64,000 bases of DNA from Podarcis vaucheri (lineage: Eukaryota): NCBI GenBank assembly GCA_965113315.1, contig OZ220371.1; one strand, given 5' to 3'. A program made the position numbers and the translations under genes. The notes beneath the pieces were generated by a model that saw only the letters and a program-made list of their open reading frames with translations, did not search any database and was not told where the DNA came from. Shown here piece by piece: positions 1-64,000 of the stretch (positions within the stretch are counted from its first letter, which is position 1; every line of letters starts with the position of its first letter).

Positions 1-1682
1 TGACCCGGCGGGCAACATTTGCGCCCCCCGACCTGTGAAGGAGCCTTTTTAAAGGCTTCGGAATGGGGGACGGGGTGAGTGGCGCGGTGCTGAGAGTCGA
101 CTGCTTCTCCTGCAGAGTGAAGCCGCATGCCATGGTCGGAGAGCGCTGACTTCTTCTTGTGAACAATTGGATTTTAAAGCAGCAACCCGTGAGTAGTACG
201 GAAATTGGATTTGTAAAGGAATTTTTTTTTTTAAATTAGGCACGATCGGGGAAGGCGCAAACAGGAAGTCCGTCTCCCCGTCTTTTATGTAATCTAAAGC
301 AAGGACCAGCTAACTAAGGTTGAGAGGGTTTTTTCTTTTTTATTGGGTAAAGACATTAATTTCACGATTTGGCAGTTTAAGTAATCTTACTGGAGGATAA
401 GAGCTAATTTTGGGAGCTGAAGTGCCACCCCCCTGGACCCGGGAGTGATCTGCGAGAGAGCCTGTTGAAGAGATATTGAAGAGTTTGACAGCTGTCAAAT
501 TAGCTGTCAAGACGGGAAAAGAGAACTTGGTTTTCTATTGTCTCTGCTGGTTATATTCGTTACAATTTGGCTATGTTTTGTCAAAAACAAGGAAAAACTG
601 ATACAAATTTACTTGATTTTTGGATTTGAATTGGAAGGAATACTAAGTAACCAAAATCCCTCTAGAGGGGGTTTTGGGACATTACAAGAATGACTGAAGG
701 AGGGAAAATTCAAGCTAAATTGGACAGAGTTTTTTTTTCTCTTGGGAAAGTTACAAGGCCAAATTGATGTTTTGGCTACCAACGTTGCAACTCTGGACTT
801 AACAGTAAACAAATTCATTGAATTTGATAAGGACTTGATCCAGGAAGTTCATGCAGCTGGACAAGAGGAGAAATTTGAGAACTTTGAGAGTGTGGAGAAA
901 GAGATACATGTTGTTTCTGAGGAAAAGGAAGGAGGAGATGCAATGTTGCAGATGACAAAGGAGAGCCAGAGGCCTGACATGATGGTTATAAAGGAAAAGA
1001 ACTTGATGATGAAAATCTGGTCTGAGCTGGAGATTGAAGAATGGAGAGATCTCCTTATGTGGAGATCTGAAGACCCAAGGATTACAAATTTGATTAAGGT
1101 GAAAGTTGGAGCTTTGGGGACATTTGGACTTGAAAGGAGTAAGAAACAAGATTTGGGCTCCACTTTTAAGTATGGAGGTCTGGCTGGAAGAAACATTGTC
1201 CTTATCGGGCCAGAGCGTCTCCGAGATTTGGTGTTTAATACCAAGGACTATCAAAAAAAACTGGCAGAGAGGAACTGAGAGAGAATTAAGAGCCTCGGAC
1301 GTGAGATCTCCAGGCTGATAGCAGATTAAGACTGATGGACATTTGTTGGGGATTGAAACCGGGAAAGGGGATGGGGTGGGGTTTGGGGATCCAAAGGGTG
1401 TATAATTATAATCCGTTTTTTTCTTTTTTTTTCTGTTTTGTTATTAGTATGAAAAGTGGGGAATTCGTGGAAGGGAATTTGGGTCGACTTTAGAAAAAGG
1501 ATTTAAGATTTAAGAATGAGCACTGATGTATAAATTTTGATGTTGTAAAATTGGTTTTTTAAATTGAACTAAATATAAAAAGGTTAAAAATTGGGGATAA
1601 GAACTTGTTGAATTAACAATTTGAATTGGAATATAAGAAGGGGAGGTGTGGGGAAGTCAGGGAAATATGTTATAGAAAAAAA
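1..1682 (+). mobile_element. L1-derived non-autonomous (HAL1-like) element, 5' end cut by the window: CpG-rich 5'UTR, degenerate ORF1-like ORF 742-1278, L1-type 3'UTR
   Basis: Bases 1-270 align by eye with 18500-18775 (GGGGTGAG.GGCGCGGTGCT, GAAGCCGCAT, ACCCGTGA, AACAGGAAGTC). The 3' segment 1590-1680 (GGGAGGTGTG.GGAAG) matches L1 3'UTRs at 20460-20560 and 58470-58545 (-). ORF 742-1278 begins with a heptad-like helix. Confidence 0.7.
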
Positions 1683-2209
1683 GCAGAATACATGTGTGAG
1701 GTGAGGAAAAGCTGGTAAGGTGGAAGAGAAGAGGTAATTCTGGAGGTTTCTGTTGAAATGAGTGGTGTGTGTTGCTCAATGTTTCCGTTGTTCTCCTGTA
1801 CTCTTTGCACAACATCCCATTTTCTTCGAAAGAGATGTTTTTTAGCAATATCATCACATTGGCACCACCATAGTAGTGAAGTAAGACTTGCATCCTAAGT
1901 GTGTGTGTTCCTAAGTTTTCCATTTACTTTGGAGGAGATGTTGTTAACCAATGTTATCACCAGCATCATTATAGCAGTACTAGGGTTAGGACTTGCAGCC
2001 TGTGTGTGTTGCTGGATGCTTTTGTTATCTCATTCATTATTATTCTGATCACAACATACTATGGGCAGCCTGTTGAAATTAATAGTTCTAACTCAGTCAT
2101 GGTTATTAAAAGCGGGTCTACTCTGAGCAAAATTCATTTGAATACCAAAGTGTGTGCAGACTTTTTTGGGGGAGGGGGGCATCTCATAGCTTACCATCAT
2201 AGCACATAG

Positions 2210-2630
2210 TGTCACGGTCCGGTTCATGGGCGATCAAAGTCCCAGCTGGGGATGTCGGGACCGGGGAAAAGATGGCGGGGTGGGAGCAGGAGCACGAACA
2301 GGAGTCCAGAAGCCAGGAGTCAGGAAGCAAGGACTCACGAAGTCAGGGGTCCAAGGATCAAGAAGCAAGGAGTTATGAAGTCAGGGGTCCGAGGATCAAG
2401 GAGTCAAGGAGCCAAATGCAGCAAGGCAGGGAACGGTTTGCTGTGGCAAAGAGCTGAAGGGAAATGTTGACCTTATATCCCTTCCTGACTCTTGCCACCA
2501 GGTGCTGTGAGTTACCAATCGGCCTCACCTGTGCGGCCGTGCCTTGCCCCTTCAGAACAAACTTAGGAAGACTCCAGTCCTGCAAAGTCCTACTGGTCAC
2601 AGGGCCTGGCTCCCACACACACTCCTGACA
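2210..2630 (-). mobile_element. Solo LTR, Ty3/Gypsy-like, 421 bp
   Basis: TGTCA...TGACA termini and a perfect 5-bp TSD CATAG (2205-2209 / 2631-2635). Minus-strand TATA-like GGGATATAAGG near 2471-2481. Internal GAAGTCAGGGGTCC.AGGATCAAG tandem repeats. Confidence 0.85.
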
Positions 2631-2923
2631 CATAGTTTAGTAAGGTACTAAGTATTTGTAACAATGCAGTTCTTTAATTTTCACAGTATCTTTGCAAGAT
2701 AGGGAGAAAACTAGTACACCTTAGCCATGCTCAGTGGCCCCATTGGCAATGCCCTCATGACCTCTACCAGGTCTAGCGGGCACTGCTGATCTCTTCTAAT
2801 AATATCATTGCAACCTCAAGAAACATGGCCATGGAAGACCCTTTAGCAGTTGAAGACAACTTCTCAACATGAAAGGAAAAACTAGACGGTTGTATAATTT
2901 GAGAGCCCTCCTCAAAGATATCT

Positions 2924-3000
2924 CATAGAATCATAGAGTTGGAAGGGACCCTGAGGATCATCTCTTCCAATCCCTTGCAAGGCAGGGATATGCAGCCTTG
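2924..3000 (-). mobile_element. CR1-type 3' end fragment (CR1 or CR1-tailed SINE)
   Basis: CATAGAATCATAGAGTTGGAAGGGACC is the reverse complement of the CR1 (ATTCTATG)n terminus; similar to 9781-9860. Confidence 0.7.
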
Positions 3001-3383
3001 AAATCTCAATTAGATGACAAGTGCCATATATGCAGACTAATTACCCCTGCTTTCCCCCATCATGAGGTCACTTGCTAGGATAGCCACATTTTCCCCAAGC
3101 ATGAGATGAATACACTCAGAAAAATGACAGTTAAATGTTGGAATTGATTATGTTGCACTTCATGTGGATCCCAGTTCATGAATACAAACTGCCCGTGTTC
3201 ATCCAGCCTCAAATGGGAAGTGATCCTGATACTGCTTTTAAAAAAAGCCCACCGCAAACTGGTAAACCAGACAAAAGTGGGAAGTTCTTTATGAGTGTGT
3301 AGGAAAACATTCAGACATTATTATGCATACAAAAGATACTTCCTTATACACTTCTTTCATTCTTCTGCCTTGAGGGGCAAGGC

Positions 3384-3397
3384 AAGGAAACGAAAGA
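3384..3397 (+). promoter_or_regulatory. ISRE/IRF-binding motif upstream of TLR3 (distal)
   Basis: AAGGAAACGAAAGA contains a GAAA-N-GAAA tandem IRF core. TLR3 is an established IFN-inducible gene. Confidence 0.45.
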
Positions 3398-4154
3398 ACT
3401 TATTCTACTTTTTTATTATTATTTTTATTATTAATAATAGCTTAAAATAACTACAGGCTTTACCTTCTATTTTATATTGAACATATTTTGGAACAAATTA
3501 TTATTAGTAGTAATAATAGTAGTAGTATACCACCCTATGCCCACAGTTCTCAGGGTGATTCACAAGATAAAATCACAATATAAAAACAGAAAAAAGTACA
3601 TAATACATACATTATATACTCACCCCTGTTACAATTTTGGTCCCAATCAAACTAGCTGTAGTCTGTTGTCTCTTAAGGAATAATCATGGCCTAATCATCT
3701 CTATCCATTACAGGTATGTGTGGTAGATTAATCAATTACAGCTTTAGTATCAGAGTAAAATCTCTCTTCCCCCTCCAATTAGCCGGTGAAATTGAGTCAG
3801 GCTGGCCAAGAGAATGGAGAGCTGTGATCTCCTGTATTTTCTCGTTTTTTGTAATAAACAAACAAAAAAACAAGCAACAAACAACCCCCACCTTGGGTGA
3901 AGTGATTCAGTTTAGGGCTACAGAACAGTGTGGGGTGAAGGCCACAGTTATGTGGCACACATTCTAATGGGGAATTCATGGTACAAATACAATTGCATAC
4001 TGTGCCTCCTAGGTTTTCCTAAGCTGTTGTGGAATCAAGGTATCCTGTCAACAACTTGCTTTTCTTATTCCTATCAAGCCATCGTGTGGATTAATATGGA
4101 TTCTGAGTCCATCCGACATACCTCACCTTGCTGCAACGGCCCTGCAAAGTCACA

Positions 4155-4402
4155 GAAGAAGAAGAAGAGTTTGGATTTGATATCCCGCTTTATCACTACC
4201 CAGAGTCTCAAAGCGGCTAACATTCTCCTTTCCCTTCCTCCCCCACAACAAACACTCTGTGAGGTGAGTGGGGCTGAGAGACTTCAGAGAAGTGTGACTG
4301 GCCCAAGGTCACCCAGCAGCTGCATGTGGAGGAGTGGAGACGCGAACCTGGTTCACCAGATTACAAGTCTACAGCTCTTAACCACTACACCACACTGGCT
4401 CT
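4155..4402 (-). mobile_element. tRNA-CORE SINE with L2-type tail (Squam3/MIR-like)
   Basis: Reverse-strand head AGAGCCAGTGTGGTGTAGTGGTTAAGAGC (A box), CORE-like CTGGGTGACCTTGGGCCAGTCAC, (TCT)n tail. Confidence 0.85.
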
Positions 4403-4711
4403 AGTCTCCTTTAAACATGATCCTGGGAAATACTGAAGAATGGAACCGTGTGGTGCTGCACATGCTGATTCCTTATTTAAACTGGACACTCCTACATATA
4501 GAATGTTAAGCCTGACATTGCATATTCTCAACTGCACTATGGATTCCTTGGTGGGCTTCTGCAGCACACACAGGTGAGGCCACCAGATTAAATGATAGCC
4601 CTGTTCATGTGGTACTTGCCAACTTCTAGGGGCCACCCCAATATAATATTTGAGGGACCCGGGGTCCCCTAAAATTGATAGGTATACTACAAAGGTTGTA
4701 ATGCCTATGTT

Positions 4712-4823
4712 ATAGAACCATAGACTTGTAGAGTTGGAAAGGACTCCAAGGGCCATCTAGTCCAACCCCCTGCAATGCAAGGATCTCGGCTAAAGCATCC
4801 ATGACAGATGGCCATCCAACCTG
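4712..4823 (-). mobile_element. CR1 LINE 3' end fragment
   Basis: Near-identical to 50374-50475 (TAGAGTTGGAAAGGAC...GCTAAAGCATCCATGACAGATGGCCATCCAACCT). Confidence 0.8.
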
Positions 4824-5107
4824 GCCTTTGACAACAGAGATACGTATCTTATTCCTGTGGTTGTAATTTGTTTCAAACTGTTTTTAATAATGAATTTTAA
4901 ATTGCCAGAGCCCAGCGTGGAATCTTGTGGTGAAGGGCAGGTAAGAAACCTAAATAACAATAATAATCCTCAGCATGCTTTTATAAACATGCTCCCTTTG
5001 TGTGTGCAAATGTGCTTTACCAAGAAAAGCAAATCTTCAAGGGTGAAATTTTTGTTGTGGGTCACTTAACATGTGCTATCTGAAAGTTCTAAGTGCAGAG
5101 GAGAACA

Positions 5108-5173
5108 AGGAAGTGAGCCAAACAGATGGGCTGTGCTTGAAGTTTGCAGAGCAGGAGGTGGAAAAACGAAAGT
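5108..5173 (+). promoter_or_regulatory. Putative TLR3 proximal promoter: ETS site AGGAAGTG (5108-5115) and IRF-E AAAACGAAAGT (5163-5173)
   Basis: Consensus matches located just upstream of a perfect GTAAGT donor at 5400. The mammalian TLR3 promoter has a functional IRF-E/ISRE. Confidence 0.55.
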
Positions 5174-5242
5174 AGGAGGCTTGCTCCTTTCTTCCTGCTT
5201 TTCTTGCCACTCCAGTGCCCTGCCTTCTTTCCTTTGTTCCAG

Positions 5243-5399
5243 ATGAGTCAGATTGTGCAGGCCTCTTTGAGTTCCTGGGATATTTAAGAGAAAGTTTTGG
5301 AGACAGTTAGCAAAGAGCTGCAGTGCCAGGAATGTGTTGATCAGCCTCTGAAGTTGCTTGAACAGAGTGGAGAACAATCAGGCTGCAAAGAAATATAAA
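5243..5399 (+). other. TLR3: Putative non-coding 5'UTR exon of TLR3 (start uncertain)
   Basis: Donor AAA|GTAAGT at 5400. The first coding exon starts at a splice acceptor 4 nt before the ATG, so an upstream non-coding exon is required. A pyrimidine tract plus CAG ends at 5242. Confidence 0.55.
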
Positions 5400-7231
5400 G
5401 TAAGTATAATTATCATGGTACTTATTTTTTGTGGGCCAGCTTTCAGAACAGAATTCCTTCATTCGTTCCAGCCTCCTGCAGGCCCTTCATTCATGGCTGA
5501 ACTCAGTTTCAGCCTTGCAATTTTTAAAAAAGCATTGCATTCTAGTTGGAGCGCAAAAACAAACGAAACAAAAAAACCGGCATTCAAAGAGGGATGTTTA
5601 GAACGTTGTAGCAATTTTGGCAGACCTCAAAGCAAACTAAGCTGGAATAAAAATAGAAGAGGAAGCAATACACTTTTTCTCTGCAGTAACTCCACAGAAA
5701 AGAAACAAGTATTTGTTTTGAGAGTTTAGGAAGGTATGTTCTGTATAGTCTGGTGTTGCTCAAACTTTCTCCAGTTTGGGCAGCGGTGTGGATATACAGT
5801 TTGAGCCCACCCTTGCCAGAAATCAAGGTCTTTTGATTAAAAACAAGAAAAAGAGCTGTCTTTTGATTAAAATCAAGAAGAAGAGCCAGCCCCTTCCCAG
5901 GTCCCAAGAAGTAGATCGTTAAAGAAGAAAAGAGTTTCCCCAAAGGTTAACATGAAAATCCTAGCCATACTGTAATCTGCAATATTTATATTAACCTGTT
6001 TCAAGGGTCTTGTTCCCATGATCTGTGGTAGTGAAATCTAGTGTAGTGCATAAGTCCCCTTAAAATCAGTGTTTGCTTCTGGGATGTTTACTGCTGAATA
6101 AAAACATGCAAAGGCTTCAGCTGAGGAGGTTCCAGATTTCAGGGTTCATAGCTGCAGCTTTGGTATAACCTGGAGAAGCTCAGTCCATATTTAAGCAATT
6201 GTTCAGGCTCTCTCCACTTGTTAGATCCTTCAGTATTTTGCAGGTGACAAGTAGTATACAGCAAAGACTCCATGGCCATCCTTCCTTCTGTTTTCAGTGT
6301 AACAAACTGCTGAAAGCACATTTCTGCCTGCTGGTGGAGTGTTGCCAGCTTACTAACCAATCCTTTGCTACTGTGCTTCAGTTGTGGCTTCCTGCAGCTC
6401 ACAATTGTGGTTAAACGGTCCCAAGTGCTGGAGGTTTGAAAAACTGGCAGCCCCGCTTGTTAAGAGGAATTGTTCAGGGGGAATTGCACACTATATTGAG
6501 GAAGACATTGGAAATTTAGGTTTGCACAACTAAAGTGCTATGTTTGGCCCATTGCCGCAAACCCACTTTTTAATTTAATGGACTTGTTGTTGTTGTTAGG
6601 GAAGGGATGGTGGAATTGCACTGAAAAGTGTGGGTTGAGTGAATGATTAGCAGGGAGACATGTTACCACCCCTCAAGCAAATCTGTATGAATGTGCATTG
6701 TTATATAACTGCTCCGAAAAGCAAATCAAGGTGAGGGTTTAGTACAGACTGGTCATAGTCTCGCCAATCAGGATGAATGCTGAATAAGCAAGGTGCTCTG
6801 GAGCAGCCTTTAGTTTGCAAAAGCCACTGGCTTCTGAAGCAGGGTTGCTAGTCCCAACAGGTTCCTTTTTATGGTCAGCTTACTAATATAGTGGAAGGGT
6901 AGTCCTGGGTTGTGGTTGTTTTTAAAGGCAAATTAGGGACTGTGATTTACCAAAGACAAGCACCAGAAAGCAGGAAGTGTGCCTTGCAGACAGATAAGGT
7001 ACCAATGAAAAGTATTGGTAGGTCCCATCCTACCCTTCCAGTTTACATAGGATTTGTTTCATTAGCCCCCTACTTCATTTCTCAGATTTTTATACTAGGG
7101 TTTCCAAAATTGTGATCCACTTCACTCAGGTGGTTTGCATTATATCTGTGGATTTGTGGCTGAAGACAGAAGATAGCACACCCGCCATGTTAAACATCCA
7201 TGTTGATTTTTAATTGTATTTTATTGCATTT

Positions 7232-7244
7232 ATTATTATTTTTA

Positions 7245-7293
<49 letters not shown>
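7232..7293. repeat. (ATT)n microsatellite
   Basis: Direct inspection. Confidence 0.95.
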
Positions 7294-7295
<2 letters not shown>

Positions 7296-7624
7296 CTGCC
7301 ATGACAGCTACTCTACCCTTTTGTGGTCCTATATTCTCCACTTCCTAACCCCTCTCCCCCAGACTGGTCCATGATGTGAATGACAAAAGATTAGTGCAAA
7401 ACCAGGACTTGTTGCTTCCTCCATTGTGTACAGAAGTGGCCCTGGGGACATGGTCCTGGCTTTCCAGGACGAAATGATGAGTGAACATGCTTGGTAGCTT
7501 GCAAGCCTGTTTTCCAGTAAGGTGCTGACGGTCTTTTAGAATGACATAAATTCTGATTCAGATAAGCAGAACTCCATGATTATACCCAGTGCAAAGGAAG
7601 CCAGTTTTGCTCCAAGTTATTAAA

Positions 7625-7750
7625 ATACATTCTTTCCCCTCAAATAATTCTGGGCACTGTGGTTTACCTCTCACAGAGCTGGAATTCCCAGCAACCCTTA
7701 ACAAACTACCATGCCCAGAATGCTTTGAGCAGGGAAATTGCTTTGAATGT
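7625..7750. repeat. Old palindromic MITE-like repeat, related copy at about 52795-52905
   Basis: Shared TTCCCCTCAAATAATTCTGGGC.CT.TGGTTT and an imperfect inverted arm (CCCAGAAT..TTTGAG..GGGAA). Confidence 0.5.
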
Positions 7751-8798
7751 GCTTCAAAGGTATAAAGGGTACGCAGAGAACAGCATGATAAGTCTCTTTT
7801 TTTTAAGCATTTGGGGTATAAGAATATTGCATCAAGGTTAACACTAGGGTCTTTTTTAATAAACAGAACTTTGAAACTTGTGGCCATGAAACAAGGAGAG
7901 GAACTTAAAAGCAGATGTCAAACTGTTAAAAGCACTTTTGTATAGAATTCCCCCCTCCTTCTTTCAGTATCAGGCACACATATTCAACACACTCTCCCCC
8001 TGTAAGCCACACTGGCTATGCCAGTGCCAGTGCTTAAGCCTGCTAGTCAAAATACCCAGCAAGGCACCAGTGGGATCTGGTGTGTGTGAGAGAAAATCAA
8101 AGTCAGCAATTGTTTTGCTTAAATGTCCTAAGATACTTCCTTTCCTTTTGTTCAGCACTGCAGTTGAACCAAGGCTTTGTACACACAACCGTATCCCTAC
8201 GAAAGGGGCCTGTCAAAAACACTGGCTGCTTTCTGCGTAGCCAATCTTATTTAATTTGTGCTACCTGAGGGGCAAGAAGAGATACCAAAGAAGTAGGGAG
8301 GAAGGCCCTTCCTTTGCTTCTTCACAATTTCTCTCTGTTTTCCATACATGCTTTCCTAAAAGCTAAACCTAAGTCACCACTTATGTTTCTGCTCTTTGGT
8401 GCACATCCAGCCCGTGTTTCCTACTGACCTCCTCTAGAAGGCAAACTGCTCAAGGGAGAGAACACATTTCCTTGGTATGGCCTGACCTTACTCAGCTCTC
8501 CTACCTGTCATCTCACCTGGAGGAAATGCTTGGGAAGAGACAGATTTGACCATACCATGGAGATGGATAAGGGAGAGGAAACATTCCTTCCCTCTCATTT
8601 ATATGTCCAGTATTCAATTTTCTCCATATGTGATCATTTAAGACACAAAGGATGGTAGGGTTAGGGTTGTCAGCTGTAGGTTAGATGATGTATCTCAGAA
8701 ATATAAATTATTGAGCCTTACTTGCATTTCTTCAGCCTGTATTTTATCTTTTGAAAAGCAAACATTAATGTTAAATGTGCGTCTTCTTTTTCAGGAAA

Positions 8799-9239
8799 AT
8801 GAGGAAGCCTTTTATTTATTGGATATGCTTGTCTTTCACCCTCTTGACCATCTGGGTTCACTGTGAATCAGCTGGGAGTGTTTGCAAAATTACAGATAAT
8901 ACAGCAGATTGTAGTCATTTAAAGTTGACTCAGATTCCCTCTGATCTCCCAACCAACATAACAGTTTTGGATCTTTCCCATAATCAGCTAAAAACGCTTC
9001 CACCTGCAAACCTTACAAAGTATGGACAGCTTGTTTACTTAGATGTAGGATTCAACACCATCTCTAAACTGCACCAAGAACTGTGTTTGAACTTGCCTTT
9101 GTTAAAAGTTTTGAAGCTGGGACATAATCAGCTGCATAAATTTCCTGACGATGTTTTTATTCACTGTGGCAATCTGAAAGAACTTAATTTGGGATTCAAT
9201 ATACTGGAAATAAAAAATGAGCCTTTCATCAATCTGAAG
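8799..9239 (+). CDS. TLR3: Toll-like receptor 3, coding exon 1 of 4 (signal peptide, LRRNT, first LRRs; 441 nt)
   Basis: Acceptor TTTCAG|G at 8795, ATG at 8799. MRKPFIYW...CKITDNTADCSHLKLTQIPSDLPTNITVLDLSHNQL is the TLR3 N-terminus. Donor AAG|GTAAGA, phase 0. Confidence 0.97.
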
Positions 9240-9555
9240 GTAAGAAGCAAATTTCACCTGTGATTTTGAACATGAACTTGGATGATGGCCAAGTCAAATT
9301 CAGATCAGCAGGGAAGAGGGGTGGGTAAGACATGGCAGTAAGTAGTTGCCTTACACAAAATCCAGATCATGGATCAATCTGTCTGGCTAATAGTTATTTT
9401 TTACTGGCAGCACTTATCCAATTTATCAAATAGAGGTATTTTCCAGATGGGCCTGAGATCCTTTATTCAAAGATTCCAGGATTCAACCTAAAGATGAGTA
9501 CACAATGAAATAAATGCTCTTATATATGCCTCCTCCTTGTCATTAGAGCCTATAA

Positions 9556-9700
9556 GGGACACGGGTGGTGCTGTGGTCTAAACCCCTGAGTCTCTTGAGC
9601 TTGCTGATGAGAAGGTTGGCGGTTCAAATCCATGTGATGGGGTGAGCTCCCGTTGCTCTGTCCCAGCTTCTGCCAACCTAGCAGTTTGAAAGCATACCAT
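9556..9700 (+). mobile_element. Sauria SINE, 5' part
   Basis: GGGACACGGGTGGTGCTGTGG head, B box GGTTCAAATCC, GGGGTGAGCTCCCG; matches the reverse complement of 44930-45062. Confidence 0.8.
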
Positions 9701-9780
9701 TTATTGTCCGGGTTCAAGGACGAGCCACTGGACCTTAAAACATCCAGATTGAAAGGTTTGGTGAGCTATGGTTTAAATTA

Positions 9781-9930
9781 AATCATAGAATCATATAGTT
9801 GGAAGGGACTCTGAGGATTATCTAGTCTAGCCCCTCGCAATGCAGGAATATGCAGCTATCCCTTACAGGATTGAACCTGCAACTTTGGCATATTATCAGC
9901 ACCACACTCTAACCAACTGAGTTATCCAGC
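9781..9930 (-). mobile_element. tRNA-head / CR1-tail SINE
   Basis: Reverse strand: A box TAACTCAGTTGG, B box GGTTCAATCC, then a CR1-like 3' end (TCCCTTCCAACT.TATGATTCTATGATT). Confidence 0.75.
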
Positions 9931-10212
9931 TGAAATCCTAGAATTAAATTCACTCAAAATACATACAAGCTTCTAGGACCTGTCTACCTGGCACATTTGA
10001 ATTAGTTTCACCTTTCATGACTTCTCCTGAGGAATCTTGAACTTGTCATTTGTGAATACAAATGTAAATTCTTTGCACACACAGAGAAAAAGGGAAAATT
10101 AAGCACAATCCCCATGTATCCTGTGCAGAAAGAAAGTTTAAAAGCTATAGTATTGAAATACATTTAGTGGATAAAGATATCATCCATCCTTTCCCATGAT
10201 AGTATTATTATA

Positions 10213-10538
10213 CAGTGGTGCCTCGCAAGACGAAAAGAATCCGTTCTGTGGTTCTCTTCGTCTAGCGGTTTTTTCGTCTTGCGAAGCAAGCCCATTGACG
10301 TATTAGCGCTATTAGCGGCTTTTAGCGGCTTATCTGCTGATCGGATCAGCTGATAAGCAGCTTAGCGGCTTAGAAAAAGGGGGGGGAGGAAAAAAACCAG
10401 CAGGAACTTGCAAGACATTGTCGTCTTGCGAAGCAAGCCCATAGGAAATTCGTTTTGCGAAGCACCTCCAAAACGGAAAACTCTTTCGTCTAGCGAGTTT
10501 TCCGTCTTGCGAGGCATTCGTCTTGCGGGGCACCACTG
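10213..10538. mobile_element. Tc1/mariner (Tigger/pogo-like) MITE
   Basis: TIRs CAGTGGTGCCTCGCAAGACGAA / TTCGTCTTGCGGGGCACCACTG, TA TSD. Confidence 0.9.
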
Positions 10539-10734
10539 TATTTTATTTCATGACACCTAAGGATTACAAGCTTAAAAGGGTGATAGCGTTAACTGATAAA
10601 ACTTGATGCAATCTGAAACAGCGTTTCAAACATGCTGTAGTCATCCAGACAGTGTAAAACTGAGTTTAAAAGCTATGCAGTCAGTTGTGAGATGAGGGAA
10701 AAGACATAACTTTCTTCTCCTTTGTCTTCCTCAG

Positions 10735-10926
10735 AAATTGAGTTTGCTCGATGTCTCTCACAATCATTTAAGTACTCCCAGACTAGGCTCCCAGCAACAG
10801 CTGGAGAGTCTTCAGGAACTTGTGATGTCTCAGAATAAAATTACTGAATTGAGGAAAGAAGACCTAGACTTTCTTAGCAACTCTTCGTTAAAAAAACTGG
10901 ACTTGTCATCAAACCCCCCAATGCAG
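10735..10926 (+). CDS. TLR3: TLR3 coding exon 2 of 4 (LRRs; 192 nt)
   Basis: Acceptor CCTCAG|AAA; KLSLLDVSHNHLSTPRLGSQQQLESLQEL...LKKLDLSSNPPMQ; donor CAG|GTAAAT; phase 0/0. Confidence 0.97.
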
Positions 10927-11194
10927 GTAAATGTCATACAACTGGGCTTGTTTTATTGATGTTAGTTGTACAGATGTTAGTTGTATTCAGTTAGGATAAC
11001 CTTAGCAGGCTATAATACTGGTTTGTGTTATTTAAAAATGAATTTGATAAATGAGTAGTTGTTTAAATACCTTATAGGTAAAAATACTAATATATTCACT
11101 GTTTTCTTTATATGATTGGCAGCTTAAAGAATTTTGATTAGCATGTCCTGTTGCATAAGAGGGAACACAGCTTACATAGAGTTGAAACTAAATA

Positions 11195-11428
11195 CAGTGG
11201 TACCTCGGGTTAAGTACTTAATTCGTTCTGGAGGTCTGTTCTTAACCTGAAACTGTTCTTAACCTGAAGCACCACTTTAGCTAATAGGGCCTCCTGTAGC
11301 CGCTGGAACACGATTTCTGTTCTCATCCTGAAGCAAAGTTCTTAACCCGAGGTACTATTTCTGGGTTAGCGGAGTCTGTAACCTGAAGCATATGTAACCT
11401 GAAGTGTATGTAACCCGAGGTACCACTG
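11195..11428. mobile_element. Tigger/pogo-like MITE, family A
   Basis: TIRs CAGTGGTACCTCGGGTTA / TAACCCGAGGTACCACTG, TA TSD. Same family as 22627, 47093 and 60546. Confidence 0.92.
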
Positions 11429-12002
11429 TATGAACAAGTTGAAGATAAGCAATGAATTAGAATTACTATGAATTTTTGGACAATGTCTGGAAAGAGCCCT
11501 GCCTCCCAGTTTTCTCTTTCATTTTCCTTGTGGCAATGGCGGCTGGACTGTTTTCATCCAGCCCTCAGTGATCCAGCTGTTGCTACTGCAAGAACAAGAG
11601 AGAAGACTGGAAGGCAGTAAGCTCAGAGGCCCAACCACAGGCCACAATGGCTAGAGCATCTTTCCAGAAGAACATCTGTGGTTGTGGTCTTCTGCATGTG
11701 CCTGCCAACCTGCTTGTCTCTCTTCATCTGAGGGCTGGGTTCCTGCAGGCTGGATGTGATATGGGAAGAAAGAAAGGGGCCCCCAGGGTGGCATGGTGCC
11801 TGTAGACTCTGCACCCTTACAGAAAGGCCCAATGGGAACAATGCTACATTATGACAAATACTGTTTCCCCCCCACAAAATTGTGCCATTAATCAGTCACA
11901 ATTTCACACACATCCCGAAACAGAATTGGCTGAATATTTCAGTCCAGGGCTAATTTCATGCAGCCACTGTTTTTGTAACCCCATTGTTTTGTATCTTTCT
12001 AG

Positions 12003-13819
12003 TTTCATCCAGGTTGTTTCCGTGCTATTGGTAATCTCTATGGTCTTCTCCTTAACAATGTTCCATTGGGACCTGATCGCACAAAGAATCTTAGTTCTGA
12101 ATTATCAGGAACAAGAATTCAGAATCTTTCACTGAGCCATGTGCAGCTTTCACAGATTTCCAACTCAACTTTCAGTGGAATGAAAGAAACAAACCTCACA
12201 ATTTTAGACCTATCTAAAAATGATTTGTCTCGCATTGAAAATGGTTCTTTTGTCTATTTTGAAAATTTAAAGAGTTTGAATCTAATGAATAATAATATTA
12301 GATATATATATTCTCATTCCCTCTATGGGTTGCACAATGTAAATTATCTGAATTTGGAAAACTCTAATATAAAAAAAATTAATGATTCCGCTTTCCGGTG
12401 GTTAAAACATTTAGAGTGCCTTATTATGGATGGCAATAAACTTCTGGAAATTACCCCTAATACATTTAAAGGTTTAGAAAATTTGAAAAACTTGAGTTTA
12501 AGCCAGTGCAATCTGACTGTAATAACAGAGAAAACCTTTTCATCTCTTGCTAATTCTTCATTGCAGTTTCTCAACCTAACAAAATGTGGAATCACTTATA
12601 TGAAGGCTGGTGCCTTTTCTTGGTTGGGACAATTAACATCTCTGGATTTAGGTTTAAATAATATTAAGCAGGACCTCACTGGCCATGAATTTCAAGGTCT
12701 CAGTAATATTGAGACTCTCTATCTTTCTTACAATAGTCATCTGAATTTGACAAGTGAATCATTCACTTTCACTCCTAGCCTTAGAAAGCTGAGACTCAGA
12801 AAGGTTGGTTGCAGTAATCTTGCCATCTCTCCCTCACCATTCCGTAAGTTAAGCAATTTGACTATCCTAGATCTTGGTAACAACAACATAGCTAATATGA
12901 GAGAGGAGATATTTGATGGACTCCACCAGCTTGAAATTCTGGATTTGCAGCATAATAATCTGGATCGACTGTGGAAGCACGCCAACCCAGATGGCCCTGT
13001 TCTGTTCTTAAAAGGTCTTCGAAACCTGCGTCTACTTGATTTAGAATCCAATGGCTTTGATGAGATTCCAGGAAAGGCTTTCAATGGCTTATCTCAATTA
13101 AGAAGCTTGAATTTCGGAAAAAATAACTTTAATTTGTTTCCAACGTTTGTCTTCGACGAACTGGCATCTCTGAGCTCACTCTTCCTAGAGAAGAACCTTA
13201 TCACAGCTGTTGACGAAAAAGTGTTTGGGCGAATTTTCACAAATCTGAAGGAAATAAATATGGAGGGCAATCCTTTCGACTGCACTTGTGACAGTATAGC
13301 TTGGTTTGTTAATTGGCTCAATGGAAGCATAACATATATCCAAGGATTAAATAATTATATCTGCAACACCCCTTCTAAATATCATGCTAACAGGATTACA
13401 CAGTTTGATACCTCACCATGTGATAGTGCACCCTTTAAATTGGTCTACATTGTGAGCACTTCTTTGGTACTGCTCCTCATCTTTGTAGTCCTACTCGTCC
13501 ACTTTGAAGGGTGGAGAATCAAATTTATCTGGAGTGTGACCGTAAACAGAGTCTTTGGCCACAGGGAATTAGACAGGCCACTGCTACAGTTTGATTATGA
13601 TGCCTATATCATTCATGCCAAAAAAGACAGGAAATGGGTGTCCAAAAACTTTATTCCTCTTGAAGAAAACAGTCAACCAGAAATTAGGTTTTGCTTGGAA
13701 GAACGAGATTTTGAAGCTGGGATATCTGAATTCGAAGCAATCATCGACAGTATAAAAAGGAGCAGGAAAATTATATTTGTTGTAACTGAACATCTCTTAA
13801 AAGATCCATGGTGCAAAAG
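12003..13819 (+). CDS. TLR3: TLR3 coding exon 3 of 4 (LRRs, LRRCT, TM, first part of TIR; 1817 nt)
   Basis: Acceptor TTCTAG|TTT; FHPGCF...; LDLQHNNLDRLWKHANPDGP (His539/Asn541 equivalent and LRR20 insert); NPFDCTCDSIAWF; TM helix; EERDFEAG BB loop with the TLR3-specific Ala; donor AG|GTAAGC, phase 2. Confidence 0.98.
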
Positions 13820-14477
13820 GTAAGCTAAAATTATTTTAATAACTGACATTCCATTTGTTTGTTGTTGTTTTTAGAGCATGTCTTCACTACCATCTTAAAC
13901 TAGCTTCAAACCTTTAAATTGGTGTGATTCCCAGTCAAAGAATCTTTGGGGCTGTCTCTTTGGGGGAAATGATGAATGCAGTGGCAGTTTCCTGCCAGTT
14001 TCTGGGACTTCTAGGTTCTGTCCCAGTCCCCAGGTGGAAAAGATGTTCTGTAAGGGCCCTCAGAGGCTGGGAAAGGAGAAGATAGTGGTAGAAGTCTTAT
14101 AAGGTGATGCAAATCTTACAAGGTCTTTGAGCTTTTGGGGAATTTTATTAGGACACTCACAAAGGCTTGATCCCCTTCTGGGCTGTACTTTTGCAAGCAC
14201 ACTTGTACAAGAAAAAATGAATTATAAAATTGGAAATAAATGGTTAAATTGTTGTAAACTCAAAACTGGAAGCACAATATAATGATTTGAACTTATGTAT
14301 TTTCTTAGTGTCTCAAATGCCTTAAATCCATTCTTCCTTTTGTGAGCAGGAATAGGTGATAATATCTTGCACTGTACTAAGTCTCTTGGCAGGCAATCCA
14401 TATGTTGCACTCAGATTGTCAGGCACTAAGATTGTCATTACTCGAGAATCGGGAAACATCCCTGAGGATAATAACTA

Positions 14478-14734
14478 CCGTATTTTTTGCTCTATAAGAC
14501 TCACTTTTTTCCTCCTAAAAAGTAAGGGGAAATGTGTGTGCGTCTTATGGAGCGAATGCAGGCTGTGCAGCTATCTCAGAAGCCAGAACAGCAAGAGGGA
14601 TTGCTTCTTTCACTGTGCAGCGATCCCTCTTGCTGTTCTGGCTTCTGAGATTCAGAATTTTTTTTCTTGTTTTCCTCCTCCAAAAACTAGGTGCGTCTTG
14701 TGGTCTGGTGCGTCTTATAGAGCGAAAAATATGG
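14478..14734. mobile_element. Tc1/mariner MITE, family B (CCGTATTTTTC TIR)
   Basis: TIRs CCGTATTTTT.GCTCTATAAGAC / GTCTTATAGAGCGAAAAATA.GG, TA TSD, internal hairpin. Confidence 0.88.
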
Positions 14735-15255
14735 TATTTGCTCTCTTGAGTATTTGCAACAAGGGTTTGAGAAGTCACAAGCTGGTGGGGGGTGGGAACA
14801 CTCTCATATATTTAGGGAAAGTTGCAAACAGAGGTGGCAGTGTTCATGCATTTAGAGTAAGGGCAATGCTTCTGGCATTCAGTCCAAATTATTTGGTCTT
14901 GTCACATAGCCAAAACGTATTAGCTACAGGGCATCATAACATTTGCATGGTTGTTGCAAGATCCTTGACTGGCTGTGGCATGAAGAAGCTGTGACTTAAA
15001 ACAAATGTGGCTTCAAAGCAATTGCAGGTTGTTCCCAAGCTGTCCTTGACTTCTCTTTCATAATTGCTTGCATGCGGTTCATGGCAGAATCTCAACACTT
15101 CTGGAAACCAGTTTTCATGGAAAAAATGATCACTGCCTCTCAGCCTAACCTGTACCTCACAGGGTTGCAATGGGGTAGAACCATGGGCACCATAAGTAGA
15201 GTGCAATTATAATCATATCCTCAGCTGAAAACAAGACCACCTGAATACCCTATTC

Positions 15256-15508
15256 CAGGGTTCAGCAAACATTTTCAGCAGGGAGCGAGTCCACTGCCCC
15301 TCAGACTTTGTGGGGGGCCGAACTATATTTTAGAGGGGGGGGGAATGAATGAATTCCTATGCCCCACAAATAACCCAGAGATGCATTTTAAATAAAAGGG
15401 CACATTCTACTCATGTAAAAACACGCTGATTCCAGGACCGTCCGCGGGCTGGATTTAGAAGCCAATTGGGTCAGATCTGGCCCCGGGGCCTTAGTTTGCC
15501 TACCCATG
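15256..15508. mobile_element. hAT (Charlie-like) MITE
   Basis: Perfect 8-bp TSD CCCTATTC (15248-15255 / 15509-15516); CAGGG...GCAAAC / GTTTGCC.ACCCATG TIRs. Confidence 0.85.
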
Positions 15509-15660
15509 CCCTATTCTGTGAACATTGCTTGTTTTTGTTAGCATTTTACCATTGACTCAGAGTCACTACATCGTAAGAGAAAATGAGCAATTGCATACAT
15601 TTGTAAGTGAAATATTGTTATGTCCCAAATTAGCTCTCATCCCCTTTGTCTTCTGTCCAG

Positions 15661-15889
15661 GTTCAAAGTGTATCATGCCATACAGCAAGCTATTGAACAA
15701 AGTCGGGATTCCATCATTCTAGTTTTTCGGCATGACATTCCTGATTACAAACTGAAAAACGCACTCTGCTTACGAAGAGCGATGTTCAAATCTCGCTGCA
15801 TCTTGGAGTGGCCAGTACAGAAAGACCGTCATGGTGCATTTTACCAGCAGTTAAAATTGGCACTTAAAACTAGTAGCAGGGTACTATGA
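15661..15889 (+). CDS. TLR3: TLR3 coding exon 4 of 4 (TIR C-terminus, stop TGA; 229 nt)
   Basis: Acceptor GTCCAG|G; (R)FKVYHAIQQAIEQSRDSIILVFRHDIPDYKL...ILEWP. The spliced CDS is 441+192+1817+229=2679 nt, 892 aa, with no frameshift. Confidence 0.97.
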
Positions 15890-15995
15890 CATTTTAAAAA
15901 GGATTACAGTAAATTATTTTGTATGCTTGAATTAGCAGTCAAAATGCTACCCAAAATATATAATATGAATGCAGGAAAAATATAAATTGTTACCT

Positions 15996-17216
15996 AATAA
16001 ATGTAGAACTTTCCAAAGTGTTCTAGAGGATAGAGATAGTAGCCTCAACATCCCTTCTCATCACCCCATAGGAGGAGACAGGCACTTGAAGGGGAAATCA
16101 TTTACCCAGCCAGATGAGAGCTCTGTTTAACGCCCTCTGCTGTGTCTTCTTCCCACAGGAGAAAAGTTGTTCTACAGCAGGCGGTCTTGATACCTCTTGC
16201 TGGAAGATACAGGGCTTGGAGGCAGAAAATGTAGATAAGGCTTGATGCCTAGGGTAGATAATGGTATGACAGTTAAATAATATATGGTGAATTGGCTGTG
16301 TCCCTTGTGATAGTTAATAGGCATATAAAGTTAACAAGTTTATAATAATGTATCTGTATTGTTGAAAAACTTTGTTTAAAAAAATGTTCTGTAGTTTTTC
16401 ATTCTGAGTTTTCAGTGCTGACTCACCTCATTTCTTTTCCTTATCCCTTCCCCTCCCTATTTTACTCAGAACAGAGCTGAAATTAATGGATCCAACCTCA
16501 TGTTCATTGGTTTCAGTGGGTCCACTGTGTGAAACTTAGTTGTTTATTTTCTCTGGGAAACACGCATGAGTACCCCTGCCTATTCTACATTTTGATTCAT
16601 GCTTCATCTAGCAAATCACCTGGAATAGACAAAAGGTGTGAGTGATCAGCTCACTCAACAGAGTAGAGATTTATGACTGTACAGGTTATCAAAGTGTCCG
16701 TGTGTGTGTAGGACTAAGGGGATTCCTTCTCAATCTCTTTGGCTTTGGCACATACAAAATAGGGCAACCAAAAAGAAAGAGATAAGTTCAATTCCTTATC
16801 ACTATGGTCCCTTAGTAAATCCAGTGTAAACAAATTTGGGGAAAACAGGCATTACAACACAGGGTCTCTTATTTTGTTACTAAAGAAACTCATTTTTGTA
16901 TATTCATTTCAATATATTTTGTATATTTATTTCGGTATTAGAAGCCACAATTTTGGGAGCATCTATGGACTCTCATTAGGACAGCGTCAAGTCTATATAT
17001 TTTCACTATATTGTTCTCCTTTCTGTTCAGATTCAGTGTTAAATATATGCTAATCAAGAAGACCTGTTTATGACCTGATTAAGAAGATACATATTTCAAA
17101 CCATACAGTAACTACATGCACATATATTAAAAATATATAATGTTTTATACTTACTTGAATAAACTCCCCCAGCTTTGGTACATAGTGACAGGTTGTAAAT
17201 ATTCTATTTGAATAAA
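15996..17216 (+). terminator. Candidate TLR3 poly(A) signals (AATAAA at 15996, 17158, 17211)
   Basis: Hexamers in the AT-rich region downstream of the stop. Which is used cannot be told from sequence. Confidence 0.4.
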
Positions 17217-18360
17217 CTTGATTTTTAAAAATATGCAGTTTTGGTAATTAAATTGTTATGAAATTTAGGGGAAAGGGCAAATTTTAAAGAAACAATAATA
17301 GTTTTTGTATATATAAAAATTGTGTCTGAAGGGACGCTTTCAGAAGATCTAAAGTTGAAAATAAAGGATCCTGTTTACAGATGAACTGGTATGTGACGAT
17401 TCCTTAATTACAGTAATTGGATTATCGCCATTGTGATGCGCTCATCTCATCTTTCTGATCCTCTTTTCACTTGAAGTGACAAGTTCTCTTGTCTAGTTTA
17501 AGCCATGAAAGCTGAGGAGGCTTCAAGGTGGTAATGCCAGGTTTCTTTCCAGGTAGATTATACTTTCTCCTATTTAAAGAGGAGCTCATAAAGATCTAAA
17601 TTCCTCTGGTAGAATAAAACAAACAGCATGTACTCAAGAGAATCATGTCACCAGTTTTAGGCACCCAAGTGAAGTACTTGAAAAGAGGCCTCTCTGATGC
17701 CACATAACAAAGCTGTTTTGGGAAACTTAGAGGAGCTTTATGAGCAATATGTGTTAAAACAGAGAGATCCACTGAGCAGGGAGAATCTGCTGGGCACCCC
17801 AAGGCCTTGACCATGTCAAAAGTAACTGTTTCCAATATTTCCTATGGTTGGGGTGCATTTTTAAAAAATTCTAGCTGGCCAGTAAGGTTGAACTTGTACA
17901 TTGAGTATAAATTGCAATAAAATAGTTCTATTAGTTAGAAAACAAAAGTAAATGTATCCATGAATTCTGAACACACTGAACTAATGCAGTGAGTGAAAAA
18001 TGTTTTCATAAACATTTGGCTAGGTTAGCTTTATTTGGCTAGTTTAGCCTGATAAATAGAGTATTGTATTTATACGGTTCCTGGGTTTTTGAACTTTAAA
18101 GTAATGTGTCAAAAACCTGGACGCTGTCATGTAGAAGGGCTAACTGGCTTATTTTTGTTTCAGGCAGTTTTAAATATTGATACTATGGTAAATTTCCTAC
18201 AATTACACTCCCAAACATTCCTTATGGATGTGTGAATTATTGTGCTAACTGCTTGGAGAGTAAAAGTAAATGCTGCCAGCCAGTTAGGGATTTCAGAATG
18301 CCACAATGAATGAAATACACCTTCCATCAAAATCAGCAGTAGGAAGAAAGATAGCATCTG

Positions 18361-20752
18361 GAGTTCCGGGTTGGTGCCTCCGGCAATGGCGGAGTTCCTC
18401 TGATCGGGAGGAACTTGCCCCGTGGGAATTTGGGTCTGTACCGCCACGGTGAAGGCGGAGACCCATAAAAATCACAGGCGGGAGAAGCCTGTGAACGTGG
18501 GATTCGGCAGGCACCATTTGCGCCTCCCCTACTTGCGGGGGAACCCGATTTCGGGGACCCAGAGTGACATGGGGTGAGCGGCGCGGTGCTTCGAATCGTC
18601 TGCTTCTTCCATGGAGCGAAGCCGCATAGCTGTTGCCGGAAAGCACTGACTTTTTCCTGTGGACAATTTGACTCCAAAGTAATTACCCGTGAATAGAGCT
18701 GATACGGGAGAATCGGATTTTAAACGTTTAATTGGGCATCGAAACGGGGAGGTTCAAAACAGGAAGTCTGTCTTCCCTATTTGTAAATAGACTGAGGCAA
18801 GGAGTCTGTAAGCTGAAGTCTTGGAAAGCCTTTTGTAAAAGATTAAATTTCCAACGGCAAAGAGTATAAAATCCTCCTTGGAGGCAGGAGAAGAGGGGGG
18901 GGGTGGAGTTGTGGACTGAGTATGCCTGCAGGAGAGAGTAAAGAGAGTTAAAATACTGCCACTCTGTCCCTGGAAACGGGCTGCCAGTAGGACTGACGTT
19001 TTGGAATGTCCATTGACAGCATTAGAATGTTCCTTGACAACTAGCAAAATAAGAGAGATATATTGTTTCTGCTGTCTCCGGCTGCTTCTAAAAAGGAGTA
19101 ATAAAGTAACTGAAAACTGAAACTAACTTTGGATTGTACGAGTTGCGCTTAAAGGTGACATTCTTGATTATTATAAATAGAAAATGTTTCCCCCTAGTGG
19201 AAGTTTCTGAAATTGGTTACTTTATAAGAGCTGGGCTAGGGGAGTTTCCAGCTGCAAAATAAAAACTGTGTGACTCTGGGATTGACCTTGAATCTCTTAA
19301 GTGTTATGGCAAATGGAAAGGAAAGAACAGATGAAATGTTAACAGAAGAGGCCTTAGTGGCCGCATTATTGAAAATAAATGACTCGCTTCATAGGAAAAC
19401 AGAAGTGATGAATGTGAAAGCAGATGCTGCACATAATAAAATTGATTTAATTGTAGAAAGTTTAAATAATCTGGGACAAAAGGTGAACACCAACACAGAA
19501 ACCACCCAGAAATTGACACAGGAATCTACTTTAATATGGCAAACTGCGGATGAAGTCAGGGAGAAAACCTTTGCTGCTGAATGTAAAACAACACAATTGG
19601 AGTGTGAGAGAGCCCCATACATTCAAAAGCAACTTGACGAATATAAGCTGACATTTGCTATGATGGAGCTTAAAGAAAAACAGATGAATTTGAAGATCAG
19701 AACCCCACCAGAACTGGGAAAGGAAAGTTCGACAGAGCTTCAGGAGGAGACAGGATCAACATCGGCTGAGAAAGAGAGACTATTGGGGGTCAGTAGGACC
19801 GCCAAAAATGTGAATTTACTTAAGGGCAACTGTGAAGGACGTTGGATTGAAGAGAAGGGGGATTGGGAAATATGGACAAATCTGAAGTTGCTATGGTTGG
19901 GCCAAGCTGTTGTGGTGGGGATGAGGGTTGCTGTGTTGCCGGGGATGTTGCTTTTGTGTCAAAAAGTGCAAGTTTTGGATGGGAGGGATTGTTTCAGGAG
20001 GTGGCAGAGGGATGTTCCTGGATTGGTTTGGCAGGGCAGGAAGCCTCGAGTAAAACTTAAGATATTGACGGATGCTAAAGAAGGAGGTGGACCTGCCCTG
20101 CCAGACACCTAAACTTTGTTGTGAATCATTTGCTTTTTGCTGGCTGAGAGAATGGCTGTCTCTTAAAAGCACTGAAGTGTTGGATAATGGCAGATGAAGT
20201 TGATGGACTAGACGGAATTGGCGGAAAAGATTGGCAAGATCCGAGACCAGGGAGAAGAGTCGGTGGAAGAAGACTGGGAAAGGTTTAAAGACTATTTACA
20301 GAAATATTGTAAAATTAATGAATGTTAGAAGAATGTTGGAATGAAATTATATGGCTTCAGTAGAAATGTTATAAAGAATTAAGCATAAATAGATTAATAG
20401 AGTATTAAAGGAAAATAAGGTTAAAAGATGTTAAGATAATTATAGGATAGAAAACAGGGGAAGATGGTAAGGAATTGCTGAAATAATTAATAGAAGTGGA
20501 ATTAATAGAAGTGGACAAAAAGGGAGGTGTGAGGAAGCCATGGAAATATGGGAAAGAAAGATAAGATATTGGAAGTTTTTTTCTTTCTTTTCCCCCCTTC
20601 TTTCTTTTGATGTGTTTTTAAATTGTTTTTGTTTTGTTTTGTTTTGTTAATTTTTATGTAGTGTTTTTGTATTATAATGTATTGTTTTTTCTTTGTTTTT
20701 TCTTTTGTAAGTGTTTAAATTGTTGTAAAAGCAATAAAAAGTATTATAAAAA
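18361..20752 (+). mobile_element. Complete, internally deleted non-autonomous L1 derivative (5'UTR + ORF1 N-half fused to an ORF2 fragment + ORF2 C-terminal remnant + 3'UTR/polyA)
   Basis: 20-bp TSD AGGAAGAAAGATAGCATCTG (18341-18360 / 20753-20772); AATAAA at 20733 plus a short A tail; CpG-rich 5' end. ORF 19306-20112 has a coiled coil, NLKIRTPPE, then LVWQGRKPRVKLKILTDAKEGGG.ALPD, homologous to the L1 ORF2 at 59915-60460 (-). Confidence 0.9.
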
Positions 20753-22626
20753 AGGAAGAAAGATAGCATCTGAATGCGCAGCCAGCTGCAGCACAGACAA
20801 TATCTGCATTTGGTTGCACAGAGGCACACAGCTAATGGCCATGGCTACTAAAGGCAACAATATCTTGAGACTGTGGGAAGGAAAGACAGAAACGGTGGGC
20901 TATATCAACCACAAATTTGCAGCGTATTTGTGATCAACTGTGTGGAGTTCTCACATGCCACATTGCAAACATACTGTACGCATGTATGATGGCCAATGCT
21001 GCAGTCCTGGGTGTGCATGCTTTGAAGTATGTCCACTGAATACTGTGGGACTTATTTCTTAGGAAACAGACTTAGAAGTGCACTGTAATTCACACTATCA
21101 GTTCACTATTTGCACATTCAGTGGCATACCTAGGCTCCCTTCCGCCATTCTCTGGCAAGGAGCTATATGCCCCCAGTCCCTTGCACTGCTGTGTTGAGGC
21201 AGCCACAGCAATGGAGGAGTGGCCCAGAGAGCAGGTGGGCAGACTCCGAGCCACAGCAGAGACATGTGGTTTTTGCATTCCTCTGGGACTATGCCCTTGG
21301 CAGGGGCAAACCTAACCAACCCCTAGGTACACTCCTATGCAGCTTTAATATTGAAAGCCAGAAATGGGATGCTCTCTCACATTTACAGAGATCAGTACCA
21401 CTAGATGCCAGAATGGGAGGTATTTGTGTCTCTAGTTGTCTATCCCCATCTCCTAGTGGTGATTTACAAAGAAACAAATCTTGCATGTTAATTGGTAATA
21501 GCACAAATGTCACATCTAACTTTGCCCTGGGCCCACTGAATCTTTATTGTACAATAAACTGATTATACAGATCAGTCAAATCTTGTTTCCCTAATATGTT
21601 TCTCTAAGGCGGTTCTTTTCTAAGACCAGATTCCCGCTATTAAAAAAAAAAAAAAGCTTTTCTAGAAATTTGAGTTTGCTTTGCTCTCTTCACAGCACAA
21701 GAAATAGTTTTCTTGAAAAATAAAGCTTGTTAGATAACGGTAAGCACATTTTTTGTGTCACAGTTTAGTTGTCAAGACATGCTATAAATGCATTATGCAG
21801 TTCTTAACAATACTCTGCTGATCAGTCTTGCATATTTTACTCTTTTTAAAAACCAAAATCCAATTATGTGTTTTAAGTTTATAAGCCAAAAATACATGAT
21901 CCGGTTCTATTCAGAATTAAGGTGTAACTAATCTGCTGAGTATTCCTGTAAATTATAATTTAAGAATGTAAGCACCACCTGAATCAGACCAAGGTCTAAC
22001 TTGTTCAGCATCCTTTACAATAATCAAGGCAACCAGTTGGTATTATGTGATCTAACAGAAATTGCCCACTGGTCCACTCTTAAACCACTGTCTGTCTTAC
22101 CTTTAAATACAGTGGGCCGTACTTCTGAGTAAAAATGCACAGAACTGTGCTATTAAACACATTTCCTAGGGAAATGAATTCTGCTGAACTCAGATTTACT
22201 TCTGAGCGAAATGCTTAGCAGTTTTTAATTCCTATGGCACTTAAATACAGCTGGATGTGTTTTAATCTAGGTCATTTGTTTCACATCATACACAATTATT
22301 CATTGATATACTAAATAATATGCAACTTACATAAAAGTTGTTTTTTCTTCATAGATATTGAGTATGATTATTATTTTTTAACGTGTAAACAGCTCCCGTG
22401 ACTTCTTCACACATCATGGGGCAACAAAGTTTGTTACAGATCCATGTACCCAGGGAAGGGAGCTGAAGCCAAAAAAAAAAAATGGGCTCACTGAAAACAC
22501 ACACCCAATCCCGAAACGACAAACATTCAAACCGACTCTTGCCAAATTCATCCGATAAAATATATTTGAAGGGTTGGAACCTCGTGGCACACTTAGAATG
22601 GGAACATCTCACAGATTTAAGCAGTA

Positions 22627-22854
22627 CAGTGGCACCTCAGGTTAAGTACTTAATTCGTTCCGGAGGTCCGTACTTAACTGAAACTGTTCTTAACCTGAAG
22701 CACCACTTTAGCTAATGGGGCCTCCTGCTGCTGCTGCTGCACCACCAGAGCACGATTTCTGTTCTCATCCTGAAGCAAAGTTCTTAACCCGAGGTACTAT
22801 TTCTGGGTTAGCAGAGTCTGTAACCTGAAGCATATGTAACCCGAGGTACCACTG
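22627..22854. mobile_element. Tigger/pogo-like MITE, family A
   Basis: TIRs and TA TSD; highly similar to 11195-11428. Confidence 0.92.
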
Positions 22855-23829
22855 TAAACAGGCAGACTCCACTGTATGGCCTCAGGATGAGACCTCACAT
22901 TCTTACAATATTTCTCCAAGTACATTCCTTACAAGTCTGCTAATGAATGAGAAGGCTTGGCTGGGATCCTTCCCTGAGGCATGTGGCTTTCTAGAGGCAG
23001 GGAGTTATTTGTTGTAAAGGGGAAGAACATATTCAGACATCCCAGTCCTTCACCTGCAGTGTGAAGGGAGAAACAGCTGACCCTCGTCACTTGCTTCTTG
23101 TGAGAATTAGGCCTTTTACTGAGCTCCAAATGTAGCCTTATGAGGCTTTGCCCTCGGGTGGGAAAAATTTTGCGCCTGGGAAAGGGAAGTGGGAGTCAAC
23201 AGACACTCAAGGAATAGTTTCAGAGAAAAAGTTTTATTTCTACCATCCATGAACTGGTAGAAGGAGCAAGTGTGATAAGTCACAAAAAGCATGCACGAGT
23301 TCACAGTGATGTGCACAAACATATATACCCCTTTCTAGTTCCCTCCCCCTTTCTCCTCCCTCAGGAGTCCTGCCCCATGTTGAGGTTCCTGGGCATGTAC
23401 AGAAAGCTGTCTTGGAACTATTGTGGACTCTTGGCAGGAAAGGGGGTGAGGGGGTTTTCAGAGTGTTCCCGTTGTTTCATTCATTCTGAGAAGACAATGG
23501 GCTCTGTTCTCTACCTTGTTGCAATCTTTTAAGTTACAGCAAGCGGAATGTTTCTGATGCTTAGCTGCTGAGAAAATGATTTTGAAAAGCTTTGAGCCTG
23601 CGGGGGGGGGGGCCTAGGTGAGGTCACCTGTCCTCACCTTCCTTCACAAAGGAGCTTTACATACTTCTAAGGAAATGTCTACACAGCACCGGGCTGAAAC
23701 TATGTGGCATATACTTTAAAATATATGGGAAGTAGTACCTCCAGAGAAAGCTTGCCGTTACAAGGGGAGGAATGAAGAGCGGGCCCACAGGGCTTCCCGC
23801 CCAAGCCTGCAGCTTTCTGTTTTGGCAGA

Positions 23830-24690
23830 GCTGTGGCGCCGACGTGCGCACGCCCCTTCCCTGCTCGCCTCCTTCCCGACGCCTCGAGCTCGGTGAGGGC
23901 GCGCGCGGCTGCAGAAGCATCTGCTGCTGCTAAGTGCCCAATTGCCGGCGCCTCGCTCGCTTTTTTGTTTAGCTTAGCAACGGGCGCTCCCGCCCTCCGT
24001 CGGCGGCACCAGCGAGCGAGGCAGGCCCCAGGCAGCCGCAAGACCAGGAGACTCTCCCGCCTTCTGACGGCGGAGTCTCGCGCCTCGTCGCTCGAGCGTG
24101 CGGCTGACTGAAAGAAGGCGCTCCTTCGCTCCCCGAGTCCCTGAGGGAAGCGGCGGCGGCGGCGCTCTCGCCGCTTGTGTCTGAGGTGACGCTGAGAAGC
24201 TCCTCGGGCCGGGCGGAGGCGGCACCATGAAGGTGGCGGTGCTCGACTTGGGCACCGTGTTTGCCAAACTCTTCAAGCCCTCTTCCTCCTCGTCTCCGCC
24301 TTACTCGCCAACCGCCGCCTCCTCTCCCAGCAGCGCGCCTCAGCCCAAGGCGCTGCTGCCCCTTCCTCCGCCTCCGCTGGGGTCTCTGCCCTCTCGCCCC
24401 GCAGGGGGCTCGTCTAGCATAGCGGCAGCCAGTCGAGGCGCTCCCGGCGGGGCGGCGGCGAAGTCCCCCGGAGGAAACAGCTCTCCGCGCGCGGCGGCGG
24501 CGCCGCCGTCCCTGCCGAGGGAGCCCGGGGCTTGGGCAGCGCCCGCGGGCAAGCAGCTGCTCTTCGTCACTCTGCCCGACATCGGCGAGGAGGGCGCGCC
24601 CGACGCCGACCCCCCAGAAGAGGCAGCGGAGCCCAGGCAAGTGGGAGTCGCGGGGACCCCGCCAGGTGGGGCGCCCTGGGAAATGCAGAC
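23830..24690. promoter_or_regulatory. CpG island, FAM149A promoter and first exon (CCAAT 23938-23942, RFX X-box-like 23967-23981)
   Basis: Abrupt GC- and CpG-dense stretch in a CpG-poor background that overlaps the start codon. Confidence 0.85.
24227..24636 (+). CDS. FAM149A: FAM149A coding exon 1 of 14 (410 nt; GC donor)
   Basis: Kozak GGCACCATGA. MKVAVLDLGTVFAKLF and LLFVTLPDIGEEG match the FAM149A long-isoform N-terminus. Donor AG|GCAAGT, phase 2, compatible with exon 2. Confidence 0.9.
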
Positions 24691-26042
24691 CCTTTTACCC
24701 TGCGGTAACATAATCTCCGGGTGGTTGCAGCTACTTGGCCAACTGGTTGCCTTCTCAAGGGAGGCATTTTCTCCTTAAGGGGCGAGGAGACACTAACTCC
24801 GCTTCCCTGCGTTTCTGATCAGGCACAGAAGGTGGTAACTTCATCATTTGAGAAGAGAATGCAGAGGCTGTATAGACCTTTTTATTTTGAGAGAGACAGC
24901 TTTGTATTTTTGGGGTGGTGAGGGATTTGCTTGCTTTGTTAATTGGAGAAAGGTTTTAAGTTATTTCTAAGACTGCAAATGCAAGATCTCATTTTTTTCT
25001 GGTGGTCCAGTTCATCTTGAATAAACCTCATACTCTAGTTCCCAACTTGCAGGATATTTTCCTACACAGTTCCTATGGATACTATTCTATGTTCATTTAC
25101 TTGGGAGTAAGGCCTATTTAACTCAGTGGAGCTTACTTACAAGTAAACGTGGAATTGATAGAGCTGTAAAAGAATGTGTTTTGTATGTTCCTGGTTTAGA
25201 GTTTTGAATTACTTTTATATATGATCAGTGCATTTAAGCTTCTTCCATTTACACATATAGACCCTACCTGCCAGTCATAGCTCTAAAGGTGCTCTACAAC
25301 ATACTTTAAGGCAATATGGTATAAAACAATTTCCAGTCTCTCCTGCCCTGTGTCCTGTATGAAAGCTTTTAATGTGGGAGAGAAATTCTGTGTGCTGTGA
25401 CCAACATATGAGCGCTAACTGCTCATGTGAAAACATTTCAGAGTTATTGGCTAGGCTATAAATTCAGAATAAAAACGGCTCTCATCCATTTTCTTTCTAC
25501 TGTTTTTAGCATTGACACGTGTGTATAGATAAAGGCAGTGAAGCTCAAAAGTACTTTTAATTTCATATCTGAAAATGCCCACAGTTACTAATGTCAATTT
25601 TCAACAGATTAAAAAAAAAAAACAGTCAATGAACCTTTTCTTAAATTAAAGAATGACCTGCTTCCATTTTGTATTGTTGCATCAATAGCTTCAAAAGTGA
25701 TACACTAGAGACGTTAAAACATTGCTTGTGAAATTGCTCTGGAGGTTGTGCCTGCGTACCCTCGCGTTTGTGTTTCAGGACCAATCTCCATAGAGCTATC
25801 ACTCTCCCGAGGCACTGTGACTCCTGATTGACATGTCATGGAGCAAATGGGAGAAACTTGTTGCCTTCATGTTCCATTACAGAGCTTCATAGAAGCCTAT
25901 GACAGGCCAGTGTCAGAAACAGAAGGTGTATCTAGGTGGGCCCTTTGCTCTGATCTAACAAGATGGTTATTGCGGTATTATGTTCCTCATATGAATTTGG
26001 AGGCACCCATTGTCACCAAAGGCACATGATGACTGTGGCCAA

Positions 26043-26450
26043 TAGGGCTGGGCAATATATCGATATATGGTCCAAAAAAGATTTGATGTCCATATCATGA
26101 TATCGGTTTCATATTTTTTGACCTGGAGATATAGCACAAATCATGGTATGTTTGTGTGTGTGCTATGCAAAAATCACAATGTGGGAAAAATCGTGAAGCC
26201 AGCCAATGCTGCTCTCGATTTTCAGCACCTGTTAACTCTGCTGGCTCAGCTCTCCCCTGCCTCCTGTAACGAGCAGCTAATCACAAGAGCAGGCACCAGT
26301 AAAAATCACAATGCAGGGGAAACTGTGAAGCCAGCCAATGCTGCTACATAGCTCTATTCTTATTTCAGACCTCATGATGTATCAGTATATCACTATGTTT
26401 AGCTGTTGATATACATCAAGATGCTGAAAACCAGATACCACCCAGCCCTA
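26043..26450. mobile_element. hAT-like MITE (TAGGGCTGGG TIR)
   Basis: TAGGGCTGGG...CCCAGCCCTA termini; degenerate TSD GTGGCCAA/GTGGCTGG; internal direct repeat AAAAATCACAATG...GAAGCCAGCCAATGCTGCT. Confidence 0.75.
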
Positions 26451-26458
26451 GTGGCTGG

Positions 26459-27187
26459 TGCAAGGGAGGCTGAAAGTATGGACACAAGAGACTGATATTG
26501 GGTTCAATTAGGCTGCAACTTTATTGATTATGCGAAATAGTAGGTTTGGCTAAGGCATTGGGCATGTATCCAGCATCAGGCAGCTTAGGAGCCCCATGAG
26601 GAGTCACCCCCAACATGGATTTGGTGTCTCAAACCTGCATAGGCCACCATTGGGAGAGGTGCATTGGCCCATTGGTCTCCCTGTGGCTTCCCAGACAGCC
26701 GCCCCTCCAGGACCCCTCTAACAGGCTATTTATCCTTTAAAGTTGTGACAGTTGCTATGAAGTAGGTGAAAACCTGCAAGCCAGCCAATTTGCTTGCAGG
26801 AGAGAATTTCTCCCTGGCCACAAATATGGCATCCGAGTAAACCATAGCAAGGTCCATATGCAACTCACCCACTCCTCCACTGGGCGGGCCCCTAACAGAC
26901 TGGGTGGGTGGATGAATAAGAAAATCCTTTAACGGTCAAACAAGAGGGCAGCCTGCGCTTGGCTGCTCCCTTAAATAAGCCGGGGCAGGCTGAGCACAGC
27001 TCTCATGCCCCAGCTCCCAATTAGCTTTGTGGGTGCTGCCTGCCCATACTTGAAAGGTCCATTGTGGCCAGAGAGGGTGGTGTCAGGTCGCCATCCCATC
27101 CCCTGGCCATGCGGGAGGATGATGGGCTCCCCAGATGAGCCTCAGCCATGCCGTACGGCAAATGCCCTCCACTCGGAGCCCTGGAAA
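26459..27187 (-). mobile_element. Unclassified LTR-like, GC-richer repeat
   Basis: Compositional shift; minus-strand AATAAA near 26520 and TATA-like TATTTAA near 26975. Termini and TSD are not resolved. Confidence 0.35.
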
Positions 27188-29364
27188 TAGATCTTTGCAG
27201 ATTTATATAATCTATAAATATATCTAGCAAGTGTTAACAGCTACAACACTAATTAACATTAAAAGTTGGGTCTCCTGATGACAACTATACATGTTTTACC
27301 ATACATTTGCTAAGGTGTATTTAACATCTCCAGACATGCTTCTCTTGATGCTGAGTTTCTTTGCATATGTTTAATAGCAAACCAAATATTTTATTCATAT
27401 TAGGAAGGTATGTGGTGAACCTGCATTGTCTGCCTTTTAGAAAAGAAAAAGATACATAAGAGGGAATAAGATATGCCTCTTAGAAGAGGAAAGGCTATAC
27501 CTTCACATTAGCATTTTTTTAATTAGACATTTCCACTTAAGCTTTTAGAAGAAACACCCTAATAAAATATTGATCATTGCAGCCTCCTTACCCTGAGTTC
27601 CAATTCAAGTTTACCTAGACTCCAGAATATGCTATTTATTTCAATTGTTATTCAGCCATGTGTGAAATGCATTGCCTCATGAGAACATAAGAGAAGCACG
27701 GCTGGATCAGGCCAAATGTCCATCTGGTCAGCACCCAGGCCTTACCGCAGCCAAGAGTCGCCGATGAGAAGTCCACATGCAGGGCTTGGGTTTTCTGGTT
27801 AAGAAAACATCTGGAAAGGCCTTTTGCAATTTACTGAAGCTGAAAAAATAATGTAGCTTGTCAATAGGCACTTCAATTCAAATTTAAGATATATTGTAAT
27901 TAACCATAAATTCACACAAAAGTTTTGAGAGTATATTGCCAGTTAGTTTCATTTGAATTCGATTTTTTTCAATTACTTGTGGAAATGTGTTTGCCATATG
28001 CCCAGATTGATTCCTGGTGTGTCATTGGCCAAATAGAAAATTCTAATTGCTGGTGTTAATGTATGCAGGTGATCTTGGAGCATGAACCCATTTGCTTGCC
28101 CAGTCACCGTAGGTAAGTTCAAGATGCAGAAGTAGTTAACCTAGTTTGAAAATACATGTGAAAGCCATCTTGTGAATTAATTCTAAATAGCTATTGGAGG
28201 CATTGGGCCAGTTCATGCTTGCACATTCATCATCTGAAATCTCAAGGCATCAAGTGATGACTTGTATGTATAAATGACCCTACACAGGTCAAATGCCATA
28301 GGTAGAATTTCCATCTTGTGTCACCTCAGATTTAGTGTTTCAGAGTGGAGCCAGTTCAGACAGTCAGTCATCATCAAGGGATCTGCATGCACTTGTGAAC
28401 TAGGCCATTAGATGCAGGTGCCTGGTGCAGGGGAAAATAAAACTTCATGTTCGCCAGATTTATAGGTTGATCACAGACTGCTGCTATCCAATATGTACAA
28501 ATTTCCAATATGGATGACCTTATTGGTGAACAAATTCACAGTTTCATCATATGCATGGAAGGCCTTGTGAAAGAGCACGGAAAACACTGCTGACAAAAGC
28601 TATTTTGCAGTAGTTATGGAGTAATGTATTTAAAATTAAATGTTTATAGGAAAGTGGAATATAAAGTAAAAATTTAAAACAAAGACCACTAGACATGCCG
28701 CATGTTTGGTTTTGATGAGTGAAAGTCAGTTGCAAGCAAATGTTGTGAGCATCATGGGAATAGCTGATGCGATTACAATGTGCTTGTGTGCATGCATTTT
28801 TTCCGGTAATGTTACTCCTGAGGTTTCGTTCCTCTATTCAACAGACATGTTTTGCACAGCTTTTCTGCTTTCAATTGTAAATGCTCCCTGGTAATGAACA
28901 AAACAGCTCTGCCTTGTTGATTTGGTTGCTAACAGGGATTCACAGATTTTGGCATGGTTTATTCATTGCCAGCCCTTGTTTGTGGTTGCTATTGACCCAT
29001 TCTTCTGAGTCCTCCTGAAGGGTGTGTGATTTATCTCCTTATGCTGAGATTTTGCAGATGTCAGCAAGGTAAGATTCTGTCTTCCAAAAAGACCCAGTGA
29101 TAACAGAAAAACACCCTTCCCCAAGTTCTCTGAATTACAGATAAGAGGGAGGAGGGGTAATTCCGTTCTTCCCCTGGTTGTTGAAGACGACATGGCAAAC
29201 ATCTCTCCTACATCCCTAGGCCACAAAGAACTCAGAATCTTTGTGCTGGTCAGGACTAAGGGTAGTTGCCAGAGAGAGGAAAGGGCACTGATGCATTTCT
29301 GGAGTCTGGTCACTAAGAGTCATGCATAGCTTAGTAATGAGCACTGGGTTGTATACAACTAAGT

Positions 29365-29667
29365 CAGGGGTCTGCAACCCACGGCTCTGGAGCCGCATGT
29401 GGCTCTTTTACGTCTTTGCTGCGGCTCCGGGGCAGATACTAGCGAGGGGAGGAGGCGCATTGTGTGCCCCAACACTCCTCACTGTGGCGGGTGCTGTACT
29501 GGCTGTCACGCACCGTCCCGACGTCACCTTCCCGCCCGCTGTCAGATCGTGGCTCCGGAGATATATTTGTTTTAAATGTCGCAATGGTTTTGCGGCTCCC
29601 AGTTCTTGTTTTTTCTTTGGAAATGGGTCCAAGTGGCTCTTTTTGTCTTAAAGGTTGCAGACCCCTG
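29365..29667. mobile_element. hAT (Charlie-like) MITE, young
   Basis: Perfect TIR CAGGGGTCTGCAACC / GGTTGCAGACCCCTG; perfect 8-bp TSD AACTAAGT; CpGs retained. Confidence 0.93.
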
Positions 29668-29711
29668 AACTAAGTTATACTCAAGAGTATATTAAAACCA
29701 CTGCTTCTTTT

Positions 29712-29790
29712 TGGTCCAGCTCTCACTTCCATACATCACTACTGGGAAAACCATAGCTTTCACTATATGGACCTTTGTTGGCAACCTGTC
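29712..29790 (-). mobile_element. RTE-BovB internal fragment
   Basis: The reverse strand encodes VANKGPYSESYGFPSSDVWK, a shifted-frame read of a BovB-like TKVHIVKAMVFPVVMYGSESW segment. Confidence 0.6.
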
Positions 29791-31432
29791 TCATATATAA
29801 AGCTCTATGTCCCGAGGAGGATGGTTTTGTAGCTTCCCGTTGCTCTGTCCCTTCCATTAACATCAATACATCTAGATGGGCGGGGTATAAATTAATAATA
29901 ATAATAATAATTCTACTCTGAGGGGGGCTAGCACTGAATGAAACCTTTTGTTCAGAAACAAAAACAACACAATGTTCCAAAATATTGCTTCCAAAATATA
30001 GGCGAAAGCCACATCCTCTTGACAGCAGCAAGAAGATTTAAAATGTATTCTTCTTTTATGAATGATTATAGAGGAGGAGGAAGTGGTGGTGAGATGTACT
30101 TGTGCTATTTTGCAAGGGCAGCTTAGAATTCATTGGAAACTGAATAATAAATCCACTTGAGAAAACTCAGCAAGGCCTTTCATTATATCTGCATTATTAC
30201 AAGAGTGAGTAGCAGATGCATCAGACTCCTCTGTTGAAGTCTCATGTCTAGCAACCACTTTAATTGTACTTCAAGGTTCTTATGAGGATGAGCACAATAT
30301 CGGCTGCTTCTATGTTAGGCAGTTAGCCTGGAATAGACAAAATTTGTTCATTCAGGTTTCACAGAGCATCCAGATGATATTGATGCCAACTCATTGTATC
30401 CAGCAATTTTTGTGGTGTCTCCTGTTTTTCCCCTGACCTGATTTCTGGCATTAATAAAACAAAATAAAACATAACAGCAGTGTCAGTATTCCAGTATGGA
30501 TTAACAGTATGGTAGATACTCTTTAGAACTTCTGGTAATAACTTCCTCCTTGCCTTTTCTCTCAAAGTAGCTCCAGAATCCCTACATCTCTACATTAGAT
30601 GTAAGGTGACATAGTTGGACCATAAATAAACAGTTTTAAACCATAAACAGTTTTAGAAAGATCATCAGCAAACGACATCCCTACTAACACATTTCCAATA
30701 AACTTCTTCCAAGGGAAAGCACATATTTCATAAAACAAGTCCATGATAAATATCATGGCCAAGCCAAGCGTATAAAACTTGTTACTCTGACCAAAATTTA
30801 CAAGTGCTTAAGAGGGCATTGCTTTGAACCACATAGCTAAAAAGTTGTGTTTGGGGAGAAGACAGTATCACATCAAGGAGATAGAACTCTCAAATGCAAT
30901 TTTAAAATAATGAAGAAAAAGGGTGGTACATTTTTAACCAGTTACATCAGTTAGATTTCATTCAAATGGCACTATAGCAAAAGGATCCTGCTTCTAATTC
31001 CAGCCCACCTTACTTCACATAATGGAGGGATCGATGTTTACAAGGTCTTATATAATATAACCAGTAATATGATGGAGAGATTATTGCTATCTGCAGCTTG
31101 TGCCTTGTTATAAGATTGTATTCTTACCATTCTTAGAGGCACATGGACCATTTCCAAGATTTTTATTCAACCTTCCATCCCTTCTGTTTCAGGGACACTT
31201 GATCTTGTTATAGTAAATGCTTCCTATCTGATCCCAAAGAAATAAAACACCTCTACCAAGACACTAATTAGTCTCCTTTTTGTGACAGTTAATTAAGCTG
31301 ATTGCATTTTTCTTGACTTATAAATTATTTATATACAAAATACATTGCAGTCATTTCCCCCCATTGACACTATTCTTTCTTAATACATATGCTGCTGTCA
31401 GAACTGAAGTATAGCTAATAATAATTAACTTT

Positions 31433-31815
31433 TGTTATGAGTTTGAGGTGCAGGAAAGTAGGCTAACCCTTGGAACCTGCAAGTGTAAAAATATAAGCCA
31501 GGCTACCTTCCTGTTGAGGTGATCACCTGAGTGATGGGCCATTAGGGAGGAACAAAGGAAGTGGATCTGGGTGAGGCAGCCCCTCCATCAACTCAGATAG
31601 TTAGTTGGAAGGACAAGGCCTGTTATGTGAGCCAAAAGCTAGAAGAACTGCAAGCTGGAAAGATAAAGAGTATGTTTGATTTCTGTTGGAATCCAAAGTG
31701 GTGGCTATGGGAGAACTATGATTATCTTTGGGTAATGCTTTGAACCCATCCACATTGCAGTAGCATAATTTAGCATCTCAGCTGAGGGGGGAATGAGGAG
31801 CAGGTGTGAGCAACA
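31433..31815 (+). mobile_element. Degenerate solo-LTR-like repeat, related to 45566-46190
   Basis: TGTTA start and CAACA end; shares GTGAT..CCTG.GTGATGGGCCATTA.GG.A and GGCTA.CTTC.TGTTGA with 45660-45710. Confidence 0.45.
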
Positions 31816-31850
31816 CACAAGCATCTGCTTTGCTGCTAATTAATGCCCTT

Positions 31851-32030
31851 ATGTTGGGAACGATTGAGGGCACAAGGAGAAGGGGACAACAGAGGACGAG
31901 ATGGTTGGACAGTGCCCTCGAAGCTACTAACATGAGTTTGACATAACTGCGGGAGGCAGTGAAGACAGGAGTGCCTGGTGTGCTCTGGTCCATGGGGTCA
32001 CGAAGAGTCGGACACGACTAAACAACAACA
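31851..32030 (+). mobile_element. RTE-BovB LINE 3' end
   Basis: Encodes MLGTIEGTRRRGQQRTRWLD; ends GTCCATGGGGTCACGAAGAGTCGGACACGACT plus a (AAC)n tail. Confidence 0.88.
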
Positions 32031-32203
32031 AATGCTGAGGAACTCTGAAGGCAGCAACAGAAGATCTGGAGTAAATGGGAAGAAGGCTCCCCACCACAAA
32101 CTAGAATGGTGTGCTGGTCCTTCTACTCCATTAAGTCAGTGACGAGGGGTTGGATTGCACACGAGTTCTGTTGGATGTGCTAATTGATAAAAGTTTGAGA
32201 TAG

Positions 32204-32718
32204 AGGTATTTTTCGCTCTATAAGACACACCTTTTCCCTCCTAAAAAGTAAGGGGAACTGTGTGTGCGCCTTATAGAGTGAATTCAGGCTGCGCAGCTAA
32301 GCCAGAAGCCAGAACAGTGAGAGGGATTGCTGCGCGGCTCTTCCTCTTGCTGTTCTAGCTTCTGGCTTAGCTGCGCGAAGCCTCTTCAGGGCATAGGGAG
32401 TCTTCATCCCACTGCCCTGAGGAGTGCACGGCTCTTGCTGGCTTTTGTGGGAGCCTCTTCCCCCACCTCATGGAAAAGCCCCCAAGAGCCTTGCTCCCTT
32501 TAAAGAGCTGTGCGGAGCATGTGTGCGGCTCTTGGGGGCTTTTCTCTGAGGAGAAGGGCAGTCCGTCAGTGACACACGCTCCATGCTACTCATGAAAGGG
32601 AGCGCTGAGCAGAGCCTGGGATGCAGACAGGCTCTGCTCAGCGCTCCCTTTAAAGAATATTTTTTTCTTGCATTCCCCCTCTAAAAACTAGGTTCATCTT
32701 ATGGAGCGAAAAATACGG
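32204..32718 (+). mobile_element. Tc1/mariner MITE, family B
   Basis: GTATTTTTCGCTCTATAAGAC...GAGCGAAAAATACGG-TA; same orientation as 14478. Confidence 0.85.
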
Positions 32719-34051
32719 TACTTGATTCTACAGCTGGGTTTTATTTTAATTTGGGAAATAGCTACATGAACTTAAAAATATATTTTAATGACTGATTTAT
32801 TTGCATGGTAATGGGTTAGATGAACCTAGTCCTAGAACTGATTGAAGCAACATGTTGGAAGTAAAAATTAAAACATGAATGCCATGCAAATACTTGAATG
32901 ACTTGTTTCGACCTGAAGGAATCTATCTACATAATTAATGAATATTTATATTGCTTATGAATTCTGGATTTGATTTAGTGGCTTATGATTACTTTTTTTA
33001 AAAATGTATGATATTTATCTGATGAACTTGAATTTGATTGTAGTAGCATAACTGGATTAAAATCTATAGAATGAATTAAGAATTTGCATATAGTATATGC
33101 TAGGTTGGTTTTGTTTAAGTACAAAGGCATCTGGAATTGTGTAATATAAAGGTGTAATTGCATGACTGCATGCTGGGAGAGGGGTTGGGAGTGGGGAGAG
33201 ATATTACCCTAGGAAGAGAGACAAGAAAGAAAGGTGACCGGAACCCTCTCTATAGGTTCCTTATTTGACAGATTGCTTGAATGTCTAAATTGCCCATAAT
33301 ATGTGAAAGGTTAACAAATAAGAGACAAGGTATGCTCATTTCAATGAAACAGGACAAGGGAAGAAAACTAGAATTACTATAGTGTAAACAATCTAATTAA
33401 TGGTGACATCTAGTGGTGATGTGTAAACTCATCATGGCTGCCGAAAACAAAACGTATTTTCAAGGCATGATGGCATGGTTTGGATGCGCATATGTCAGGC
33501 ATTTATAGTTTAGTTTGAGTATAGTTTAACTGTAGTTTCCCTTTTTTAGCTCAACCTGGAAACTTTGCTGGAGCAAGCCAAGATCTTAAACCAGTCTGAA
33601 GTTTCCTCATTGCTTGTTACAAACTTGATAACATTCCATTTCTTGGTACAGATGTACTGGGAAACAGTGGTTAATGGAATACCTCCTGGAGTATTATTGC
33701 AGGGCTGGGGGAAAGGAATGGCACAAGGGTGGAACACATGGGCACAAGTAGGCTGAACAAACTCTGCAGTAGAGTTAAACTGTCCTCTGCTGAAGAAATA
33801 GAAAATATAACAGCATCACTCCTCATGAAATGAGCACCAGCAGGCAAGCCAAGTAATAGATTTTTTTTTAATTGTTTCTAGCTTTGGGGCATCAAGTAAC
33901 ATTCTCAATTTCATTCTAATAAAAGAGCTAAGATTGGACCTAATTCTTCAGGGGTGATAGTACTACTTGGATGTGCTGCTAACATTTATTCTATCGTGAA
34001 ACTAATGGAATGATGTAAACAATGCATGATGTTGAAGTGCTGTGATTATAA

Positions 34052-34221
34052 AAAGGTAGAAGACCCCTGACAGTTAAGTCCAGTCGTGAAAAACTCTGGG
34101 ATTGCGGCGCTCATCTCGTTTTACTGGCCGAAGGAGCCGATGTTTGTCCACAGAAAGTTTTTCCGGGTCATGTGGCCAGCATGACTAAGCCACTTCTGGC
34201 GAAACCAGAGCAGCGCACGGA
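34052..34221 (-). mobile_element. Sauria SINE, 3' part
   Basis: AAAGGTA...TTCCGGGTCATGTGGCCAGC.TGAC, as in 44700-44870. Confidence 0.8.
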
Positions 34222-34493
34222 TTACAGCTGCTTTCAAAAATGAATAAATTTAAATGCAGTGGCGGGTGGTGGTGGTGGTGGTAAGACTGCCAGTTTTTTT
34301 CGTGTAGCAGCAGAGGGGTGGAGTATTTAATCTTTTCTCCACTATGCCATTTTGCCAATCAAAAATTGTCCTCTTCATGTAACCTGCACCGCAGGAGCAA
34401 AATAGAGTTAGATGTGTTTTTCCTTTCATGTGGCAAATAAAAGTCAGAGGAAAATTTTTGAGTATATTCACATGCCCCTAGCATCACCAACTA

Positions 34494-34981
34494 CCGTATT
34501 TTTCGATCTATAAGACACACCAGACCATAAGTCGCACCTAGTTTTTGGAAGAGGAAAACAAGAAAAAAATATATTCTGAATCCCAGAAGCCAGGACAGCA
34601 AGCAGGACCACTGCCCATCGATCCCATTGGCTGTCCTGGCTTATGGGATAGCCGCACGCAGCCTTTCCCGGGCAAGGGGAGCCTTCATCCCCTGCCCGGG
34701 AGAGGCTGTGCTCAGCTAAGGCTCCCCCAAGAGCCGCGCTCCCTTTAAAGAGCGTGCGGAGTGTGTGTGAGGCTCTTGGGGGATTTTCCCTGAGAAGGGA
34801 GAAGGGCAGCCCTTCTCCCTCCTGGGGGAAAAGCCCCAAAGAGCCAGACACACACTCCACACGCTCTTTAAAGGGAGTGCTGAGCAGAGCCTCCCGCCTG
34901 CATTTGCTCCATAAGATGCACACACAGTTCCCCTTACTTTTTAGGAGGGGAAAAGTATGTCTTATAGAGTGAAAAATACGG
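34494..34981 (-). mobile_element. Tc1/mariner MITE, family B (inverted relative to 32204)
   Basis: CCGTATTTTTC TIRs and TA TSD; subterminal blocks are reverse complements of those of 32204-32718. Confidence 0.88.
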
Positions 34982-35713
34982 TACATGGGCCCCTGCAGAG
35001 GTAGCATTCTTTTATACATCTAGAACTCTCTTTTTGATAATACTATCATTTGCCCTTAGAGTAGCCTAGAATAAGGTTCCCCAGTTGTCCACTGTGATCT
35101 TCCACATTTGTAAAAATAGTACTGGTATATAATTCCGTCAGTTGCAAGCAAACTCTGCGTATGGTGCCTCCAGACTGTCAGTATTTTGTGGGAGGGATTC
35201 AAGAGCATAACAGAACTTGAGGATTGTGCATTTAAAGTGCATCAAATAGCTGTTGCCCTAGTGCAGGGGTTCCTAAATTGTGGTCTAAATTTCATTCAGG
35301 TTGTCCACAACATTTCTGTGGATTGTGATAATACATTGAAAATAGGGTATGTATTAATAAGCACATTAACCTTTTCAGACTGTGATTAGGGAATACTGTA
35401 CATGAATGTACTAATTATACATGTTTTGATCTCAGGCAAATGCCCATTTTAGGCCCCAGTGATGTGCATCTAAGCTGTAACATCTTAACATCTAAACTGT
35501 AACTTCTACCTGCCCTACCTCTCTCCTACCTGCAAGGAATGGAAATATATATGAACTGCACAATTTTGAAAAGAACCAAATCTCCCCATTTCTGTATTTT
35601 CTGATGTGTATGACTGTTTGGATGGAAATCTGGCACAGGACTTTATAAACCCTTCCCTCAGTTCCAATGAAGGGCTGCAGGAAGATGCATCATGAATCTC
35701 CAACGCCCCTCCC

Positions 35714-35717
<4 letters not shown>

Positions 35718-35770
<53 letters not shown>
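35718..35770. repeat. (CT)n microsatellite
   Basis: Direct inspection. Confidence 0.95.
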
Positions 35771-35772
<2 letters not shown>

Positions 35773-36279
35773 GCATGCCATGGTCCAGAACCTGTCACAA
35801 TATTTTGGATGATCAGAAAGGAATGAACACCAGGGGAAATTGCGTAATGCTAAATAACGGTATAATGCTAAATAACGTTTTGCTGCCTTTGTTTACTCAA
35901 GCTGCTTGCTGACAGACTCAGGATATGATTCCAGCTAGACAGTAGTAGATGATATCCATGTCCTTTCAGCGTCAGACAAATGCATTGTGAATCAACACTG
36001 TGACAGAAGTACATTATTGTGCAAGTCAGACACACCCTTTCAGATTGCAGACGCTGTAGCAAAAACGTAACTGGTAGATTTTGCTTGTCTGTACATTATT
36101 GCACTCCCCCTTCCCCTTCAATGCAGCTGTTTTGGAATGCTGTTCTCCACAAGATGCGTTTATATCTGGGAAGCGCAGCCCTTTGAAAAGCACTAGGAAC
36201 AGAGCATGAGGCAGAAGCAAAGCTGGAACAGCCTCTGGGAGCAGCTTAGTACTGCAAGACCTCCCTTCTTTCTCCTCCC

Positions 36280-36283
<4 letters not shown>

Positions 36284-36325
<42 letters not shown>
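36284..36325. repeat. (CA)n microsatellite
   Basis: Direct inspection. Confidence 0.95.
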
Positions 36326-36328
<3 letters not shown>

Positions 36329-36450
36329 CTCCTAGAGGGAGATGGAGGACAATGTGCTGAAATGAAACGACACTGTGTGTTTGTGAAAGGGAGCGAGCAG
36401 AGCTTGTTGAGGAGGGAGGGACAGAGAGCCTTCTCCGGCTGTGCTTTTTC

Positions 36451-36551
36451 ATGCGCTTTGTTAGCGGGGTACGTTGCCCCTGCCATTTGTCTGTGGCTTC
36501 CAACCCTCAGCAACGTGAGCAACAACCGGAGCCAGAGCTGGTTATTATAGG
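36451..36551 (+). CDS. FAM149A: Candidate alternative first coding exon of FAM149A (MRFVSGVRCPCHLSVASNPQQREQQPEPELVII-G)
   Basis: ATG at 36451, open for 101 nt to a strong donor GG|GTAAGT at 36552. Phase 2, in frame with exon 2. Local CpG enrichment. Confidence 0.45.
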
Positions 36552-37854
36552 GTAAGTCAGAAGGGATGAGGCTGAAGATGGGTATAAATGTATATGCATA
36601 TTCTCAGCTCATGGGTCTCTGGCCGTTTGCTCATCCACCTACTCATATTCAGAGCAGTAAACTCGGCCTTAACGTGCACTAGCCTTATGCAGAATTAGGG
36701 AAGGGAAGGGGGGGAAGCATTGTGTGGCCCCTCCTATGTTTCTGTTGTAGTGCCTTGTAAATGCTGCATTTCCAGATAGGGTTGTAAACACCCTAATACA
36801 GTGCAGAAGAAAATGAACACACTGGAAATACTAAAATGTAAATATGATATTTTAATGGTGCAATGGAAAAAATAGTCTTCCCTCCATTGCATTTGTACAG
36901 TATTCTTAATGCTCTATTTTTATTATTATTTCAAATTGAATTTAAGGTGGGGCTATGCTACATTTGGGGAAATGTTTACAGTGTGAGCCATCCCAACCAA
37001 GTACTGATTTAAAACCCTGTACGACCTAAGCATAACAAGTGCAATGTGCTTGCCTGTCCGCAGGAGTAATTTTGAATGAATTTCTGGTGCTGTATTTCCA
37101 TACCTTTTCCTGTACTTTAAAATTGTTGGGCTCCCTATATAGCACTACTGTCACAAAGTATATTATTACAGGGATATGATTTCAGGTTCATTATCCCACC
37201 TCCAAGCAGTATGTGCCTTTTATAAGGAAGTGGCAGGCCCCAGATTTTCCTTTCAGATGTTCATTGGAAGAATTTGTCGATCATTAACTATAATATGAGT
37301 GAATGAATAGTCAAACTTGTACTTCACGGAAGAAAACAGCCAAGATTTTCATCTAAATAGTGACGTTGTGAAAACTCATTATGTATTACATTGGACTTTA
37401 TTGTATTTTAAGAAAAGAGACTTCCTTTTAAACTGTCACAAGATTTTATTTTTCAGAAGTGCACAAGCTAAAAAATAGTGATTCACTGGAAGGGGCATAT
37501 CTACACGGCTTAAGAAACTGGTGATTGGCTCCCTTATTGCATGGATTTTTTTCTTTTAAAAAACCCCAACCCATGGGTTTGTTTCTTACAATATGTGAAG
37601 TGGCTTTGTAGCAAAGGCGGGGCAGGGAGGGGAGGAGAACTTACAATTTTCAACTATTTATTTGTTGATTTTATTAAATTTGTGTACTGTACTTCATCCG
37701 TAGATCTCAGGGAAGTTCGCAACAGAAAAATACAAGACAAAAAACAAAATACATAATAAAAACAAGAACAAAAAACAACCAAGTAATACCCCCTCTCCTC
37801 TACCTTCTCCCACAACACTATTTCCTTTCCCAAGCCCATTTCATTTGGTAAAAT

Positions 37855-38020
37855 CAGGGCTTTTTTCAGCCGGAACTCACTAGCCAGAGTTTTTTTTCAG
37901 GGGTAGATCCCAGGAACTCAGTTCCGGCACCTCTCAGGTGGATGCCATTGGCATTCTAAGAGTACCAGGATGGTGTTCATGGTGAGTTCCAGCACCTGTT
38001 TTTCTAGAAAAATAGCACTG
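37855..38020. mobile_element. hAT-like MITE, family C
   Basis: CAGGGCTTTTTT...AGCACTG termini with GGAACTCA / GAGTTCC.GCACC internal motifs shared with 40898 and 46932. Confidence 0.7.
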
Positions 38021-38859
38021 ATAGCCCCTAGGAATAAATATAAATACAAAAATAGGTTTTTAGAAAAGTGGCTCTGGCTACAGGAATTGGCTGGTATTTT
38101 TCCCCCAGTCAGGGGTGATGTGAAGAAATTAAACCTTTTATCAATGCAGAACAACTCCTACAGTTCAAAAGAGACATAAACAGAATCTAGCAATCACAGG
38201 ACAGCTTCCCTGAAGTCTGCCTCTTTCCTCTCTTTTTGCCAGAGTTTTACTAAGGGCAGTAACATATTAACAGTAAACACAAAGTTTAAAGTGTTCTGCA
38301 AAATTCCTTGAGAGACTGAGTACCTTTTATCCTGGTAGGCCTGTTTAGGGAGTGGAGATGGGGGTTATGGTGCTGTCTCACTGCCTCTTGCTCACTTCTC
38401 AAAGTGGCCCTCTTGCTGACTAGGGACATTCCTGCCTAATACAAGTCCTATGTTATAAGTGATTCAGGGCAGGCTATAATACATGGCTTTTCACATGGTC
38501 AGCTTCCAAAGAGGCAGTATTAGCAGAACACTCTGTAGCCATGAATACATGGTATCCTGATGCTTATATGTAGGGTGCAATTCAAATGTGAACCCCAGTC
38601 TCCTATTACTGCCATAGGTAAGTAAGTACCCAGTGAGACACACACCTGTGTGGATTCAAGGTGGAACTTGTAGACACCTACGACTATAAACCTCTCTTAA
38701 ATTTTAATATATTTTGATATCTGACTCCTGCACAGTGAAGTTGACATTAGGAAGAATGTGTGTTGGCAGAAGGGGACAAGAGCTGAAATCTTAACTACAT
38801 ACGAGAAAATTGAATTAATTGGGTTTCTCTTTTCCCCTTCCCCCCTTCTTTTCTTCCAG

Positions 38860-38970
38860 AAAAGGACTATCTAAAGGAGACGCAGACCGCTGTTTCCAAG
38901 GAAAGAGTGAGGATGGCCTTCCAGCACCTTTTACCCAAAGCGTGCAAGAAGCCATTGATAAATATACATT
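38860..38970 (+). CDS. FAM149A: FAM149A coding exon 2 (111 nt)
   Basis: Strong pyrimidine tract and CAG; KGLSKGD...LPAPFTQSVQEAIDKYT; donor GTATGT; phase 2/2. Confidence 0.92.
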
Positions 38971-40284
38971 GTATGTGTTTATGTCTGACATTATTTGAAT
39001 AACAACATAAGTATGTGTTAAAAGAATATGATAAAATTGTGTGTGTGTGTGTGTATACAGAGAGAGAGAGTAGAAATTGATTTTGGAGATCACAGCATTG
39101 CAGCATTTCTGGGGCAGCACCTGTCCTAGCCACATTATAGCATGGCAATTTGAAACTGGGGGATTTCAAAAGTATTTTGTATTGTGGCATTCAGCTTTCA
39201 GTGGAGGGGGGAAAAAAGGTTGTAAGTTCTTTAGGGATAGCGCAATTTCCTTTTATGAGCCCAAGAAGATGTTTGAATGCTAGTTAGCTTTTGGTATTGT
39301 GACTTGCATTTTCTGCTGAAATCATTCTTCTTTAAGATTTTGTGGTGGGGAAAGAATGCTCAAGGTTACTTTAATTTAAGTAAGAAGAATGGGCCAGAAC
39401 AATGGTCTAAAGGGAGAGTAGTGCAAATCTTCTACACATAAAAGTGTTCATTTTGTTAACAAGGTTCTGCAACAACCCCTTCCCCCCAACCTAGGAAACT
39501 AAGTGCAGTCAAACCTTGGTTCCTGAATGCCTCCATTTTGGAACGTTTCGGCTCCCAAATGCTGAAAATCCAGAAGTAACTGCTCCGGTTTTCAAATGAG
39601 TTTTGGAAGCCTAATGGCTTCTGGGGAGTTTTTCTCTTTTTTCTCCATTGATTTTGCTGACCAACCTTTGATCTTCGGTTGTCGAACATTTCGGAACAGT
39701 CTTCCAGAATGGATTACGTTCAACAACCAAGGTTTCACTGTACAAACTGGAATATTCCAAGAAGTTGTGCCTGAATATCAACAGCTGATTGTATAAAAAA
39801 TTTGCTGGCCTTTGGCTCTTACTTTTCTTTTTCACCTGTATAAATGTGTGGCCTTGTGTATGTCTGTCAATTAAGTATGTCTGCCAATGCACCAACAGAA
39901 CCATAAAGAGTCTTGTGATTGTTGGAATTCAGTTTCTATCATCTCTAATCATTAGCCATTCTGGCTAAGGCTGATGGAAATTGGAAGCTGGTCTGCAGGG
40001 CCACAGTTTTTCCATTCATACCCTAATGCTAAACAGAGCTTCACCTTTTTGTACGGGGAATTGCATATTTAAATTTTGCCAGTATATTTGAATGAGATAT
40101 TGACCTTTTGCCCACAAGAGTCAATCAATGGCATTTTATATTTGCTAGCTACTATTGCTGCTCTTTAGGGCTTTCTGGGGTGGGGTGGGGAGTTAGTCTT
40201 TGTCCTTAATGAAGTCCTTAATGAAACACATGTCCACAAAGTCCTTAATGAAACACAATTGCTTTCTTTCTTAATGAACCATGA

Positions 40285-40461
<177 letters not shown>

Positions 40462-40897
40462 TAGCATTTATTAACAGGTTTTGTGTATCCTCTCCTGGAA
40501 AAAACCCTGAAGTCCCTATTTGCCTATATTACGTCCTGTCCTCCACTGCACTTAGTTGGAAATCAAGGTCAATTTTTATACTCAGCTACGTTAGAAACTA
40601 GTTTTCCGCTTGGTGACTTCCTTGACTATACTGAGACTTAACGTTGTTTTGCATGGAATAATCCAGGCTTGCAAAACTATTGTTTACCTTCCTTACTGAA
40701 CACTGTTTCTGCCTTGCGTGCTGCTTTCAGTGCTGTGATCTTGATCAGCCATGTGCAAATATGGTTGATTTAGATCAGGGGTAGCTAATCTCTGACCCTC
40801 CAGCATGGTCAGTGGTCTTAGAAGATGAGAGCTGTAGTCGTGAATACCATGGATTAGCGGTCTGTGATCTAAAACAATATTTTTTAATGCTCAGACC

Positions 40898-41014
40898 CAG
40901 TGCTACTTGTCTAGAAAAAGAGGTGCCAGAACTCACCATGAATTGTTCTCTTATAATGGCAATGGTGCCCACCTGAGAGGTGCCGGAACTGAGTTCCAAC
41001 AGAAAAAAGCCCTG
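40898..41014. mobile_element. hAT-like MITE, family C
   Basis: CAGTGCT...AGCCCTG termini; degenerate 8-bp TSD CTCAGACC/CTCAGTGC. Confidence 0.7.
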
Positions 41015-42254
41015 CTCAGTGCTCTTCTGTACTCTAAATTAAAATATTTTACTTTAGTATTCATCATTGATATCAATTGTAACCTCACCCTCTTCTGCTG
41101 TTTATTTTTTTTTTTACTATGAATCTGTTTTGTTTCTCACATTCTCCTTTACCTTCACTTTGAAAGATTCTTGTAAACCTTGCTGAGGTCATTTCAAGGA
41201 ACTTGCTACTATGCAAATTAAGACCACAGCTTCAAATTCCAAATCTGAGCACCTCTGTCCTGAAGCAGATGTTGCTGCCCCAAACCTACCTGAACATGTT
41301 TCCTTTCCCCACCCCCCATGCACACACCACGCGTCTCCTCATATGGTCAAAAGCATTTTTGTAGAAGCTGTTTTGCCAATGCAAACTAGTCCTTTTCAAC
41401 ACTGACAGGAAGAATTTAACAGCCAGGGGCAGTGCCAGGTGATTCTTCCTTCCTTTGCAAATAAAGAATGCTTTGCTAGCTGCAGTAGTGATGCAGGTTA
41501 CTGTCCATAAGATCATGCTATTTGGAGCCCAATTTCTTTGATAGCGAAGGAGTGACATACTTGCGGGCTCATAGGCCTATGAAGCCATTTGCATTATTAA
41601 CCTGCCAGCCCTCATCTTCCTTCCCATCACAGCAGTGAACTAGGAGAAGTGGTTTATACCACATCATAGGGCCAGAGAGATGAGATGTTCAAACCTCACT
41701 GGCAAGCCCAGCTCTGTGATGTGTGGGGCATTCAACTAAATTTTAACCAGTGCAGACCTGCTGGAATGAATGAACAGGACTAAATTAGGTCCATTCATTT
41801 CATTGGGTCTTCTCTGAATAAAACCTAGTTGAATACCAACCAGAGTCATTTCTTCCCCAGCACTTCAGTGTGCTAGGGATAAAGAAGAATAGTCCACCCA
41901 TCCTCATCTTTCTTCTTATCACAGTGCTGGGATTGGTGGAGGTTTGGGGTAAGTGTGCCTGAGTGCGTGATGTGCATGTGATGTCCATACGAGTATGCTG
42001 TGTGAGAGAGGGTGTGCTGTGCACTTGCATTTGTGGTGAGTAATGCAAGTAACATGTTTGGTGAAACGTAGCTCTTGGAAAGTTGGCCAACCCCAGACCA
42101 AAGGAGGATAGCCTCACCTGTTTTGGTGGAATTCCATTCTCTGAATAAAAACACTATTTAAAAGATGTGTGACTTTTCCTAAATAACTACAGTGACAAAT
42201 ATGTAATTTTATTCAGCTTCAAACATGTATAGAAATATTATTTGAAAATATTAA

Positions 42255-42518
<264 letters not shown>

Positions 42519-42559
42519 TGAGTTGATTAGCTGCCCATCCTTTGAATGGAAGAACCTAT

Positions 42560-42890
42560 ATAGCTGCCCAGTAGAATGGCCAGATATTAGCTTAATTGCT
42601 TCCAGATGGGGTTTCCATGATTACTTCCCATTGATAAGTAATCCTAGATATTTAAATCTAAGTACTTGCTCAAGGGTGTGACCATCTAGAGTCCACCTGG
42701 ACTTGGTAGTCCTCTTGCCAAATACAGTGACCTTGGTTTTTATCGTAGTTAATTTTTAGATGTTCTTTTTTACACAGCTGTCCAAATTTAACCAGCATCC
42801 TCCTAAGTCTGATTTTATTCTGAGATAACAAAACTACATCATCAGCATAGAGCAGAATTGACACTTTATGATTCCCAAGGGTGGGGGGAA
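42560..42890 (-). mobile_element. Degenerate non-LTR retrotransposon RT fragment (clade unresolved)
   Basis: SILLYADDVVLL (YADD motif), LKINYDK, and a downstream FKYLG-like segment after a frameshift. Confidence 0.75.
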
Positions 42891-43042
42891 TTAGATTGAC
42901 ATTAACTTACACTATTTAAAGTTCTGGCTTCCTATGCTACAGAGTGCTTTTCAAAGAAAGAATGTTGGTTCAGTTGTGTTGCGTGTATCTGCATTTTCTT
43001 TTCACTTCATTAGCCAACCCTATATTTGTTCTTTTTATGCAG

Positions 43043-43168
43043 GATTTTGGGAAAACAGCTTATTTTCCCAAAAGATGAGGGCTTTCAGCATTACCAGGGC
43101 AGAACTGCCAGCTCTGTTTACTCCAGGTCCTTACCTACCCTGAGTGAAATCACCAGCAGTATGAAAGA
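43043..43168 (+). CDS. FAM149A: FAM149A coding exon 5 (126 nt)
   Basis: (R)ILGKQLIFPKDEGFQHYQG...SSMK(E); donor GTAAGT; phase 2/2. Confidence 0.94.
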
Positions 43169-43730
43169 GTAAGTTTTTATTTTAATGCAAACATATTCCT
43201 ATTTCTATTTGGTTGACATTGTTTTCTATTAAAATGCACATTTTACATTTTACATATTCCCAGAATATGAATGCAACTGCCTTAGCGAAATGAACAGCCA
43301 TTATTTCTGAAGCTTTGATCTTTAATGCAAAGCTCATACTGTGTATTATGCCATTTTCTTGGTTAAATAATACATTGGACAACTATTGGCAACATGAGAC
43401 ATTTGTCCTGGATATAGGTCTGCAAAGCAGTGCTCAGGTGCCTGTTGTAGGTGATTAGCAAAAGAATCCCATGGCTTCTCACAGTTACAACATCCTCCTG
43501 TTTTTCTTCTACCTGGAAAAATTCTGATTTCTTGACTGGGTGGGTTAAAGCCACTGGAAGACATCTCTGAAAAATCTGAGATAGTTGCTGTCTTTCTAGC
43601 CTGTATTTTTTTGCTTTGTGACATTTTTAAAAAATGCTTTAATTGCTTAATTTTACTTTCCTATAAAAGATTAGTGTATATTTTATTTTTGTACCTTTCC
43701 CCCCTTCTGTGTTAAAATTGCTGTCTTTAG

Positions 43731-43907
43731 GTTATGCATCTCAGGCTCTAAACTGATTCCTGCAGCTTTTCCAGTGCAGAAGGCATTCAGCTCTGAATTA
43801 CTAGAAATTTCTATAGCGAAATCACCTGTATATTCATTCTTGGAAGAAGAAATCTATGATGCAGAAGGAAAAATTGAAGAGTATCTTGCATTCGACAGCA
43901 AGGAACT
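43731..43907 (+). CDS. FAM149A: FAM149A coding exon 6 (177 nt)
   Basis: LCISGSKLIPAA...LEEEIYDAEGKIEEYLAFDSKE; phase 2/2. Confidence 0.94.
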
Positions 43908-44339
43908 GTAAATGTTTGATTTTTAATGGATTATGATGCACTTTGAAAAGAACCAGATTTACTTCTAAGAACTGTTTCATTTATTATAGAATGGCAAATA
44001 CTATCATGTCGGACTCCGCACCACATTAGTCATGTGTTTAAACTAGTGTACTTAACCTGCCTGCTGTTTATTTTGGTTACAAAAGAAAAATCCCTAGGTC
44101 TCCAAACTGCTGTGGACTTCCAATCCAGATTGTACCATTGTACCAATTTGCAGCTGAAAATGGTCCCTACCAGGCTGCTGTTGGGTCCCAAGTTGCTGTT
44201 TGCAGTAAACAACTTTCAGATTAAAAAAAAAAAAAAGCCAGGAAAGAGCAATTATCAGGAGAAAACCCATGTGGAGCCCCCAGTCTGGATCAGAAGCACA
44301 TTCCAAATCTGCTTTTTCTCCAAATAAAAACAGTCACAT

Positions 44340-44470
44340 TAATAATAATAATAATTCTATTATTTATCCCCCTCCCATGTGGCTGGGTTTCCACAGCCAC
44401 TCTGAGCGGCTTCCAACAGAACACTAAAAACAGAATAAAACTTCAAACATTAAAAACTTCCCTAAACATT
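44340..44470 (-). mobile_element. L2 LINE 3' end fragment (followed by a short CR1 tail at about 44500-44552)
   Basis: (AAT)n tail and TGGCTGGG.TTCC.CA.CCACTCTG.GC.GCTTCCAA, as at 47660-47765. Confidence 0.75.
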
Positions 44471-44699
44471 TAAGCACACATGTGCCTTTTGTTGCAGTGG
44501 GTTTGACTAGATGACCCTTGGGGGTACCTTCCAACTCTACAATTCTATGATTGTATGAGTAGTCTGTGATCAAATAATAGGGGGTTGGGGCTAATCTGTA
44601 TGACCCAGTGGCTAGAAACACATTTGACATGAGCATAGATCCATGCTTTTTTATGTACATTTCGTAGACATGTCATAGGTTTTTTATATAACGTAGTAA

Positions 44700-45062
44700 A
44701 GGTAAAGGTACCCCTGCCTGTACAGGCCAGTCGTATCCGACTCTAGGGTTGTGCGCCCATCTCACTTAAGAGGCTGGGGGCCAGCGCTGTCCGGAAGACA
44801 CTTCCGGGTCATGTGGCCAGCGTGACGAAGCTGCTCTGGCGAGCCAGCACCAGCACAGCGCACGGAAACGCCGTTTACCTTCCCGCTATAAAGCGGTACC
44901 TATTTATCTACTTGCACTTGGGGGTGCTTTCGAACTGCTAGGTGGGCAGGAGCTGGGACCGAAAGACGGGAGCTCACCCCGCCGCGGGGATTCGAACCCC
45001 CGACCATATGATCGGCAAGTCCTAGGCACTGAGGTTTAACCCACAGCACCACCCGCGTCCCC
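44700..45062 (-). mobile_element. Full-length Sauria SINE
   Basis: Reverse head GGGACGCGGGTGGTGCTGTGGGTTAAACC, B box GGTTCGAATCC, (ACCTTT)n tail; degenerate TSD ATATAACGTAGTAA / ATATAGCATAGTAA. Confidence 0.92.
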
Positions 45063-45218
45063 ATATAGCATAGTAAGCATCCCTAAATCCCTGTAGAATT
45101 TGAATATTACATAATTAATGCTCATTGTTTGGCAGATTTGAAGTAGCACTGTCCCGCCTTTTTTATATAACAGGATTGTGTAATTAGAAATAGACTGTTT
45201 TTTATTAATAGTTAGTAG

Positions 45219-45509
<291 letters not shown>

Positions 45510-45565
45510 TGATCTCTGTGGTTCCAGGAGTCCCAACGCATTCTAAATATGTTTTAGAAATGTAT

Positions 45566-46190
45566 TGTTACGAATTATGGTGGTGGGAGGGGCTGGGGGA
45601 GTTGACTGTATGTCGAGACGCTCCTAACTCCTGGATGCAGCAAGTGGTAAAATGTAAACCAGGCTAGCTTCTTGTTGAAGTGATAGCCTGGGTGATGGGC
45701 CATTAAGGGAAGAAAGGAAGTGTTTGAATCTGAAGCTGTGGATATGGGGGAAGCGAGGCTTTTTGGGGATGTTAATGCTGTGAACCCTCCATTGTAGACT
45801 CAGGTTGTATATACAGTGGTACCTAGGTTTAAGAACAGCTTTGTTTATGAAGAACTTGGATTAAGAACGCTGCAGACCCAGAAGTAGGTGTTTTGGTTTG
45901 TGAACTTTGCCTTGGAAGCAGGCAATGTTCCGCTTCCTGTTGAGTGTGTTCCATTTGTAAATTGAGTTGCCCGCTGCTATGGGAAAGTACGCCTTGTTTT
46001 AAGAACGCCTTGGTTTAAGAACAGACTTCTGGAACGGATTAAGTTCGTAAACTAAGGTACCACTATATGTATAAATAAACCACATAGCAGTCTCCTCTGT
46101 GTCTCATTCTCAAAAGAAACACGAATCCAGGGTAAGCACCTGGATGTCCTGGAATCTCACACTGCTCAGAGGCTGGGGTGGTGTGCAGCA
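45566..46190 (+). mobile_element. Solo-LTR-like element interrupted by a MITE
   Basis: TGTTA...GCAGCA termini, GTAT/GTAG near-TSD, AATAAA near 46074, homology to 31433-31815. Confidence 0.5.
45814..46065. mobile_element. Tigger/pogo-like MITE nested in the LTR-like element
   Basis: CAGTGGTACCT / AGGTACCACTA TIRs, TA TSD. Confidence 0.85.
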
Positions 46191-46563
46191 GTAGAGATGG
46201 TCTGTGCTAACATATCCATATGTATGGTATCATATCTCAGTATTGGTCTTCATGGCCCAGTTCACATACGATACTGGGGGCCATGATGTGTGTTAACTAT
46301 GGTTTGTGCACATGTGATTGGGCATGTGTAAAATGGGCCTATGGTTAGCACTAACTCCTGAGATGAGAGTGAAATGGTAAGAGGAATATGTATTCCTAAG
46401 GCTTGCTTTGATTTCCAAACTGTGGTTTGGAGGCAGCCAGCATTATTTGTGCATAAAGTTGTTACATATTTACCAGTTTACTATGCTAAAGCAAATGTTT
46501 ACATTTATGTCTGATTGAAATTTGGGTGTTTTTTTTGTTTTTGTTTTTTTAATGATGAACTAG

Positions 46564-46718
46564 AGAATGACAAACAGATGGAGAAATTGAAAGCTACTGG
46601 AAACAAGTTACCACATCTATCCATTTCCCGTGTTGCAATGGATACATCAAGTGTACCCCCATCAAGAGGGTCAGAGGCTCGAGGCCCATCTGTTGGTTTG
46701 CATTTTGTCCCATCACAG
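46564..46718 (+). CDS. FAM149A: FAM149A coding exon 8 (155 nt)
   Basis: (E)NDKQMEKLKATGNKLPH...SVPPSRGSEARG...PSQ; phase 1/0. Confidence 0.92.
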
Positions 46719-46931
46719 GTAATAGCTTCCAACTAGCTGGCATTAGTCAGCATATGAAATCCTGTTTTCTTTTTTATCAGCAGCACACAACTTCTCCAGT
46801 CCCCAGGCCCTCTGTGAGGTTTTCCTCTTCATACCTTCTATCTCGGTGGCCGGTGACCATGCCCAGCCAAGTCTCTTAGCATGCCAGCCACACTTCAACA
46901 CACACCTCTGCTGTCCTTAAGATGTTGTATG

Positions 46932-47077
46932 CAGTGCTTTTTTTTTTTTTAAGAAAAAAGGTGCCACCGCTCACCATGAAGTTGTTACAGTAAGTAACAG
47001 CTAAGTACCACACTTTAAACATTTGGGGCAGGTGGGAAGGAAGGTGCTGGTACTGTGTACCCAGAAGAAAAGCACTG
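46932..47077. mobile_element. hAT-like MITE, family C
   Basis: CAGTGCTTTT / AAAAGCACTG TIRs; TSD GTTGTATG/CTTGTATG. Confidence 0.75.
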
Positions 47078-47092
47078 CTTGTATGACATATA

Positions 47093-47335
47093 CAGTGGTA
47101 CCTCGGGTTACATACGCTTCAGGTTACATACACTTCAGGTTACAGACTCCGCTAACCCAGAAATAGTACCTCGGGTTAAGAACTTTGCTTCAGGATGAGA
47201 GCAGAAATTGTGCTCTGGCGGTGCGGCGGCAGCAGGAGGCCCCATTAGCTAAAGTGGTGCTTTAGGTTAAGAACAGTTTCAGGTTAAGAACGGACCTCCC
47301 GGAACGAATTAACTTCTTAACCCGAGGTACCACTG
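47093..47335. mobile_element. Tigger/pogo-like MITE, family A (opposite orientation to 11195)
   Basis: Perfect CAGTGGTACCTCGGGTTA TIRs, TA TSD. Confidence 0.93.
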
Positions 47336-47586
47336 TACTGATTTTCAGCATTCCACAACTGGCCTTTTGTTTTTAGCCTTTAGGCTTCCTGATAGGCAGC
47401 AGCTGCTTTTTAGATGTGTACGTACATGTGTTTATTTTGTGTGTATACGTAAACACAATCAAGACAAACCTCTGGTTCTGCTTGGCACTCTTCCTTGACA
47501 CAATGCATTGCAGTCCTTGAGCCACACAGCTAAAAAAAAAAAAAGTGAATTCCTATCATATGTATTTAGTAATGCTGAAGGCTCCA

Positions 47587-47587
<1 letters not shown>

Positions 47588-47657
<70 letters not shown>

Positions 47658-48556
47658 TTATTTATACCCCGCCCATCTGGCTGGGCTTCCCCAACCACTC
47701 TGGGCAGCTTCCAAAAGAATATTAAAATACTATAATACATCAAACATTAAAAGCTTCCCAAAACAGGGCTGCCTTCAGATGTCTTCTAAAAGCCTGGTAG
47801 TTGTTGTTCTCTTTGACATCTGGTGGGAGGGTGTTCCACAGGGAAGGCGCCACTACCGAGAAGGCCCTCTGCCTGGTTCCCTGTAACTTGGCTTCTCGCA
47901 GTGAGGGAACTGCCAGAAGGCCCTTGGTGCTGGACCTCAGTGTCCGGGTAGAACGATGGGGGTGGAGACGCTCCTTCAGATATACTGGACCAAGGCTGTT
48001 TAGGGCTTTAAAGGTCAGCACCAACACTTTGAATTGTGCTCGGAAACGTACTGGGAGCCAATGTAGGTCTTTCAAGAACGGTGTTATGTGGTCTCTGCGG
48101 CCGCTCCCAGTCACCAGTCTAGCTGCCGCGTTCTGGATTAGTTGTAGTTTCCGGGTCACCTTCAAAGGTAGCCCCGCGTAGAGCGCATTGCAGTAATCCA
48201 AGCGGGAGATAACCAGGGCATGCACCACTCTGGCGAGGCAGTCCGCAGGCAGATAGGGTCTCAGCCTACCAGATGGAGCTGGTAAACAGCTGCCCTGGAT
48301 ACAGATTTGACCTGTGCCTCCATGGAAGCTGTGAGTCCAAAATGACTCCCAGGCTGCGCACCTGGTCCTTCAGGGGCACAGTTACCCCATTCAGGACCAG
48401 GGAATCCTCCACACCTGCCCGCCTCCTGTCCCCCAAAAACAGGACTTCTGTCTTGTCAGGATTCAACCTCAATCTGTTAGCCGCCATCCAAGCTCCAGCC
48501 GTCACACAGGACCTTCACTGCCTTCACTGGTTCTGATTTGAAAGAGAGGTAGAGTT
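47588..48556 (-). mobile_element. L2 LINE, 5'-truncated with small internal deletions; expanded (TAA)n tail at 47588-47655
   Basis: WMAANRLRLNPDKTEVL and HALVISRLDYCNALYAGLP...ITPFLKDLHWLPV...AFSVVAPSLWNTLP are L2 ORF2 C-terminal motifs. Confidence 0.93.
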
Positions 48557-48873
48557 TTCACATTCTCGACATAGCATGTACATAGCCTGTGGCCAACTCT
48601 CATAACATATTGCATCTGAGGCCTATTGCATCTGTTGCTCATGGGTAGTTCCCATATTTCCATTCAGGGCCATTGATGCTGGCACAGAAAGTACTCATGT
48701 AATCAAGATGCAAGCATGTAAACATGATGCAAGAAATTTTTGCAGCAGTTGCTATAGAGGTTGATATTTAATTAAACACCCACTCCTGTGCACATCTCTC
48801 TCTCTACTAATCATTATTCTTATTATTGATTGCAACATGTGCAAGATAACTCATGTGTTACTTGTGGCCTCTA

Positions 48874-49115
48874 CAGCGGTACCTCTGGTTACGAACTTAA
48901 TTTGTTCTGGAGGTCCGTTCTCAACTCGAAACCGTTCTTATCCTGAGGCGTGCTTTCGCCAATGGGGCATCCTGCTGTGTGTACACCTCTGGTGCATGAC
49001 TTCCGCTTGCATCCCGGGGCAAAGGTTGCAACCAGGAGCATCTACTTCTGGGTTAGCGGAGCTCGTAACCTGAAGCGTGCGTAAGGAGGACAGTTCGTAA
49101 CCAGAGGTATTACTG
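48874..49115. mobile_element. Tigger/pogo-like MITE (related subfamily)
   Basis: CAGCGGTACCTCTGGTTACGAAC / GTTCGTAACCAGAGGTATTACTG, TA TSD. Confidence 0.87.
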
Positions 49116-49411
49116 TAGATATGTCTCAACAAAATTACACTAGTAGTTGTTATTATTTATAATAAGACCTGTCCTGTAGGGTAATTCTGTGTTATTGTGT
49201 AAAAAGAGAGAGGGATAAGTATAGAATTGGCATCCATTTCTTCTTCATGTTTTCATACATGCTTTTTGCATCGGATGAAATGTTCTTCAGCATCTGCATT
49301 AGGTAACTTTGCACATCTTCACCCACAATGTTGCACATGTTTTAGGCCTTCAGACATATTGATAAATTACCTCGAAAACATTAAGTGATTTGCTTCTGTT
49401 GCTTTCCTTAG

Positions 49412-49515
49412 ATCCACCGGTTTCCCAGCAATTTACACAGCGATTTAAATGGTGTCATGACAATCCAAGCCAAGCCACTGCAGCAGAGGCACTCTGGGCT
49501 AACAGAAAAGATACA
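49412..49515 (+). CDS. FAM149A: FAM149A coding exon 9 (104 nt)
   Basis: IHRFPSNLHSDLNGVMTIQAKPLQQR; phase 0/2. Confidence 0.95.
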
Positions 49516-49808
49516 GTATGTGTTGCAAAGACTTATGAGATCACATTTCACTCTCACAGTGCATGCTATATTTATTTTTCAATCTATACCTCAACATACG
49601 GTTCTATGAAGCCTTTCTGAAGTCAACATTCAATTTTATGTTATGTGTTTTAATTTTGGGCCTTGGTGAAATTATTTTATTTCAAATATAAAATATAATT
49701 AAAGCTGCATATTCTCTTCTGCAGAGGAAAGGGCTTTTGGGGCAGGCTGCAGAAGGGTTGAATCTTATATAAGTGGCAACTACAGTTGCTGAAATTGCTC
49801 TTTTTCAG

Positions 49809-50030
49809 GAATGAACAGGAAGACAAGCCGCAAGTGGGTTCCAGTGTTAACTCAGCACGAAATCGGCTGGGGCGAATTCCTGACAGTAGTGTTCTCTCAT
49901 GTTCCCGAGTATTGCTTGGATCCTCTAGAAAAACAGCAGGCCACCGTAGGCTACCGTCAATAGCTACAGATCCTCTGCGCTCAAAGACCCCCAATGTTTA
50001 CAGTGATGAAGTCCTTAGGGGGACAAAACT
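49809..50030 (+). CDS. FAM149A: FAM149A coding exon 10 (222 nt)
   Basis: NEQEDK...RLPSIATDPLRSKTPNVYSDEVLRGTK(L); phase 2/2. Confidence 0.95.
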
Positions 50031-50373
50031 GTGAGGCTTCATTTCTGTTCTTCACTGCCGTGACCTTAGTGACATATTAAGCTCAAGCATGGGAGTTAGT
50101 TAGGGTGTGTTTCACCACCCCGTGGTTGCATCTCAGAAACAGGCACTGAGACAGTTGTGTGTGCATTAAAAACTAATGGCCAGATTTTTGAAATGGTTCC
50201 ATTTGACAGTTAAGGGGGAAATAGCATGTACAGTCAATGGGAAACATGAGCAGTGGTATGACTTTGGCATCAACACAATATGGGAGAACATCATATTTTA
50301 AAGGGATGTGTTGTCTCTCACAAAGAACATAATACTATATCTCTCTAATTAACAGGAATTCTGTTGTTGTTGT

Positions 50374-50781
50374 TAGAATTGTAGAGTTGGAAAGGACCCA
50401 ATGGTCTTCTAGTCCAATCCCCTGCAATGCAGGAATCTCAGCTAAAGCATCCATGACAGATGGCCATCCAACCTCTGCTTAAAAACCTCCACAACCTCCT
50501 GGGGGAGACTCTTCCACTGTCGAACAGCTCTTACTGTCAGAAAGGTTTTTTTATATGTTGAGTCAGAATCTCCTTTCTTGTAACTTGAAGCCACTGGTTC
50601 AAAGTCCTACCCTCCAGATCAGGAGGAAACAAGCATGCTCCCTCTTTCATGTGACAACCCTTAAGATATTTGAAGATGGCTATCATATCTCTTCTCAGTC
50701 TCCTATTTTCCAAGCTAAACATACCCAGCTCCTTCAAGCTCTCCTCGTAAGGCTTGGTTTCCAGGTCCTTGATCACCCTTG
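50374..50781 (-). mobile_element. CR1 LINE 3' fragment
   Basis: YEESLKELGMFSLENRRLRRDMIAIFKYLKG is the CR1 ORF2 C-terminus, followed by a CR1 3'UTR. Confidence 0.92.
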
Positions 50782-50860
50782 ATAATTAAGAATAGATCCT
50801 GCAGTGATGGAGAGAAGTGAAATAAATATAATCTCATGTATCCTTATTTTTGTCCCACAG

Positions 50861-50981
50861 ATGTACTGCCTTAGATCGCTTGTCCTCTCCACTTCTGCCT
50901 ACAGCCCGGAACAAGCTGCCACCGATTACATCAGATGCCGCTGAGCAATATCTTTCCGTTCCTGGATCGCAGCTAGGCTTT
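50861..50981 (+). CDS. FAM149A: FAM149A coding exon 11 (121 nt)
   Basis: CTALDRLSSPLLPTARNKLPPITSD...VPGSQLGF; phase 2/0. Confidence 0.92.
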
Positions 50982-52017
50982 GTAAGAAAGAGAGAGAGTC
51001 ATTCTTTGTTTTATGCCATTAGGAATTCGATTGAGAATTTAATAGTATTGTCATTGGAGCACTTTAAATCCTAGAGAAAATCAAGCAAGTACAATTGTTA
51101 GTTGCTGGGCTTGGAAATGATAAAATTAGGTTCCATTCTCCTTCCATCTATGAAGCTTGCTGAGTGGCCTTGTAAAAATCATGCTCTCTCATTCTAACTT
51201 ACAACTTCTACATGAAATCAGCACAACGTAATAACTTTTAATAGTTTCAGCAAAATGTATTTTTCTGTAACTTTTCAAGGATCTTTATTCAATTTGTTGC
51301 TCCACTGACACTGACACATATTGCTTCATTTGTTGCACATAGTTACCACATGATAGTTTGTTTTGTGTTTTAATTGCTTCACTTTTGCACCATATGCTTG
51401 TTCTTTGTTGGCAACTTAGTTAACAGTGTTGTTTAAACAGCTACCCATTTTCCTGTTGGGAAATATCTAGCTTGCATTCCCTGAATTGGAACTACATTGC
51501 CAAATATTACAATGTAGTTTAAGCACTATGGATATAAATTGTCAAAGTAAGTCATAGCAGCCTTAGCATAAGTCAAGCAAACAGCTGTTCCAACCTTGTG
51601 AATGGTAAACTAAGGCCAGAAAAAAGATGGAATTGTTTACTTTTCAACCTCACCACCGATTGAAAAAATAACAAAAACTGCAGGGAGGAGAAGACCCTTG
51701 CTGCCTTCTCTGGGGCTAGTCACCCCACTGCTTCTTCCAGAGATAGATGCAGACAGGAGCTGCAGATCCTTTCTAGCCTTTTTAATTCTGCTTGTATCTG
51801 TCTCTTCTAATCCATTTGAAACCCAGTTGAAAAAGCCTAAGTAAATAGTTTTAGAAGCTCTTTTCTCAGTGTTTCGTGACTAATGGAAAATTAGCTTTTG
51901 GGAAGACAATAAATAATCAGTTGAAAAGCAAAAGCATACTTCTGCTAATAATAATTTACACTTTTCCCAGTGATGGACTTGCTTCTTTTTCTCAACCCTA
52001 CCCCAAACATTTTCCAG

Positions 52018-52146
52018 CATAAAGGAAGGTATCCTCATAGCCGAATTTCCAGCGCGGTACCTGATGGTGCAGAACGGCGGCCACTTAGAGAGCGAACTGT
52101 CATAATAGATCAGTTTTCAAGACCCAATACTACTCACACATTTCGG
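52018..52146 (+). CDS. FAM149A: FAM149A coding exon 12 (129 nt)
   Basis: HKGRYPHSRISSAVPDGAERRPLRERT...SRPNTTHTFR; phase 0/0. Confidence 0.95.
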
Positions 52147-53027
52147 GTAGGTATTTGAAAGCTTTTGAGATTCTTCATAAGAAACTGGAATTGGGGGGCA
52201 GGGGCGGGAATACCTCTCTTTTATTCCCTGTTAAACTGTATTAGATTATTCCTATGTGCTTAGTTGTATGCAGTCTTGCAATTCTGGGAGGAATTATTTC
52301 CTGCCTTCCAGATACCATTCCTTTGATACAAATAAACATCTTCATATTCTCATGCTTTGTAGCCCAAACCATGCTAACCATGCATAACAGAGTTTTTAGC
52401 TGACTTGCGGTTACTCTACACTTTGGGACAACCCTGTTTTACAGGTGCTTAATTTTTTTTAGAAAAAAAGAAAGGACACCACCCCCCAAAAAAACACACC
52501 CCAGCCTCATAAGAAATGACACCAAATGTTGAGAAGCTGTGGTGTTCATGTGGAATGAACACCCTGTTTTGTGGTGTTGGGGGTGGGAGAATGATCCAAA
52601 GCCAGAATATCCCACTTGCAAAGATTTGAATGTTTGCTCACTGTTTAACCACATTATTACCTTTTGTGCTGAACAGGAAAGTGGAATTAGTATTGGACAT
52701 TTTTCAATGCTCCTTGTGGAATAGTTACATCTTCATAGCTCTTTTTCATGTCACGGGCTATATGCACGCTGTATCTTTAACAGACATTCGAAGCACATTT
52801 CCCCTCAAATAATTCTGGGCTCTCTGGTTTGCTAAGGGTTCTTGGGAATTGTTTCTCGGTGGGGGTGTACAACAGTGTTCAGAATTATTTAAAGGAAAGA
52901 ATGTACTCCAAATGAGCTTTAATAAAGCGTGTATGCAGACATAGTCACTGTTTGCCCTTGACTTGTGGCGGGCGGGGGGCGGGGCAGCGAATGCTATAAA
53001 GGGTAAAAATCTGTTTTTCTCTTTCAG

Positions 53028-53106
53028 TCAGATACACCTCATAAAATATCATTGACTCCTATGGATTTTGCTAATCAAATGTGGACAGGTCATGGGGTAT
53101 TGACAG
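53028..53106 (+). CDS. FAM149A: FAM149A coding exon 13 (79 nt)
   Basis: SDTPHKISLTPMDFANQMWTGHGVLT(G); phase 0/1. Confidence 0.94.
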
Positions 53107-53957
53107 GTAAGACCTCTGTTTTATTAAAGAAAAGAAGATTGTAGCACAAGATGCCAATCCCCTCAGAACTGTGATTCTCAGTTTCAGCATATTAGCATTT
53201 GTGGGAGAATGGGGTAAAATGAGCAATAAGCATTGTATTCTACATCACAAGTTGAGCCCAAAAAACAAATGCTGTAAACCATTTTATTCTAGTTTGCCTC
53301 TGTATGAAAGAGGTGCAGCAGCAGGCAAAATTTAGTGGAGCAGCAAGGATGGAGAACCTGTGGATGTTGTTGGACTAAAATTTCCATAATCCTCATCCAT
53401 TGACTATGCTGGCTGGGGATGAGTGAGGTTCCAAGGAACATGTGGTCCCTCCAGATGTTGTTAGACTCTAATAGCATTTGGAAGGACCACATGCTCCCTG
53501 CCCCTTCTTTACTGGATTTATACTAATTTCTATTCCTTGGTACAATCAAGGATTTTTGATAAATTGGCCATAGACTTTCAATAAATTGGTCAATTTTTGC
53601 AAAGCAACTATTTACTTAGTGTTCACTACTGCAGCCTGAGTAAACCCCATTATTCAGTTGGAGCCCCAAGTGAAGATGTTTAGGGTGGCTCTTTTCAAAA
53701 GTTTGTAGCTATACTTAATTCATCTAAGACTAAGTCACTGGTTCTTGTACAGCTGTAGTATTAGCAGAGAGCCAGCAGAGGGCTACCACAGAAATTGGTT
53801 GTTGCTATTTTAAGATCTCATATACTCATCATGTGTATGTGTAGCATGACTGTTCATACCAGGTTACAATACCTCCTAGCCCAAGCATATTCTCCAGAAT
53901 TGTTCTGTTCGTGAAATACACAAGAAATGGAAACTCTTCTTCAGTGTAAAAAGTAAA

Positions 53958-54186
53958 TTAACCGAAAAACGGGCTTCCCCCGTGCCAACCCCGCGGCTAA
54001 GAACAAAGCCGCGCACAGCTTCTCCCGGCTGGAGAGGTTGCGCGTGGCTAAAGAGGAAGCTAAGACAGCTGTCTTGGCTTCTTTGCTCTTTGGGGCTGGG
54101 GGGGGGAATAATTCCCCCCTTATTTCCCCCCCTAAAAACTAGGTGCGCCCTATGGTCCGGTGCGCCCTATGGAGCGAAAAATACGG
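53958..54186 (+). mobile_element. Tc1/mariner MITE family B, truncated (right end only)
   Basis: AAAACTAGGTGCGCCCTATGGTCCGGTGCGCCCTATGGAGCGAAAAATACGG-TA. Confidence 0.75.
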
Positions 54187-55193
54187 TAATAGCAGCATTG
54201 GGGGGACGGGGCATTGGTTCATATCAGCGTTGTGGTTGGGGCTGAAGGATTAAACGTGAACAGTCCCCCTCTGTGTATGTTGTCCTGGTGAAAATCGGGA
54301 TTGCCCATGCCTGCAATTAAAAAAAAAAAAACACCTCTGGTGTGCTTTCTCATGATGCATTGTGTTGTTTGGCCCCTAAGGTTAGAAAGCTAAGGGGGAA
54401 GAGGGGAGAGTTGGCCTGGCTGAAAGATCCTGCACCAATTTGACAGTAGACTAAAATGCAATGATGTGAATGAGGCAGAAACTTGAAGGACTGGGGATTG
54501 CAGAAGATGTGGAATCGAGAAAACAAGTGGCTTAGGAAGAAGGCAGTGCCAACGCTGGGGAAATCCCTCTGGCAGGGATCAAGAAGGGTGTGGATCAGGT
54601 AGTTATCATTAAGAAATTCGTCAAGGTGATTGAAGTCAACCTAATTGATGAACTCACCTAGGGTATTACTTGTCAGGCTGGCAAGCCGCCTCTTTCTCCC
54701 ATTTGCAACACTGGACTTATCCCCAATGAACGTTAATAGAGAGATTGCTCTTGCTATTAGCATGCATAGGGAAAGAAAGGATGCACCCCCAGAAACAGCT
54801 GGTGGGGAATGAAAACTCGCGCACCTCAAACAAGGACTTGTTACCCCAATGGTCCCTAATAGCAAATTTGGCTTCTCTGCTCACAAGCCTTATATGAGGT
54901 TGCAGGCCCTTCCTACCTCTCCTATGCTCTTGCCCCTAATAGGACTGGGTGTCAGTCCAAAATCAAAAACACATCCCTGCTCTGTCTGAAATAGTTGATC
55001 TGTACTTAACATATTATTGGCTTCAACTTGTGTATTTTTCGATCAGCTTCCTGTGACACTACTGTTCCCATTTTACTGATAGGAAAACTAGGAGAGGTTA
55101 CTCACCAAAAGAATTTGAGCATGAACCCTTTTGTTTCAAATGCACTGTATCCACTTGACCCTCAATATTACCTACTAATGTTTTTGCTTGCAG

Positions 55194-55267
55194 GTTCACA
55201 GTTCCATGCCAAATCATTCCAGAGAAATCCACCTGTATCTAGAAGAAGATTTCAAGTTGCTTCATAA
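55194..55267 (+). CDS. FAM149A: FAM149A coding exon 14 (stop TAA)
   Basis: (G)SQFHAKSFQRNPPVSRRRFQVAS*. All 14 exons join in frame to 2175 nt, 724 aa. Confidence 0.94.
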
Positions 55268-56833
55268 CATATAGCAGAAGGCAAAAACAACCAACCAACC
55301 AACCAACCTGATCTGTACTTTATGGGACTCTGCAATACTCCCAACTATATTATCAGAAGGGATGGCATTCCAGTATTGTAGTTTTGTGCCTTAGTGTTCT
55401 GTGTCTCTGCATACAGCCAGCTTGGAAATTGTTTCACCAAAGACTCGTTAGCAAGCGCATCAAGACAGTGGCATATATCTGGAAAACAGAATATGAATTG
55501 GTGCCAATTTTTTTCTAAAGGCAGAAGTCAAGTTTAAAAGAAAGTGCCTTCCTGGTTCTGTTCTGTTCTGTGTTTGTTTGTTTGCTTGCTTGCTTGCTTG
55601 TGGACCAGGTACAAGTAGAGCTGAGCCAAATTGTCATTAGCTTTCCTTTTCTTTTTCTGTAGCGAACAAGGGAAGCTTTCATAAAGCAGCTAAACAAATT
55701 GCACAAAATTTAAATAGTTTCCCTGTTTTTCATCAAAGTTCTGGGGCTCAGGGAGAACTGTGTAAAAGCCCCCAGAGGCTGGTCTTTAATTATCTGAGCT
55801 AGCCCACAGAACTATGAAGCCTTGGGAGGAAGGGTACTCTTTTCACAGAGAAGCATGCTAAGGAATTTGAGCTAGACTTTGCCTCGGTTCTTTTGGTGGA
55901 GCTTCTGTGATCTTGGTCAGACAAGTTTGGTTGGGGGGGGGGGTTGCACAGGCATTAAAACAACTTAGAGCCATTAAAACAAACCTTAGCAGGGCTTTCA
56001 CACATTTCCTTCTAATGAAATTTTGAGGAAGCAAACACTGCAAAAACCAGGAATTGTTTCCGCAGGAATGAAAGTGACACCAAAACAGTTGGAGTTGGTT
56101 TTAGCTCAGCTGTAGTAATGCAGTCTACAAACCCTTGAAGAGTATGATAATCAGATTTAATTCCTGGACTCTTTTTGTTATGGTTCCATAAGAAAAATCT
56201 ATCCCTTCTCTCTGGTTTAGCTTGGGCAATCTCTAAAATTAATTTTGGAAGTGAAGTAGGCACACGTTGCTGCAGTTTGGGTTCAAATATTTTCTTCATG
56301 CACAAACTTAGCTAATGCACATTGATTAAACACCCTGAAAAAACAAATATTGATGCAATCCCATCAAGATCCTTTTTGTGCAATTGCATTAAGAACCTTT
56401 GGCCATATATTACTGTTGCATAGACACAATATATTATTCTGAAATCAATGGAGATTTGAGTACTTGTTTATTCTATGTGGTCTACACATAATCTAGATAT
56501 TTTGCATATTTTTGCTCCCCACCCAAAAGCACTTTTTGAGAAACTTAGTTTCATTCTGAAAATAGAAGTCATTGTATATTTCTTGTGCATTACTCCACAG
56601 TGTGTCCATTTGAAGCCAGAGGTACCCACACCTGCCCAATGACATGGTAGGGCATATATACCAAGAGAGCAATAACTTATTCCTTCCTTCTCCATTCACC
56701 TGGGGCATGTAAAGGGATGAAAATGTATGGATAACCTAACATAAGCAAGAGGAGGGTTTTCAAATGTGTATCAAGTAGCCACTCCTACCCTGGTGAATCT
56801 GGAGATTCAGTAGACTCTGGAATTAATCTAGAT

Positions 56834-56970
56834 CAGGCACCCCCAACCTGCGGCCCTCCAGATGTTTTGTCCTACAACTCCCATGATCCCTAGCTAACAG
56901 GACCAGTGGTCAGGGATGATGGGAATTGTAGTCCAAAACCATCTGGAGGGCCGAAGGTTGGGGATGCCTG
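56834..56970. mobile_element. Small palindromic hAT MITE
   Basis: CAGGCA.CCCCAACCT.CGGCCCTCCAGATG with matching inverted arm; TSD ATCTAGAT/ATCTAGAC. Degenerate relatives at about 53340-53500 and 61255-61370. Confidence 0.88.
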
Positions 56971-58278
56971 ATCTAGACAGAAAGCAGCATGTTGGGGGCA
57001 AACATGAATGCTTCTAGATTGAGAAAAACAAATGGGTTAGTGTGCATGCACACTGCATAAAGGTACCTTGATTTCGTTTTGCATCATTTTAATAAGTTCC
57101 CCTATACCCTAATTCACATAGTTAATATGTAAAATAATCAAAAATATGAAAACCGGTAAAGTACATATATTGTGGTGTAAACTAACTGTGGAAATCAAAA
57201 CGGAAGAATTGCAAAGTTATTTCTATGTTAATGTATGTATCTTTATATTTTTAATCATACGTTATTTGTTGTTGATTACCATTGTTGCATCTTCCTACCT
57301 TCTCTTTGTTATTAATTTGGCATGTCACCCTGTGAAGGATAATTAGAGGGCTGACCATCACGTATTACCAGTAATTAATACACAAAGCACTGTAAAATAG
57401 CTCAGATGGATTTGTTCTCAGAAAGAATTAGCAGCAAAATTATATCATAGACCCTCATGGACTTAGCCCACTTTCTGGGCTGCAACTGATATTCTGTTTA
57501 TTGAGTTTTTCCTTCCTGAACTTCTTTGATGTCACCTGCTAATGTAAAATGAATTGAATTATTTAGTACTTCAGCAACCCTAATAAAAGTTTGCTTCATG
57601 AGCCAATGAATCTGTAGAAATGTGTACGGAACCATTTTTGAGGACTTGCTATTTTCATTACAGTAGTGATAACTCTTGCGATTTAGCCAAAAGACTAGGC
57701 CCACAAGTTTGTTTGTAGTGTACGCATGGGAAGAAACATTGTTTGTTAAAAATGACTGGCCAACTCACCCACGCAAGTCTTACTTATATAAAATGCATGT
57801 GACTAGATCAGAATGCTTCATTGCTGAGCCCAGGATTAAAATCCGGGTTGCATTCAAACTGTATTAGTGGTCAAGAAAGCTTTTTATAACAGCTTGAGTC
57901 ACATGATTGAAGGAAAGATTTTTGAGCAGTGGTTTTGTCCTTTCCTGCTACTGTCTCCAAGGTATGAGTTAGAACTTGTCCCCATAGCAGATGCTGGTTT
58001 AAAATAAATGTTTAAATAAGCATATCAGTCTTGTTCTCCAGCACATTTATTTTTAAAATGTTCTTGAAAACAAGAGCCACTTTTGTTCAAATACTTTTAT
58101 CCAGCTCCTCCAATAAGAAGTGATTTAATTTTTAAATTGGCAGGACATAATAGCAGCTCTGTGAATTGCTTCCATTTCTTTTGGTCTGAGAGGACTGTAC
58201 TGGGCAATAATTCATTAGCTCTGAAGAGCCTGTAATTCAGTGCTCCATTGAGTGTCTTGCCAAGTGTGCTTTATGTTT

Positions 58279-58660
58279 CTTTTATATATATATAATATTT
58301 ATTCAAAGTTTAAGGTTTCAAAAAGAAAAAAGAACAATACATAATATAAAAAAGAATGCAACAGTAACAGAAAAAGAGAATAAAAGGATATAAAAATACA
58401 TTCAATTAAAAAAAAAGAATTGTTATAGAAAAAAAGAAACAGATTAAACCTTTACATAGCTTTCTTCCTTTACTTATTCCCTTGACCTCCTCACACCTCC
58501 CAATTTTGTATTCTAATTCAAATTTTTTCCCAGCAAATCCTTACAACCTTTTAAATAATTTAATTTAAAATAATATACTTTAACGTCAACTCTTTCATCA
58601 CATTCATCAACTCATTTTTACTTAATCCTTTATCTCATATCTACCAAAACTACCTAATTT
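58279..58660 (-). mobile_element. L1 3'UTR (distal part of the split L1)
   Basis: Minus-strand AATAAA at 58298-58303; GGGAGGTGTGAGGAGGTCAAGGGAATAAG motif; colinear with 20345-20745. Confidence 0.8.
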
Positions 58661-58661
58661 T

Positions 58662-59018
58662 AGAATTCACTGACCTCCAATGAAGCTGAATGTTGAAAGA
58701 TTCGGGATAAAAGAAAATTCTTCTTTACACTATGCAGAGTTAAACTCTGGAACTCTCTGCCACAGGAGACGGTGATGGCCACCAACTTGGATGGCTTTAA
58801 AAGAGGAGGAGACAAATTCATGGAGCAGGAGAGGGCTCTCCGTGGCTTCTGAATCGCAGTTTTTGGAAGCCACAGGAGGTGGGGCGTGTCGCTCTTGGGC
58901 TCCGATATTTCTTGTGGTTTTCCTGAAAGAGACATCTGGTTGTTCACTGCAAGGACAGGATGGTGGACTAGATGGGCCCCTTGGGCCTGATTCAGGAGGC
59001 TCTGCTGATGTTCTTATG
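58662..59018 (+). mobile_element. Older CR1 subfamily 3' fragment
   Basis: TTCTTTACAC...GTTAAACTCTGGAACTCTCTGCCACAGGAG...GATGGCTTTAAAAGAGGA..AGACAAATTCATGGAG, GGACTAGATGGGCC, tail GTTCTTATG. Confidence 0.8.
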
Positions 59019-59196
59019 CAAGAGATCAATCCTTCAGCTTGGCGGCGATTACCTTTGGAACTCCCCACCCATTGAGTGGCGAGGGATTCCCTTCAACCTA
59101 CCTTCTGGGTAGTATTCAACTAAACACATGCACAAGTCAAATGACTCCCAGTTCCTCAATGGAGCTTTCCACCCTTCTCACCCTCACTGGGTGCCC

Positions 59197-59565
59197 CCTG
59201 GAGAAGAGGAGGTTAAGGGGTGATATGATAGCCATGTTCAAATATATAAAAGGATGTCATATAGAGGAGGGAGAAAGGTTGTTTTCTGCTGCTCCAGAGA
59301 AGCGGACACAGAGCAATGGATCCAAACTACAAGAAAGAAGATTCCACCTAAACATTAGGAAGAACTTCCTGACAGTAAGAGCTGTTCGACAGTGGAATTT
59401 GCTGCCAAGGAGTGTGGTGGAGTCTCCTACTTTGGAGGTCTTTAAGCAGAGGCTTGACAACCATATGTCAGGAGTGCTCTGATGGTGTTTCCTGCTTGGC
59501 AGGGGGTTGGACTCGATGGCCCTTGTGGTCTCTTCCAACTCTATGATTCTATGATTCTATGATTC
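59197..59565 (+). mobile_element. Young CR1 LINE 3' fragment
   Basis: Uninterrupted LEKRRLRGDMIAMFKYIKG...RKNFLTVRAVRQWNLLPRSVVESPTLEVFKQRLD and an (ATTCTATG)n tail. Confidence 0.95.
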
Positions 59566-60460
59566 TTTTTCCAACACCTTTCTAACAGTCCTTAATTTTA
59601 CAATATTTTTTGCAGATATACTTTAATTTTTTTCCAATCCTCTTCCACCGACTCTTCTCCTTGGTCCCGGATTCTGCCAGTCATCTCAGCCAGTTCCATA
59701 TAGTCCATCACTTTCGTCTGCCATTCTTCTCGGGTGGGTAATTCTTGTGTCTTCCAGTACTTTCCGATGAGTATTCTTGCTGTTGTTGTGGCGTACATAA
59801 AAAAGGTTCTATCCTCCCTTCGCACCAATTGGCCGACCATGCCCAGGAGGAAAGCCTCTGGTTTCTTCTGGAAGGTATATTGGTTTTAGGATCTAACAAT
59901 TCTGTTTCCAATTTTTACTTTTCCACCTGAAAACCAATTTTCTTATCTAAATTATAAACCTCCCTTATTTGATAGTAATGAAGCCAGTCTCGTACTTTAG
60001 TTTTTAAATCGTCATAGCTCAGCAGCTTTAATCTATCTCCGTCTTGTTCTAAAATTTCCCAGTATTTTGGCCAGTTTGTCTCCATATTAATTTTTTTCAG
60101 AGCCTTGGCCTCCATTGGTGACAACCACCTTGGTGTTTTACTTTCCAACAAATCATTATATCTCACCGAGACATTAAACAATGCTTTCCTAACAATATGG
60201 TTTTTAAAAGCTTTGTGTGCTTTGACCTTATCATACCACAGATATGCATGCCATCCAAAAACATTATTAAAACCTTCTAAGTCCAAGACATCCGTGTTTT
60301 CAAGAAGCAGCCAGTCTTTCAGCCAACAAAATGCGGCTGATTCATAATAAAGTTTGAGGTCTGGCAGTGCAAATCCCCCTCTTTCTTTAGCATCAGTTAA
60401 AATCTTAAATTTTATTCGAGGTTTCTTGCCCTGCCAGACAAATCTCGAGATATCTCTCTT
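59566..60460 (-). mobile_element. L1 ORF2 C-terminal fragment (5'-truncated, probably internally deleted)
   Basis: DISRFVWQGKKPRIKFKILTDAKERGGFALPDLKLYYESAAFCWL and YATTTARILIGKYWK...LAEMTGRIRDQGEESVEEDWKK. No CCHC knuckle is seen between the two blocks. Confidence 0.9.
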
Positions 60461-60545
60461 GATCTCCTTACTGGAAATTTTGAAGGGGGCTGAACAAACT
60501 GCCATTCTATTTCACCTGCAGAGCATGCTTTCTTCAAATGCTGTA

Positions 60546-60788
60546 CAGTGGTACCGTGGGTTACATACACTTCAGGTTACATATGCTTCAGGTTACAGAC
60601 TTCGCTAACCCAGAAATAGTACCTTGGGTTAAGAACTTTGCTTCAGGATGAGAACAGAAATTGTGCTCCGGCGGCACAGCAGCAGTAGGAGGCCCCATTA
60701 GCTAAAGTGATGCTTCAGGTTAAGAACAGTTTCAGGTTAAGAACTGACATCCGGAATGAATTAGAGTACTTAACCTGAGGTACCACTC
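60546..60788. mobile_element. Tigger/pogo-like MITE, family A
   Basis: Similar to 47093-47335; TA TSD. Confidence 0.9.
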
Positions 60789-62703
60789 TATTTGAAGAAC
60801 AAATAACAACTCCATTAAACTATATCGGAGTTGGAAAGGCAAGGAAATGGATGAGAAATGTATTTGCAGGATGCGGGGCGGGTATTCAAAATGTATTTGT
60901 GGCTGTATAACTGGAGAAGGCAAAGTTTGCCTATCTGCAAACTGTTTTCTTAACTGAGAAAGAAACTGGAAATGCTGAAAAGGCAGCTTTATCTCTAAAT
61001 TCGGGGAGCAGTCTGGTTGCAGCAGCAATAGCCTGTGACTTGCATGTTAATCATACTCTGCCTTTTTTGGGAGGCTCTAGAAAAATGAGGGAAATATCAA
61101 ATGCACAAAACAGTGAGATGACAAAGGCAGTGTATTAGAGGGGCGTCTGCTGCTACTGTGCACAAAAGCCACTCCAACTCTACTCCTTTTTTTAATTTTC
61201 TGTCTCCTAAAATGCAAGGCAAGCTGTCTTGATAATCACTGGAATAAAGTTACACCAGGGGCAGCCTTCCAGATGCTATTTGGACTAAACATTGGCCATG
61301 CTGGCTAGGGATGATGTAAGTTGTAGTCCTACAGGATCTAGAGGCCAACCATGTGGGATACCCATCCTGGTTATACTTACAAGATCTATAGCTGCTTTTC
61401 TCCCTACCATTGTCTGAACACTTAAAAGGGCTCACAGTCTCCCATCTGTATGCAGAGAAATGTATGCAAGGCATTCACTGCCCTTGATAGTTCTGTTTGG
61501 TTGTTTATATCTTGCCTAGGTTTTCAGAAGACGCCCTAGTGAGCAGAAGTATGGGAGAAAAGCACCTCTTTCACCTTGGAGTTGAGCTGGAAAAATTCAG
61601 GAGTCATCTTATTGTTGATAGGATGTCTTGGCTGTCATGAATCATCGGTCTTTCTTCTCTCTCCCCACCCCCATTGATAAAGACTGTCACAACTGAAGAT
61701 GAAAAGTTATGCCAACTGCACTAATGCCATGATCTACAACAATAAACGACAGAAAATTTCAGATTCGTCCCCATTGTTACAGGACTAATTATTTGTTAAT
61801 ATCCAATGTCATATGTGCTGGTGTCCATTATGAGTTTGTGAAATTTAATTCCATAGTTTAACATTGTCATTTTTGGAGTTTTGTTTGTTTGTCCTGAAGG
61901 CACTACTAATTAATTTCACCACCTGATCCCAAGTACCAGTGTTTTTGGGGAAGAAGGAGTGGGACAGAATAATGTATCCCACTTTGTTCAGTCAATGGTG
62001 CATATCAGGGTTGTTGTTGTTGTTTTTGGTGCAGCAACAACTCTTCACGCGCTGAGCACATCATACATTTTATGTCTGTATACCTTTCATATGGGAGAGA
62101 CCAGAGTTTAGACTGCACAAGTGTTCTGTGTGCTTTATGTGGAAATTGGACAAGCTAAACTGCCAGAGCTTTCCAACCTTTTTTTGGACAAGTGGGCACA
62201 TTTCAAATGCTCTGAGAGCTGGGGGAGACAGTCAGAAAATGGCTGCCGTGGGTTGCTTGGCATAACACAAAAGGTGAGATAGTACAGTCAATTACTAGTT
62301 CTCCTCTGACTGACCCAACCAAAAACCTCAGGCTTACCATGGCAAGTCAGCTATAACCCGCTGCTCCTGAGCTTGGAGATGCAGCTGTTTAAAGCACAAG
62401 AACTCTGTTTTCCCCAATGTCAATTCTCAACTGAATCCTAGGCTGCTAGCCTGTACCCACTTAGCTGAGAATAAGCCCCATTAAACCCAAAGAGACTTCT
62501 GAAGTAGACATGTATACCACAGTTCTGTAAGATAACTATATGGTGAATTCTTAATGATGTCCAGGCGGACATCGGCTGCTGCACAACAGGAGACGTACCT
62601 AAGCCTTTGCACTTTACACATTTACACATTTCACATTTATCATTCTGGCACTTGCTGTGTAATAGTGTTTGCAAAGGTTATTGCAGAAAATACCGTATTT
62701 TTC

Positions 62704-63156
62704 TTTTTTCTTTTTTCTTTTTTCTAATTTTAAAAATAAATTTTATTTCCGATATACACTCTTTTAAAATCACAAACTTACCAAAAAGAAAAAACACAAA
62801 AAATAAACAAATATAGACAGTAAAACATCAAGACGTAAATACATTTTTCCAAAAGTACTAATTATCATATCGTCATTCTGACTTCCCTCCACCACGATTT
62901 AAGCTATATCACATTAATAACCTTCTTGCAGTTCCTTCTTTCAACTTTTGTCTTTACTTCGCAGATTCTATAGTTCACCTACTGTTATTTTAATATTACC
63001 TAAGTTTTTTTCCATGTATGATATAAATTTATTCCAATCATTAATAAAGTTTTTATTACTCTGGTGCCTAATCTTCTGAGTCATTTTTGCCAACTCAGAG
63101 TACTCAAATAGCTTGTTTTGCCATTCACTAATAGTTGGTATTTTAGATTATTTCCT
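62704..63156 (-). mobile_element. 5'-truncated L1 3' end inserted into a MITE TIR
   Basis: T-rich tail at 62704-62724, minus-strand AATAAA near 62742, ORF2-end remnant (EYSELAKMTQKIR); 14-bp TSD ATACCGTATTTTTC (62690-62703 / 63157-63170). Confidence 0.87.
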
Positions 63157-63159
63157 ATA

Positions 63160-63705
63160 CCGTATTTTTCACTCTATAAGACGCACTTTTCCCCCTCCAA
63201 AAATTAAGGGGAAATGTGTGTGCGTCTTATGGAGCGAATGCAGGCTCCATGGCTTCAGCGATAGCAACGCGAAGCCTCCAAAGCGCAGTGATAGTGCTCC
63301 TGCCGCGCTCTGAAGGCTTCGCGCTGCTTTTGCTGAAGCCTGGAGAGCCAGAGGGGTCGGTGCGCACCGACCCCTCTCACTCTCCAGGCTTCAGGGATAG
63401 CCGCCTGAAGCCTCTGGAGCGCAGCGGGAGGTCCCACTGCGCTCTGGAGGCTTCGGGTTGCTTTCGCTAAAGCCAGGAGAGCCAGAGGGGTCAGTGCGCA
63501 CCGATCCCTCTTGCTCTCCTGGCTTCGCTTCACTGGTGAGGTGCTGCACAGCTTTCACTTTCTGCACATCGCCCCTTCAGCAAAGCGGGAGGAGAAATGG
63601 AAGGGGCCATTTCTCCTGTTGCTTCACTGAAGGGGCGCTGTGCAGAGAGGGAGAGAATTTTTTTTCTTGTTCTCCCCCTCTAAAACAATAGAGTGAAAAA
63701 TACGA
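63160..63705 (+). mobile_element. Tc1/mariner MITE, family B
   Basis: CCGTATTTTTCACTCTATAAGACGCAC...ATAGAGTGAAAAATACGA-TA; internal hairpin units repeated twice. Confidence 0.87.
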
Positions 63706-64000
63706 TAACTTCTAAGTCATCTCAGATGAACCAACCACAAGAACAATTCATTCTGGTTGCCAGAAAGGAAGGAAGGGCAAACTACAGAAATAATAAGGAA
63801 ATAATTATTTACTAAAATAATTTTAGAAAATAAGAGAGCAGCAGCAGAAAAAGTGCACTAAAGGGGAACAGAAAGCAACCGATGGAACATGATATGCTGG
63901 TGATCGTCAAGCACAAATAAAGAGGTACCAATTGCAACCAGTAGGAATGAGCGCGCTACTGCTAAAATAGACCATGACATACTTAATAATAATGTAAAGC

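What the first reader, a model, noticed from the sequence alone, without database searches (positions are those of the whole stretch)
18341..20772. Complete 2.4-kb 'mini-L1' with a chimeric ORF1-ORF2 reading frame, probably a member of a non-autonomous family
Seen: a 20-bp TSD brackets a 2392-bp unit with a CpG-rich 5' end, AATAAA and an A tail, so both ends are present. One open frame (ATG 19306 to stop 20112, 268 aa) starts with a coiled coil and the ORF1 RRM-entry motif (KQMNLKIRTPPE). Near 19725 it switches without a frameshift into ORF2-like sequence downstream of the RT core (LLGVSRTAKN..., LKLLWLGQ..., VWQGRKPR...ALPD). A second deletion near 20185 jumps to the ORF2 C-terminal remnant (LAEKIGKIRDQGEESVEEDW). 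Established: autonomous L1 is about 6-7 kb and needs EN and RT; HAL1 elements are ORF1-only L1 parasites. Inference: this is a trans-mobilised deletion derivative that kept the promoter and the trimerising coiled coil. The fusion protein could co-assemble with normal ORF1p, either to recruit the L1 machinery or as a dominant-negative.
Basis: partly seen in the sequence, partly recalled or inferred. Interest (0 to 1): 0.72.

Follow-up and report, generated by a model that had tools for sequence, protein, structure and literature searches.

The report
Mini-L1 family carrying fossil RNA editing
This is one of at least 180 copies of a shrunken jumping gene that cannot copy itself; all sampled copies share a one-strand cluster of A-to-G changes, likely left by the RNA-editing enzyme ADAR on the founder's RNA, and they keep an open reading frame whose protein sequence is only weakly conserved.

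Summary
The unit is one copy of a propagating non-autonomous L1 family: at least 180 exact matches per junction, and different TSDs in 25 of 30 copies. Against autonomous relatives in the same genome it has three deletions, not two: 123 nt of ORF1, about 3.7 kb joining the ORF1 coiled coil in frame to the ORF2 RT end and thumb, and 916 nt. New: in the retained ORF2 piece 33 of 38 founder-level changes are A>G on the sense strand (33 of 154 A inside, 8 of 571 outside), and only 1 of 33 follows a G, the ADAR rule. The founder RNA was likely hyper-edited and then reverse-transcribed. Source lineages gained no stop codon (8.2 expected) and only in-frame internal indels, yet dN/dS is about 1 in the ORF2 part and 0.5-0.7 in the coiled coil. 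Selection likely acts mainly on translatability, not on a fusion-protein function. Expression and binding to ORF1p remain unshown. The scan noted similar A-to-G founders in two other genomes (unchecked AI notes). New variant of the HAL1 kind; interest 0.65.

The parts
18341..18360 (+). left target-site duplication (20 bp)
   Evidence: exact direct repeat
18361..19305 (+). L1 5' UTR, CpG-rich at 18401-18800; presumed internal Pol II promoter
   Evidence: 85.6% identical to the 5' UTR of autonomous copy L084; CpG o/e 0.92-0.94; promoter activity inferred
19306..20112 (+). fused ORF, 268 aa here, 271 aa in most intact copies of this subfamily
   Evidence: intact (268-278 aa) in 11 of 30 copies found by DNA search
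19306..19735 (+). ORF1-derived part: coiled coil and RRM-entry motif; rest of RRM and CTD lost
   Evidence: 64-66% amino-acid identity to parent ORF1 in L084 and L093
19332..19333 (+). junction 0: in-frame loss of 123 nt of the ORF1 N-terminal linker, made in steps
   Evidence: basal copies L131 and L154 keep 57 and 48 nt
19385..19386 (+). 9-nt in-frame deletion private to this copy
   Evidence: 29 of 29 other copies have the 9 nt
19735..19736 (+). junction 1: in-frame ORF1/ORF2 join, 3709 nt missing against L084; no GT..AG ends
   Evidence: 184 exact pattern matches in the genome
19736..20185 (+). retained ORF2 piece (end of RT, thumb, start of wrist; domain names recalled)
   Evidence: about residues 752-898 of human ORF2p by the alignment; RVT_1 boundary
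19768..20121 (+). family-wide A>G cluster with ADAR-type neighbour rule
   Evidence: 33 of 38 founder-level changes inside, 8 of 26 outside; 5' G in 1 of 33; this copy has G at all sites
20106..20112 (+). 1-nt insertion and the resulting stop codon
   Evidence: absent from parents and from basal copies L131 and L154
20185..20186 (+). junction 2: 916 nt of ORF2 missing, including the C-terminal Cys/His motif
   Evidence: 180 exact pattern matches
20186..20328 (+). untranslated remnant of the ORF2 C-terminus
20329..20752 (+). L1 3' UTR with T-rich tract, AATAAA (20733-20738) and short A tail
20753..20772 (+). right target-site duplication

Best explanation
The unit is a copy of a non-autonomous L1 family that would be mobilised in trans by the related autonomous L1, and whose founder was likely an ADAR-hyper-edited L1 RNA reverse-transcribed into the germ line with large deletions on both sides of the edited stretch. 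SHOWN: family, junctions, parent, one-strand A>G cluster confined between junctions 1 and 2, its neighbour rule, stepwise further shrinking, no stops and only in-frame internal indels in source lineages. INFERRED: (1) about 350-450 nt of an L1 transcript were double-stranded, probably paired with antisense L1 RNA, and ADAR converted about a fifth of the adenosines to inosine; (2) L1 reverse transcriptase copied inosine as G and jumped template on either side of that stretch, so editing and deletion would be one event or close in time; (3) copies are transcribed from the kept 5' UTR and primed at the kept 3' end by ORF2p supplied in trans; (4) the frame is kept open mainly because a translated RNA with a short 3' UTR is more stable and stays on ribosomes near ORF2p, the edited ORF2 piece being passive filler; the coiled coil may add weak co-assembly with ORF1p. 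Odds: family 0.98, ADAR origin 0.8, selection on an open frame 0.8, RNA-level rather than protein-level reason 0.55.
For: Family: 31 of 40 scored loci match over 2.2 kb or more at 85-100%; 25 of 30 have their own 11-21 nt flanking repeat; 180 and 184 exact junction matches, controls 0; 29 of 60 junction-picked copies reach the 5' end; DNA contigs under two organism labels bridge junction 1, one of them also junction 2. Editing: 33 of 38 founder-level changes inside the piece are A>G against 8 of 26 outside (p = 1e-5), 33 of 154 A against 8 of 571 (p = 7e-17), densest 200 nt 25 of 28; basal copy L154 against autonomous L096: 37 A>G, 1 G>A among 50 differences; G seen in none of 19 autonomous copies at 25 of the 33 sites; 5' neighbour G in 1 of 33 against 42 of 120 unchanged A (p = 1e-4), matching the ADAR1 preference U=A>C>G (PMC3113232, abstract and opening text); runs such as AAA>GGG. 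Open frame: 0 new stops among 208 clade-shared changes against 8.2 expected (p = 3e-4), control frames 7 against 9.1 and 6 against 6.6; 6 of 6 indels shared by three or more copies in codons 11-269 are in frame, against 23 of 57 private ones and 4 of 29 shared non-slippage ones in the 5' UTR. Weak protein constraint.
Against: No double-stranded partner was found: the parent has no long inverted repeat, and the 3' UTR pairs no better with this stretch than with other ORF2 windows. Five of the 33 G alleles are common among autonomous copies and may be inherited, three more occur once. 3' G enrichment is not significant (p = 0.16). ADAR1 left no detectable edits in over 2.5 kb of expressed human L1 RNA (PMC5224506, passages). 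The order of editing and deletion is unknown; two exact-pattern searches for edited but undeleted copies gave 0, a weak test. The stop deficit in the ORF2 part alone is borderline (0 against 3.0, p = 0.05). Frameshifts in the A run after the first ATG recur in many copies and the +1 at 20106 was tolerated; two out-of-frame events seen in two copies each at a GA repeat were left out of the 6 of 6 count. Forty of the 108 copies in the tree were picked by protein similarity, which favours open frames. Coiled-coil dN/dS of 0.49-0.71 and shared indels of exactly 1 and 3 heptads point to some protein-level role. RNA reads of organism B hardly cover junction 1.
Confidence: 0.6

Rival explanations
1. 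One reading: the fusion protein itself is the selected product; its coiled coil co-trimerises with normal ORF1p and pulls its own mRNA into L1 particles (a dominant-negative effect would be a by-product).
For: dN/dS of the coiled-coil part is below 1 in 6 of 6 subfamily comparisons (0.49-0.71); stop deficit in this part 0 against 4.8 (p = 0.008); shared coiled-coil indels of +21 and -63 nt are whole heptads; ORF1-encoding non-autonomous LINEs are proposed to multimerise with the autonomous protein (PMC5786205, passage).
Against: Site-count tests of constraint are not significant (p = 0.18; p = 0.08); within-subfamily values are similar (0.57-0.84); autonomous copies also vary by 21-nt steps, so heptad-sized indels may be mechanical; the RNA-binding RRM and CTD are lost; the ORF2 half is unconstrained.
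Confidence: 0.27
2. The A>G cluster has another source: a burst of reverse-transcriptase errors, or a G-rich L1 donor that was not sampled.
For: No dsRNA partner found; five G alleles are common among autonomous copies; source lineages accumulate many strand-biased transitions anyway.
Against: The later bias is T>C and C>T, not A>G; 25 sites are never G in 19 autonomous copies with mean pairwise dS 0.58; many changes hit residues shared with human ORF2p; 5' G avoidance is the ADAR rule; no such cluster in 19 autonomous copies or privately in 108 family copies.
Confidence: 0.15
3. The ORF is a neutral leftover: the junction fell in frame by chance and the frame has not yet decayed.
For: dN/dS near 1 in the ORF2 part; A>G changes cannot create stops; part of the sample was picked by protein similarity; N-terminal A-run frameshifts are tolerated.
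Against: 0 stops against 6.0 expected after the founder (p = 0.003) with control frames as expected; 6 of 6 clade-level internal indels in frame; source lineages have diverged by up to 0.14 substitutions per site.
Confidence: 0.12
4. Post-insertion deletions of an ordinary L1 at this locus, or a spliced L1 mRNA.
For: None for locus-specific deletion; junction 2 has an AG before its right end.
Against: Junctions are shared by at least 180 loci with different TSDs; none of the three deleted segments starts with GT.
Confidence: 0.01

Closest known systems
HAL1 (half-L1) non-autonomous L1 derivatives
   Same: L1 5' UTR and 3' end kept by internal deletion, ORF1-derived frame kept, EN and RT lost, spread in trans (PMC5753468 and PMC5786205, passages).
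   Different: HAL1 encodes only ORF1p. This family keeps just the coiled coil, loses RRM and CTD, and is fused in frame to an edited ORF2 piece. Bao and Jurka 2010 could not be read, so a described HAL1 with such a fusion is not excluded.
Long-5'-UTR lizard L1 ('clade 1' of Boissinot and Sookdeo 2016) as the autonomous parent
   Same: Long CpG-rich 5' UTR, coiled-coil ORF1, no or short spacer before ORF2 (PMC5381506, abstract and passages); parent copies L084, L093, L096 are 82-87% identical in the 5' region; ORF2 matches human L1 ORF2p at 5e-135.
   Different: The parent is about 7 kb and autonomous. The paper's text has no hit for non-autonomous or HAL1. Clade membership was not tested by a tree.
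ADAR A-to-I hyper-editing; A-to-G hypermutated retroviral DNA
   Same: Clustered one-strand A>G changes with 5' G avoidance (PMC3113232); fixation through reverse transcription is known for retroviruses (recalled, not read here).
   Different: Here the cluster is fixed in the founder of a germ-line LINE family with at least 180 copies and lies exactly between two deletion junctions. ADAR1 was reported to restrict L1 without detectable editing (PMC5224506).
Bipartite non-autonomous LINEs (HeT-A, Ag-Sponge, RIME, NARTc, RTE-derived)
   Same: Made by internal deletion; 5' and 3' ends kept; some keep ORF1 (PMC5786205, passages).
   Different: This one has three parts (5' block, internal ORF2 piece, 3' block) and a chimeric frame.

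Membership tests
Non-autonomous L1 derivative | many dispersed copies with the same internal junctions and different TSDs | tested here: met
Non-autonomous L1 derivative | both ends homologous to an autonomous L1 in the same genome; EN and RT catalytic core absent | tested here: met
Non-autonomous L1 derivative | mobilised in trans by L1 ORF2p | not testable with these tools
   inferred from 11-21 nt TSDs, A tails and 5' truncations
HAL1 | encodes only ORF1p | tested here: not met
   the frame holds the coiled coil only, then 125 codons of ORF2; RRM and CTD are deleted. It works like HAL1 but is not filed as one.
HAL1 | ORF1 frame maintained in source elements | tested here: met
   no stops and in-frame indels in source lineages; amino-acid constraint weak
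ADAR hyper-editing signature | dense cluster of A>G on one strand | tested here: met
ADAR hyper-editing signature | depletion of G as 5' neighbour | tested here: met
   1 of 33 against 42 of 120, p = 1e-4
ADAR hyper-editing signature | enrichment of G as 3' neighbour | tested here: inconclusive
   11 of 35 against 22 of 117, p = 0.16
ADAR hyper-editing signature | a double-stranded RNA substrate | tested here: inconclusive
   no partner inside the element or parent L084; pairing with antisense L1 RNA could not be tested
Spliced retrotransposed L1 | deleted segments with GT..AG ends | tested here: not met
Autonomous L1 | intact EN and RT | tested here: not met
   both deleted

The most novel reading that the evidence does not exclude
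ADAR attack on double-stranded L1 RNA itself creates new parasites: the hyper-edited stretch is cut or stalls reverse transcriptase, template jumps at both of its ends stitch a mini element in one step, and the RNA edits become heritable DNA in hundreds of copies. The result survives because translation of a junk frame, not its protein, is what the L1 machinery rewards.
Probability: 0.3. Interest if true: 0.85.

Novelty: new variant of a known kind. Interest (0 to 1): 0.65.

Why it matters
It is a natural record of RNA editing written back into germ-line DNA and amplified, in an L1, where direct sequencing of expressed human L1 RNA found no editing. It gives exact sites and a known parent for testing whether ADAR edits L1 RNA in reptile gonads and whether editing promotes template jumps. 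It also separates selection on an open frame from selection on protein sequence, which bears on why ORF1-type parasites such as HAL1 keep a reading frame at all. The mini-L1 by itself is an ordinary kind of element.

Tried and rejected
Pfam gave no significant family for the fusion protein or for the parent ORF1, so domain names for ORF1 rest on the parent's position and motifs (recalled). Splicing as the cause of the deletions: rejected. Fold-back or 3' UTR pairing as ADAR substrate: no specific signal. Edited but undeleted intermediates: 0 exact matches for two patterns. Other A>G clusters in 19 autonomous and 108 family copies: none; the second non-autonomous family shows no such signature. 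Complex prediction of the mini coiled coil with two parent ORF1 chains: no verdict, score 0.63 with one control at 0.47; not used as evidence either way. RNA: no RNA holder listed; raw reads of 4 runs, 2 studies, organism B, 6-12% of each run read, gave depth of about 2 or less at junction 1 and mostly autonomous-type 3' reads; RNA-guess contigs X1 and X2 do not bridge junction 1 by 31 letters. Tissue and species match are unknown, so expression is open. Branch-wise ancestral counts were not available, so selection tests rest on alleles of real copies and on pairwise values, which are not independent. One search queried flanking DNA by mistake (repeated correctly). The 5' G test had a wrong table and was redone. 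Sookdeo 2018 (PMC5872511, passages), recalled as describing such elements, has no hit for non-autonomous, HAL1 or fusion. Paper searches (listings only unless named) showed no description of this family or of an ADAR-edited LINE founder; subscription journals, Repbase/Dfam entries and all supplements were not seen.
Full report
OBSERVATION. The unit lies about 2.5 kb downstream of the last coding exon of a Toll-like receptor 3 gene. The host genome has 1.6 Gb; that it is a lizard comes from an earlier AI note and was not checked.

IT IS A FAMILY. A DNA search scored 40 of 7801 candidates; 31 match over 2.2 kb or more in one piece at 85-100%. Of 30 loci examined, 25 have their own flanking repeat of 11-21 nt; the other 5 are truncated. 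Exact patterns across the two main junctions match 184 and 180 places, reversed controls 0; these are lower bounds. Of 60 copies picked by junction 2 alone, 29 reach the 5' end. DNA contigs under two organism labels bridge junction 1, and one of them junction 2; one of these may be the source of the window. A tree of 108 copies with at least 640 nt of the ORF (of 130 examined; the rest were too truncated) has five subfamilies and two basal copies; the window copy sits in a clade of 30.

PARENT AND JUNCTIONS. Twenty 9.9-kb loci were fetched, 19 of them around long ORF2 frames. L084, L093 and L096 are 82-87% identical to the 5' region; the ORF2 of a relative matches human L1 ORF2p and RVT_1. Against L084 the element lacks 123 nt of the ORF1 N-terminal linker (in frame), 3709 nt from the RRM entry to the end of the RT domain (in frame), and 916 nt of the ORF2 C-terminal part. 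No deleted segment begins with GT. The stop comes from a 1-nt insertion at about 20106. Basal copies L131 and L154 lack that insertion and keep 57 and 48 nt of the linker, so the element shrank in steps after its birth.

THE A>G CLUSTER. The ORF2 piece is less like the parent in protein (58%) than in DNA (78%), which prompted a look at the spectrum. Among changes carried by the whole family including a basal copy, 33 of 38 inside the piece are A>G, against 8 of 26 outside (p = 1e-5); 33 of 154 adenosines inside against 8 of 571 outside (p = 7e-17); the densest 200 nt hold 25 A>G among 28 changes. Directly, L154 differs from L096 at 50 of 444 sites: 37 A>G, 1 G>A, 5 T>C, 2 C>T. At 25 of the 33 sites none of 19 autonomous copies has G; 3 sites have it once and 5 commonly, and these 5 may be inherited. 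The 5' neighbour is G in 1 of 33 changed against 42 of 120 unchanged adenosines (p = 1e-4); ADAR1 prefers U=A>C>G at this place (PMC3113232, abstract and opening text). The 3' neighbour shows no significant bias. Changes include AAA>GGG and ATA>GTG and turn IKM, conserved as VKM in human ORF2p, into VGM. The cluster runs from 19768 to 20121, starting 32 nt after junction 1 and ending 64 nt before junction 2. No such cluster occurs in the 19 autonomous copies (at most 5 private A>G in 200 nt) or privately in the 108 family copies. The simplest reading is A-to-I hyper-editing of the founder RNA, fixed by reverse transcription (inference). Against it: no pairing partner was found, and no editing was seen in expressed human L1 RNA, though the authors allow for rare events (PMC5224506, passages). 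Two searches for edited but undeleted copies gave nothing, which fits a single event but is weak. I found the cluster before looking up earlier notes; the scan holds two similar unchecked reports from other genomes, a CR1 family and a half-L1 family.

WHAT IS SELECTED. Among 208 clade-shared changes in the ORF none creates a stop, against 8.2 expected from the spectrum (p = 3e-4); in the two other frames 7 against 9.1 and 6 against 6.6. After the founder: 0 against 6.0 (p = 0.003). By part: 0 against 4.8 (ORF1, p = 0.008) and 0 against 3.0 (ORF2, p = 0.05). All 6 indels shared by three or more copies in codons 11-269 are in frame (+21, -63, -3, -9, -24, -3), against 23 of 57 private ones (p = 0.007) and 4 of 29 shared non-slippage ones in the 5' UTR (p = 1e-4). 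Left out of that count: two out-of-frame events in two non-sister copies each at a GA repeat, frameshifts in the A run after the first ATG (the frame then starts at another ATG a few codons away), and the +1 at the end. Amino-acid constraint is slight: dN/dS between subfamilies is 0.49-0.71 for the coiled-coil part and 0.84-1.63 for the ORF2 part, against 0.30 and 0.10 in autonomous copies (pairs are not independent). Site-count tests for the coiled coil give p = 0.18 and 0.08. Caveats: 40 copies were picked by protein similarity, and differences private to single copies are strand-biased (T>C 11.3 against A>G 5.6 per 1000), so they include changes made before insertion and are not a clean neutral control.

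MECHANISM. Most likely the kept 5' UTR drives transcription, ORF2p from the autonomous L1 primes at the kept 3' end, and an open frame helps the RNA persist on ribosomes with a short 3' UTR; the edited ORF2 piece is filler that only has to stay readable. Expression was not shown: RNA reads of organism B barely cover junction 1.

COMPARISON AND VERDICT. It works like HAL1 but fails the HAL1 definition of encoding only ORF1p (PMC5753468, passages). An ORF1-only family from the same L1 lineage also exists in this genome. Ten paper searches listed no description of this family or of an ADAR-edited LINE founder; the original HAL1 paper, repeat databases and supplements were not seen. Verdict: real; a new variant of a known kind of element, made notable by a fossil of RNA editing at its root and by selection on frame more than on protein. 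Interest 0.65.

Noticed in passing
L103:1-1410; L162-L166: A second non-autonomous family from the same L1 lineage: ORF1-only (241 aa, two internal deletions) joined to the same 3' tail; 40 scored loci at 86-100%, 241-aa frame in 4 of 5 examined; no ADAR-type cluster. In L103 a 5'-truncated copy of the mini-L1 follows its tail directly.
   Followed up: partly
tree of L001-L156: Source lineages diverged by up to 0.12-0.14 substitutions per site while terminal branches are about 0.02 in every subfamily, basal copies included; shared changes are biased to T>C and C>T on the sense strand. This suggests many serial rounds of error-prone copying in a short time; unexplained.
   Followed up: partly
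window 8775-15889 (+): Toll-like receptor 3 gene; the element lies about 2.5 kb downstream of its stop codon on the same strand.
   Followed up: partly
window 23500-25000: GC-rich island with a frame at 24185-24778 that recalls the FAM149A N-terminus (name recalled, not tested).
   Followed up: no
window 58300-60470 (-) and 62740-63160 (-): A 5'-truncated autonomous-type L1 of the same group, interrupted by other insertions, and a second L1 3' end.
   Followed up: partly
window 72-305 and 694-1278 (+): A diverged piece of the same 5' UTR type (70%) followed by a 194-aa frame with a coiled-coil-like start; possibly another L1-derived short element.
   Followed up: no
L030 / L100: A family copy is cut at the place matching 20162 and followed directly by the 5' end of a long L1.
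   Followed up: no
L046, L051, L054, L057, L058, L060, L062, L123 and one more: One subfamily shares a 102-nt insertion in the 3' region that repeats nearby sequence.
   Followed up: no
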